Position numbers and translations under genes: made by a program. 64,000 nt of DNA, from the NCBI GenBank assembly GCA_030390025.1, contig CM059432.1, forward strand, positions 99,264,001-99,328,000, read 5' to 3'. Shown one piece after another: positions 1 through 64,000 of the stretch. Each line of letters begins with the position of its first letter. The stretch's first letter is position 1. The stretch is from Squalus acanthias (taxonomy: Eukaryota). The notes under the pieces were generated by a model. The model was not told the origin of the DNA. It did not search any database and saw only the letters and a list, made by a program, of their open reading frames with translations.

Positions 1-1439
1 ATGAAAGTGGACTAGGAAGAGAATTTACTGATACCTGGACGATTTCCCCCAGGTGTGCAAACATAATACAAATCCTATCAGTGTATGAAAATACCAGGGG
101 ACAAGTAACCCATAGTTACCGGGAATGTTAGAGGGTCAAATTCATTCTTTGCAGGTTGAGGAAATCAATAGTGCAGCAGGCAAGAATCCTGACTTGTTTT
201 TTGGTCGTCTCTCTTCAAATACTATGATGTTTGGAACACTGACTGCAAATCACAAACCATGTCACTACAAAAACCAACACAGTAGAGATCACACGAAATA
301 TAGAGTTACGTTCTTCCATTTACATCAAAGCACCAATTTTAATTCAGTGTTTTTCTCAAATATGTCAGTTTAGGTTTACTTCAGTATTTTGCTAAGGAAT
401 GTTTTGAGGGTAAGGCTATTCACTTAATGCTTGTCTGGATTGATGTTGAGCAAACTCTTGTCAAGCCATAAATTTGGATCTACTCAGCTGTCTGTTTATC
501 TTTATCATTATGCATGTTTATGAATTTATTTGCCATTTCATTCTTGCCTTGAGTACTTTAGTGCTATATTTCCACACAGCATTTAAGATAAGAAAAAGAT
601 AGAACCTCTATTCATCATATATAATTTGTACCTAGAATGTACCAAGAAACTTTCTTTGAACATATGGGGCAAATGTTCCTCTTTAGCTCTTGGACATAAA
701 GTATCACATGGGTGGGGCACATAGAGGAAAATGAGTTGCTGGGGGGATTGTGCACCTAGCATCCAGGCTGCCTGATTTTCCAACCATTCATTTAATTGGG
801 CAGATAAATGAGTGCTTCATTCTGGACATATGATCCTCCATGCACGATGTTCCTATATGCGCTCCAGCAATGTGGGGGTAGACATTCGTCTTGGGTGGTA
901 GTAGCGCAAAACAGGCATTATCACATCGGTCACCTGTTATACGCGTCACTCAATATTCAGTTCCAATGGCGGCCAAGACAATATCACCCGTTTTACACTA
1001 CTATGCAAGACATATTTCAACCCTATGATGTTTTATACCCGAATGCTAACAAAGAAAATCTGTCCTATATAGGGGCAAATAGATTATGGGAGCAAAATAA
1101 CAGAGCAAAGTTGAAAACAATAATGTTGGTACATTTAAGGTTGTTAAGCTTGTTTGTCAGGATTTTGTTTGCACAACAAACCTTTTTCAGTTCATTGAAA
1201 CAAAAAATTGTAGGATGTTCCATTCCTCGTGTTTGACAGCTGTCAGTTGAAATTACAAGTGTTCCGGATAGTTGAAACTGTTGTCAACTTCATTGCCTGG
1301 CCAATAATTTAGCCCCTCTATTTTAGAAACTGCCCGGGATCAATAGAATGATAAATGTAGCAGGCTCTGGAATGGGCAGGTGATTTGCTTTGCCAGATTA
1401 CTAGCCAGGCAGTGAAGGTGAAAGTTAATCCCAAGCAGA

Positions 1440-1790
1440 ATAAGAGAAGTTAAGAGGGAATGAGAGGCAGGAAAAGGTTGAATAGGAGTAAGAGGGAAAG
1501 AGAGGAAGGGGAAGGGGCAATGAAAGAAACAGAAACAGAGTGAAGAGATAGGAAAGGAGAGAAAAGAAGAAACATGAAGGAAAGAGGTAATGAAAAAGAG
1601 AATGAAGGTGAGGGAGAGAGTGAGCGAGGAAAGATGAAAGAAACAGGGACTAAAGGAATGGTAAAAGAGAAAGGAAATGACAGAGGTAATGAGAAAAATT
1701 ATGAGAAATTGAAGGAATGTGAGAAAGAGAGAGAGAGAATGATAGGACGAGAAGCAATGAGAAAAGGAATGGAAGACAGGAAGGTTTGTG
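1440..1790. repeat. Purine-rich (GA) low-complexity tract
   Basis: Mostly G/A on + strand; ORFs over it are compositional artefacts. A similar tract resumes at ~6410-6585. Confidence 0.8.
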
Positions 1791-1817
1791 GCAGATACCA
1801 GTAACAAAAACAACTTG

Positions 1818-2046
1818 TGATATAAGAAAACTACTAGGCACTTGGTCTAAGCGTTAAACAAAGCATTAATCAACTGTTTTTCAACATGGCGATCTACGTG
1901 TGTCCTTCACTAGTTCCTGTTAAGGAATGTCCTGAGCAAGCTGTGCCCATGCCCGAGTATTTATACTCTCCCTGGACAGCGCCACCAGCAGGCCGCCCAG
2001 TATTACTTCATAAGTCATTACCACATGAATGACAAGATTCATGTCA
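1818..2046 (-). repeat. 3' LTR of Gypsy element
   Basis: Direct repeat of 4477-4704; TATAAATA on minus strand. Confidence 0.93.
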
Positions 2047-2119
2047 TTCTTCCCGCCTGAAAGATTGGAAGTCCGGCGGCTTCCTTCTACCGAATTAGCC
2101 GGACTAAGAATAGACGCAG

Positions 2120-2794
2120 TCATTTGGATCTCCGTTGGAGGCCGGAAGGCACGTCTCCTCGGACCGTGTTTTGGTCCTTGGGTCGCTTGGTTCGTACCGG
2201 CGGGCTGGCAGAGTCCGTGTCGCCTTGCTCGACCTGAGGGGGACTGGGGAGATCGTGGCTCCGGGTGCGGGTCCCCACCGGCGCAGAGCTGGCTTCATCC
2301 TGCTCAGTAGCCGGTGATTGACTGGCGTCCTGGCTTCGGGTGGCCATCCCGCGGGGAGTGCTCTGTTCCCCGGGTTGATCCAGCGAAGTAGCTGGCAGAT
2401 CCCTTAATGTCCCGGGTAGGGCGTCATCCTCGGAGGAGCGCGGAGTATCAGCGTCGTTAATACGGATCTCTCTATCGATTGGGTCCGTGGGACCGGTTGG
2501 GCAGGGAGCCAGATCCCGAAATGAAACTGTGGACTCCCGGCCATCAGGGTACCGCACGTATGCGTATGTAGGATTGACATCCATTAGTTCTACCTCATCG
2601 ACGAGGGGATCACTCTTGGAGGATCGGACAAATCTTCGGAGCAGCACGGAGCCAGGAGCTGCCAACCATGATGGTAGGGATGTCCCATGAGTGGAGCGAT
2701 ACTGGAACCCGAAGAATCGTTCATGAGGAGTAATATTGGTGGATGTAGAAAGAAGAAACCTGATGGAATGCAACGCGTCAGGGAGCATGAACAT
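2120..2794 (-). pseudogene. Integrase C-terminal part plus low-complexity tail
   Basis: LPDALHSIR..TPHERFF..PSWL..PGSVLLRRFVR..NPTYAYVRYPDGRESTVSFRDLAP resembles Gypsy integrase C-termini; HHCC and most of the DDE core are absent. Confidence 0.8.
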
Positions 2795-3290
2795 GGCTCA
2801 ATGATACCGTCAGCTAGAAGGCGAGAGATCTCTGCCTCGATAAAGGATAGGTCATCTTGGCTGAAATGTCATGATTTAGTGGCTATGGGCTTATAACGGC
2901 GGGGGGGGGGGGGGGAAAGATTGGCAAACAAGGAGGGCTCATCAAGCGAAGCCGCCGAAAGTACACAAAATGGTACTTTGGAAATAGTAAGCTCCGGATT
3001 TGTTCCTCCAAACTCGAAAGTGAGTCTTTCGTGTTGTTTCTGGAAATCCTGTCCCAGGAGCACATCACTGCATAGGTTTTTGAGCACCCCGAGCCGGGTA
3101 GAGAAATAAGTGTGGCCATTGAGAATAAGGTCGACAAGACAAAAGCCGGGAGAGTTAGTGGTCAGTGTCGTCAGAGCCATTGCAATTTCCCTGTCCGACG
3201 GGTAAATACACAGTTTTAACTTACTGACAGCCTGCTCACTGGTGAAGCTGTGAGAGCTGCATGAGTCGATTAATGCACTCAAAATGTGTC
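2795..3290 (-). pseudogene. Aspartic protease and first residues of RT
   Basis: ALIDSCSSHSF (protease active-site-like) and DVLLGQDF, then KPIATKS*..EISRLLADGIIEP (RT N-terminus); the rest of RT/RNase H is missing. Confidence 0.8.
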
Positions 3291-3293
3291 CAT

Positions 3294-4376
3294 TTACCGA
3301 AACCTTTGTGGCTGGATGGGACAGGCTTTGGGGAAAAACAGCTGTGATGGGAGGAGGGGCAGTTTTATCCTTGACAGCTGTAACATTAGTAGTGGCTCTT
3401 GGAGGAGGAGCAGTTTTATAGATGACAGCTGTAACATTAGTAGTGGCTCTTGGAGAGGAGCAGTTTTATAGATGACAGCTGTAACATTAGTAGTGGCTCT
3501 TGGGGGAGGAGCAGTTTTATAGATGACAGCTGTAACATTAGTAGTGGCTCTTGGGGGAGGAGCAGTTTTATAGGGAGCAGCTGTAACCCTAGAAGAGGCT
3601 CTTGACTGATATACTTTCGAGAAGTGGCCTTTCTTACTGCAATGATTGCAGATTGCATTACGAGCAGGACAAAATTTCCTATAATGAAATGCACCTCCAC
3701 AGAAGAAACACTTCCTTTTAGATTGCCAAGATGCCGCTAGGGTAGGGTCATCATCAGCTAAGATAGAGTCGTCATCAGTGAGGGCTTCCGCCTGAGGCTT
3801 ATTGGAGGAATCACTAAAAGTGATAGCAGCAGTCCGTGCACGTGGTAAAAGATAGGCATTTGCGTTTTTTTTTGCCAAGTCCAGAGAATATGCCTGGTCA
3901 TAGGCAGCTTGTAACTCGAGGGTTTTATTCTCCAGCAGACGCTGGCATATGAAGGGAGACACAATTCCATTAATAAAAGAATCATGAATTAACTCCTCCT
4001 GGTACTGCTCAGCTGAGACAGCCTTGAGATTACAATCTTTGCTGAGCCTGCGAAGCTTTTGAAGGAATTCGTCAAGTGATACCCCGGGTTGTTGGCGAGT
4101 TGTGGCCAGTAGATGCTGAGCAAAAATTTCATTTGGGGCCTTAACATATAGTTGCTGTAGTATTCGGATAGCGGAGTCATAGTTTACACAGTCTTCGATA
4201 TAGTCAAACACATAAGGGGATACATAATTGGCAAGTATCTCTAACTTATCAGGAACATTCTCACCACGTGCCCTGAGGTAGTTGCTGAAGGTACAATACC
4301 AGTGTTTCCATACCTTAGCAGTTGTAGGTGAATTCGGGTCCAGGTCAAGATGGGTGGGTCAGAGTAGTTTCTCCAT
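3294..4376 (-). pseudogene. Gag with two zinc-knuckle motifs
   Basis: Starts MEKLL*PTHLDLDPNS..WKHW; TRQQPGVSLDEFLQKL; CFFCGGAFH..CPARNAICNHCSKKGH; stops and frameshifts. Confidence 0.85.
3373..3575. repeat. 51-bp coding minisatellite, ~4 copies
   Basis: Unit GACAGCTGTAACATTAGTAGTGGCTCTTGGGGGAGGAGCAGTTTTATAGAT (17 aa YKTAPPPRATTNVTAVI on minus strand); one copy is 50 bp. Confidence 0.92.
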
Positions 4377-4476
4377 GATGGATTGATTACTATATCTGGT
4401 TCCCTTCTACCATTTGAGTCGTAGCCGTCTGTTCCCAAAACTACTCAGAGCGTGGAGCAGGTCCAGTTGATTAAAT

Positions 4477-4704
4477 TGACGTAAGAAAACTACTAGGCAC
4501 TTGGTCTAAGCGTTAAAAAAGCTTTAATCAACTGTTTTTCAACATGGAGATCTAGTTGTGTCCTTCACTCGTTCCTGTTAAGGAATGTCCTGAGCAAGCT
4601 GGGCCCATGCCCGAGTATTTATACTTTCCCTGGACAGCGCCACCAGCAGGCTGCCCAGTATTACTTCATAAGTAATTTCCACATGAATGACAAGATTCAT
4701 GTCA
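4477..4704 (-). repeat. 5' LTR of Gypsy element
   Basis: Direct repeat of 1818-2046; minus-strand TATAAATA (~4617-4624) and ATTAAA (4523-4528). Confidence 0.93.
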
Positions 4705-6405
4705 ACTTGCATTTATATAGCGCCTTTAACGTAGTAAAATGTCCCAAGGCACTTAACAAGAGTGTTATCAATAAAAAATGTTGGCACCAAGCCACAGAAG
4801 GAGATATCAGGACAGGTGCCCAAAAGCTTGGTCAAAGAGGTAGGTTTTAAAGAACATCTTAAAGGATGAGAGAGTGGTAAAGAGGTGGAGAGGTTTAGGA
4901 AGGGAATTCCAGAGCTGAGGGCCAACTCAGCTGAAAGCACGTCTGCCAATGGTGGAGCGATTAAAATCGGAGGTGCGCAAGATGCCAGAATTGGAGGAGT
5001 GCAGAGATCTCGAAGGCTTGTAGGGCTGGAAGAGATTACAGAGGTAGAGAGGGGCAGGCCATGGAAGGACTCGAAAACAAGGATGAGGATTTTAAAATTA
5101 AGGTGTTGTTGGATCGGAAGCCAGTGTAGTTCAGCAAGCACAGGGGTGATGGGTGAGCAAGACTTAGTGTAAGTTAAGATACGGGCAGCAGAGTTTTGGA
5201 TGAGCACAAGTTTATGTAGGATAGAAGCAGGGAGTCAGGGCAGGACAGCATTGGAATAGTCAGGTCTAGAGGTAACAAAGGCAAGGGTGAGGGTTTCAGC
5301 AGCAGAGGAGCTTCAGCAGGTATGGAGTTGATCGATTTTACAGAGGTGGAAGTAGGCGGTCTTAGGAGCAGATATGTGGCAGGAAGCTCATCTCTGGGTC
5401 AAACACAATACCAAGGTTGCAAACAGTCTGGCTCAGCTTCAGACAGTTGCCAGGGATGGAAACGGTGGCCAAGGAACAGAGTTTGTGGTGGGGGGACCAA
5501 AGATCATGGCTGGAATTTTCAGAGATAAGAACAGGTGGGTTGGAGGCGTGGGGGAAGTGAAAGTTGAAAAAATGTGAACCCTGACCCCAACCCGCCTCCA
5601 ATCCGCCCACTTTCACCTTTCACTCAGGAGGGACGGGGGGCGGGCAGCCAATCTGCTGCCAAGAGTTGGGTTGGCAATTTACACATTATAATGAGGCCTG
5701 AAGCCTCTACTTTAACCTGCTCTGCAGGTTTTACTGCAGGCGGCCGGGGATCCTGGGGCTCGGGATTCTGGTGACTGCAACAAGGCGGCCTCAGCCTCAG
5801 GGAGCAATCGTGCAGAGGGGACCCGGCAAAATCCAGCCCAATGGCTTCAATCTTCCCAATATTTAGTTGGAGGAAATTTCTGCTCATCCAATACTGGATG
5901 TCGGACAAGCAGTGTGACTAATCAGAGACAGTGGAGGGGTCAAGGGAGGTGGTGATGAGATAGAGTTGAGTGTCGTCAGCGTACATGTGGAACCTGATGT
6001 TGTGTTTTTGGATGATGTCGCTGAGGGGCAGCATGTAAATGAGAAATAGGAGAGGGCCAAGGATAGATCCTTGGGGGTCTCTAAAGGTAACAGTGCTTGA
6101 GTGGGAAGAGAAGCCATTGCAGGTGATTCTCTGGCTACGACTGGATAGATAAGAATGGAACCAGGCGAGTGCAAATCACCCAGCTGGATGATGGTGGAGA
6201 GGTGATGGAGGAGGATGGTATGGTCAATGGTGTCGACAGATCAAGAAGGACGAGGAGGTATAGTTTACCATTGTCCCAGTCACATAGAATGTCATTTGTG
6301 ACTTTGATGAGAGCCGTTTCGGTACTGTGCAGAAACCTGATTGGAGGGATTCAAACATAATGTTCTGGGCATGGATTTGGGAGGTGACAACACGTTCAAG
6401 GACTA
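4705..6405 (-). mobile_element. L2-clade LINE, 5'-truncated, degraded
   Basis: IQNSAARILT..PITPVLAELHWLP..FKILIL and WMSRNFLQLN..K.E are L2 RT C-terminal motifs; the 3' tail (aacaacttgcatttatatagcgccttt) is split by the Gypsy insertion. Confidence 0.85.
5508..5839. mobile_element. Harbinger-type MITE inserted in L2
   Basis: Ends GGCTGGAATTTT / AAAATCCAGCCC resemble the TIRs of the 8233 element; interrupts contiguous L2 sequence; flanks CAT/AAT. Confidence 0.75.
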
Positions 6406-6588
6406 CCGAAAGAGGAATTACAAAAGAGGCAAAGAGCGAGGGAATTGCAGAGGTAATGACAGGAATTATGAGAGACAGAAAGAATATGAGAAAGAAAGAA
6501 GGAAGAAAGATGAAGAATGAGGACAGAGGGGGAATTTAAAAAAGGGAATGAGAGAGTGAATAGGAATGAGGAAATGTAGAGAGAGTTA

Positions 6589-7434
6589 GGGAGTGATTTT
6601 GCCAGCCCTGGGGAGTCGGGTTTGGAGGCGGGACTGCCGGGAAAATGGCAGAATCTGGGGGCGGGTACCCATCCCGTCCCCAACCCGCCTCCGTGCCATC
6701 TTCCCAGGAGGCGGGTACCCGACCCGTGCCGAGTCCCGTCTCCTGGAGGCGGGAAGGGGATTACAGCCACTTAACTGCCTGTTAACAGGTAGTTAACAGG
6801 CAGTTAAGAGGATTATCCCCATTTTTCCAACAGAGGTGCGGGCCTCCCGACGTCGGGAAACCCCGCCAGGGTCAGCGAGGCGAGCAGTGGGTCTGCGGGG
6901 ATCGGACGGGTGCAAAAGTGCGCTGTGGAGGTAAGTGATGGGTGCAAGTGTGGAGAGGTAAGTATGTGAGGTGAGTGAAAAGTGAAAGAAAAAGTTTCCT
7001 TACCTTTGTTTCTTCCTGCAGGCTTCAATCGTTGGGGATCCGGAGGCTCTGGCATCTCCACGGCAGAGATGACAGAATGGCTGCTGCATTCTCCGATGCA
7101 ACAGCCATCGGCTTTCTGCTCTGGAAATAGGTTTAGTGAGTCTTGAATATAAGAACTCACCAAGCAACAGAGAATGTCAGTGTTTGACAGCTTCTCAAAG
7201 CTGTCAAACGATGACAATTCATCTGTCAAAAATCTTTGACAGATGAAACGTCATACGCTGACTTTCTCTGTAACTGGCTTCCCCTTAATTGGCCTGCTAA
7301 GCCCGCTAGGCGAGCTTAACAAGGTCAATCAAGGGAAAATAGCGTGGGTTGGCCACAAGTTGATGGAGGCGGGGCTAAAACCCGACAAGCAGCAGTCCCG
7401 CCTCCAACGCGCTCCCATTGGCAAAATCACCCCC
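6589..7434. mobile_element. Harbinger-type MITE
   Basis: TIR GGGAGTGATTTTGCCA / TGGCAAAATCACCCCC, TSD TTA on both sides, internal palindromes. Confidence 0.85.
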
Positions 7435-7726
7435 TTAATGACAGAATACAATCCAGATTTGAAATACATAGCTGGAAACAAAGGGTAGATTTGCAACTTG
7501 TATACCGGGTGTAAAACTGGTGTTGCAGTCAGATGCCTGTTACAGAAACTGGCCCATGGAAATGAAAATCGGGTGTTTTTTATAATGGGCAGCAAGTTAA
7601 AGATTTACCCCAAAGTATGCCAAAAATGGACTAAGTTTCAAAATGTTTTGCATGCTGTACTTGCAGTTGTACTAAGAATACACTGGTATATGTGGCTCTT
7701 TGTTGCTGTACAGCTTCTTATTCCAG

Positions 7727-7881
7727 CTCTTGGGCTTTGAAAGGTTGGCCGCTCCTGCTTTATTAGGAACAACAGAGAAAGTATCACTGTGCACTGAAGC
7801 GGAGTTTGCACAGCAGCTAAGTAGCTGCAGCCTGGAAGATCAAAAGAAAGGGTGCATCAATAGATTATATAGACCCTCTGG
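7727..7881 (+). other. Candidate host exon (unidentified gene)
   Basis: Acceptor cttcttattccag, donor GG|gtaagc; only one frame is open (LLGFERLAAPALLGTTEKVSLCTEAEFAQQLSSCSLEDQKKGCINRLYRPSG); AT-rich non-repetitive flanks. Confidence 0.4.
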
Positions 7882-8762
7882 GTAAGCTACTTTGGATTTG
7901 CTTGTACATAGCAAACAAAATAATCTTCTTGGAATACAAAAATTCTTTTATTTGAAATTGTGGAAATGCATAGATTGTTATTATAATGAGCAGTTCAAAG
8001 GATACAAAGAATAAATTGGTGATATAAGACTTTCATATTCACTCGGATTTGAGAGGATTCATATATAGTAACAAAAGACCTATGGTTGCTGAAAGCTTTG
8101 ATATAAGTAATTAATTTGAATCATTACTTCTGTCCTGACATTAGTGACCTCCATTATCTATTATTTAATAAAGGATTCACTTTTCCTTAAGTACATTTCC
8201 ATTCGACTATTCAAATAAAGGACAAAGTTAGTGGGCTGGATTTTCAATGACCCGTGGAGTCGGGTTTGGAGGCGTGTGGGGGGTTAAAATAGCGAAAAGT
8301 GGCGGGCGGACCTGATCCCGACTCCATTCCGCCTCCACGCAATTTTGACAAAATCGGTTGCGGGGTTCCCGACTCCGTCCTGCCTCCAAGAGGCGGGAGA
8401 GGCCATTAAAGCCCTTAACAATCCCTAAATTGGCTCTGTAATGCCATTTTGAAGCATTTTAGGTAGTTTAACCCTTTTCCCACGTGAAGCACGCCTGATG
8501 TGAAACACGCCAGTGAAACCTGGCGGGAGCACAAGTGGATTGCTGACTCTCAGCTGCAGCTCAACCTTTAAATAGGAGATTTGATCAGCCATCAATTGCA
8601 GGTGGCAGGACTTTGTTGTCACAGGTCTGGGGGAACTTTTAGAAGGCATAACCACAGGTCTGGAAGTTTGGAGCCTGACACCCATCTGCAGTGTGACCTC
8701 CTGGGAACACCCTCTCGCCACCCTCATTGAGGGCATCCTCAACTGAGACATATACCAGAGGC

Positions 8763-10013
8763 ATGGGAGCCATTTATTTCCTTCCCTCCTGGATATCCGA
8801 TGAGGACGAACAACAGCCGCGGCACCAGCAGAACCATGAACAACAGCAGCACCAACAGCAGCAGCAACAGCAGGAGTGCCAAACTGCTGCTCACCCACCT
8901 GAAGCTGCACAGGACAGAAGGGCCCAGCGCATGGAAGGCCGTCGGCGCAGGAGATACCGCCCAAACAGGGTCTACAGACAGAGGGTGAGCTACCTCAACA
9001 TGTCTGAGCAGCAGTGCCAAAGGCAGCTCCGACTTTTGCGAGAGGTAGTGGGTGACATCTGCGCAATGCTGCAACAAGACCTGGAGCCCAGAGGACCAGG
9101 TGGACGCCCCTTACCAGTGGCTGTCAAAGTCACCACCGCACTCAACTTTTTTGCCTCAGGCTCATTCCAGGGATCAGCAGCAGACATCTGCGGCATCTCC
9201 CAGGCGGCTGCACACACCTGCATCACGCAGGTAACCGATGCCCTCTTTGCCATCGCGCACAATCACATCCATTTCACCAAGGATCGAGCAAGTGTCACGG
9301 CGTGTGCGGTTGGATTAGCTAATCTGGCAGGCTTTCCAAGGGTGCAGGGCGTCATTGACTGTACACATGTGGCCCTTAAGGCACCCCATCGCAATCCAGG
9401 TATTTTTGTCAACTGCAAGGGCTTCCACTCCCTCAACGTTCAGCTGGTGTGTGACCACAACAAGGAAGTTCTGCATGTTTGTGCCAAGTACCCTGGCAGT
9501 TGCCATGACTCCTTCATACTGCGCCAGTCTAGTGTGCCTCCACTATTCAGTCCGCCAGACCAACTTCACGGATGGCTACTTGGAGACAAGGGCTATCCCC
9601 TGAAGACATGGCTAATGACGCCGTTGAGGAGCCCATCCAACGCAGCTGAGGAGAGCTACAACTCCAGCCACATTTCCACCAGAGCCATAATCGAGCAAAC
9701 CATCGGTATGCTGAAGATGCGCTTCAGATGCCTGGATAGATCAGGTGGAGCCCTGCAATAATCAGCAGCCAGGGTCTCCAGAATCGTCGTGGTTTGCTGT
9801 GCACTTCACAACATGGCACAGCGTCGTGGCTTACAGATGCCGGAGGACCAAGTGGCTCCTCACATAGCCTCCTCAGATAAGGAGGAGGAGGAGGAGGAGG
9901 AGGAGAGAGAGAACGAACAACTTGCAGAGGCCCCTCAACCAGCGGCAGCATTATGCGAGACCATAGCTGCCCGGAATGCAAGGAACGCACTCATCTTGGC
10001 CAGATTTGCTTAG
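8763..10013 (+). pseudogene. Harbinger (HARBI1-like) DDE transposase, one premature stop
   Basis: [70 protein letters not shown]. ORFs 8727-9761 and 9789-10013 share a frame, broken only by TAA at 9759-9761. Confidence 0.93.
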
Positions 10014-10270
10014 CCTAGACAAGCAAGCACTTTTGCCTCGCAGCTTCTTACCAGAGCTACGACAATGGCCCAGACCCAGCGGATCCCTAACAATGTGACC
10101 ACCATACTGACAATTGCAAGTTATCCTAAGGCCTCATTGTGGAAGTCCCATTAGCGAAATGACAGACGCCACAACAGAAGCTGTAGCCATCAGAGTTTTT
10201 ATTTACACTTTACACCTGATGGCTTTTTCACATTAAACATCAAAATTCACCCAAGTGACTACCCTTGTGA

Positions 10271-12146
10271 CTATTTGTGCAGTTTCTTTCTCTTACGCGT
10301 GCTCATATGTGGTGCTTCCCCTGTGGCTTCAGCAGAAGTGGAGGCCCCCTGCTCAGTTTGTTGCTGCTCCTGTCTCGACTCCTTTGCCGGGCGTCCTCTG
10401 GGGTTGCGAAACTGCGAGGGCTCGGCAACAGTCTGCTGCTCCTGCGGCTGGGCAGGGGTTGAGACGCCGATCTCACTTGGGTGCGGATTCTGGTGGGGCT
10501 CTGACCAAGGACTTGTCAGTGGCATGGAAGTGTGAGCGCTTGGAGAGGAGCCCCCACCTCCTTGTTGTGTGCCACCAACATCCATCTCATGGGCCAGGTC
10601 CACCTCAGCGCTTGCAAGTGGCTTGAGAGCACTTTGCTGCACATCAGGGGGGCCATGGGGACCCATATCTGCACTGGAAGTCCTACTCAGAAAGACTTCC
10701 ATGAAGGTCTGGTTTCTCTGTTCAATAGATGACCATCGCTCCTCAAGAGATGCCAGTCTATTCTGAACAATGACCATGTTGTCTGCACTCTGGCGACTTA
10801 TCTCCTCCATAGCCGTAGCCTTCCTCTCCTCTACTGTAGCCATCCTTTCCACGGAGGTTGCCATCCTTTCCGTGGTGATGCGTTCATGCGCCAATGACTC
10901 CACAAAGGCTCTGCTCATGTTCGCTATGGACTCCTCCATTCGCTCCACACTCGCAGCGACCCTGGAGACAAAACCTGTCAGAGACTCCTGCATCTGTTCC
11001 TGGAGTCCCAGCACCGCTGATCTTATGGATGGACCCAGAGGCAGAGGATCGACATGCAGCTGAGCCGAGCTGGCAGAGTCCTGCGCCCTCCGACTAGGAC
11101 TCTCCACTGCTGTCCCTGTCTCCACCATCTGCTGATGCTCACTTGTGAGCTGTGATAAACCAGGTGACAACACTACTCTATGTCCCAAGGGTCCCACCGA
11201 GGTGTGAGTGTCTGCGCTGGTGCTGGGTGTGCTGAGTTCTGCTGACGCTGCGCCCTCAGAGGTTGCAGCTTCCTCTGAGGAGTCTGTCTGCTCAGGCTCT
11301 TCCTCCTGGCTAGTGGGGACGGGTGCTTGCGATGGTCCTGTGGGGGAGTAAAGGAAAGAGTCAGAGATGTGATGCCAAGGTTACATGCACATTGCATATT
11401 GCAGATGATCATAAATCCATGATGCACCCGTCTGTCCGTCCCCCACTTGCGTATCCTCCTCTACGTCCACGATCTCCAGGACCGCATCCTCCCAGGGGAT
11501 GAGCTGGGCTAATGAGGGTAGCCCTCCTCCTGTCCTGGCTCTTTCCCTTTAATTGTGAGCTCTCTTTTCCTGCAATGAGGGAGACAAGTGGAGTTTGAGT
11601 GAGATTGAAGCAGTGAGTGTAAAGAGTCCATAGCATAGATGCTTAGAAGGAGACAAAGATGGATTGAGGTAGCGAGACCAAGGGCCCTCCCTGTGTGTTG
11701 TAAATTGTTTTCAAAGCATGACAGTGATAGGTAGTGTGAGGGCTGCATAGTCGAATAGTAAGGTGAATGTGACCATAGAGGGAGAGGGAATGGGTAAGGG
11801 TGCATGGATGTCAGTGTCAAGTGGGATATGGAGGAAGAGGTTGCTAAAGCTGAGTGCTGGTGAGGAGAGGCAATGGGGATCAGATTGAAGGGAAAGTCAT
11901 ACTCACTTTAGCAGTACGTAGAAGGTCATGAAACCTCTTCCTGCACTGGATCCAGGTTCTGCAGGTGAATGATAAGGAGGTGACCTCCTGGGCGATCTGG
12001 ACCCACACAGCCTTGGTCTGCTGGGGAGGCTTCTTCCTCCCTGAGGAGGGGAAGAGCACCTCCCTGTTGGCTCTTGCTCCATCCACCAAAGCCTGCAGGG
12101 CAACGTCATGGAACCTGGGAGCAGACCTGGGCCGTTGGCTGGCCAT
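10271..12146 (-). pseudogene. Harbinger ORF2, Myb/SANT-like DNA-binding protein, 3 exons (12146-11907, 11569-~11428, 11337-10271)
   Basis: Exon 1 MASQRPRSAPRFHD..WVQIA..RTWIQCRKRFHDL|gtgagt; exon 2 EKRAHN*RERARTGGG (one stop; donor is a weak GT); exon 3 joins in phase 1 to the 308-aa ORF, which has a coiled-coil-like middle and a basic C-terminus RKRKK. Confidence 0.85.
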
Positions 12147-12655
12147 TCCTGCTGCAGTTGCCTTTAGAATAGAGGTCCAAAAGCTTGGCAGCCTGCAAAG
12201 GAAGCAAGGCTTGTTGCAGACCTTAAATGCAGCAGCAATGATGACGTCATCGGAGGCAACTTTCAGACTGGAATAACTCATTGGCCATGGGTTCCCACAT
12301 GTTGGAACTCAATTGGCCAATTAAGTTAAAATCGCATCATTCATCCACATTAATCTGGAGTCGGGTGGGCAACACGAAATGCGGGTAACATGACCCCAAC
12401 CTGCCCCAGTATCAAAATCCAGCCCAGTGTATTTGTGAAAATCCAAATTATGAATAAGTAGTGAGTAGATATAAGAAAATTAAGCATTTGTAAATGTTTC
12501 GCGCATTTGTTTGTCAGGTTTTAAACATTTATTTCATATTTGCTTATATTACAAATGCAGAGCACCAATAAACAGATTATTTATTCCAGTTTATTATTCA
12601 ATCATGTTTACATTTCACAACAATGCAAAACACTTGTTTTCTTTTCTCTCTCCAG

Positions 12656-12770
12656 GCTACATGTTATGTGACTGTCTTGTTCATTATCAGCAAAAAACCA
12701 AAAATGTCAAACAATTGAGATAACTATTAAACCTCATTGAGACCTTGATATGACTCTCAAATCAATTCAG
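12656..12770 (+). other. Possible non-coding exon (strong acceptor)
   Basis: Acceptor ttttcttttctctctccag and possible donor cag|gtttgg; all three frames contain stops. Confidence 0.15.
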
Positions 12771-13092
12771 GTTTGGAGATTGCTTGGAAAATAAATGACA
12801 TGCATGTGCAAAGGGCGACAGTGGGCACTTTTTTCTGCTGCCATTCATTTCGCACCAACCTGATGGTTTGTTGGCAAAGCAATATACAGGAAACTCTTTG
12901 GTATCCGGCACCGACGGGACCGGGGTGGTGCCGGTTGAATAAAAATTCCGGATGACGGAGGGTGTTATCTACCGAGGCTATTTTTAACAAACAAAGATAA
13001 AAAAATCAAGAAATGTGCAGTATACAGTAATTGGGTACTCACCTACAGAATGTTGTGTTAAATGGATGGTGGAAGATGCTTGATTAAGTACA

Positions 13093-13249
13093 AAAATGAG
13101 AAGTCGCACAACACCAGGTTATAATCCAACAGATTTATTTAAAATTACAAGCTTTTGGAGCTGTCGCCCCTTCGTCAGGTAAAGGTACAAGGTGTTGTGC
13201 GACTTCTCATTTTTGTCCACCCCAGTCCAACATCGGCATCTCCGCATCA
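13093..13249. mobile_element. Short Penelope-like remnant with inverted structure
   Basis: 26-bp inverted repeat (13090-13115 vs 13191-13216), 12-bp flanking duplication TGATTAAGTACA, degenerate hammerhead core on minus strand (CTGACGA..AAAAG, 13150-13180). Confidence 0.65.
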
Positions 13250-13358
13250 TGATTAAGTACAGTACTGCCAGTTGAGGGTAATCCATAACTCTTTAATTAC
13301 TTAACAGTAAAACAAAACTTATAAACGACTGTATACAGTACTGTAGTTGACTGTACAC

Positions 13359-15114
13359 TTATTCCAAGTCAGCTGGTTCATCAGGAATATCCATGCCAGC
13401 TGGGTCATCAGGATCATGCACTTCAACAGATTCTACAGGCACTTCCGCTGCTTCAACTCTTTTGGAAGCTTTCTTAAACATGTCCCGGATGTCTGCTTGC
13501 TTAGTGGACTCTGGCCTTTTCTGTAGAAAGGTGGAGTGCAGAATATGGAGGTGCATAACTTCTTGGGCAGAGTAGCAAGGCTGCCTTTCAGCAAATTGGA
13601 GGATTGAAGCAAATCCTTCTGCAGCTTTAGCCCAAGAAATCTTCTTCTCTTCAGAAATCTCATCCTCTTCACTTTCCATCTCACTTTCCTTTTCTTTCTT
13701 TGGATTCAAAACATTCTCAATTATTTCATCATCACTTAGCATATGCACAACACCGACTTCTCTATCTGCATCAGCCCACTGCTCGATATTACTTTCACTG
13801 AGGTGACGTAGAGGGTTTGCTGGGCCTACATTTTTCACCATGCCAGCCATTTCCATTATTGTACTCTTCTTGGGACGAACATTGAACCCATGAAATTCCT
13901 CCTCTGAAGAAGAACCTTCAGCAAAAATTACAGAAGGCGACAATTTGCGCCAGGCTTGCCTCAGAGTGTGACCTTTCACCAAGTTCCAGGAACATGCAAC
14001 ATTATAGATGGCATCTTTAATATTGTATTCCTTCTGAAATGCGTGAATATTGTCATCTTGGTTTATCAGTTTACGTAGGAAGTCTTTCTTGTAATGACAC
14101 TTCAGATTTTAGATAATGCCCTGGTCCATGGGTTGTATGAGAGAAGTTACATTTGGTGGCAAATAAATGGTGAAAATATTTCCCGAAACCAACTCGGATT
14201 CATGCGGATGGGCTCAACAATTATCAAGCAATAAAATGCATTTGCTATCTTCAGGTTACCCTATTTTACGGAAATGTTCCCTCACAGATGAAACAAAAAT
14301 ATGATGGAACCAATCGGAGAAGATTTCCTTATCCATCCAAGCATTTTTTGAGCTTTGTACTCAACAGGTAAGTGCCTCACATTTTTAAATGCACGGGGAT
14401 TTTTATACTTCCCAATAACAAGAACTTTAACCCGATGTGATCCAGCAGCGTTCGCACATGTTAGCACGGTTACACGATCTTTATTTTTCTTGTAACCTGA
14501 AGCATTAGCCTCACTAGCCCCAGCAAGCGTTGATTCTGGCAAAAACCTCCAAAATAAGCCAGTTTCATCGGCATTATATATCTGTGCTGGCGACAAATCA
14601 TGTTGCTGCACAATCCGATTGAAATAATCGCAGTATTCTTCTGCGGCGTCGTGATCAGCTGATTTCTTCTCCCCGGAAATATCGAGTCGTCGTATCCCGT
14701 GCCGTAACTTGAAGCACGTTAGCCATCCCTCGGAGAAAGCACACTTGTCAGTGAGCTCCATCCTTACGTAGAAATCCTTCGCTTTCTCGATTAGCATGGG
14801 TCCGGAAAGTGGAACACCCTCTGAACGCTTAGAGAAAACCATTCATAAAGCACGGTATCCAGCTCTTCAAGCTTAGGCTTACGAAGCGTACGCCGTTTCT
14901 CTACACTCTTAGATGTCTCCAAGCTTGAATAAAACTTGAGCAGCTTATCCTTCTGCGATTTGATGTCGTAGATTGTTGACGAACCGATTTTGAATTCATT
15001 CATAATGTTGATACGCTTCTCTCCCCTTTCTAGTCGTTGGCATATCTCGATTTTCTGTTTTAAAGTTAACACCACTCTCTTCCTTTTGCTTGGACCAACT
15101 TTTGGGAATTCCAT
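13359..15114 (-). pseudogene. Tigger/Jerky-like transposase (HTH domains plus DDD core), frameshifted
   Basis: [60 protein letters not shown] spread over several frames. Confidence 0.92.
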
Positions 15115-15876
15115 AATGCAAGATGGGGGAGATAATTCACGATAAAGATGGAGAGACACACAGAAAAATGGTGGATTGGAAGAGACTACCAGCAGCGCAG
15201 GAGACACACAGTAAAATGGCGGATCAGAAGAGACTACCGGCAGCGCGGGAGAATCAGACTCCTGTTATTGCAGTGTTCGGACTTCCGACAGCGCCAGGAA
15301 GCTGAGTAGTGGCACTTTGGCGAACTTCCCCCACTGACTAACTCGGCGTTCGTGGGAGACTCGGACTCGGACTCGGCAACATTGCCGGTTATTGAATTGT
15401 TTTCGGAGTATGAATTTTGCCGGTTAATAGAGAATTCCAGATATTTAGGTTCCATTTAAACGAGAGTTTCCTGTAGAAGGTTTTCCCCAAGACTTTTGAT
15501 TTTTCAAAAAACATTGGGGGAGAAATTCAGTATCGCCCCGTTCGGGGCGCAATTATCGGCCGGGCACAAAGTTTAGTGCCTGGCGCTAATTATCGCCTCC
15601 GACTGCAAACTTGGCTTCTATTGCCCCTGGAGTTGATTGGAGCGCTAAATCAGGCGCTGCACACCTGTCTTAAGGCGCAAAGGCCGAGGTGCGAGGCGCT
15701 AACTCAGAGCGCAGGCGCAGCGCATGTGATGTCAGTCAGCAATGGAACACAGACACACTGGCGCCGGCCAGTTCTTAAAGGGGAGGGTCGATCTTGCTCT
15801 CCAGCCACACCCTGCTCATTGGAGCCTTGAATCTCGGCCTGGAGAGACCTGTGACTACATTTTCCAGCCAAGTACT

Positions 15877-17622
15877 ATGGAGAGAGTGAGAGAATGAGCT
15901 CAGCACTTCAGTGAGCGGGCCTTGGAGGCTCTGGTTGGCGCGGTGGAGCGCAGAAGATCTATACTCTACCCTGAGAGTGGCAGGAGGCCTTTGTCGAGCG
16001 ACTACAGAAGAGTATGGAGGGAGGTGGCTCAGCACGTCTCCTGTAGGAGCATGGTGCCCAGGACCCATACTCAATGTCGCAAAAAGTTCAACGACCTCAC
16101 TCAGGTCGTCAGGGTGAGTGGCTTTTTTTCAATACCTCTCCATCCCTCCATTTCAACCTCACTCTATGGCCAGCAGGTCTTAAAACCCCAATGGCCAACA
16201 CTCATCCAACACCTATGGCCCTCTCATGAAACACACACGCACATTCCACAGTAAGGGCTATTCAACTATGGGAGGCACACCAGGCAAGACCATGGCTGTA
16301 TATTTACTCAGACGCCATCCTTTTTCTTGCAGGCCAAGCTATCTCATAATAGGAGACAGCACAGTGGAATGTGGCCTCAGCTGCAACCCCTCAGTGATCT
16401 TGAAGCGAGCGTCCACAGGATTGTGGCAAGCCAGGTGATCGGTCCCGTCGCCCCTGGAGAGGCTGACCCCGTTCGGGACAGCAATGGTAAGGTCATCAGC
16501 TTTCTCTCCTCTCTCATTCCACTTGTCCCTCACAACAGCAGCTTTTGACACTTTCAATCCAAATTACTAAATCGCTGCACTCCTTCCTCCCTTACTGCCC
16601 CGCTGTCCTCATGCTAAAGCCACTCTTGTACCTCCCTGCTTTCAGATGGTGATTCACCAGCTGAGGAGGTGGGCCCTCAAGCTGCCAGTGGGAGCGAAGC
16701 CGCAGGCGAGGAGGAAGAGGAAGCCGGAGCATCAGCGCCACCCTCTCCTGAGGAAGTCCATGGCCACACTGGGAACACGTCTTCCCTGGAGGGGAGCAGG
16801 GGGAAAGGGTCTGTTGAGGGTGAAGCTCTGGGACCCAGCGGGCTGCAGCAACACGATGTGGCTAGGGAAGCTCGGGGGCCTTCTCCCCGGAGGGAGAGTA
16901 GACCAGCAAGTCCTGCTGCACTGGACGCAGAGGAGGAGCGGCTCATCGCTGAAATGAACACCCAGGCGGTGGACATGCACACTCAGCTCATGGGTGCAGT
17001 GGGAAGGGTGCCCGAAAGCATTGATGCACTGGCAAGGATTGTGGAGCACTACGCTGTAGCACAGGCGGATGCCACGCAAATGCTTAGTGCTGCAATTCAG
17101 TCATTGGCTGTCATGATCCAATCTCAGACTGGTCTCATGCAGACTCAGATTGAGGCCACACAAACACTGACTGCTGCCATTGTCGCTGGTTCGGACACAT
17201 TTCCCTGGGGCTCTCACCGCACCACAGCTGGCCAGCAATCTGTGCTCCAGCAGATTGCTCCGGATGCTGAGGTGCTGCCCCGTGGGAGTGCCAGTATGTC
17301 GGTCGAGCAGGGAGTTGCTGTCCTCTCTCAAGAGGACAGCATTCCTGCTGCCACCACTGTCACTTCCCCATTGCACTTGCCACTGCCTGTAGCCCATACT
17401 GCTGCCGCCCATGCAGAGTTGGTGCAGTCTGCAGCCGGGCCCTCCAGGCCCAGAGCTGGTCGAGGCCGTCCTTCAAGGGCATCTGCAGTCTCAGGTTCTG
17501 ACAATCAGCAGCCTTCCACCAGCTTTGCTGCAGCCAATGGGGCCCCATTATGGAGGAGCAATAGGGTGGGAAGGGGGGAAGTGCGCAAGGGAAGGAGATC
17601 ACCCTCGAAGGGCAAAAAGTAG
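15877..17622 (+). pseudogene. Harbinger ORF2, Myb/SANT-like protein, 3 exons (15877-16113, 16333-16486, 16646-17622)
   Basis: MERVRE*AQHFSERALEALV..WREVA..RTHTQCRKKFNDL|gtgagt; canonical GT-AG introns in phases 0 and 1 give one continuous frame; the only lesion seen is TGA at codon 7. Confidence 0.88.
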
Positions 17623-17932
17623 GAGGTGTGACGAAATGTTGGTAAATTTTTTATTAAAGGCCGAGGTTCATGTTCAAACTTTTGTTTAATGTTTTGGACA
17701 TTATCTCCAGGTTGTGAGAACCAGTTATGTTAATGAATGATTTTTTGTGTGTTTTTCTATTAGTTTGTCCTGAAGAAATGACACACAGAGAGTTTGTAAA
17801 ATAAAAAAAATTTTTTTTCAAAATATACAGGTTGGGCCTTTGGAATCATTGCTGCCTTGGCTGGCTTTGGGGTTGCGGGTTGCTTTCATTCATGTTGTTC
17901 TCCATGCCAGAAGCCATTTCCTCAGTAGGGGC

Positions 17933-19060
17933 CTAGAAGCGGCTTGTTATCAGCCGTTGATGGACGGCCCTTGCAGTTTCAACATTGTGGGCCTCCCTCC
18001 CGCCTTGGTGGTGCTGATGATCATCCTCCTCCTCTTCCTCCTCCTCTTCCTCCTCCTCCTCCGGTGGTGCTCCAAGGGCTGGTGGCATTGGCTGGGTCCT
18101 GAGGATTGCCAGCTTATTCAGCATGCAGCAAACAACTATGAAGAGAGAGACTTGCTCAGGCGAATACTGCAGGGCTCCTCCTGAGTGGTCCAGACAGCGG
18201 AACCATTGCTTGAGCATGCCGATCATCTGCTCAACGATGTTCCTGGTAGCTAGATGGCTCTCGTTGTACCGCAGCTCAGCGGGGTGTTGGGGTTACGGAG
18301 CAGTGTCATCAGCCAGGTGCACAGTGGATAACGCTTGTCCCCGAGGAGCCAACCACTTGGCTGCTGCGGTGCCTGGAAAAGTTCTGCACAGCAGTCTGGT
18401 GCAGGATGAAAGCATTGTGGCTGCTGCCAGGATAGCGGGCATTGACAGCGAGTATCAGCCATCTGTGGTCACAGACCAACTGGTCGTTTAAGGAGTGGAA
18501 CCCCTTGCATTCTCATGCGGTGCACGCAATGCCACATGCGTGCAGTCAATGGCGCCCTACACCATGGGGAAGCCCGCTATCCTCGCAAAGCCCAATGCGC
18601 GTTCATGCTGTTTGGCCCGGGTCATCGGGAAACAGATGTACTGGCGTCTCCTTTTATAGAGGGCATTTGTGACCTGACAGATACAGCAATGTACCGCGAA
18701 CTGGGAGATATTGGCGATGTCCCCAGTAGCTGCTTGAAAGGAGCCGGTGGCATAGAAGTTCAGAGCCACTGTGACCTTCACTGCCACCGACAGAGACGTC
18801 CTGGTCCTTAGTTGAGGCTGCAGATCTGGCTGCAGCAGGTGGCAGAGCTCAGTGACCACCTCCTTGCTGAAGCGCAGCCTGCACAAACACTGCTCCTCAG
18901 ACAAATTAATGCAGGAGAACTGGGAGGGTAACGTCTCCTGTGCAGATCCCTGTTGGCCCTTCTCCGTCTGGCCATGATTGCCACTCTCTCTCTGCATCTC
19001 TGTTGCCTCTGATTCTGCAGGTGCAGGAAGACGCCCCGAATCAGTGCAGCCCCTACAGTC
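17933..19060 (-). pseudogene. Harbinger transposase, degraded
   Basis: LRFSKEVV.ELC, VALNFYATGSFQ, AGFP, GWLLGDK.YPL, IGMLKQWFRCLD, poly-E tail; several frameshifts and deletions. Confidence 0.9.
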
Positions 19061-20900
19061 TCTTGGCAATCAAAGTAATGAAGGTTAAATCCAAAAGTAC
19101 CTGCAAAGTGATGCTCAGTAGCCAAAACTACTTCACACAGTGTTGACTCTATGCAGAAGTCTCTCTATCTCTCTCTCAGAATCTCTCTCTCCGTCAGAAT
19201 GAGTGGTGCAAAAATGTCTACCACAGAAAAAGCCAGGAAGAGGGCGCTTTTAAATAACGCCCCCCCAGCCCCTCACCGACTGGGAAACTTTCCAGTTTTC
19301 CCTGTCATTGCTTGCGCCAGGCGGAAAGGAGGGGGGCGCCACTCAATATCAGGTCCGGGGCACCACCAGGGCGTTGCACGCTCAACTGATGTCACGATCA
19401 GTGGGCGCAGGAGATTGGGGCGCTAAACTTTTGCGCCGCCGTAAAAACTCTAGTCAATTTTGCGATCGGCGCAAACATCACTGCGCACGGGCACTAGTTG
19501 TTTTGCGCCCTATTAGCGCCCTCTTAGGGTGCTAACGGGAGGTGCAAGCCAACCGAATTTTTCCCACATTATCTATTTAATTTTAAATTGCCCCGATTTT
19601 GCTGTAGCAAGATATCTAACAGTGTCAGCCGTTAGTTAGATTTGCCCTTGTACATTTAGGCTTTTAAATTTTTTGTGTGGCAAGTTGCTGAAAGTGCGAG
19701 CTGATAATGTCGCAGCGAGGGAAACAGGCCATCTGGGACCTGAGTGAACGGGACAAGCAACTGTATATCGCCTTAACCAATCAGATTGAAGGATTGTGAA
19801 ATAAACAATGCAAGGACTGAGAAGGAAGTGTAAATTAGACTGGATGAATTCAATGCCAAATCAGGTACAGAAAGAGAAATAAAGAGAAAGAAAGATTGGA
19901 TTAAGAGAGAGAGAAAAAAGAGACAGAAAGGAAAAGTAAAAAAAATGCTTTAAATTTTAAATATGAGATTTTAAAAATCTCCGTAAACAATTAAGACATG
20001 AAGGAATAAGACTCCACACTTGTAATTTTACATAGGATTACATAGGATATACGGCACAGAAACAGGCCATTCGGCCCAAACAGTCCATGCTGGCGTTTAT
20101 GCTCCACACGAGCCTCCTCCCGTCTTTCCTCATCTAAATCTATCAGCATAACCCTCTATTTCCTTCTCCCTCATATGCTTGTCTAGCCTCCCCTTAAATG
20201 CAACTATACTATTCGCCTCAACTACTCCCTGTGGTAGCGAGTTCCACATTCTCACCACTCTTTGGGTAAAGAAGTTTCTTCTGAATTCCCTATTGGATTT
20301 CTTGGTGACTATCTTATATTGATGGCCTCCAGGTATGCTCGTCCCCACAAGTGGAAACATTCTCTCTGTATCCACTCTATCAAAGTTTTTCATAATTTTA
20401 AAGACCTTTCTTAGGTCACCCCTCAGCCTTCCTTTTTCAAGAGAAAAGAGACGCAGCCTGTTCATCCTTTCCTGATAGGTATACCCTCGCATTTCTGGTA
20501 TTATCCTTGTAAATCTTCTCTGCACCCTCTCCAGTGCCTCTATATCCTTTTATAATATGGTAACCAGAACTGTACACAGTACTCTAAGTGTGGTCTAACA
20601 AAGATTCGATACAAGTTTACCATAACTTTCCTACTTTTCAATTCTATGCCTGTAGAAACAAAACCCAGTGCTTGGTTTGCTTTTTTTATGGCCTTGCTAA
20701 CTTGTGTTGCAACTTTTAGTGATTGGTGTATTTGTACTCCTAGATCCCTTTGTTCCTCTACCCCATGTAGACTCGCACCCTCCAAGTAATAAGTGACCTC
20801 ATACAAAAAGAAAATACTGCAGATGCTGGAAATCTGAAATAAAAACAGAAAATGCTGGAGAAACTCAGCAGGGCAGGCAGCATCTGTGAAGAGAGAAACA

Positions 20901-20940
20901 GAGTTAACGTTTCAGGTCGATGACCTTTCGTCAGAACTGG
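20901..20940 (-). ncRNA. Minimal hammerhead ribozyme motif (pLTR copy 1)
   Basis: Minus strand CAGTT-CTGACGA-A-AGGTC-ATC-GACCT-GAAA-CGTTAACT: CUGANGA box, stem II, GAAA box and a short palindromic stem III. Confidence 0.8.
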
Positions 20941-21243
20941 AAAAAGCAGGAAATGGAACAGATTTTTAAGCAAGTGTAGAGGCTGGGAAAGGGGGGAGGG
21001 GATGAAAGAACAAAAGGGAAGGTCTGTGATAGGATAGAAGGTGCAAGAGGTTAAGAGACATTAATAGATATTCAAGGCAAAAGGAGATGGTAATGGAACA
21101 GGTTAAGAAACAAAGGATGGCTCTAGATGAAGTGTAAATTGCGCTGGCAGAATGAAAGACAGTTGCCATGTGGGGGAGAAGAAAAAAAGACAGACAAAGA
21201 GTGCGGATAAAAAATATATATATATATATGATAGGGGCCGAGG

Positions 21244-23965
21244 TTATGATCGGAAATTGTTGAACTCTATGTTGAGTCTGGAAGGCTGTAAAGTGCCTAA
21301 TCGAAAGATAAGGTGCTGTTCCTCGAGCTTACGCTGAGCTTCCGTGGAACAATGCAAGAGGCCAAAGACAGTGAGGTCTGAGTGGGAGTGGTGCAAAGAA
21401 TTAAAGTGACAGGCGACCGGAAGCTCGGGGTCCCCCTTATGGACTGAACGGAGGTGTTCCATGAAGCGGTTACCCAATCTGCGTTTGGTCTCCCCAATGT
21501 AGAGGAGACCGCATCGTGAGCAGCGAATACAGTATACTAAATTGAAAGAAGTACAAGTAAATCGCTATTTCACCTGGAAGGGGTGTTGGGGGCCCTGGAC
21601 ATTGGGAAGGGGGGAGGTATAAGGGCATGTGTTGCATCTCCTGCGCTTGCACGGGAAGGTGCCGGGCGAAGGGGAAGGGGTGTTGGGGGTGATAGAGAAG
21701 TGGACTAGGGTGTCGCGGAGGGAGCGGTCCCTACGGAATGCTGAAAGGGGAGGTGAGGGGAAGATGCGTTTGGTGGTGGGATCACGCTGTAGGTGGCGGA
21801 AATGGCGGAGGATAATCCGTTGAATGTGGAGGCAGGTGGGGTGAAAGGTGAGGACAAGGGGAACTCTGTCGTGGTTCCGAAGGGAGGGGCAGGGGTGAGG
21901 GCAGAAGTGCGGGAGATAGAACGGACACGGTCAAGGGCCGTGTCAACTACTGTAGAGGGTAATCCTCGGTTGAGGAAAAAGGAAGACATGTCAGAAGCAC
22001 TGGTATGGAAGGTGACATCGTCAGAGCAGATGTGGCGGAGACGGAGAAACTGGGAGAATGGAATAGAGTCCTTACAGGAGGCGGGGTGGGAGGAAGTGTA
22101 GTCCAGCTAGCTGTGGGAGTCAGTGGGTTTGTAGTGAATGTTTGTCAATAACCTATCCCCAGAGATGGAGACGGAGAAGTCGAGGAAGGGAAGGGAAGAG
22201 TCGGAGATGGACCATGTGAAGGTGAGGGAAGGGTGGAAATTGGAGCAAAGTGAATGACATTATCTAGTTCAGGGCGAGAGCAGGAAACAGCACCGATACA
22301 GTCATCAATGTACCGGAAAAATAGGTGAGGAAGGGAACCCGAGTAGGACTGCAACAAAGAGTGTTCCACATATCCCACGAAAAGGCAGGCATAGCTAGGA
22401 CCCATCCGGGTTCCCATCGCAACACCTTTGATTTGGAGGAAGTGAGTGGAGTCAAAGGAGAAGTTGTTCAATGTGAGAACAAGTTCAGCCAGGCGGAGGA
22501 GGGTGATGGTGAATGGGGACTGGTTGGGCCTCTGTTCAAGGAAGAAGCGGAGCACCCTCAGGCCATCCTGGTGGGGGATGGAGGTGTAGAGGGATTGTAT
22601 GTCCATAGTGAAAAGGCGGCGGTTGGGGCCAGGAAACTGGAAACTGTTAAAGTGGCGGAGGGCGTCGGAAGAGTAGCGGATGTAGGTGGGAAGAGACTGG
22701 ACAAGGGGAGAAAAAATAGAGTCGAGATAGGAAGAGATAAGTTCTGTGGGGCAAGAACAGGCTGAAACAATGGGTCTACCAGGGCAGTCCTGTTTGTGGA
22801 TCTTGGGAAGGAGGTAGAAGCGGGCTGTGCGGGGTTGGGGAACTATGAGGTTGGCGGCCGTGGGGGGAAGATCTCCAGAGGAGATGAGGTCAGTGACAGT
22901 CTTGGAAACGGTGGCTTGATGTTCGGTAGTGGGGTCATGGTCCAGGCGGAGGTAGGAAGAGGTGTCAGAGATTTGGCGTTCAGCTTCCACTAGGTAGAGG
23001 TCGGTTCGCCAAACAACAACAGCACCACCCTTGTCAGCAGGTTTAATGACAATGTCGGGGTTGGATCTGAGAGAATGGAGTGCTGCAAGTTCAGAGGGAG
23101 GTAGGTTGGAGTAAGTGAGGGGAGCAGAGAAATGGAGACGGCCATTGTCACACCGGCAGTTTGCAATGAAAATATCTAGAGAGGGTAAGAGGCCAGAGGG
23201 AGGGGCCAAGGTGGAACGACAATTCTGAAAGCGGGAGAAAGGGTCAGCTGTGCGGGGGAAGACTCCTGGCCAAAGAAGTGGGCACGGAGATGAAGGCGGT
23301 GGAAAAAGAGCTCAGCATTGTGCCGAGCTCGAAATTCATTGAGGTGGGGGCGTAAGGGGATGAAGCTCAGGCCTTTGCTAAGGACTGATCGTTCGGGGTC
23401 AGAGAGGGGAAGGTCAGAGGGGATAGTGAAAACGCGGCAGGGGGTGAGATTGGGAGAAGGGATGGGGTCAGAAGAAAGTGAAGGAGAAGAAGGTTCCGGA
23501 GGGGCGTTGGTGTCCAAGAGTTGTTGAAGCTTGCGATCCTTGACACCTGGAAGGAAGAAAAAAAGTTTTTTGTTAAAGCGTCGAATGAGGCGAAGGATGA
23601 AATGGAACTGCGGACCAGGACAGCTTTGAGAGGTCGAGAGTGTTCATGTGGCAGTGCATGGCATTCAGCGTGGATCTCAGGATACCGCAAGAGCAGTGGT
23701 TCGAGGAACGCTGAATATCTTGGAGATATCTGTAGTCCTGGGTGGATCCAAAACACGAAGGGTGGAATTTCAGTTGGAATCCACGTGGAGTAAGTCGGAG
23801 CCGGAGCCAGTTGCTGAGGAAAGATATGTGGTGGTGAAAGCGAGTTTTGGTAGATACCTGATCAAACACGAGAAGGGAGACAGAAAGCAATGAAGATGAA
23901 CAAGGTAAAAGAGACAAACGGAAATCCCGTCGGAGAGAAGAACAGAACTTCTTCAAGGTGGGCAT
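21244..23965 (-). pseudogene. Penelope RT/GIY-YIG endonuclease polyprotein, frameshifted
   Basis: LSKGLSFIP, IKPADKGGAVVV, LPKIHK, GRPIVS, SLYTSIP, GVAMGTRMGPSYA, RYIDD; C-terminal CSRCGLLYIGET..RFMEH..VACHFN..EQHLIFRLGTLQP. Confidence 0.93.
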
Positions 23966-24099
23966 TCTTGAAAGTGAGGTGGCAGTGCATTAAACACTAA
24001 TACAAATAGAAAATACTGCAGATGCTGGAAATCTGAAATAAAAACAGAAAATGCTGGAGAAACTCAGCAGGTCAGGCAGCATCTGTGAAGAGAGAAACA

Positions 24100-24137
24100 G
24101 AGTTAACGTTTCAGGTCGATGACCTTTCATCAGAACT
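24100..24137 (-). ncRNA. Minimal hammerhead ribozyme motif (pLTR copy 2)
   Basis: Minus strand AGTT-CTGATGA-A-AGGTC-ATC-GACCT-GAAA-CGTTAACT. Confidence 0.8.
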
Positions 24138-24535
24138 TGAAAAAAGCAGGAAATGGAACAGATTTTTAAGCAAGTGCAGAGGCTGGGAAAGGGGGGAGGG
24201 GATGAAAGAACAAAAGGGAAGGATAGAAGGCGGAAGAGGTGGGGAGAAGAAAAAAAGACAAAGAGTGTGGATAAAAGAAATATATATATATGATAGGGGC
24301 CGAGGTTATGATCTGAAATTGTTGAACTCTATGTTGAGTCTGGAAGGCTGTAAAGTGCCGAATCGAAAGATGAGGTGCTGTTCCTCGAGCTTACGCTTTC
24401 AGATCATAACCTTGGCCCCTATCATATATATTTTTTATCCACACTCTTTGTCTGTCTTTTTTAGCTTCTCTCCCACATGGCAGCTGTCTTTCATTCTGCC
24501 AATTTACACTTCATCTAGAGCCATCCTGCTTTTTT

Positions 24536-24575
24536 CCAGTTCTGACGAAAGGTCATCGACCTGAAACGTTAACTC
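24536..24575 (+). ncRNA. Minimal hammerhead ribozyme motif (inverted pLTR)
   Basis: CCAGTT-CTGACGA-A-AGGTC-ATC-GACCT-GAAA-CGTTAACTCT on + strand. Confidence 0.8.
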
Positions 24576-26015
24576 TGTTTCTCTTCACAGATGCTACCTG
24601 ACCTGCTGAGTTTCTCCAGCATTTTCTGTTTTTATTTAATAAGCGACCTCCCTATTCTTCCTACCAAAATGTAATACCTCACATTTATCTGTGTTGAACT
24701 TCATTTGCCAATTATATGCTCATTCTGTAAGTTTATTAATGTTCTCCTGTAATTTGTTGCTGTCCTCCTCAGTATTGACTATCTCCCCTAATTTAGTGTC
24801 ATCTGCAAATTTAGAAATTGTGTTTTTGATTCCTAAGTCTAAATCGTTAATGTAAATTGTGAACAGCAATTTTCAGTGTCAGAGAGGTCGATTGGCAGTA
24901 ATTAACAATTATCAAATCGTTAAAAGGATACTTAGACTTGAAATGAGAGGACTAAACTTTAGTGAGTTTAGTTCGTATCCTGCGTAAATTCAGCAACTTC
25001 AGCTATTCAATGTATTTCAACAGTGAGGCTGACAGCGAGATGCCATTTTCGCGAAGTTAACAGTAGAGCAGTGCAACTCGGAAAACTATTTTTGGATATT
25101 TGCACTTAACAGCGCATCTGCCTCTCATCTGAAGTTGCTGTACCATTTGTGCATAAATAGCAGCGAGAGCCATTAGCATCACCGTTATTTTGACAGCAAA
25201 ATCTGGCCCAATGTTTTGTAAACAAGTCTGAAATCTAGTAGTCTTAAACATCTGATATCTGAAGGTTCAGTATGAAGAATGTGTTAGCATGTTTGGTGAT
25301 CAATTCCTGAGCATACATCCAATATCTGCTTGGCTGAGGTGTGAGAGTGAGAATTGCTGAGAAATTCTTGGTGGACTGTTGAAAGCAAAATCCGTGGTGC
25401 CAGCTCATTATAATGATTGGAGCGCTGAGCTCAGCACTAAACGAGCTGCTGTTTGGCTCAGTGCTCAACGGGGGGGCCAGGATCGGGTACAGTCCGCTGG
25501 CCAATAAAATTTTGGCAAGGCTCTCTGCACTTCTGAAAGGGGAGGTGCTTTTTTGCAGAAGCACCTAACTGTCACTGTGGCTGTAGCAGTGTCGCAACAG
25601 GGAAGAGAAAGGTCATCTCGCTTCTCAGATGCAGCACTAGAGGCCTTGGTCCAGTGGGTATAAAGAAAAAGACAAGGTCCTCTACACACAGGGGGGCAGG
25701 AGGCCTTTGAGACAGAACGCCAAAAGGCTGTGGGAGGAGATAGCCCAAGCCGTCAGTGCCACCGGTGTTGCCCCCAGGACCTGGACCCAGTGCCGCAAGA
25801 AGTTTAAAGAATTGACACGAGTGGTCAAGGTCAGTGAATGCATCTACAAATGCTATATCCCACCAACTGCACCACTAGCCTCACACATTGCTCAATGCAC
25901 CACAACTCCCATCACTCACCTATCAACATTCTCTAACAATCACAACTCATACCTCACAATCATAGTTTCACCTCACCCTCACACACTTACCACTGCTGCA
26001 AACCTCACACCCACA

Positions 26016-27709
26016 TGTAATGTTTCCAAAATTTTGCAGATCCCCAACCTAAGGAAAAAGGACTTTGGAACTACCTCAGAGTGATAAAAATGCATTTGGG
26101 CCTAACCTAAGGAATTTAAGACCAAAAAACATGTTTTGGCATTTTAAAACTATGTCTGGGCCTGTAAAGGGAGAAAAGGCTGTGAAGGAAGGTGGGCTCA
26201 ACCTCTGTAAAAGCAGTTTTGGTTATTGCAGTTAATTGCACTGTCTGGGGAACCGGGATGACCCTACTCAAGCCCCAGCAGGCATTAACATTTTGACAAT
26301 AGACCCTGGGAGAAGACAGTCCCACCCAAAATAACAGGCCCCATCAAACCGATTACAGGGCCCATCAGGAAACATGCATAATACAAATCACCCAGGACCA
26401 TTCTTTAGAAAAGACTGAGTCCAGCCTAGAAACCCAAAACACGAAACCAATCAGAAGTGATCAGCCAAGGAGATCGACAGGATGCAAACCATCCCAAAAC
26501 CCATTTGACACTAACAGGGCAGTTACTGGTTACAGGCCCGCCAAAATTCAGACAATGAACTGAGTAGATTTGGCGGGTAGATAAGGCCATGTTCAATGGG
26601 CGAGATTGAAGGCCTGTTAAAAACCCCAGTTAACATGCTAGTAAGTCGTTACCGATTTACGAGCCCGCCAAAACCCAGACAATGAACTGAGTAGATTTGG
26701 CGGGTAGATAAGGCCACTTCAATTTGGTATAATTGAAGACCCATCAAGCAGTTCAACGCACACAACAGTTCAAAGTTGGAGTCGAGCAGTCAGTCGCAAC
26801 CGGTGGTCATCAGAAGAAGAAGAAACCAGGAAGAAGAAAACCCGAGCTGGAAGTGAGTCGGCATCGCTCACCACTCAGACACACCTGAGTCCAGCTCGCA
26901 AAGATACCACCTCGACGGACCTCCAACAACGGCCCCAACACAGTCACCCGGAGCAATAAGCAGCAACAAGTCACCGACAGCTCCACGAGGTCGACCGACA
27001 CACTAAACAGGCCTAAAGCCATCACGGAAACCAAAGGCCTCATGAAACCAACAACCGCGCATTACCCCAACTGACCGGGTAATAGCAGGCCACCGCGACC
27101 AACAAAGACCAACTCAAGGGAAGAAAACCCGAAGAACTGAAAAGTTTCCACACTACCAACTATTCCTGACTTACCCCTGGGTAAGATTTTCCCAAAGACT
27201 CTAAGCCCTACTGCTAAACCAAAGAAATTGGGTACTCACCAGATAAATCCAAAACGACATCATACCGCATCAGCGGACTCGCGAAGACTGACCAGAGACT
27301 CAGGTGAAGTCCTCTACCGCGTGCGGGGTACGGCAGACACTAACCGCCATAAACAGCGAACCCCATAACTGCGATTTAGCCCAACTGTCAAAGGATTGGT
27401 GAGCATTATCCTTGGTCCTTCAAAACCTAACTTAGCTAGTAAAGTGGGGTTGGGAGGGGTGAAGTATTGTTCTACTGTCATTTCCCTCGCTTGTACCGAA
27501 GTGTTCCCCACCTTTAGAGTGTTAAGAGTGTTGTTATTTGTGTCTTACCTTTTAATAAAGATTGAAGTTTTTTCATCAAACTCAGTTGTCTGCTGCACCT
27601 TTGTATCACAACCCCCAAATAAGTCCAAGGTCTAGAACCAAGGGAATGGGAGTGATTCGAACCGCTCAGAAGTCAGAGGCAAAGCTGACACAAATCACCA
27701 CCCCCTACA
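26016..27709 (+). mobile_element. Long solo-LTR-like insertion (~1.7 kb)
   Basis: TGTA..TACA ends, internal ~55-bp duplicated block (~26535 and ~26663), AATAAA ~27554, and a 3' hairpin shared with other LTRs here; no clean TSD seen. Confidence 0.6.
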
Positions 27710-27769
27710 GAAATCTCATGCCTTGCACACAATGTCAGCTATTCAACAATGACAGGCACATCACTTGTG

Positions 27770-28920
27770 CTACGCAAGAGGTTATTGAACAAAATTACGG
27801 CTCATGGGATTAGGGGTAATATACTAGCATGGATTGAGGATTGGTTAACGGACAGAAAACAGAGAGTAGGAATAAACAGGTCATTTTCGGGTTGGCTGGC
27901 TGTAACTAGTGGGGTACCGCAAGGATCAGTGCTTGGGCCTCAGCTATTCACAATCTATCAATTATTTGGATGAGGGGACCAAATGTAATTAACCCAAGTT
28001 TGCAGATGATACAAAGCTGGGTGGAAATGTAAGTTGTGTGGAGGATGCAAGGAGGCTTCGAGGGGATATAGCTAAGTGAGTGGGCAAGAACATGGCAAAT
28101 GGAATTTAATGTGGAGAAATGTGAAGTTATCCACTTTGGTAGGAAAAATAGAAAAGCAGACTATTTTTTAAATGGTGAGGGATTAGGAAATGTTGGTGTT
28201 CAGAGGGAGCTGGGTGTCCTTGTAAATGAATCACTGAAAGTTAACATACAGGTACAGCAAGCAATTGGGAAAGCAAATGGTATGTTGGCCTTTATTACTG
28301 GAGGATTTGAGTATAAGAGTAAAGACGTCTTACTGCAATTATATAGGGCCCTGGTGAGACCACACCTGGAGTACTGTGTGCAGTTTTGGTCTCCTTACCT
28401 AAGAAAGGATATACTTGCCATAGAGGAAGTGCAACAAAGGTTCACCAAACTGGTTCCTGGGATGGGGGGATTGTCCTATAAGGAGAGATTGAGTAGACTA
28501 GGCCTATATTCTCTAGAGTTTAGGAGAATGAGAGGGGATCTCATTGAAACATACAAAATTCTTACAGGGCTTGACAGGGTAGATGCAGGGAGGATGTTTC
28601 CCCTGGCTGGGGAGTCTAGAACCAGGGGACACAGTCTCAGAATAAGGGGTCGGCCATTTAGGACTAAGATGAGGAGAAATTTCTTCACTCAGAGGGTGGT
28701 GAATCTTTGCAATTTTCTAGCCTAGAGGACTGTGGAGGCTCAGTCGTTGAGTATATTCAAGACAAAGATCGATAGATTTTTGAATATTAAGGGAATCAAG
28801 GGATATGGGGATAGTGCAGGAAAGTGGAGATGAGGTAGAAAATCAGCCATGGTCTTATTGAAGAAGCTTGAAGGGCCAAATGGCCTTCTCCTGCTCCTAT
28901 TTCTTATGTTCTTATGTTCT
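27770..28920 (+). mobile_element. CR1 LINE 3' fragment
   Basis: SGVPQGSVLGPQLF, FADD, KCEVIHFG, RPHLEYCVQFWSP; tail (ttcttatg)n. Confidence 0.92.
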
Positions 28921-31007
28921 CAAACATGTTGCACCACACTCACTGACACACTTCCCTTTTTCTTGCAGGCCAAGGTGGCTCACAACTGGTGTAAGCAGCA
29001 GCAGACAGGTGGGGATGAAGCACGTCTGCATAACCTTAATGCGCTTGAGGAGACAGTGCTGCAGATAATTGGGGGACCATCACTTAGGCCGTGGCGAGCG
29101 GTGAGGTTGAAAGCATTGCTGATAATGGTATGCTCATACCTAATCCTTCTTCTAACATCCTACTTCCTCCTCATCGCACAATCTCTTCTCACTTACAAGC
29201 TGCTGTAGGCTTGCACATCTTGCTGTCTTCCCTCCCCTCACCATAACCCAATCCTTGTGCCTTTCTCCTTTCAGATACCCAAGAAGTGCCAGCAGCCCAG
29301 CCAGTGCACAAACAGGAGGAGAGTAATGGAGGAGGAGAGTGATGGAGAAGAAGAGGCACCATGACTCGATCTGACACTCCCAGGTACCAGCTCAGAAAAT
29401 GGTACTGCAAAAATTTTAGAGGTTAATATAGGGGCGGTATCTGTACGTGGTGAGTCACCGGGCATGAGTGGGCTGCAGCCAGGCTGGGGGAAAGGGTAGT
29501 TCAGGTGCCAGCTTTCCGGAGGGCGAGTTTGCATTCTAGTTCTGCTGCACAGCACACAAGTAGGACTTTGATGGGGCTGCCTCGGGTTCGATATGGTGGC
29601 TGGAAGATTGTTGGCACACCAGACTGGCACAGAATGAAGGAATCATGACTGCTGCCAGGATACCGGGCATTCACCGTCATGATGTGCTGGACGTGGTCAC
29701 ACACTAACTGTACAATTAGTGAATGGTAGCCTTTGCAGTTGCGGCACATCTTAGGATTGATATGTGGCGCTCGCAAAGCCACGTGTGTGCAGTTGATGGC
29801 GCCCTGCACCGTGAGGAAGCTCGATATCCTGGCAAAGCCACATGCGTGCTCCGCCTGCTTCGCTCTGTTTAGAGAGAAGACAATGAATTCCTTTCTCCTG
29901 GAGTGCAGAGCCCCTGTGACCTCGCGGATGCAGCGATGGACGGCAAACTGGGAGATATTAGTTATGTCGCCTGCTTCAGACTGGAAGGATCAGGTGGTGA
30001 GAAATTTCAGGACCACGGTCACCTTGAGTGCCACTGGCAGCAACATCATCACTCTGCTCTGAGGCTGCAGGCCTGGTTCCAAGAGGTGGCAGAGTTCTTT
30101 GATCACCTCCTTGGTGAAACGGAGCCTCCAAATACACTTCGTCTGGCATAAGTGCAGGTAGGAGGAGTGCTCTCGGAAGACCCTAGGTGGGTAAGGCCTC
30201 CTGCAGAGAGCACTTCTCCCCCTCCTCCTTCTCCCTCTGCGAGCAGCTTGACCTCTTCTTTGCTGCCTCTGCTCCATCTCCCTGTCATGCCAGTGGGACT
30301 GCAAGTAGAGCCCCCATGACTGGGAGCAAGTGGTCTGACAGAACCCTTGAGTTCAGAACCAAGGCCTTCTCCACTTTCAGCACCACTCCCTGTCACCTCA
30401 CCAACTCTAAATAACTGTAGAAAGCTCCAAACACTTCCACAAACTTATGCAGAGCCAGTAGAAATCAAAAAGCAAGTTACCAGAAAGTTGTTGATGATCC
30501 ATTTAAGTATCGCTGGTGGGGGTCCCTCTTTCAGCTCGTTGCACGCTGATTGATGTCACGATCTGCCTCATTTGCATTCTTCTGTCGAACGCAGGCAACA
30601 GCCGCACTGCCAGCTTGCCCAAAATGGCGATCACCACGGGCTGCATGAGAAGTGGCCTGAAGTGAGCTGCCCGCCATTTTTCTGCTGAAACTGGCCTTAC
30701 ATACCAGCGCCTCATAATTAGCAAGTATCTCTGATTCAGGGCAGCTTAATGCATGATTCTGAAAAGTTTTAGCCAGAATATGCAACGTGGGAATCTTAAT
30801 ATTGTATTTACTTTATTAAGAAGTGGGAAGTAAAGATAATATGGGTAGTTCTGTGATCCTGCGCTCCCACTGGGGAGCTGCATTCAATGGAAGCACGGAT
30901 GGATCAGGCTGCGATCACCCCTAATGTACCCACTAATCTTCTTGTGGAGTTACAGCAGGGAAGCTTTTTGATATTTCAAAAACACAATTTCTAAATTCAA
31001 AAACACA

Positions 31008-33690
31008 GGGGATAAATTTTCAGGGGGTCAGTGGATGCGTTTGGTGGCGGGTCCACTGGGAATTTTTTTTTTTCACAGCGGGTAGGGAACCCGCTGTCAA
31101 CCCGCCTCCACGCTAGTCTCCCAGATGTCGGGTCTGTCATCGCTGAACAGATCCGACACCAAGCGGTGGAGAGGCAATTTACATCATTAGATAGATTGTT
31201 ATGAGGCAATTAACAAGTACTTTAAGCTCACCTTTAGATTTTTAGGGGTAAAAATTCAGTTGGTTGCGCCTCCCGTTAGCGCCTTAAGAGGGCGCTAATG
31301 GGGCGCAAAGTCGCTAACGCCCGGGCGCAGCGATGTTTGCGCCGCTCGAGAACTTAACTTGAGATTGTGCGGCGGCGCTAAAACTTACCGCTGCGACCAC
31401 CTGCGCGCGCAGATTGTGACGTCATTCCATGGTGCAACGCCCTTGTGGCGCCCCGGAGCGGAAATTGAGTGGCGCCCCCTGCCTTACCGCCTGGCGCATC
31501 CAACGACCAGAAGACTGGAACGCTATCAATCGCTGTGGGGCTGGGGGTGGCGCTATTTAAAGGGGGCCTCTTCCTGTCTTTTATAGTTGGTGGCATTTTT
31601 GAACGATGCATTCTGAGAGAGAGAGGGAGAGACTTCTGGAGAGATTCAACGTTGTGTGAAGGAGTTTTGGGTACTGAGCAGCACTTTGCAGGTTCATTTT
31701 GATTTGCCATTCCTTGTATCGATTTAGCAGAGACTGTGGGAGCTGCACTCTGAGCTCTTTGCCTGGTACTCTCCATTGTTCTTTCCAGCACATTTGATGT
31801 GCAAGTCTCTCCAGGCCGAGATTCAAGGCTGCAATGAACAGGATGTGGATGGAAAGCAAGATTAACCATCGCCTTTAAGAACTGGCCCGTGCCATTGTGT
31901 GTGTGTTCCATTGCTGACTGACATTACATGAGCTTCGCCAGCGCTCTGAGTTAGCGCCTCACTCCTTGGCCTTTGCGCCTTAAGACAGGTGTGCAGCGCC
32001 TGCTTTAGCGCTCCACTCACCTCCTGGGGCGGTAAAAGTGAAGTTTCCAGTCAGTGCTGATAATTAGCGCCAGGCGCTAATATTTGCGTCCAGACGATAT
32101 TTGCGCCCCAAATGGGGCGCGACCTAATTTCTACCCCTTAGAGTTCGCCAACAGCTTCCCCGCTGCTCGGGGATCACGTCAGGTAAGAAGGTCGGGAGTT
32201 GTGTCAGCATAGGATGATTTCTTTACTTGACAGCTGCAAATGGTCGATAAAAGCTCCCATTTCATAGGTGTTCACTTTCTAAGGTGAGAAGGTGTTGCTT
32301 ACTGCATTTGGAAGAAAGATTGAGCTTTATGCAGGTTGCAAGTGTTTGGAGCAAACTTTCTATCCGGTGTTACCTCATTGGAACAACATCTCTCACCATT
32401 GACAGATTGCTTCTGTCATCTCAACCTCAACTGCCATCTATTCCATCAGCATCGTTTCCCTTGAAACTATCTCAACTTCGTCCTCAGAATCCCACCATGA
32501 TCAGCCCCAACACCAGCAGCTCCAGGCACACCAGCAGCACCAACAACAACACCAACCTCCTCCGCAATCAACTGATGCTGCACAGGACACAGGACATCAG
32601 CACCCAACCACATTGCTGCCTGGAATGCCAGGGATGGCCTCACCAGAGCCAGATTTATTTCACTTGATGCTGTACACCCTGGCTGCCACATGATGCACCA
32701 GGTTGGCACCACCCCCCACCAACACCATAAAGCATCCCTACAATGCCCAAGCCATTCCTTTCACATTCATCACAATTGCGGGGGGTAGCGTTATGTCTCA
32801 CCATTCACTGCAACTCACTAAGCCACTTCCAAAGGTGCACACAAATCTGTCCAAGAAAGCAAAGTATTGAAAATAAAGATTTCAATGTTTGACAACACAT
32901 TAACAGAAACTTCACATGAACATTGGCAAAAACACCCAAGTTCCTACCCTTGTGTGTTGTTAGTTGGTATGATTGCACTAGGATGCGCGTGAGTGTGAGG
33001 GGTGGCGATTGAGATGGGGGAAGTGATAATGTAGATAGAGAGGGATGGGTGGAAGTGTAAGGTAAGTTGGTGTGAGTAAGGATGTGCAGGAGTAGGGTAG
33101 GGAAGGCAGAGTGATGGGGATGTGATGAGTGGCACAGCAGAATGAGGTTGATTGAGGCTTTGCAGTAACGTTTTGTGATCTACTGAGATCAATGAAATGT
33201 TTGTGCCACTGCAGCCTGGTCCTCCTGATGACATCCCTGCTTGTTTCCTCCTGTGCAATGTGCAACCAGGCTGCGTTGATCTCCTAGGGAGGTCTCTTCT
33301 ACCCATGGGAAGGGAAGAGAAGCTCCCTGCGTGCTGTGACTCTCTCTATAAGCATATGGAGGGAGTCATGGGATAGCCTGGGTGCAGCCGTGCACCTCTG
33401 TGCAGTGATTGTCAGTGTTTGCAGCACCTCAATGCTGTAGAACATTGACAGCACAACTGTCAAAAATCATTTGCGAATGGTCCCTTTAAGGAAACCGGCT
33501 GATGACACGTATTCAAGTGACATCATCAGACCCGCTTCCTTTAATTGGCCGGGAAATGTGCTGGGCAGGCTTAACAAGCCCAATTAGTGTAAAATTAATT
33601 TCACAGAGTGGGATGGAGCCAGCAGCATGTTCGCACCCCGCCACCGACCCCGGCCGCACCGGATCCACCTCGGTAGGTGAATTCGCGGCC
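31008..33690 (+). mobile_element. Internally deleted PIF/Harbinger element (family H4)
   Basis: GC-rich subterminal regions, flanks ACA/ACA, Gln-rich transposase-start remnant on + (~32430-32640), and a decayed Myb exon on - (~33170-33400: TAAPRLSHDSLHMLIERVTARRELLFP). Confidence 0.65.
31245..32137. mobile_element. MITE derived from family H2 (reverse orientation), nested in H4
   Basis: TIR GGGGTAAAAATT / AATTTCTACCCC, TSD TTA; arms match both ends of 15516-19567. Confidence 0.9.
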
Positions 33691-34632
33691 ACAATTTCTA
33701 AATTCAGAAACACAATTTCTAAATTTGAGGATGGCACCCAATTGGGGTGGGATAGTCAATACTGAGGAGGATTGCAACAAATTACAAGAAGACATTAATA
33801 AACTTGCAGAACGGGCATATAATTGGCAAATGAATTTCAACACAAATAAATGTGAGGTATTACATTTTGGTAAGAAAAATAAAGAGGTCACAGAATACTT
33901 GGAAAATAAGAATCTAAATTGGGTGGAGGAGCAAAGGGATCTCGGAGTATAAATACACAAATCAATAAAAGTAGCGACACAGGTTAATAAGGCCATAAAA
34001 GTAGCAAACCAAGCACTTGGGTTTATTTCTAGAGGGATAGAATTGAAAGTTATACTAAACTTGTATCGAACCTTGGTTAGACCTCACTTGGAGTACTGTG
34101 TGCAATTCTGGTCGCCATATTCTAAAAAGGATATAGAGGCACTGGAGAGGGTGCAAAAAATATTTACAAGAATAATACCAGAAATACAAGGTTATACCTA
34201 TCAGGAAAAGATGAACAGACTGGGTCTCTTTTCTCTTGAAGAGAAGGCTGAGGGGTGACCTAATAAAGGTTTTTTAAATTATGGAAGGTTTTGATGGAGT
34301 GGATAGAGAGAGTGTTTCCACTTGTGAGGAAGAGCATAACTAGAGGCCATCAATATAAGATAGTCACCAAGAAATCAAATAGGTAATTCAGAAGAAACTT
34401 CTTTACCCAGAGAATGGTGAGAATGTGGAACTCGCTACCACAGGGAGTGGTTGAAGCGAATAGTATAGATGCATTTAAGGGGAGGCTGGACAAGCATATG
34501 AGGGAGAAGGGAATAGAGGGTTATGCTGATAGAGTTAGATGAGGAAAGACGGGAGGAGGCTCGACTGGAGCTTATACGTCGGCATGGACTGGTTGGGCCG
34601 AATGGCCTGTTTCTGTGCTATATATCCTATGC
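33691..34632 (+). mobile_element. CR1 LINE 3' fragment (same subfamily as 20029-24867)
   Basis: KCEVLHFG, VRPHLEYCVQFWSP; 3' end tatatcctatg. Confidence 0.9.
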
Positions 34633-35188
34633 AATAGCTATTGCTATCAGCATGGGAGTCAAAATGGATGTAAAATTGGGCGAAGATCCAAGTTGCTGGC
34701 TTTCCACTCATCCTGCAATTATTGGAAACTTCCTCTGGGGCAGAAAATGGGCAGTGCAAGCGTTTGCCGAAAACAGGAGAGTGTTTCATTTTGATAATGA
34801 ATTTAAATGTCATGCCAATGAACAAAGGCACAATTTCAAGGGCTTAGTGCCAGGAATACACCTTCCCTTAATTTCACCATTGTAAACAAGGTCTTGGAGG
34901 CAGGCCCATTCTGAGTTGACATGAAGTCAGCATTTAAAAGGCTTTCAGAATAATAGTACCTGGAAGTGAAATTTTTCTGTACATTAGCAGTAGATTATTA
35001 TTTTAAGTGCTAATTTTACCAGTTAATTTTGGAGGATTTTGGCAAAAGAGATTTGATTGGATGAGCTGCAGTTGTTTCAATGATATATTACAAATATAAA
35101 TGTTTCAACAGGTGTTCCATTACTTTTGTGTTATTTGGTGGGTGAAGAAGAGGATGAAAGGAGGCAGGTCAAATTGCAAACAAGGCAG

Positions 35189-36809
35189 TGTAAGGGGTCA
35201 CGGTGCTGGTGCGAGGTGAGGCCTTCGTTGCCTATACTATTGCTTGCTCTGGTCTCCGGCCAGACTTTTGCAATAAGCACCTGTGAGTGGTTCGACCCAC
35301 TCGCCCTTACGGTTCTGACACCTGGACTTAGATGCAAGGAGCAGTAATGCAGAGAAAAGACTCAAATAGACCTGGTTGAATAGCACGAAATGAATATCTT
35401 TATTGCATGGCGTCTAAAATCATGAAATACATGTCATAGGCGCAGATCAAAGAGAGTACAAGTATACACACGTTCATAAAACTTGGTCTATGGAAATGGG
35501 GAACACACGGCACATCGAAAAAGGGGGAACACATTATACATTAACCTAAGAAAACCACCCTCCCTTAATATACCTAAACTACGTCTGGATTTGTAGGATC
35601 GGAAAACATGCTCACCACTCGGCTCACTTCGGAAATTTAAAGTGAGGCACTCAGCTCGTTTTGCTGCAGCGCCTGACTGTCACGTGGTTGTAAGGGTTTC
35701 TGCACCCCACTTGTTTACTCTCGCTGTCACGAAAGGTAAGCCAGATTTCTTGATGTCATGAAGTGGTCGATGGATTCAGACCGGATCGTGGAGTAGTCCG
35801 TAGAATTCAAAGAAAACGGTTCATGTAGTAGTCTGTAGAATTCAAAAATGGATTCTGTCGTTATATCTTCGGGCGCGGTCGGGGTTTACTGACCGCGGCG
35901 GCACGTGGAATTTCTTCTCGTCTTTCTTCTCGTCTTTCTTCTGGTTGCTCGGGCCTCTGGGTCCGGACACCGTTTACCGACGCTCGGGATGGTGTACCCT
36001 GTTACTTGCCCTGTCGAGGCGGCTCGTTCCGATTGAGCTCCACCCAACACTTGAATAACCGACCAGCACGGCGAAAAGTCAAGAGCCAAGAGAGCCCGAG
36101 AGGGTCCAGCCCGAGAGAGAGAGAGAGTCACAGAAGAGGCCAGGAAGCGCTTCAGGAAGAGAGAGCGATGGACATTTGTCCCCTATAGTTATACTGCCTT
36201 GTCCGCCTTATCTCCCGCTCAAATCTAAACGTTTATACTTTGTGTGATTTTGGCGCCCAAAACTCCCAGCATGGGGCGATTATCTTCTTAACGGGTTTCG
36301 GTAACACCTGAAACTGGCCAACTATCCGTTAATACCTTCTCCATTGTTGAGCCAGCCAGGATGTGTATGAATCGTCTCCTCGACTGGTTTTTGGGGCCCC
36401 CCGAATACTGGCTTAATCACCCACCAATGTCTCTCTCATTGTTGAGCCGGGGTGGGTATTTGTGTATTGATGTGTCTGGATGGGTTCTCGATGGCCCAGC
36501 TCAATGATCCTTACTGTGCGTAGGAAACGATTCCAGCACTTATATCATTGCTATTGTCCAAAATGCAAACGGGATGCATCCTGTCTTTACAATGTGTACC
36601 GAGTATGATCCGATCTCATACTGAATGTATATTCGGCGCCATCTTGTCTGCCCACTGTGTCTCTGGAAGCTTCTGCCACGATGCGCGGCGGCCATTTTAC
36701 AGGCTTCTGTGTCCTTTATTATCAGGGCAGCATTTCGTTTAATAAAAATGTTCAATTGAACCTGCTTCTCTCATATTATTTTGAATCGCGATAATTGCGA
36801 AACTCTACA
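35189..36809 (-). mobile_element. Long solo LTR (~1.6 kb), copy A
   Basis: TGTA..TACA ends, 4-bp TSD GCAG, minus-strand AATAAA (~35399-35404), patchy similarity to 47566-49171 and 61900-63557. Confidence 0.82.
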
Positions 36810-36870
36810 GCAGTCTACCCATACCCGCAGTTACCTAGAAAACTTAATCTACAGGTAGGGGGAATCCCAT

Positions 36871-37721
36871 GGGCTGGATTTTCAGTGACCCGTGGAGGTG
36901 GGTTTGGAGGCGTGTGGGGGGTTAAAATTGCAAAAACTGGCGGTCGGGCACAAGTCCGCCTCCATCCTGCCTCCACGCAATTTTCATTAAATCGTGTCTG
37001 CTGGTCCCGACTCCGTCCCGCTTCTAAGAGACGGGATAGGCTGTTAAGGCTCTTAACAAGCACTAAATTGGCTCTATAATGCCATTTTGAAAGGCCTTTG
37101 TGATTTTAACCCTTGTTCTCCGTGAAGCACGCCTGTTCTGAAACACAATTGTGAAACCTGGCGGGAGCACATTTGGATAGCTGACTATCAGTGGCTGTGC
37201 TGACTATCAGTGACTGGCAGGCATCTGGGATGGAGGAACCATATCTGGGAGTGGTGGTGCAAAAAAATTCCTCTCTCTCTCTCTCTCTCTCTCTCATTTT
37301 GCATCCAGGTCCATGTCATGAAGTGGTCGATGGATTCAGACCGGATTGTGGAGTAGTCTGTAGAATTCAAAGAAAACGGTTCATGTAGTAGTCTGTAGAA
37401 TTCAAAAATGGATTCTGTCGTTATATCTTCGGGCGCGGTCGGGGTTTACTGACCACGGCGGCACGTGGAATTTCTTCTCGTCTTTCTTCTCGTCAAAAGG
37501 CCAGGCAGTCTCTGACCTTCAATGCAGCAGCAATGATGACATCATCAGAGGCGACTTTCAGACTGAAACCACTAATTGGTTCATGGGTTCCCACATGCTG
37601 GAACTCAATTGCCCAATTCGGTGAAAATCGCATCAATCTCCCACATCCAATTGCAGTCGGGTGGATAACACGAAAAGCGGATGACACGACCCCAACCCGC
37701 CCCAGTATCAAAATCCAACCC
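36871..37721 (+). mobile_element. Non-autonomous H1-related Harbinger carrying a captured LTR segment
   Basis: TIR GGGCTGGATTTT / AAAATCCAACCC, TSD CAT; arms match ~8233-8550 and ~12197-12425; 37313-37494 copies 35753-35934. Confidence 0.9.
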
Positions 37722-37724
37722 CAT

Positions 37725-37785
37725 GTGTCATCCTCAGCTCAATTGGTAGCACTCTTGCCTCTGAGTCAGAAGATTGTGGGATCAA
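37725..37785 (+). mobile_element. tRNA-derived SINE head fragment
   Basis: gctcaattggtagcactcttgcctctgagtcagaagattgtggg matches the head of the SINE at 63610. Confidence 0.7.
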
Positions 37786-37869
37786 TTTGCATGCATCAAT
37801 ATCATTTGCCAAGTATTTGCGAAACTAACCTTATGATATCATACAGCTTTTATTTTGGTGGTAATCTTC

Positions 37870-38112
37870 CATTCCACCTCCAGGTTTCCCTCCAAGTCAC
37901 ACACCATCCTGACTTGGAAGTATATTGCCTTTCCTTCATCGTCGCTGGGTCAAAATGCTGGAACTCCCTCCCTAACAGCACTGTGGGAGTACCATCACCA
38001 CACGAACTGCAGCGGTTCAAGAAGGTGGCTCACCACCACCTTCTCAAGGGCAATTAGGGATGGGCAATAAATGCTGGCCTTGCCAGTGACGCCCAAATCC
38101 CATGAATGAATT
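37870..38112 (+). mobile_element. LINE 3' end (CR1/L2-group)
   Basis: SKCWNSLP motif; matches the 3' end of the LINE at ~53440-53660. Confidence 0.7.
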
Positions 38113-38351
38113 TTTAAAAAATTCATAATTGTAAGATCAAAAGGGAGTGGCTGAATTTTAAAAAATTCTGGGAAATGTCAGGGCACCGCACAATCTTTGA
38201 AGGAAATAGCAACAACAGCAACAACAGCTTGTATTTATATAGTGCCTTTATCATAGAAACATAGATGCATAGAAGATAGGAGCAGGAGTAGGCCATTCGA
38301 CCCCTCCAGCCTGCTCCGCGATTTAATGAGATCTTGGCTGACCATCCAAAT

Positions 38352-41300
38352 TCAGTACCCTGTCCCTGCTTTCTCCCCATATCCCTTGATCCCTTTAGCC
38401 TTAAGAAATATATCTATCTCCTTCTTGAATATATTTAATGAATTGGCCTCAACTGCCTTCTGTGGTAGAGAATTCCACAGGTTCGCCACTCTCTGGGTGA
38501 AGAAATTCCTCCTCATCTCAGTCCTAAATGGCTTACCCCTTATCCTTAGACTGTGATCTCTGGTTCTGGACTCCCCCGTCATCGGGAACATCCTTCCTGC
38601 ATCTAGTCTGTCTAGTCCTGTTAGAATTTTATAAGTTTCAATGAGATCCCCTCTCATCTTCTAAACTCTAGTGAATATAAGCCTAATCGAACCAATATCT
38701 CTTCATACGTCATTCCTGCCATCCCAGGTATCAGTCTGGTAAATCTTCGCTGCACTCCCTCCATGGCAAGAACATCCTTCCTCAGATAAGGCGACCAAAA
38801 CTGTACACAATACTCAAGGTGTGGTCTCACCAAGGCCTTGCACAACTGCAGCAAGACATCCTTGCTCCTGTACTCGAATCCTCTCGCTATGAAGGCCAAC
38901 ATACCATTTGCCTTCTTAACCGCCTGCTGCACCTGCATGCTTACCTTCAGCAATTGGTGCACAAGGACATCCAGGTCTCATTGCACTTCCCCTTTTCCCA
39001 ATCTAGTGCCGTTCAGATAATAATCTGCCTTCCTGTTTTTGCCACCACAGTGGATAACCTTGCATTTATCCACATTATACTGCATCTGCCATGCATCTGC
39101 CCAATCACCCAACCTGTCCAAATCATACTGGAGTTTCTCTGCATCCTCCTCACAGCACACATGCCCACCCAGCTTTGTGTCGTCTGCAAACTTGGAGATA
39201 TTACATCTATTTCCCTCGTATAGATCATTAATATATATTGGCCCAGAAATTGATCCGGCTGCGCGAGAGTACGCACAGTGTACACTCACGCAGCCAGACT
39301 TCAATTGCCGGTTTTCAGCATGCACTGCGCATGCACTGAAAACCGGCAATTGATCTTTCGAAAAGGGGGCGGGTCCTCAGTGCACCGCGTGCGCGCTACA
39401 GGCTGCGCGCACGCAGTGCACTTCATCGCTTGCGCACGCAGGTAAGTATTGAAGAATCTGGAAAAGAAAAAAGGAAGCGCAGGAGACTCTTTTAACCAGG
39501 TAAGTACATAATTAAGTAGTATTTAGAATTTTTTTTTACAGGTAAATCTTTAGTAGCGACTTTAAAGACAGGTAAGTTTATTTTTATAACATTTTAAAAG
39601 ATTTAAAATTTTTTCAAAAATTTATTTTTTTGTTTAAAAAGGTTAATTTATTTAATTACACTTATTTTAATTATGTGATGGGTTTTTTTTTTAATTTAAT
39701 GGAGGTTTAGCTCTTCTTTTGGGGGCTTGTTGTATTCCTAGTTTTCACAGCAGTTCAATGGCCGCTGTGAATTCTATGAATGAGAGCTTGGTGTGCTGCC
39801 ATTGGCTGTAACTCAGTCACGTGATCCCACAGTACGCTCGAACTAACTTCGCACTGTGGGATCACGATGCACTCGCAGCTGATGGCTGGAACATGAAGTT
39901 CCAGCGAGCTGGGACTGAAAAAGCCAACGCGCAGTGAGACATCGCGGGAAGGGCTTACCCTCGCACGAACCCTCACACTGCAATTTCTGGGCCATTGTGA
40001 ATAGCTGGGGTCCTAGCACCGATCCCAGCGGTACCCCACTAGTCACTGCCTGCCACTCGGAAAAAGACCCGTTTATTCCAACTCTTTGCGTCCTGTCTGC
40101 CAACCAGTTCTCTATCCAAATCAGTACCTTACCCCCAATCCCATGTGTTTTAACTTTGCACGCTAATCTCTTATGCGGGACCTTATCGAAAGCCTTCTGA
40201 AAGTCCAAATACACCACATCCACTGGTTCTCCCTTATCTATTCTACCAGTTACATCCTCAAAAAATTCCAGTAGATTAGTCAGGCATGATTTACCTTTTG
40301 TAAATCCATGTTGACTTTGTCCGATCCTGTCACTGTTTTCCAAGTGCTCTGCTATTATATCTTTTATAATGGACTCTAGCATTTTCCCCACTACCGATGT
40401 CAGGCTTACCGATCTATAATTCCCCATTTTTTCTCCACCACCTTTTTTAAATAGTGGGGTTACATTAGCTACCCTCCAATCCATGGGAACTGTTCCAGAG
40501 TCTATAGAATTTTGGAAGATGACCAGCAATGCATCTATTATTTCTAGGGCCACTTCCTTCAGTTCCCTAGGATGTAGATTATCAGGCCCTGGGGATTTAT
40601 CGGCCTTCAATCCCGTCAATTTCCCTAACACCATTTCCCTACAAATACTGATTTCATTCAATTCCTCCCTCTCATTAGACCCTATGTTCCCCGACATCTC
40701 TGAGAGTTTATTTGTGTCCTCCTTTGTGAAGACAGAACCAAAGTATGTATTTAATTGGTCTGCCATTTCTTTGTTTCCCATGATAAATTCCCCTGATTCT
40801 GACTGCAAGGGACCTACGCTTGACTTCACCAATCTTTTTCTCTTCACATATCTATAGAAGCTTTTACAGTCAGTTTTTTATGTTCCCTGCAAGCTTACTC
40901 TCATATTCTATTTCCCCCTCTTAATTAATCCCTTTGACCTCCTTTGCTGAATCCTGAACTACTCCCAATCCTCAGGTTTGCTGCTTTTTCTGGCCAATTT
41001 ATATGTCCTCTCCTTGGATCTTATGCTATCCCTAATTTCCCTTGTTAATCACGGTTGAGTCACCTTTTTTGTTTTATTTTTATGCCAAACAGGGATGACC
41101 AAATTCTGTAGTTCATCCATGCGATCTTTAAATGTTTTCCATTGCCTATCCACCGGTAACCCTTTAAGTAACGTTCCGTAATCCATCCTAGCCAACTCGC
41201 GCCTCATACCATCGTAGTTTCCTTTATTTAAATTCAGGACCCTAGTCTCTGAGTGAACTACTTCACTCTCCATCTAAATGAAAAATTCTATCATATTATG

Positions 41301-41925
41301 ATCGCTCCGCCCCAAGGGGCCTCGCACAACAAGATTGCTATTTAATCCTTTCTCATTACATAATACCCAGTCTAAGATGGCCTGATCTCCAGTTGGTTCC
41401 TCGACATATTGGTCCAGGAAACCATCCCGTATACACTCTAGGAATTCCTCCTCCACAGTATTGTTACTAATTTGGTTAGCCCAATCTATATGTAGATTAA
41501 AGTCACCCATGATAACTGCAGTGCCCTTATTGCACACGTCTCTAATTTCCTGTTTAATGCCATCCCCAACCTCAGCATTACTGCTTGGGGGTCTGTATAC
41601 AACTCCCACTAACATTTTCTGCCCCTTTGGAATTTCTCAGCTCTACCCATAAAGATTCCACATCATCAGAGCTAATATCCTTCCTTGCTATTGAGTTAAT
41701 CTCCTCTTTAACCAGCAATGCTATCCCACCTCCTCTTCCTTTTTGTCTGTCCTTCCTGAATATTGAATACCCCTGGATGTTGAATTCCCAGCCTTGGTCA
41801 CCCTGGAGCCATGTCTCCATAATCCCAATTATATCATATCCGTTTACATCTATTTGCACAGCTAATTTATCCACGTAATTACAAATGCTCCTCGCATTAA
41901 GACACAAAGCCTTCAGGCTTGTTTT
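38352..41925 (-). pseudogene. CR1 ORF2 (APE endonuclease plus RT), frameshifted and MITE-interrupted
   Basis: CLNARSI, ETWL, VYRPP, GDFN, SDHN, KSPGPD, NYRSVSLTS, QHGF, YLDFQKAFDKV, GVPLGSVLGP, KFADDTKL. Confidence 0.93.
39240..39993. mobile_element. Harbinger-type MITE inserted in CR1 RT
   Basis: Perfect TIR GGCCCAGAAATTG / CAATTTCTGGGCC, TSD ATT; RT sequence (QLFT|IYINDL) is contiguous across it. Confidence 0.92.
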
Positions 41926-42096
41926 TTTAACACTATTAGTCCTTTTAGAATTATTATTTACTGTAGCGCTGTTGATTTACACCCTTGATTTCTCTGCCTT
42001 CCACTTTTGCTTTTCTCCTTCCTGTCTTTTGCTTCTCTCTTGCTTCTCTTTCCTCTGTGTCCCTGCACAGGTTTCCAACCCCCTGCCATTTTAGTT

Positions 42097-43042
42097 TCAA
42101 CCCTCCCCAACAGCACTAGCAAACACTCCCCCTAGGACATCGGTCCCGGTCCTGCCCAGGTGCAAACCGTCCAGTTTGTACTGGTCCCACCTCCCCCAGA
42201 ACCAGTTGCAATATCCCAGGAATTTGAATCCCTCCCCCTTGCACCATTCCTCTAGCCACGTATTCATCTGAAATATCCTTCTATTTCTACTCTGACTGGC
42301 ACGTGGCACCGGTAGCAATCCTGAGATTACTACCTTTGAGGTCCTATTTTTTAATTTACCTCCTAACTCCCTATATTCAGCTTTTAGGACGTCATCCCGT
42401 TTTTTTACCTATATCGTTGGTACCTATATGCACCACGACAACTGGCTGTTCACCCTCCATCTCCAGAATGCCCTGCAGCCGCTCCGAGACATCCTTGACC
42501 TTTGCACCAGGGAGGCCACATACCATCCTGGAGTCTCGTTTGTGGCCGCAGAAACGCCTATCTATTCCCCTTACAATAGAATCCCCTATCACGATAGGTC
42601 TCCCACTCTTTTTCCTCCCGTCCTGTGCAGCAGAACCACCCATGGTGCCAGGAAGGTGGCTGCTGCTGCCTTCCCCCGATAAGTCATCTCCCTCAACAAT
42701 ATCCAAAGTGGAATATCTGTTTGAGAGGGGGATGTCCACAGGGGACCCCTGCACTACCTGCCTGCGCCTACTACTCTGCCTGGTGGTCACCCATTCCCTT
42801 CCTGCTTGTGCAGCCTTTTCCTGCGGTGTGACCAACTCCCTAAACGTGCTATCCACGATGTCCTCAGCATCACGAATGCTCCAGTATACATCCATTCGCA
42901 GCTCCAGCGCCGCAATGCGGTCTGCCAGTAGCTGCAGCTGGATACACTTCCCGCACACATGGTTAACAGGGACACAGGAAGTGTCCCTGATTTCCCACAT
43001 AGTGCAGGAGGAGCATGCCACGGGGCTGAGCTGTGCTGCCAT
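42097..43042 (-). pseudogene. CR1 ORF1: Cys-rich zinc finger, leucine zipper and SGNH esterase
   Basis: CSSC..CGKC, LADRIAALELRM, VIGDSIVRG, VHIGTND, DGLHL; frameshift near 42400. Confidence 0.9.
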
Positions 43043-43356
43043 GACTTACCCTTTAATTAATTTAAATTAACTCAAATCAATACCACAAATTACACTACAA
43101 TTAAATGATATACTCAAGGGCCCTTGTATACTAGCACTCCCTGCTACACAACAGAGACCTTAGAAACTATAACCACAAAAATTAGGACCTTCTAAACTTT
43201 ATAAACTATTAACCTTAACTGTCAAACTACAGAGTAGTATAAATACTCACCTGGCCGTACTCACCCAATCAGCTGCTTCCTCTTGTCGCGTTACTTTTTG
43301 AATTGTGACGTGGCTCTGGAACGCTGCCGCCAGTCTGTGAGATTGGTAAACCTTTG

Positions 43357-43557
43357 AAAAAAAGCCCGCGAAAGTGAGTTTAAATACTCACTGTTCTCTT
43401 CTGTTGCTCCCGACCCCGGCCACTGTAAAATAGCCCGCGAAAGTGAGTTTAAATACTTACTGTTCTCTTCTGTTGCTCCCGACTCCAGCCACTGTGAAAA
43501 AGCCCGCGAAAGTGAGTTTAAATACTCACTGTTCTCTCCTGTTGCTCCCGACTCCGA
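43357..43557. repeat. 69-bp tandem repeat x3 in CR1 5' UTR
   Basis: AGCCCGCGAAAGTGAGTTTAAATACT recurs at 43363, 43432 and 43501. Confidence 0.92.
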
Positions 43558-43560
43558 CCT

Positions 43561-43835
43561 AGTAAATCTTCCCACGGTGCTGCACAGGTGTATTTTAAGA
43601 CAAAAAATTTGGCACCGATCCACATAAGGATAAATTACGACAGGTGACCAAAAGCTTGGTCAAAGAGGTAGTTTTAAGGAGTGTCTTAAAGGAGAAAAGA
43701 GAGGTTGTGAGGCAGAGAGGTTCAGGCAGGGAATTCCAGTGCTTAGGGCCTAGGCAACAGAAGACACGGCCACCAAAGGTTGAGCGATTATAATCAGGGA
43801 TGCACAAGAGGGCAGAATTAGAGGAGCGCAGTTAT
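43561..43835 (-). mobile_element. L2 3' fragment (tail at ~38205-38250)
   Basis: Similar to 4735-5010; KHWNSLP..FKTLLKT. Confidence 0.8.
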
Positions 43836-43839
43836 TGTC

Positions 43840-44170
43840 TGGCGGTTGTCACTGCTACCAATACTGTCATGGACAGATGCATCTGCGACAGGTAGATCTG
43901 TGAGGACGAGGTCAAGTAGGTGTTGGTTCTCTCACCACCTGTCGCAGGCCCAGACTGGCAGCTATGTCCTTCAGGTCAGTCAGTAGTGGTGCTTCCGAGC
44001 TATTCTTGGTGATGGATATTGAAGTCCCCCACCCAGAGTACTTTCCCACCCTTGCTACTCTCAGTGCTTCTTCCAAGTGGTGTTCAACATGGAGCTTTCC
44101 TTGCCCATGCTTGACCTGAAGCCATGAGACTTCATGGGGTCAATGTCAATGTTGAGGACTCCCAGGGCCA
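43840..44170 (-). mobile_element. Degraded LINE endonuclease-region fragment
   Basis: Minus strand reads WVGDFNIHHQE (APE GDFN motif). Confidence 0.6.
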
Positions 44171-44527
44171 CTCTAGTATAGCAAGGTGAAGCAATAGCCT
44201 TCGCTTTGAAAAAAGCCTGAAGGCTACGATTGGAAATTTGATTTTTTTTTCTAGCGACAGCAAATTTGAACAGTCCTTGCTGCTAAACAAATCAGTTGTC
44301 AGGCTTATACTTTCACATATACAGTGCTTAAATTACTGCCTCAGCAAATAGGAAGCCATTTCTTTGCTGTGCACTTTTAACAAAGTTGCTGCTGGTTCTT
44401 CAAATGTGACCACTGATACTGGACCTAATATAATTTAATTATAAATATCTTATCTTTCCAAATTGAACATGTGCCTGCTAGCCTTTCCTTAAATGTATAC
44501 AATGCTGCTTTTTCTTCTTTAATTTAG

Positions 44528-44564
44528 GAGCACACAGATATCATCGATTGTCAGAACAGGGACA
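44528..44564 (+). other. Candidate 37-nt host exon
   Basis: Acceptor ttttttcttctttaatttag and donor ACA|gtaagt in unique AT-rich DNA; all three frames are open. Confidence 0.4.
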
Positions 44565-46303
44565 GTAAGTACTGCAATACCATTTTTTTTTACATTTCCA
44601 TTCTGGTGCTTAATCTATCAGCCATTTCTTTTAAGATGTCACTAATATCTTAGTTAAAAATTGTAAAGACTAGAAGGTGCGGAAAAGTGATAATCAACAG
44701 CTGGAATAGGTTGCCAGGCATAATGGTTGAGGCCAGGATAATTGACTTTTTAAAGGAACAGCTAGATACTGTAATGTCAAGATAGTAGAGTTAGTATTCT
44801 GGAAGGATGAGAACAAATGGGCCAAAGAGCTTTCTTTATTTGAATGTATCATGTGATTTTTGATGACCAAATTACAAATGGTAGGGGTTACCCGGAAAAA
44901 ACAGATGAAAAGAATGGAACTTGCTGCCACAAGGAGGCAGGCAGGAGAAGACAGACAGCAACAACCACTGTAAGGAAACAATGTCAACCAAGAGGCAGGA
45001 GACACATCTCGACAAACAAACTGTCACTCAGCATGAGTCTATAATGCAGTCTTTAAGTCTCTCGTATAAAACACATTTGCTTAAGTGCCTGAAGCATCCA
45101 GTACACAACGGTCATTGTAATATAAGCCCCATATCCTAGCCAAATAAGCCATTCCAATGACTTCCTACCATCTTACCTCAGGAATCATTAACACAATATC
45201 ATTTATCCCCTCCAATCTAATTCTACTCTTCTGAAGTGAAATCTCAGGACGTATTTCAGTTCCAATTATGAACATTTTTATTCCCCTGAACAGTGTGTTT
45301 GGGTGTATTACCCTGGTGTTTTGAGAATGTACGGTACAGTTAGTGACTTTCAAACTGTGAGCTTCTTCCAAATGTTTCTCTAGTTGGAGGAGGAAGGGAA
45401 GTGGATGACTACTGGGTGTCAGTGTCTGCCTCTATTTGTGGCCCCAGCTGAAGCTTGCCGGTGGCGGGGGCAGCAAGATGGTTGTCTCGAACGCCGGCCT
45501 GAGGGTCTCAGGAAAGTCAAGGATGAGGGGTGGAATCAATCGGGGGTGGGGAGGGGGGTGAGTGGCGGCTGGCAGAGGTTCACAGTGGCTCCACAATAAG
45601 GTAAGTAAAACACTTTTAACTTACGTTTCGGGTGGCAGCCCCCAGCGGTTCCTTTAAGGACCCCTAGTTTGGCTGCTGAGCATCTGAAGAAATTGACCAT
45701 AGCATGCATGACGTATACTGGGGTCATTCTCAATTCAATTTCAGAAAGGACCTTGAAACAGGTATTAGGCCCCTGAGTTTCATATACTATGGCCCTAATA
45801 CCATTTTCAGGCATGCCTTAGACACCTACAATAGAGCCCTAACTAATATGGTGGCCTGCGCACTTCTGACACAGAATGACCCTTAGGCATCCATTTTACA
45901 CCTGTTAAACTGATGCAGAGTGATCCAATTTCCAGGCACATATGTCAAATGTGTGAACATGCAGCACTGAGGAACCTTTTGCTGGGATCGTACTTAGCTG
46001 GGGCTGATTTCACAATCGTGTACTTACAATGAAGAGTGACGCTTGCAGAGAATGTAGATCAGAAAATTGTGGGCACAAAGCCTGTGATTTTTCTATCCAT
46101 TAATTTTAATGGATAGAAAAATCAGAAGATTGCATGCCCCTGATTTCCTGAACTGTGATCCTTGTAGCACTGTTCTTCAGTGGGAGTGGCCAATTGTGTA
46201 ATCAGTCCGAGTGTTTTTTACTTGCCACATTTAATGGGATACTTTGATCAATGCTTTGATGCGGCTGGATTTAGAAAAATGAACAGTTGGCAAAGAACAC
46301 GAT

Positions 46304-49300
46304 GGGGGGACTTTTATCTTGGAGAAGCTCATGGGTTTAGGTGCGGGTCGGGGTGGGGGGGAGGGATTAAAGTGGCCGGAAATGCGTTTGTGTCCAGAAG
46401 CCGGCTCAAACGCGCCAAGTTCCAGGTATAACTCAGGTGTGTTCAGCAGGTTGCGCGTAACCCCCTCCATTGATGTAGGTTAGCAATTTAAATATGTAAA
46501 TGGCTCAATTCTAGCGATATTTCATCATACATTCGAATTTAACAATGCTTCCACGAGTTTCCTGAAACTCGCCATTGAAACCAAGGCGAGAACACAACAG
46601 CAATTCATGGAGCTCATTAAAAGTCAGGTAAATACAGCAATAAATATTCAGTGCTCACAGCTGCTATCTTACGTCCCACTGGGAAAGGGTTTGTTCAGAG
46701 TACTTGCGATGAGAGTTTAGTTTCTGAACTTTGGAGGCATTGAGACTCAGATCAGGCTGGCTGGTGCCTTGACTACCTGAGATTGGACCTCGGACGACTA
46801 GCAAAATGACCATCAGATGTGGAGAGATCTGCAGGTATTGAGATGAGAGGGGAGCAGCAGAGGGATGCAGCTCGCAGGAGGCACTACCCGTGAAACAGGG
46901 TGTACAGGCAGAGCCTCAGCTTCCTTGACCTCTTGGAACAGCAGTGCTTCTGCAGGCTAAGTTTGGCGGACATCTGCAGCCTCCTAGAAGAAGACCCTGC
47001 TGGACCTGATGGCCACACATTACCAGTGGTTGTGAAAGTGATTACCGCCCTCAATCTTTTTGACCCCGGAACCTTCCAGGGCTCTGCTGGGGTCATATCC
47101 AGGATCTCCCAGCCGGTTGCACACAAATGAATAAGGCAGGTTACTGATGGGTTGTTTGCCAGGGCCAGCAATTATATCAACTTTGCCTGCGATGACACCA
47201 GTCAAAATGAGCAGGCGCTCAGGTTTGCGTCCCTGGCTGGCTTCCCACAGATGTAGGCCGCCATCAACTGCACACACGTGGCAATCCACACACCCCCAGA
47301 TGAACTAGAAGTATTTGTAAGCCACAAGGGCTTCCACTCCATCAATGTTCAGCTGGTGCGCAACCACAAGAAAAGATTTATGCAGGTGTGAGTCAAATTC
47401 CTGGGAGCTGCCCGGGATGCCAAGGATTCCTTTATAGCTGTGAGGTTCTGTTAGTTACCACCACTGGACCAATGTGACAATCACATCCAATGGACACTCT
47501 CCTCCTCGCCACCAATGTGACTGACACAAAGCAGTCCTGCGAATAACCAATCACCCATTGCACATTGTAGAATTCGCAAAATTATCGCGATTTTATAATA
47601 ATGAGAAGGAGACATAAAGTTTCGTATAAACAGCTTTATTTCAGCAGAATGCTGTCATGTTTCAAAAGGGACACAAGCACCCTGTAAAATGGCCGCCACG
47701 CCTCGTGGCAGAAGGTTCTAGACTTTCAGTAGGCAGACAAGATGGCGTTTCATTAAACATTTCAGCAAGATCGGACAGGACTCAGCACATTGGAGATAAT
47801 GACAAGACGCGATGGGTTTGCATTTTAAACATAAATACTGGAATCGGTTTTCCAGGTCTATTGTACTGGGCGATCAAGGACCCATCCAAAGACATTGATA
47901 TGCGAATTCCCCACGGCTCTACGATGAGAGAGCCGTTCGCGGGTACTTACAGCAAGCATTTGGAAGCCCCAAAACCCCTCCAGGGAGACTCCTAGCCGGT
48001 TCCACAATGGGAGAAATATTAACGGGTACTCAGACAGTTACAAGTATCACCGAAACCCATTAACGACAAGTACCACCCCATACAAGAAGTTTGAGCGCCA
48101 AAACATAACAAAAGATGGACATTAAGATTGGGCGGGAGATAAGGAATTACAGTACTATAAACTGTAGTGTCCAAACGTCCATCTTTCTCTTATTCTCTGC
48201 CGACCACCGACTCTTATCGCTCTTATCCTCTGGCTGTTCATCGTGCTCTAGTCAACCTCGTGGCTTGCCGCGAAGATCTGTGGAGAACTGGTCTGCGAAG
48301 GCCAGTAAAATGGGCGCACCATCCCGAGGAGTCGGTAAACGGTGTGGGAACCGAAGGCCCGAGATGAGATGAGATGAGATGAGATGAGAAGAGAAGAAGA
48401 CGACAACACGTATCGCCACGGTCAGTAAACCCCGACCGCGCCCGAAAATCGATTAACCACTTCTTCGAATTCTATCGGCTACTCCACAACTGGTGTCGGT
48501 CCAGAAAGACTCTTCTTTGAATTTTACCGGCTAACTGGTGTCGAGCACAGGAAGAGTCTTCTTTGAGCAGTATCAGAACTCCGAGGTCAACACAGATCTT
48601 CATGACAGCAGACGGTCCAGCCTGCTAGCCGGAGCAAAGCAAGTAAACAAGTGGGGTACAGAGACCCCGGATCAACACGTGAATAGTCAGGTGTTGCCGA
48701 GCAGCGTTTCGGAATTCTCCGAGTTATCGCGAGTGGTGAGCATGAGTCTCGATCCTACAAATCTAGATTAGGACAGGTATTGATAGGGGAGGGTTTTTGT
48801 TTTAAGGATAATTATAATGTGTGTCCCCTTTTACGATGTGTCGTGCGCTCCTCGTTTCCCTAAAGCTAGTTGCATAAATGTGTGTAAGTTTGTACTGTCA
48901 GTAATCTGTGCTTATGACATGTATTTCGTAATCTTGAATAATATGCAATAAAGATTTTCCATTTCGCACTGTTCAACCGGGTCTACCTGAGTTTTTCTCT
49001 ACATTATTGTTCTCGCACCTAAGTCCAGTGTCAGAACCGTAAGGGCGAGTGGGTCGAACCACTCACAGGTGTCTAGTGCTACCAGGCTGGCTGGAGACCA
49101 GAATAGGCAACAAGGCCTAACCCCGCACTAGCACCCAGGCTAAACACAGAGCCACGGCGAAACCCCTTACAACATACCCTCATTGGTCCCCATCAATATA
49201 TGTCTTCCCATTCATCATCAAGCAACTGAAAAGGTGAGTTGCCATGCAGCAAACAAGCTTGGTGCAGATCAGTAACACGCTCTAAGATCAAGGCTAAGGT

Positions 49301-50990
49301 CATCCTATTTAAGGCACCAGACATGTTCGTATCCAGAGTTTGCATGGCCGTGGTCAAGGTCTGCATGGACTCGTTTTACTGACCCGATTGATGTTCCACG
49401 GAGTTGGCCACTCTATCCATGGAAGTAGACATCCTCACAATGCCCGACGACATCAACCCACTCATGCTTGAGCTGGACTCCTCCATTCTCTCTGCAATCA
49501 TGGGCAGTGTGCTTGGAAGGTCTTTCAGTACATCACAGATTTTCTGCTGCCCTTCAAGTTACCCTTTTCATCGACGGCCCTCGGGATACAGCATCTGTGT
49601 CCAGCTGAGCAGAGCTTGGATAGGGCTGCGCCCTCCAACGCAATCTCTCCACACCTGTCCCTGCCACCACTGTCTGTTCTTGCTCACTTGTGAACGGCGA
49701 GTCACCAAGTGAAAACCCAACTATCTGTCTAACTAGTCCCACCGACGTGTGAGTATCTGAGCTGGTGCATGGTAAGCATGAGTCCTGTGACAGTGCACCC
49801 TCACAATGAATCAGCTCCTCTATGGATATGTCGTCTGTGAGGTTCATGGACTCCTGCTGCACTGTGAAGGCCCAGCAGAGAGAAAAGATATGAATTAGTA
49901 CTGGCAAGCTAAGAATGTTGCAACTTATCATTATGAAGATGATCATATTTAAGTCACTGCTGAAATCAAGTGAACATGACTGTGAGTGTTCTATGACATG
50001 TGGGCAATGATATTTAATTCTGTCACTAGGTAGCTGAGAGCTCCCCACCTCCCCATTTCTAATGGCCAGGGACACCGAGCCACCACTGAATTCCAGCGCT
50101 TCCACCTTGTCAGTTGTGAGATCTATAGAGGCCCACCTTTGGTTCTCTTCCTCTCCCTAGTGTTCTGCACTCTCTTCTCCTGCAACGGGGGAAAAAACAG
50201 ACCTATGAGTGACTGTAATGGCATGTGTTCAGCCAATGGATGGAGTGCATTTGTTGAGGGTGACTATCTGGGAGAGGCATCAAATTGCATAAGGGTGAGG
50301 GTGAGTGGGAGTGGTGGATGGATAGATGGGGATGTGTGGAAGTGCATAGCCAGAGAAGGATGGGCGCACCTGCAAGGTAAGTGGGTGTGAGGAGTGATGC
50401 AATGGAGTAGACTTGACAAGGCAGAGTGGGGAGGGCGGGTGATGCGCACAACAGGATGTAGGTGAATGTGCAACTGTACTCACCTTTCCTGACCTGGTTA
50501 GGCCAGTAAAGCGCTTCCTGCACTGAATCCTGGAGCATGGCACAATGTTCCTGCTGTTGAGCTGCTGGGCCAGCTCCAGCCACGCCTTCTTTGTGGCAGC
50601 AGCAGGTTTCTTCCTCCCATTGCTGGGGAAGAGCATTTCTCTCCGACTCCTCACTGCCCCCAGCAGTACATCGAGTGAGGCGTCATGAAAGTGGGGCGCA
50701 GCCTTTGAGCGTCCTGAGTCCATCTTCTATGATTGCTGTCTCTGTTCCAAACCTCCCACCTCCTCCAAATTCCATCTTTGGATTGGCCCTTTAAATACCC
50801 CACTTGAGATCGCGTCATGTGGGTCTGCATCAAGCACGCTGCCATGCAATCGACACCACAGCCGGGAGTAAAATTATAATGAGGTGGCACAGACAGATGC
50901 GCTGAATTCCTTCCGGGTTTCCCAGGCAATATCGCACCCCCCCCCCCCGCCACCCTGCATCGGACACACCTCGGAGTTAATATCGGAGGC
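46304..50990 (+). mobile_element. Degraded PIF/Harbinger element (family H5) with LTR insertion; ends approximate
   Basis: Transposase remnant + ~46860-47410 (LPVVVKVITALNLF, INCTHV, KGFHSINVQ); Myb exon 1 on - 50723-~50484 (AAPHFHD..KKAWLELA..IQCRKRF|gtgagt) plus downstream exon remnants. Confidence 0.82.
47566..49171 (+). mobile_element. Long solo LTR (~1.6 kb), copy B
   Basis: TGTA..TACA ends, 4-bp TSD ACAT, TATAAA ~48156, AATAAA ~48947, internal (GAGAT)n; reverse-complement homolog of 61900-63557. Confidence 0.88.
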
Positions 50991-51220
50991 GACATCCTCC
51001 CTCTGTGATGGTGTAACAAGTTTACTGTGATGAGCAATAAAGATGCTTTGCAAGACAACATTTTAAGATGTAGTCCATTGTTTATGCACATACCTAAGTT
51101 ATCTTGTGCAGCTCCGAAAAAATGTCCTAATCTGCTCCCTGGTTTGTTCCATGGCTAAGACTGTATTTACATGTTCTGTCACGTCCATCTATACTATTTC
51201 ACTGTTAATCTTTATTGCAG

Positions 51221-51596
51221 AGTGGACCTGTCTTACAAATAGAGATACCCTTCCCTGCACACCTCCTGCAGCAGGATCTTTATGCTACAATTCATCTCTT
51301 CAGGATGGAGTTCTGGTAAAGATGGGACTTCCGACAGCCTCCCCAAATCTGCCCCAAACCCGGATCCACTCCCTTGGGTTGAGGCTCATTCACGATGCAC
51401 GACAAGCTCCTGGTGGAAACCCTGTCACCAAAAGGGAACCTACGAGTGTAAGGTCAGAAAATCCTGGCAGTGCTGCAGCAGGGATGCTGCTGCAGCACCA
51501 GAAGAGGCAGTGAAGGACCTTAAAGAGGCAGAAGAGCCGCAAAGATTGGATCAACTGTTCTACCAAAACCACTGCTGAGACTAGGACCTTCAGTAG
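51221..51596 (+). other. Possible exon (unique, splice-bounded)
   Basis: Acceptor tctttattgcag and donor TAG|gtaagt (alternative donors ~51315, ~51447); no frame is open over the full length. Confidence 0.2.
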
Positions 51597-51874
51597 GTAA
51601 GTGCATTGGGCTGACTAGAGAGGCCCTCGTACTCCTTGGGCGGGGGAGGAACGCATGTCATTTACCATCATTTCCCAGGGCTAACTGCCATCTTCCACAT
51701 GGTGGCCCTAGCCAGGTTGGGACTGTGAAGTGGAGGTAGCACCCAGCACTCAAATTTCCCTCATTCTCTCCCGATTTTGCATGAGATCACAGAGGAGAAT
51801 CCCAGTTCAAAATGCTGTAACTAGATGGAGCTTTTCATCCTGCATCATGTCATGTGGCACTATCACTGTGGTAA

Positions 51875-53660
51875 GTGGAATGAATGAAGAACAGATCTAG
51901 CAGCTCAAAAGTGGGCATCCATGAGGCGTTGCCATTTATCATCAACAGCAGAATTGTATACCACCAGAATCTGTAACCTCATGGCCCGACACATCCCTCA
52001 ATCGTCCATTATCATTAAACCAGGTTCAATGAAGACTACAGAAGTTGGGAGCAGCACCAAGCGTACCCCACGGTACAGTGCCAATCTGGTGAGGCTACAA
52101 TACATGACTACATGCCTGCTAAACAGCAAAAGCAGCATGCTATAGATAGAGCTAAGCCAGAACCAGCCAATCAGGTCAAAGCTCTGCAACCCTGCCACAT
52201 CCAGTTGTGAATAGTGGTGCAAAATTAAGCAGAAAATGGGAGGAGGCTCAATGAACATCCCCAGCATGTGAATGCAAAAGACAAGGCTGAAGCATTTGTA
52301 ACTATATTCAGCCAGAAGTGGCGAATGGATGATCCTTCTCGGCCTCCTCCTGAGGTCCCAATTATCACAGATTCCAATCTTCAGCAGATTTGATTCACTC
52401 CATGTGACATCAAGAAATGGCTGAGTGCACTGGGCACAGCAAAGGCTACGGGCCCTGACAATATCCTGGCTGTAGTGCTGAAGATTTGTTCTCCAGAACA
52501 AGCCAAACCCTTAGTCAAGCTGTTCCAGTACAGCTGCATCACCGGCAATGTGGAAAATTGTTCTGTCCACATAATGCATGACAAATCCAACATGGCCAAT
52601 TACCGCCCTACCAGCGTACTCCCAATTATCAGCAAAGTGATGGAAGAAATCGTCAACAGTGCTAACTGGAGTCACAAGTGAAGATGATTGTGATTGCCAG
52701 AGTCTAATTATCTCAGCCATGGGACTTCATTGCAGAAGTTCCTCAGGGCAGCGTCCTAGGCCCAACTATCTTCAGCTGCTTCATCAAGACCTTCCCTCCA
52801 TCATAAGATCAGAAGTGGGGCTGTTCACTGATGATTGCCCAGTGTGCACCTCCATTTGTAGTTCCTCAGATAAGAAGCAGTCCGTGCCTGCATGCAGCAA
52901 GACCAGGGCAACATCCAGGTTTGGCTGATAAGTGGGAAGCAACATTTGTGTAACACAATGACCTGCACCAAGAGAGAGTCTAACTACTTACCCTTGACAT
53001 TCAATAGCATTACCATCGCTGAGTCTCCCACATAAACATCCTGGGAGTGCCCATTGTCCAGAAACTCAACTGAACTAGGCACATAAAACCCGTAGTCACT
53101 AGAACAGGTCAGAGGCTGGGTATTCTGCAGCAAATGACTCACCTTCTTACTCCCCAAAGCATCTCCACCACCTACAAGGCACAAGTCAGGAGTGTGATGG
53201 AATTTCTCCACCTGGGTGGGTGCAGCTGCAACAACACTCAAGAAGCTTCACACCATTCAGGACAAAGCAGTTCACCTGATCGTTACTTCATCTACTAGCC
53301 TAGTACCGTGTACCGTGGCTGCAGTTTGCATTATCTACAGGCTGCACTGCAGCAACTCAAGGCTTCTTCGGTAGCACATCCCAAATCCCAAATCCACCAC
53401 CCAGAAATACAAGGACAGCAGATGCATGAGAACATCAACACCTCCAGTTTCCCCTCCAAGTCACACACCATCTTGATTTGGACTTATATCATCATTTTTT
53501 CATTATCGCTTGGTCAAAATCCTGGAACTCCATACATAACAGCATTGTGGGTGTACCTTCACCACATGGACTACAGCAGTTCAAGAAGAACCACCACCTT
53601 CTCAATGAACAATAAATCTGATCTTGCCAGCAATGCTCACATCCCAAGAATAAATAATAA
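51875..53660 (+). mobile_element. Old CR1/L2-group LINE, heavily deleted
   Basis: KATGPDNI, ANYRPTSVLPIISKVME, GVPQGSVLGP-like and GLFTDD remnants; 3' end matches 37870-38112. Confidence 0.8.
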
Positions 53661-54904
53661 AAAAACTACAGCTTCTACATACATATGTGACTTGACTGTG
53701 CAATGCCAAGGGCAAAATCATAATGCGTACATTGGAATCACAGCTGATAGACTCACATCACTTCTAAGCATACTTCAGACCAATTTAGAATTCCATCATT
53801 ACAAATCAAGGCATCATGTAGAAGATCTGATCTTTTATTGGTCAACGCTTTATGGATTTATCAATAGCCACGTGTTGTTCTTGATCAAAAAAACATATTT
53901 TACACACATAGACACACAGACTAATATTTAGTGAACTCCCATAAATTCATGATAGATTGACAAATATTTTGTTCCTGCATAAAATTCTGGGAGGGAGTGA
54001 GTAGAGAACAGATAACACCTGGTTAATTCATAACCAACTCTAATATTAATGCGTTTTGACACAAAGACAGGTCATAGAAAGAAGCAATGCTTTTGTAACA
54101 TATTTCTTTATCGCTGTTTATACTTTAAATATAGATTTTGCATATTTGGTGCCATCTGTCTGGTTTGTTATCAGGTTGGAAGCATTATAACATTTAGCTT
54201 CTGGATTACAGCTGAAAAGTATTGAACGGAATGGAGATTTGCGATCTTCAGTCTCATTCAAACTAAATTATTTCTCACCTATTGAGTACACTCTCCTATA
54301 CTTAGCCATTAGCAAACATTAGCCACTTGCTGCTTCTGATTGGTCACCTATGCTCACTGCGGCGTAATCTAACAAGAAATCCAGGAAGATCTGGGCGCAA
54401 GATGGTGCAATTTACCGCGTATGTCGCTGATCTCGCCATTGCTGGAAATTCTAGGCTAGAGATTCAAAAATTGGCACTTCATGCCCTGCAGGCTATCTTG
54501 CTCAGCAAGGTATTGCTAATATTTCTGCATGAAATTAGTATTCCAACTGACACATTGCATGAATAGCCTAGAAAGAGGAGAACTGTGCCCGCAGGGTTCT
54601 TGTCATGTTATTGTGGATTTTTAAGTAATTGAATCGTGCAATTTTGATCAGCATACAAAACATGTGAATTTGAGGTCAAGAAATTTGAACTCTTAACCTA
54701 TACCTTTGCGTATTTCTTCTGTTAGATCCTTGTTAGGATTCCTAATAACACAACACTGAATAAGACAAAAAAAGATTTATTATGGTTGAAAGAATTTGAT
54801 ATACAGGCTTACTTCATTTTGCATACTGTCTGGACCCAACTGGATGTAGAGTTGCAGCTTTGATACAGCATTTACTGGTGGTAAAGGAATGTCTCTAAAT
54901 TCTA

Positions 54905-57425
54905 CATTGATGTAGTCTACATGGACTTCAGTAAGGCTTTTGACAAAGTCCCGCATGGGAGACTGGTCAAGAAGGTAAGAGCCCATGGGATCCAGGGCAA
55001 TTTGGCACATTGGATCCAAAATTGACTTAGTGGCAGGAGGCAGAGGGTGATGGTCAAAGGTTGTTTTTGTGACTGGAAGCCTGTGTCCAGTGGTGTACCG
55101 CAGGGATCGGTGCTGGGTTCCTTGCTGTTTGTAGTGTACATTAATGATTTAGATATGAATGTAGGAGGTATGATCAGTAAGTTCGCAGATGACATGAAAA
55201 TTGGTGGAGTGGTAAAAAGTGAGGAGGGAAGCCCCAGGCTACAGGACGATATAGACGGGTTGGTCAGATGGGCAGAACAGTGGCAAATGGAATTTAACCC
55301 TGAAAAGTGTGAGGTGATGCATTTTGGGAGGACTAACAAGGCAAGGGGATACACAATGAATGGTAGGACCCTAGGAAGGACAGAGGATCAGAGGGGCTGA
55401 AGGGATAATTACTAGTCCTAGCCCCTTTAGGGCTACCCCAGATCAGGCGTATTCCCCAGGCGTTCACTTTCAACTAAAGTTTGAGGTAGCCGGATCCTAA
55501 AGACACTTAATTGGGTCTAAAGGTCTGGACCATCTCTCCCTAAAGGAAAGGAACAACCTGAAAATGTTACCGTCCTCCAGATAGCACTTTTAATAAGTTT
55601 AGCTAGACTGTAACGTTCCGGATATTATGAGAGTCTGGAAAACTCCCCCAGAATTCTGCAACTCCTCACCAAAGAGTGTACAGAGATTGAGTTTGCGAGT
55701 TTGATACAGAATTATTACGTGAGACAATTCTAAAAATATATAGATTTATTAAAGAACCGACATGTAATTTACAGTTGGTGATTCAATCACAACATTAACA
55801 GTTACAAAAAGAGAAATCTTTACAATCTTATTATCAGAGATCCTTACTCTCAAATCTTAACTTTGCTACAGTTTTACAGTTCTTAGACTTATTCAGGTTA
55901 TCCACCAAAATCAAATACACTACCATTGATCCCCAAGGTACAAAGAGTTGTAGACTTACAGAGCCTGCCTCTGAAGCCTGAGAATCGCTTTGCCCCTTTA
56001 CAGTGAATCTATTATCCCATTTGAGAGTTCAATATTTATACCATTTTTCAGTGGTATTTCCTTTAAGGTTTTCTGCTGATGTAAGCTAATTATCTCTTGT
56101 AATTTTTCTGCTGGCTTATGCAATTCTTAGCCACCTCAGCTGGTAGCAATACAGATTCATGTCTCTCCTCTAGGTATTCGAAGCTTACCATAAAAAATGG
56201 TGTAACAGCAGGTGCATTTCATTTGATGTCATTTTTACTAAGGCCTTCTGCTTGTGCCTCTTTACGAAGTGTAAATTAGAATACCTTAACCAGGGTGATC
56301 TATGCAATTCTTAGTCACCTCAGCTGGTAGCAATACAGACTCATGTCTCTCCTCCAGGTGTTCGAAGCTTACCATAAAAAAACGGTATAACAGCAGGGGC
56401 ATTTCATTTGATATCATTTTTACTAAGGCCTTCTGTTTATGCCTCTTTACGGAGTATAAATTAGAACACCTTATACAGGGTGAAGCATTGTTTTATTCCA
56501 AAAGATTCAGACTGTCAGGAGCCTTTAACCTTCTGTTTCAATAAGGTTATTGATTCAGTGTCAACAACTATGTTATCTCTATTGCCAGAATGCTACTATA
56601 GCTGTTTCAGTTAGGTTTCCAGATTTCCAAACCCAGTTTGTCATGTTTTAATAAACCCAGAATTCTTTCATAGAATGGTGTATTTTTCTGAATAGGTTAT
56701 ATGGCTTATTCCTTCACAGACTTTGGTGTGCATGTACATAGATCCCTGAAAGCAGCAGGACAGGTAGATAAGGTGGTTAAGAAGGCATATGGGATACTTG
56801 CCTTCATTAGCCGAGGCTTAGAATATAAGAGCAGGGAGGTTATGATGGAGCTGTACAAAACGCTAGTTAGGCCACAGCTGGAATATTATGTGCAGTTCTG
56901 GTCGCCACACTATAGGAAGGATGTGATTGCATTAGAGAGGGTGCAGAGGCGATTCACCAGGATGTTACCTGGGCTGGAGCGTTTCAGCTATGAAGAGAGA
57001 CTGGACAGGCTGGGGTTGTTTGGCTTAGAGCAGAGAAGGCTGAGGGGGGACCTGATTGAGGTGTACAAAATTATGAGGGGCATAGATAGGGTAGATAGAA
57101 AGGAACTTTTCCCCTTAGTAGAGGGGTCAATAACCAGGGAGCATAGTTTCAAGGTAAGGGGCAGGATGTTTAGAGGGGATTTGAGGAAAAACTTTTTCAC
57201 CCAGAGGGTGGTTGGAATCTGGAACTCACTGCCTGAAAGGGTGGTAGAGGCAGGAACCCTCACAACATTCAAGAAGCATTTAGATGAGCACTTGAAACGT
57301 CATAGCATACAAGGCTACGGACCAAGTGCTGGAAAATGGGATTAGAATAAATAGGGCTTGATGGCTGGCGCGGACACGATGGGCCGAAGGGCCTCTTTCT
57401 GTGCTGTATAACTCTATGACTCTAT
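54905..57425 (+). mobile_element. CR1 LINE 3' part, split by an LTR-like insertion
   Basis: YMDFSKAFDKVPH, SGVPQGSVLG, KFADD; resumes at ~56719 (LVRPQLEY, FFTQRVV.IWNSLP); tail (ctctatga)n. Confidence 0.93.
55398..56716 (-). mobile_element. Solo-LTR-like insertion (~1.3 kb)
   Basis: Ends TGAAGGGATAA / TTATTCCTTCA, interrupts CR1 RT, ~183-bp tandem duplication (~56118-56485), minus-strand TATAAATA (~56033) and AATAAA (~55746); TSD unclear. Confidence 0.72.
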
Positions 57426-58322
57426 AGAGGAGAAATTCAGTATCGCACCATTTGGGGCGCATTTATCGGCCGGGCGCAAAGATTAGCGCCTGGCGCTAAT
57501 TATCGCCTCCGACTGCAAACTTGGCTTTTATCGCCCCTGGAGGTGATTGGAGTGCTAAATCAGGTGCTTCACAACTGTCTTAAGGCGCAAAGGCCGAGGA
57601 GCGAGGCGCTACCTCAGAGCGCTGGCGAAGCTCATGTGATGTCAGTCAGCAATGGAGCACAGACACAATGGCGCCGGCCAGTTCTTAAAGGGGAGGGTTG
57701 ATCTTGCTCTCCATCCACATCCTGCTCATTGCAGCCTTGAATCTCGGCCTGGAGAGACCTGTGCATCAAATCTGCTGGAAAGAACAATGGAGAGACCCAG
57801 GGAAAGAGCTCAGAGTGCAGCCCCCACAGTCTCTTCTAAATCGATACAAGGAAGGGCAAATCAAAATGAACCTGCAAAGTGCTGCTCAGTACCCAAAACT
57901 CCTTCACTCAGCGTTGAATCTCTCCAGAAGTCACTCTCTCTCTCTCTCTCAGAATGCGTGGTGCAAAAATGTCACCAACAAAAAAAGGCAGGAAGCAGTC
58001 GCCTTTAAATAGCACTCCCCCAGTCCCTTCCTGACTGCAAAACGCTCCCCTCAACCTGTCGTTGCTAGCGGCAGGCGGTAAGGTAGGGGGCGGCACTCAA
58101 TAATCCGGTCCGGGTCGCTACCAGGGCATTGCACACTCGACTGACGTCACAATCTGCCGGCGCAAAAGATCGTGGCGGTAGTGTTTAGCGCCGCCGCAAA
58201 ATGTCTAGTTAATTTCATGAGCGGCACAAACATTGCCGCGCACGGGCGCTAGTTGCTTTGCGCCCCATTAGCGCCCTCTTAAGGCGCTAATGGGAGGCGC
58301 AAACCAACTGAATTTTTCCCCC
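57426..58322. mobile_element. MITE derived from family H2
   Basis: Ends ..GGAGAAATTC / GAATTTTTCCCCC, TSD TAT; reverse homolog of 31245-32137; inserted in the CR1 microsatellite tail. Confidence 0.92.
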
Positions 58323-58449
58323 TATGACTTCTCATTCTCAGACACATATATCAATAATACCTGTTGTTCTTTCGCCTTCTATTTATTTTCTTATTGTGTC
58401 CTGATTTACTCTTATTATTCCTATAAAAGAAGCTGTTATGGAAGATAAT

Positions 58450-59150
58450 GGACCAGATTTTGCTGTCAAAATAACAGTGAGGCTAATGGTGCTTACTGTT
58501 ATTTATGCACAAATGGTAAAGCAACTTGAGGCGAGGTGCAGATGAGCAGTTAAACTCAAAAATCCAGAAGTTGCTGTCTGGTTTGCATTGCTCCACCATT
58601 AGCTTCGCAAAAATGGCATCTCGTTGTCTGGCTCACCATTGAAATGCATTGAATGGCATGAAGTTGCTGTATTTGCATGGTAGATATGAATTAAATTCAC
58701 CACAGAAATTTAAGTCAAGTCATTTCAAATGTAAGCACCCTTTTAACATTGTGATGAGTGTTAATTACTGCCAATCAACCTTTCAGGCACTAATAATCAA
58801 CTATTACAAATGTGGAGTCTCATGCCTTCAGGTGTTAATTGTTGTTGGAGGTTTTAAAAATGTAAAAATAAATTTTTACTTTTCCCTTTTGTCTCTTTTT
58901 TCCTCTCTCTCTCAATCCAATCTTTGTTTCCCTCTCTTTATTTCTCTTTCTGTACCTGATTTGACATTGAATTCACTCACTCTAATCTACACTTCCTTCT
59001 CAGTCCTTGCGCATTTTATTTCACAATCCTTCAATCTGATTGGTTAAGGAAATACACAGTTGCTTGTACTGTTAAAAAGCTAAATGTGCAAGGGCAAGTC
59101 TAACAAAGAGCAGCAGCTATTAGATGCCCTGCTACAGCAAATTATGGCCC
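58450..59150. mobile_element. MITE (intact relative of 19589-25209)
   Basis: Ends GGACCAGATTTTGCTG / CAGCAAATTATGGCCC; flanks AAT/ATT. Confidence 0.8.
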
Positions 59151-59489
59151 ATTGTAAAGAAGCTTTACATGATCCCATGTTTGTAAAAGCATTATTTTGA
59201 GACTGGAGCCTTGTAGCGTGATGTGCTAAAGCAGAGCAGAGCACTGAAAAAACAAACTAGGATTCATCTGGTTGTGAGGTTTCTGCAAATTATTGCTGTT
59301 GACGTGCCTGTGTCATAAGGGTACATGCTTATGACAAGATTGAAGCTTGCATCATTACTTCTGATGTGTTTGCTGCCACATTCCTTACTGTGTGATTTAT
59401 TAGAAAGGAGAAAGAGTTCCTGTGGCCTCTTGTGTAAAAAAAAATCTAAAACTATCAGTTGGGAGGACAATCACACTAAACATAAAAAG

Positions 59490-59915
59490 AAAGAACTTGC
59501 ACTTATATAGATCCTTTCACACCCTCAGGACATTTGAAAGCACTTCACAGTCAGTACGTTTGAAGTGTAATCACTGTTGGGAATGTAGGGAAGCACGACA
59601 GCCAATTTTTACAGATCAAGATCCCACAAACACCAATGCAATAAATGACTGAATAATCTGTTTTAATGATGTTTATTGAGGGATAAATCTTGGCTAGGGT
59701 ACGGCACAACTACCTTGCTCTTCTTCGAATGTTGTAATGGGATCTTTTATTTTCTCCTGAGAGGGGAAACGGGGCTTCAGCTTAATATCTCATTCAAAAG
59801 GTAGCACCTTCAAAAATACCATTCTCCCTTAGTACTGTGTCAGCCTTGATTATGGGCTCAAGTCGCTAGAGTGCAACTTTAATCCACAAGCCTCTGACTC
59901 GGAGCCAAGACTGGC
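59490..59915 (-). mobile_element. Old tRNA/Deu-type SINE
   Basis: Reverse-complement similarity to 63610-64000 with an L2-like tail. Confidence 0.7.
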
Positions 59916-59969
59916 ATAAATTGCATAAATTAAATTTTATGAATTCTCCTGTTAAGTATAAGATAAGAA

Positions 59970-60330
59970 TAAAGCATGAATGTCCCTTTCACAGCACCAT
60001 TCATGTTCCCACGACATGCTTCAGAGCCAATGAAGTACTTTTGAAGTGTATTAATAGTTGTAATGTAGGGAAACATGGCAGTCAAATTGCACACAGCAAG
60101 GCCCCACAAACAACAATAAGATAAATGCCCAGATAATCTGCTTTTTTAAATGTTGGCCTGTATAAGTCCCCAACTTGTATTCAAATAGTGCTACGATTTG
60201 TTTTATAACCAACTGAGAGGGCAGGGAGGTTCTCAAATTATCATCTCATCTACGTGCTCAAGTCTCTGGAGTGGGGCTTCAATCCTTGACCTTCTTATTT
60301 AAAGTTGACAGCACTACCAAGGCTGATACC
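59970..60330 (-). mobile_element. Old tRNA/Deu-type SINE, deleted
   Basis: gctcaagtctctggagtggggctt and tgtaatgtagggaaac match the reverse complement of the 63610 SINE. Confidence 0.6.
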
Positions 60331-60394
60331 TAGTACAAATGCCATAAAAGGAACGGTGCTCATTTCTAACACATGTTTGTAACAGGAGAAGATC

Positions 60395-60700
60395 AAACAA
60401 CAATAATCTGCATTCATATAGTGCCTTTAAAGTAGAAAAAATCTCAAGGTGCGACACAGAGGCGTAATCGAAAAATTGACATCAGGCTAAAGAAGGAGAT
60501 ATTAGGAGGGGTAGCCAAAACCTTGGTCAAAGACGTGGGCATTAATGAGAGTCTTAAAGGAAGAAAGGACAGTGGAAAGGCAGAGGGTTTTAGGGAGGTA
60601 ATTCCAGAGTAGGGGACCTAGATGGCTGAAGGCACACCCACCAATGGTGAGGTGAAGAAGGGGATGCACAACACCAGAGTCAGAGGAATGGAGAGTTGCT
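60395..60700 (-). mobile_element. L2 3' fragment
   Basis: Similar to 4705-5010. Confidence 0.75.
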
Positions 60701-61399
60701 ATTACAACAAATTTATTACCTAAAAATAATACATTTGAAGGTAAGATGCGTGGCTGTACATTTTTTTAAATTGCCAAACACAACAAGGCTTTGCGACTCT
60801 CTAGCTCTACTGACCTAGAAAAAAAACCTGAACTCTTTCATGAATAACACTGACACATCTTGCTTTAATCTCAGTCTCTTTTTATGCTTGCTTTTTCTTT
60901 CACCTCCCTGTTACCTTCAATCATTTTTTGGCTTGTGTCTCTTTCCTCTTCCTACCTCCTAATTCAGATTAAAAGTTCATTTTCTTTTCTTTTCAAGATT
61001 AACTTTTAAGTAACTACTTTTTAATGAGTGAAAAGTCATATTAGGTGAGTTTTTAAAGAAAGTCAGTTTCTAATATATTACAATTTTTGAACCAACATTG
61101 CAGATGGAATGGTTAATCAATGAATTATAAATTAAGAGTAATAGCAAAATATTAACTTGCTAAAAATTTCACTTTTTTGTCTGCTGGTTCAATAGATCGA
61201 GCACTTTAAGGCAATAAGTGAATGTCCCAAGCCTGCCTGTCATTAGAACTCAATTATCTAGGTTGAGTAAGCTTCATCAGTTGTCAGCTAAGTTCATTAA
61301 AGGAATGCCACCCTCAAGTAAAGCCTCCCATCTAACAGAACAATGACTTACTCTGTGTAAATGAGGCTTTCTGTTGCCGAATCACATAGCTCAAGAAGA

Positions 61400-63585
61400 G
61401 CCCCCATGATTGGAGACCCCCCACGAGGCCTCACCACCCCCAGGCCTCTGATCCCCCCCACGAGGCCTCTGATTCCCTGAGGCCTCACCCCCCACCACCC
61501 CTCCCCATGCTCCTCCGGCACCCACCCAGCTCTTCCAGCCACAACCCGGTCCCCGATCTTCTTCTGACGCCTCCCCACCCCCCCTCGCTCCTCCAGCCGC
61601 TCCCTGGCCCCTGATCCTCTTCTGACGCTGCCCCCGCATTCTTCTCTGGCGCCCCCCACCCCCCACCCCCAACGAACTTCTTCCGACGCACCCCCCTGCT
61701 CCTCGGGCCGCCGTACGGCCCCCATGCGATCCCCCCCTCCTCCTCTCTGTGGCCTAGTGCAGCAGGCCTGCGCGCACGGAGCTAGCCAGCCTCTCAGGCT
61801 GTCTGGCTGCGGGTGGGAAACAGAGGCTTTCCATGCAAATCAGGCCCTGCCATTAAATTCGGCAGGGCCTGCGAGAAACCCATTTTCCCAGAGCCCCCCT
61901 GTAAGGGGTTCGCGTGGCTCTGTGCTTAGCCTGGGTGCTAGTGCGGGGTTAGGCCTTGTTGCCTGTTCTGGTCTCCAGCCAGCCTGGTAACACTAGACAC
62001 CTGTGAGTGGTTCGACCCACTCGCCCTTACGGTTCTAACACTGGACTTAGGTGCGAGAGCAATAATGCAGAGAAAACTCAGGTAGACCCGGTTGAATAGT
62101 ACGAAATGGAAAATCTTTATTGCATATTATTCAAGATTATGAAATACATGTCATAAGCACAGATTAATGACAGTACAAACTTACATACATTTATGCAACT
62201 AGGTTTAGGGAAACGAGGAGCGCATGACACATTGTAAAAGGGGACACACATTATAATTATCCTTAAAACATAAACCCTCCCCTATCAATACCTGTCCTAA
62301 TCTAGATCTGTAGGATCGAGACTCATGCTCACCACTCGTGATAACTCAGAGAATTCCGAGACGCTGCTCGGATGTTTTCACCACAGCACCTGACTATTCA
62401 CGTGTTGATCAGGGGTCCCTGTGCCCCACTTGTTTACTCGCTTTGCTCCGGCTAGCAGGCTGGACCGTCTGCTGTCATGAAGATCTGTGTTGACCTCGGA
62501 ACTCTGATAAAACTCAAAGAAGAGTCTTCCTGTGCTCGACACCAGTTAGCCGGTAAAATTCAAAGAAGAGTCTTTCTGGACCGACACCAGTTGTCGGTAG
62601 AACTCGAAGAAAAGTCTTTCAGGGCCAGTTGTGGAGTAGCCGGTAGAATTCGAAGAAGTGGTTAATCGATTTTCGGGCGCGGTCGGGGTTTACTGACCGC
62701 GGCGGCACGTGTAGTCGTCTTCTTCTCTTCTCATCTCATCTCATCTCATCTCCTTTCGGGCCTTCGGTTCCAACACCGTTTACCGACTTCTCGGGATGGT
62801 GCGCCCACTTACAGGCCTTCGCAGACCAGCTCTCCACAGATCTTCACGGCAAGCCACGAGGTTGACTCCCGGAAAATCAACGGATCAGAGAAGCGAGTCA
62901 AAGGAATAAGAGAAAGATGGACGTTTGGACACTACAGTTATAGTACTGTAATTCCTTATCTCCCGCCCAATCTTAATGTTCATCTTTTGTCATGTTTTGG
63001 CGCTCAAACTTCTTGTATGGGGTGGTACTTGTTGTTAATGGGTTTCGGTGATACTTGTAACTGTCTGAGTACCCGTTAATATTTCTCCCCTTGTGGAACC
63101 GGCTAGGAGTCTCCCTGGAGGGGTTTTGGGGGCCTCCGAATTCTTGCTGTGAGTACCCGCGAATGGCTCTCTCATCGTAGAGCCGTGGGGAATTTGCGTA
63201 TCAATGTCTTTGGATGGGCCCCTTGATTGCCCAGTACAATAGCTCTCATTTGTGCATGGAAAAACCCGATTCCAGCACTTATATTCCTTGCCTGGGTGTT
63301 AAAATGCAAAACGATCTCGTCTTGTCTTATCTCAATATGCTGAGTCCTGTCCGATCTTGCTGAAATGTGTATTGAAACGCCATCTTGTCTGCCTACTGAA
63401 AGTCTAGAACCTTCTGCCACGAGGCGTGGCGGCCATTTTACAGGCTGCTTGTGTCCGTTTTGAAACCTGACAGCATTTTGCTGAAATAAAGCCGTTTTAC
63501 GAAACTGTATATCTCTTTCTCATTATTTTTAAATCACGATAATTTGTGAATTCTACACTCCTGCCTTCTCCATTAAAATTCAGCC
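61400..63585. mobile_element. GC-rich MITE-like element interrupted by LTR copy C; left end unresolved
   Basis: C-rich short repeats at 61410-61745; right end AAAATTCAGCC resembles the Harbinger-type TIRs in this window. Confidence 0.45.
61900..63557 (-). mobile_element. Long solo LTR (~1.65 kb), copy C
   Basis: TGTA..TACA ends, flanks CCCC/CTCC, collinear with the reverse complement of 47566-49171. Confidence 0.88.
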
Positions 63586-63609
63586 GTATGTTTTTATTCA
63601 TTTTATTTA

Positions 63610-64000
63610 GTGTCAGCCATGGCTTAGTTGGTAGCACACTCGCCTCTGAGTCAGAATGTTGTGGGTTCAAGTCCCACTCCAGAGACTTGAGCACAAAAAT
63701 CTAGGCTGACACTCCAGTGCAATGCTGAGGGAGTGCTGCAGTGTCGGAGCTGCCGTCTTTTGGATGAGACGTTAAACCGAGGCCCCGTCTGCGCTGTTAG
63801 GTGGACATAAAAGATCCTATGGCACTATTTCGAAGAAAAGCGGGGGAGTTTTCCCTGGTGTCCTGGTGAACATTTATCCCTCAATCAACATGACTAAAAA
63901 ACGGATATCTGGTCATTATGACATTGCTGTTTGTGAGAACTTGCTGTGTGCAAATAGGCTGCCGCGATTGCTACATTACAATAGTGACTACACTTCAAAA
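63610..64000 (+). mobile_element. tRNA-derived SINE (SacSINE1/DeuSINE-like), runs off window
   Basis: A box TGGCTTAGTTGG, B box GGTTCAAGTCC, central gatgagacgttaaaccgaggcccc domain, start of an L2-like tail. Confidence 0.85.

Follow-up and report, generated by a model that had tools for sequence, protein, structure and literature searches.

Copies of short DNA segments that were templated by a nearby donor and ended up within a transposable element (TE) have already been described in vertebrates. Pace, Sen, Batzer and Feschotte (2009) catalogued 824 human repair-mediated proximal duplications (RDs) with donors within 5 kb, and their paper gives a mean length of 162 bp, a median of 147 bp, a peak donor distance of about 1,200 bp, and 80 cases in zebrafish (PMC2671141). 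These RDs were found by searching for interrupted TEs (PMC2671141), and published cases typically show microhomology of 2 to 9 nt. Tan et al. (2021) reported 370 animal Pack-TIRs, nearly all of which were single-copy, mostly proximal, and mostly transposition independent, with 56.9% of donors located within 15 kb (PMC8277862). The set includes 21 PIF-Harbinger rows from frogs and alligator, 13 of which have a 116- to 350-bp donor within 5 kb, and the elephant shark contributed no cases and had no Harbinger element annotated (PMC8277862). For rice Pack-MULEs, the same source describes one third as multicopy, donors that frequently lie on other chromosomes, and cargo derived from host sequence (PMC8277862). 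A first-pass annotation of the locus described here had regarded capture of this type as mainly a plant phenomenon, a view contradicted by the vertebrate cases in these two sources, including the 21 Harbinger ones (PMC8277862, PMC2671141). In a literature search with most subscription papers outside its reach, we found no shark report of such a templated insertion.

The window that we analyzed is a stretch of 64,000 nucleotides from Squalus acanthias (GenBank assembly GCA_030390025.1, contig CM059432.1, positions 99,264,001 to 99,328,000 of the forward strand), in which an 851-bp Harbinger element (G, 36871-37721) is interrupted by a copy of part of a neighboring solo LTR (LTR A; Table 1). Like RDs as defined by Pace et al., the insert is at least 50 bp long and interrupts a TE whose halves remain in register to within 30 bp (with 0 or about 8 to 9 bases lost here), and its donor lies between 50 bp and 5 kb from it, at a gap of 1,378 bp compared with the RD peak of about 1,200 bp. 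An insert length of 182 bp against the RD mean of 162 bp and the absence of poly(A) also resemble RDs, and a small deletion may be a further likeness, its size (0 to 9 bases) varying, as does the microhomology, with the parent assumed. In contrast, microhomology at this locus amounts to 0 to 1 base, which is below the published 2 to 9 nt, and the donor is a multi-copy repeat of a kind that the RD filter, which discards nested TEs and anything with more than two hits, probably drops. RD donors are also required to be the reciprocal best match across the genome; LTR A is the best match in the window and shares one rare allele with the insert, but as a multi-copy LTR it would fall outside the uniqueness filter for purely methodological reasons. 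Sharks are also not among the species of the 2009 study (PMC2671141).

Comparison with the other two systems gave both likenesses and differences. As in Pack-TIRs, a TIR element with both ends and a target site duplication (TSD) contains a piece copied from nearby, and the 182-bp cargo falls within the 100- to 5,000-bp criterion. However, the Pack-TIR definition calls for non-TE cargo and no TE within 100 bp of the parent, whereas the cargo here is internal LTR sequence. In how it works, the composite resembles an RD or a single-copy Pack-TIR, but it is formally not a Pack-TIR because its cargo is TE sequence. Pack-MULEs likewise carry foreign sequence flanked by TIRs and a TSD, but the cargo here is TE derived, local, and apparently single-copy. 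The event is real but ordinary and belongs to a type of which vertebrate cases are already on record.

Table 1. Features of the composite element, its donor, and the reference Harbinger, numbered from the first base of the window
Feature	Position	Strand	Remarks
H1, full-length Harbinger relative (reference)	8233-12425	+	TSD AGT; transposase (+, 8727-9761), Myb/SANT gene (-)
Solo LTR A (donor element)	35189-36809		1,621 bp; TG...CA ends; 4-bp TSD GCAG
Donor segment	35753-35934	+	Internal to LTR A; 35-bp internal repeat and hairpin 35874-35897
Left TSD copy, CAT	36868-36870	+	
Left arm of non-autonomous Harbinger G	36871-37191	+	Left TIR 36871-36882; very high family depth in run contigs
Core of G	37192-37312	+	18-bp direct repeat 37180-37197/37199-37216; (CT)n tract; end grouped with right arm
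Inserted LTR A copy	37313-37494	+	182 bp; three CpG decays
Right arm of G	37495-37721	+	Right TIR 37710-37721, with a single mismatch (37718)
Right TSD copy, CAT	37722-37724	+	

A 182-base duplication matching solo LTR A

Self-comparison of the window aligned 37313-37494 with 35753-35934 on the same strand and without gaps, with 179 of 182 bases identical (98.35%; E = 5.8e-86), a start-to-start spacing of 1,560 bases, and a gap of 1,378 bp. Each of the three differences (C>T at 37347, C>T at 37359, and G>A at 37455) abolishes a CpG that is retained in the donor, leaving 16 CpGs in the donor and 13 in the insert. The first-pass annotation had given the same coordinates, spacing, and orientation and the same three CpG transitions, all of which were matched by the self-comparison. 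The match breaks off abruptly, with 0 additional identical bases at either end of the 182, which rules out a larger segmental duplication. The insert also lacks poly(A), an LTR terminus, and a 4-bp TSD, and the absence of the latter two rules out a nested LTR insertion. Elsewhere in the window, a head-to-tail duplication of about 183 bases with 91% identity is located at 56117-56483.

The direction of change is apparent from other copies of the LTR. In contigs of run X1, the donor allele accounts for depths of 4,598 of 4,745, 2,861 of 2,901, and 366,139 of 370,168 at the three changed sites. Since the donor allele prevails among the other LTR copies at each of these sites, the insert is the derived copy; the 3:0 polarity of the changes is not significant by itself (P = 0.25). 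We also considered the residual depth of the insert alleles at 37347 and 37359 as a sign of the insert in other samples. This candidate was rejected: depth in X4 is zero at 37347, and the T at 37359 does not serve as an insert marker because the same T occurs in the second unit of the LTR internal repeat.

None of the contigs listed bridges an insert junction (37312/37313 or 37494/37495); next to the left junction lies the (CT)n tract, where contigs are cut. An independent junction-spanning contig is missing from these rows, as would fit LTR sequence misplaced into the Harbinger element during assembly. However, random errors would make all three of three differences CpG transitions with a probability of about 2e-4, and all three are derived relative to the family. 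The three CpG decays thus count against assembly error, as does an exact 115-bp contig in X1 that spans the junction between LTR A and G (36785-36899). We regard an artefact of this type as extremely improbable and the 182-base duplication as confirmed.

The recipient element, its core, and the site of insertion

As the first-pass annotation had noted, CAT is present on both sides of G. The TIRs, which had likewise been described as kept, match at 11 of 12 positions, with the right TIR containing A at 37718, the fourth base from the end, where H1 contains G. The arms had been termed H1-like, and they are indeed homologous to both ends of H1; with 268 of 318 and 203 of 241 aligned columns identical (84%), though, H1 is a relative of G rather than its parent. 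Pfam matches in H1 comprised DDE_Tnp_4 (E = 6.6e-31, profile positions 1-136 of 158) and Myb_DNA-bind_5 (E = 1.9e-10). G combines the two criteria for non-autonomous PIF/Harbinger elements, which are short TIRs with a 3-bp TSD and ends homologous to an element coding for DDE_Tnp_4 and Myb/SANT proteins, and we therefore assign it to this class. The H1 transposase frame stops early, at 9759-9761, with 136 of the 158 DDE_Tnp_4 profile positions matched, and H1 is probably not an intact helper. A metagenome scan with a 29-base motif from a G arm returned 0 loci.

Other repeats are present around G and elsewhere in the window. A very abundant SINE-like repeat begins directly after the right TSD of G (37725-37785), with hundreds of loose ends at 37737-37785, and LTR A, G, and this repeat are packed within 2.6 kb. 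A Penelope-like retroelement, labeled from motifs, occupies 20798-24637, with RT-like frames on the minus strand (22145-23311) and direct and inverted terminal repeats of 93 to 97% identity (20798-21335 versus 23997-24637), and was apparently inserted in a LINE-like repeat. A small LTR retroelement at 1823-4704, whose 224-bp LTRs are 95% identical, contains a 51-bp tandem array as well as frames resembling gag and protease, with no RT-like frame among the ORFs listed.

When the 182 bases are removed, the right arm of G aligns unbroken to H1, with 37307-37312 corresponding to 12173-12178 and 37495-37499 corresponding to 12179-12183. To the left of the insert, 12 of 16 bases match H1, including the last six bases of the core, which are identical to H1 12173-12178. 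This continuity indicates that the insert interrupts the arm and does not lie at the breakpoint of a large deletion, contrary to the earlier proposal that capture took place at the gutting deletion. Another candidate for the parental sequence is a loose end in X6 before 37496 (seven contigs; median, 13 letters), in which 14 letters match the end of the core and 9 more follow before the arm. The number of bases lost at insertion would be 0 with H1 as the parent versus about 8 to 9 with the X6 loose end as the parent, and microhomology is at most about 1 base per junction with either parent. An empty orthologous site in a relative is a further RD criterion; none of the 15 joints listed, out of 26, is an empty-site joint. 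Joints from 36809 to 37527 or 37751 (side, 22 letters) bypass the unique spacer and were therefore not taken to indicate an empty site.

The first-pass annotation had interpreted 37190-37312 as a second captured filler. Beyond its last six bases, the core aligned to H1 with a score of 27.2, compared with a mean of 23.4 and a maximum of 33.1 for 30 shuffles. A blastn-short search of the window identified no source for the core past (CT)n and matches of 12 to 16 bases, and a 21-base core motif had one match in the window, which was itself. In the run contigs, depths of 13,510 (X1), 15,567 (X4), and 229 (X6) at 37198 and of 5,006, 17,735, and 123, respectively, at 37213 compare with 14.1 for the contig specific to the locus (36785-36899, 0 differences), with the proviso that core depths are not copy numbers. 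The (CT)n tract itself, at which contigs get cut, is unread. Core variants are present in 15, 14, and 5 contigs of X1, X4, and X6, respectively, and the left arm is linked to 37232-37240 in 4 of the 15 joints listed (short side of 20 to 28 letters at 85% likeness), mostly via other short spacers. The mean depth of the bin 37189-37254 was left out as evidence since spill-over from the arm end could yield it. The main Harbinger family diverges after 37191, where loose ends are found in all four runs analyzed out of 18 (X1, X4, X6, and X18). Most of the stretch thus recurs in other Harbinger copies, which argues against a second captured filler and suggests that the core is probably part of a pre-existing minor non-autonomous subfamily. 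With a core common to other family copies, G would have possessed the core already on landing, and gutting would have occurred earlier.

Two further features were observed in the core. The segment at 37271-37309, with (CT)n followed by ...CAG/G, resembles a 3' splice acceptor on the plus strand directly before the LTR piece. In addition, 17 bases at 37239-37255 are 76% similar to 37311-37327 at the start of the insert; this similarity is probably due to chance, but it could have aided the first strand invasion.

The position of the insert and the sharing of the core also bear on excision-triggered abortive gap repair, the classical Pack-type or P-element form of capture. In this scenario, G or a longer parent was excised, repair synthesis on the sister chromatid changed template to LTR A, and deletion, filler, and capture arose in a single event. 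This route, which is known for P elements according to Tan et al. (PMC8277862), would explain the retained TIRs and TSD and the local donor, and the X6 loose end permits the loss of about 8 to 9 bases at the junction. We nevertheless consider it unlikely. The insert is not at a large-deletion breakpoint, the core is common to other copies so that gutting came first, and excision would be expected to leave larger deletions, whereas those reported by Tan et al. are small in most cases, with a median of 4.6% of the element (PMC8277862).

Template, timing, and a proposed route

The window contains two other solo LTRs, B (47566-49171, minus strand) and C (61900-63557, plus strand), which are 94% identical to each other over the aligned columns and about 78% identical to A. 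The first-pass annotation had proposed that the insertion was templated locally, by a donor adjacent to the recipient, and had suggested asking if the insert is closer to A than to other LTR copies. Among the LTRs in the window, this is the case: the insert has 179 of 182 bases in common with A, compared with 104 of 125 aligned bases for B and 113 of 133 for C (83 to 85%, partial alignments), with the caveat that B and C are distant from A and that A's own subfamily is the fair comparison. Donor and insert also share A at a non-CpG site (35847 in the donor and 37407 in the insert), where G accounts for 8,998 of 8,998 (X1), 4,106 of 4,106 (X4), and 221 of 242.5 (X6) in depth, the other 21.5 in X6 not reading G. 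This shared-allele evidence comes from one site, with 40 of the 136 rows of variants listed. The shared allele, together with the finding of 0 donor-only changes in the 182 bases, favors LTR A as the template and implies that the source of the insert was probably local, as had been proposed.

No contig with the 37407 A allele was detected in X1 or X4, though X1 holds the LTR A/G junction exactly, and the insert is therefore unseen in independent data. The zero depth of this allele fits a loss of rare variants in repeat contigs, with a similar situation at LTR A sites 36500 and 36574.

The template may instead have been another LTR copy or an LTR transcript acting as an RNA or cDNA patch, with the proximity of LTR A being coincidental or resulting from later gene conversion with A. 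A-type LTRs are multi-copy, with depths of 2,900 to 9,000 over the piece in X1, so near-identical donors exist, and a single shared rare site is visible. However, we judge such a template to be very unlikely, since the shared 37407 allele is missing from the X1 and X4 depth, there is no donor-only difference in the 182 bases, and the insert is without poly(A) or a TSD. In Pace et al., 39 of 39 proximal cases likewise lacked retrotransposition marks (PMC2671141).

The relative timing of the copy and the landing of G was assessed from the rates of change in the arms and in the duplicated piece. Among the sites listed, the arms of G differ from at least 78% of the depth in X1 and X4 at nine, seven of which are non-CpG; these rows were picked by eye, and three arm rows with weaker majorities (37620, 37629, and 37678) were dropped. 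Donor and insert have 0 non-CpG differences in 150 sites, versus about 4.2 expected at the arm rate (P = 0.016), a test that is confounded by possible subfamily markers and that gives P = 0.09 if just four of the seven arm changes are private. We take this comparison as a weak hint that the copy may have been made after G landed.

The composite likely originated by a one-off, transposition-independent, repair-mediated proximal duplication that affected a MITE already in place, with G acting as a passive bystander. As their TSDs show, a solo LTR and G, then a non-autonomous Harbinger of roughly 670 bp, came to lie 61 bp apart. In the model that we propose, G would have carried its short core when landing, as supported by the presence of core variants in other copies. 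A break or a stalled fork may then have occurred within G, beside the (CT)n tract, with one end invading LTR A about 1.4 kb off by means of microhomology of at most about 1 base. From there, 180 to 182 bases could have been copied by SDSA-like synthesis and rejoined with 0 to 9 bases lost in a finish by end joining. Afterwards, the copy lost the three CpGs, one of them within the hairpin stem, as the comparison with other LTR copies shows.

Hairpin, mobility, and significance of the composite

The copied piece had been said to include a conserved hairpin, and we located one with a 9-bp stem at 35874-35897 in the donor piece and found a hairpin in LTR C as well. About 30 bases surrounding the hairpin are nearly identical in LTRs A, B, and C. 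The hairpin is real but of modest stability. Folding gave -22.3 kcal/mol (z = -2.0) for the hairpin in the donor and -19.4 kcal/mol (z = -1.4) in the insert, with z = -2.3 for that of LTR C and a modest z of -2.13 for the whole donor piece. The change at 37455 lies in the stem, and the resulting weakening of the insert hairpin fits neutral decay. An Rfam search of 35100-37900 returned no matches at E values up to 1, so the hairpin belongs to no named family.

A remaining suggestion of the first-pass annotation was that the composite might be mobile in trans. A multicopy Pack element would recur at several loci with different TSDs. No second copy was seen, which does not bear out this claim, and a composite in high copy number is unlikely given that the insert allele at 37407 has zero depth in both X1 and X4. 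Copies in X6 and X18 show different sequence before 37496, the right TIR is mismatched, one change of the insert falls in the hairpin stem, and multicopy cases number just 4 in the Tan et al. set (PMC8277862). On the other hand, the TIRs of G are near-intact, its family is very abundant with full-length relatives in the window, and low-copy variants drop out of run contigs, such that a few copies could hide. We therefore hold it to be very unlikely that the composite founded, or belongs to, a small mobilized Pack-Harbinger family, having been moved in trans by a Harbinger transposase to a few loci, with the window containing the founder beside its donor. Were this the case, it would represent a low-copy Pack-Harbinger carrying an LTR hairpin directly after an acceptor-like signal (37271-37309) and a cartilaginous-fish case in which capture and subsequent spread would both be datable. 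Most likely, the composite is single-copy and functionless.

As one more instance of a catalogued type of event, the insertion itself matters little. It indicates that proximal repair-mediated copying occurs also in the genome of Squalus acanthias and that repeat-to-repeat cases exist, though both published pipelines filter them out. The locus also provides a neat teaching case, with the donor, the recipient, and the direction of change readable in 2.6 kb. It would carry greater weight if the composite proved to be mobile or if the rate of such copying in a slowly evolving lineage could be derived from a genome-wide count.
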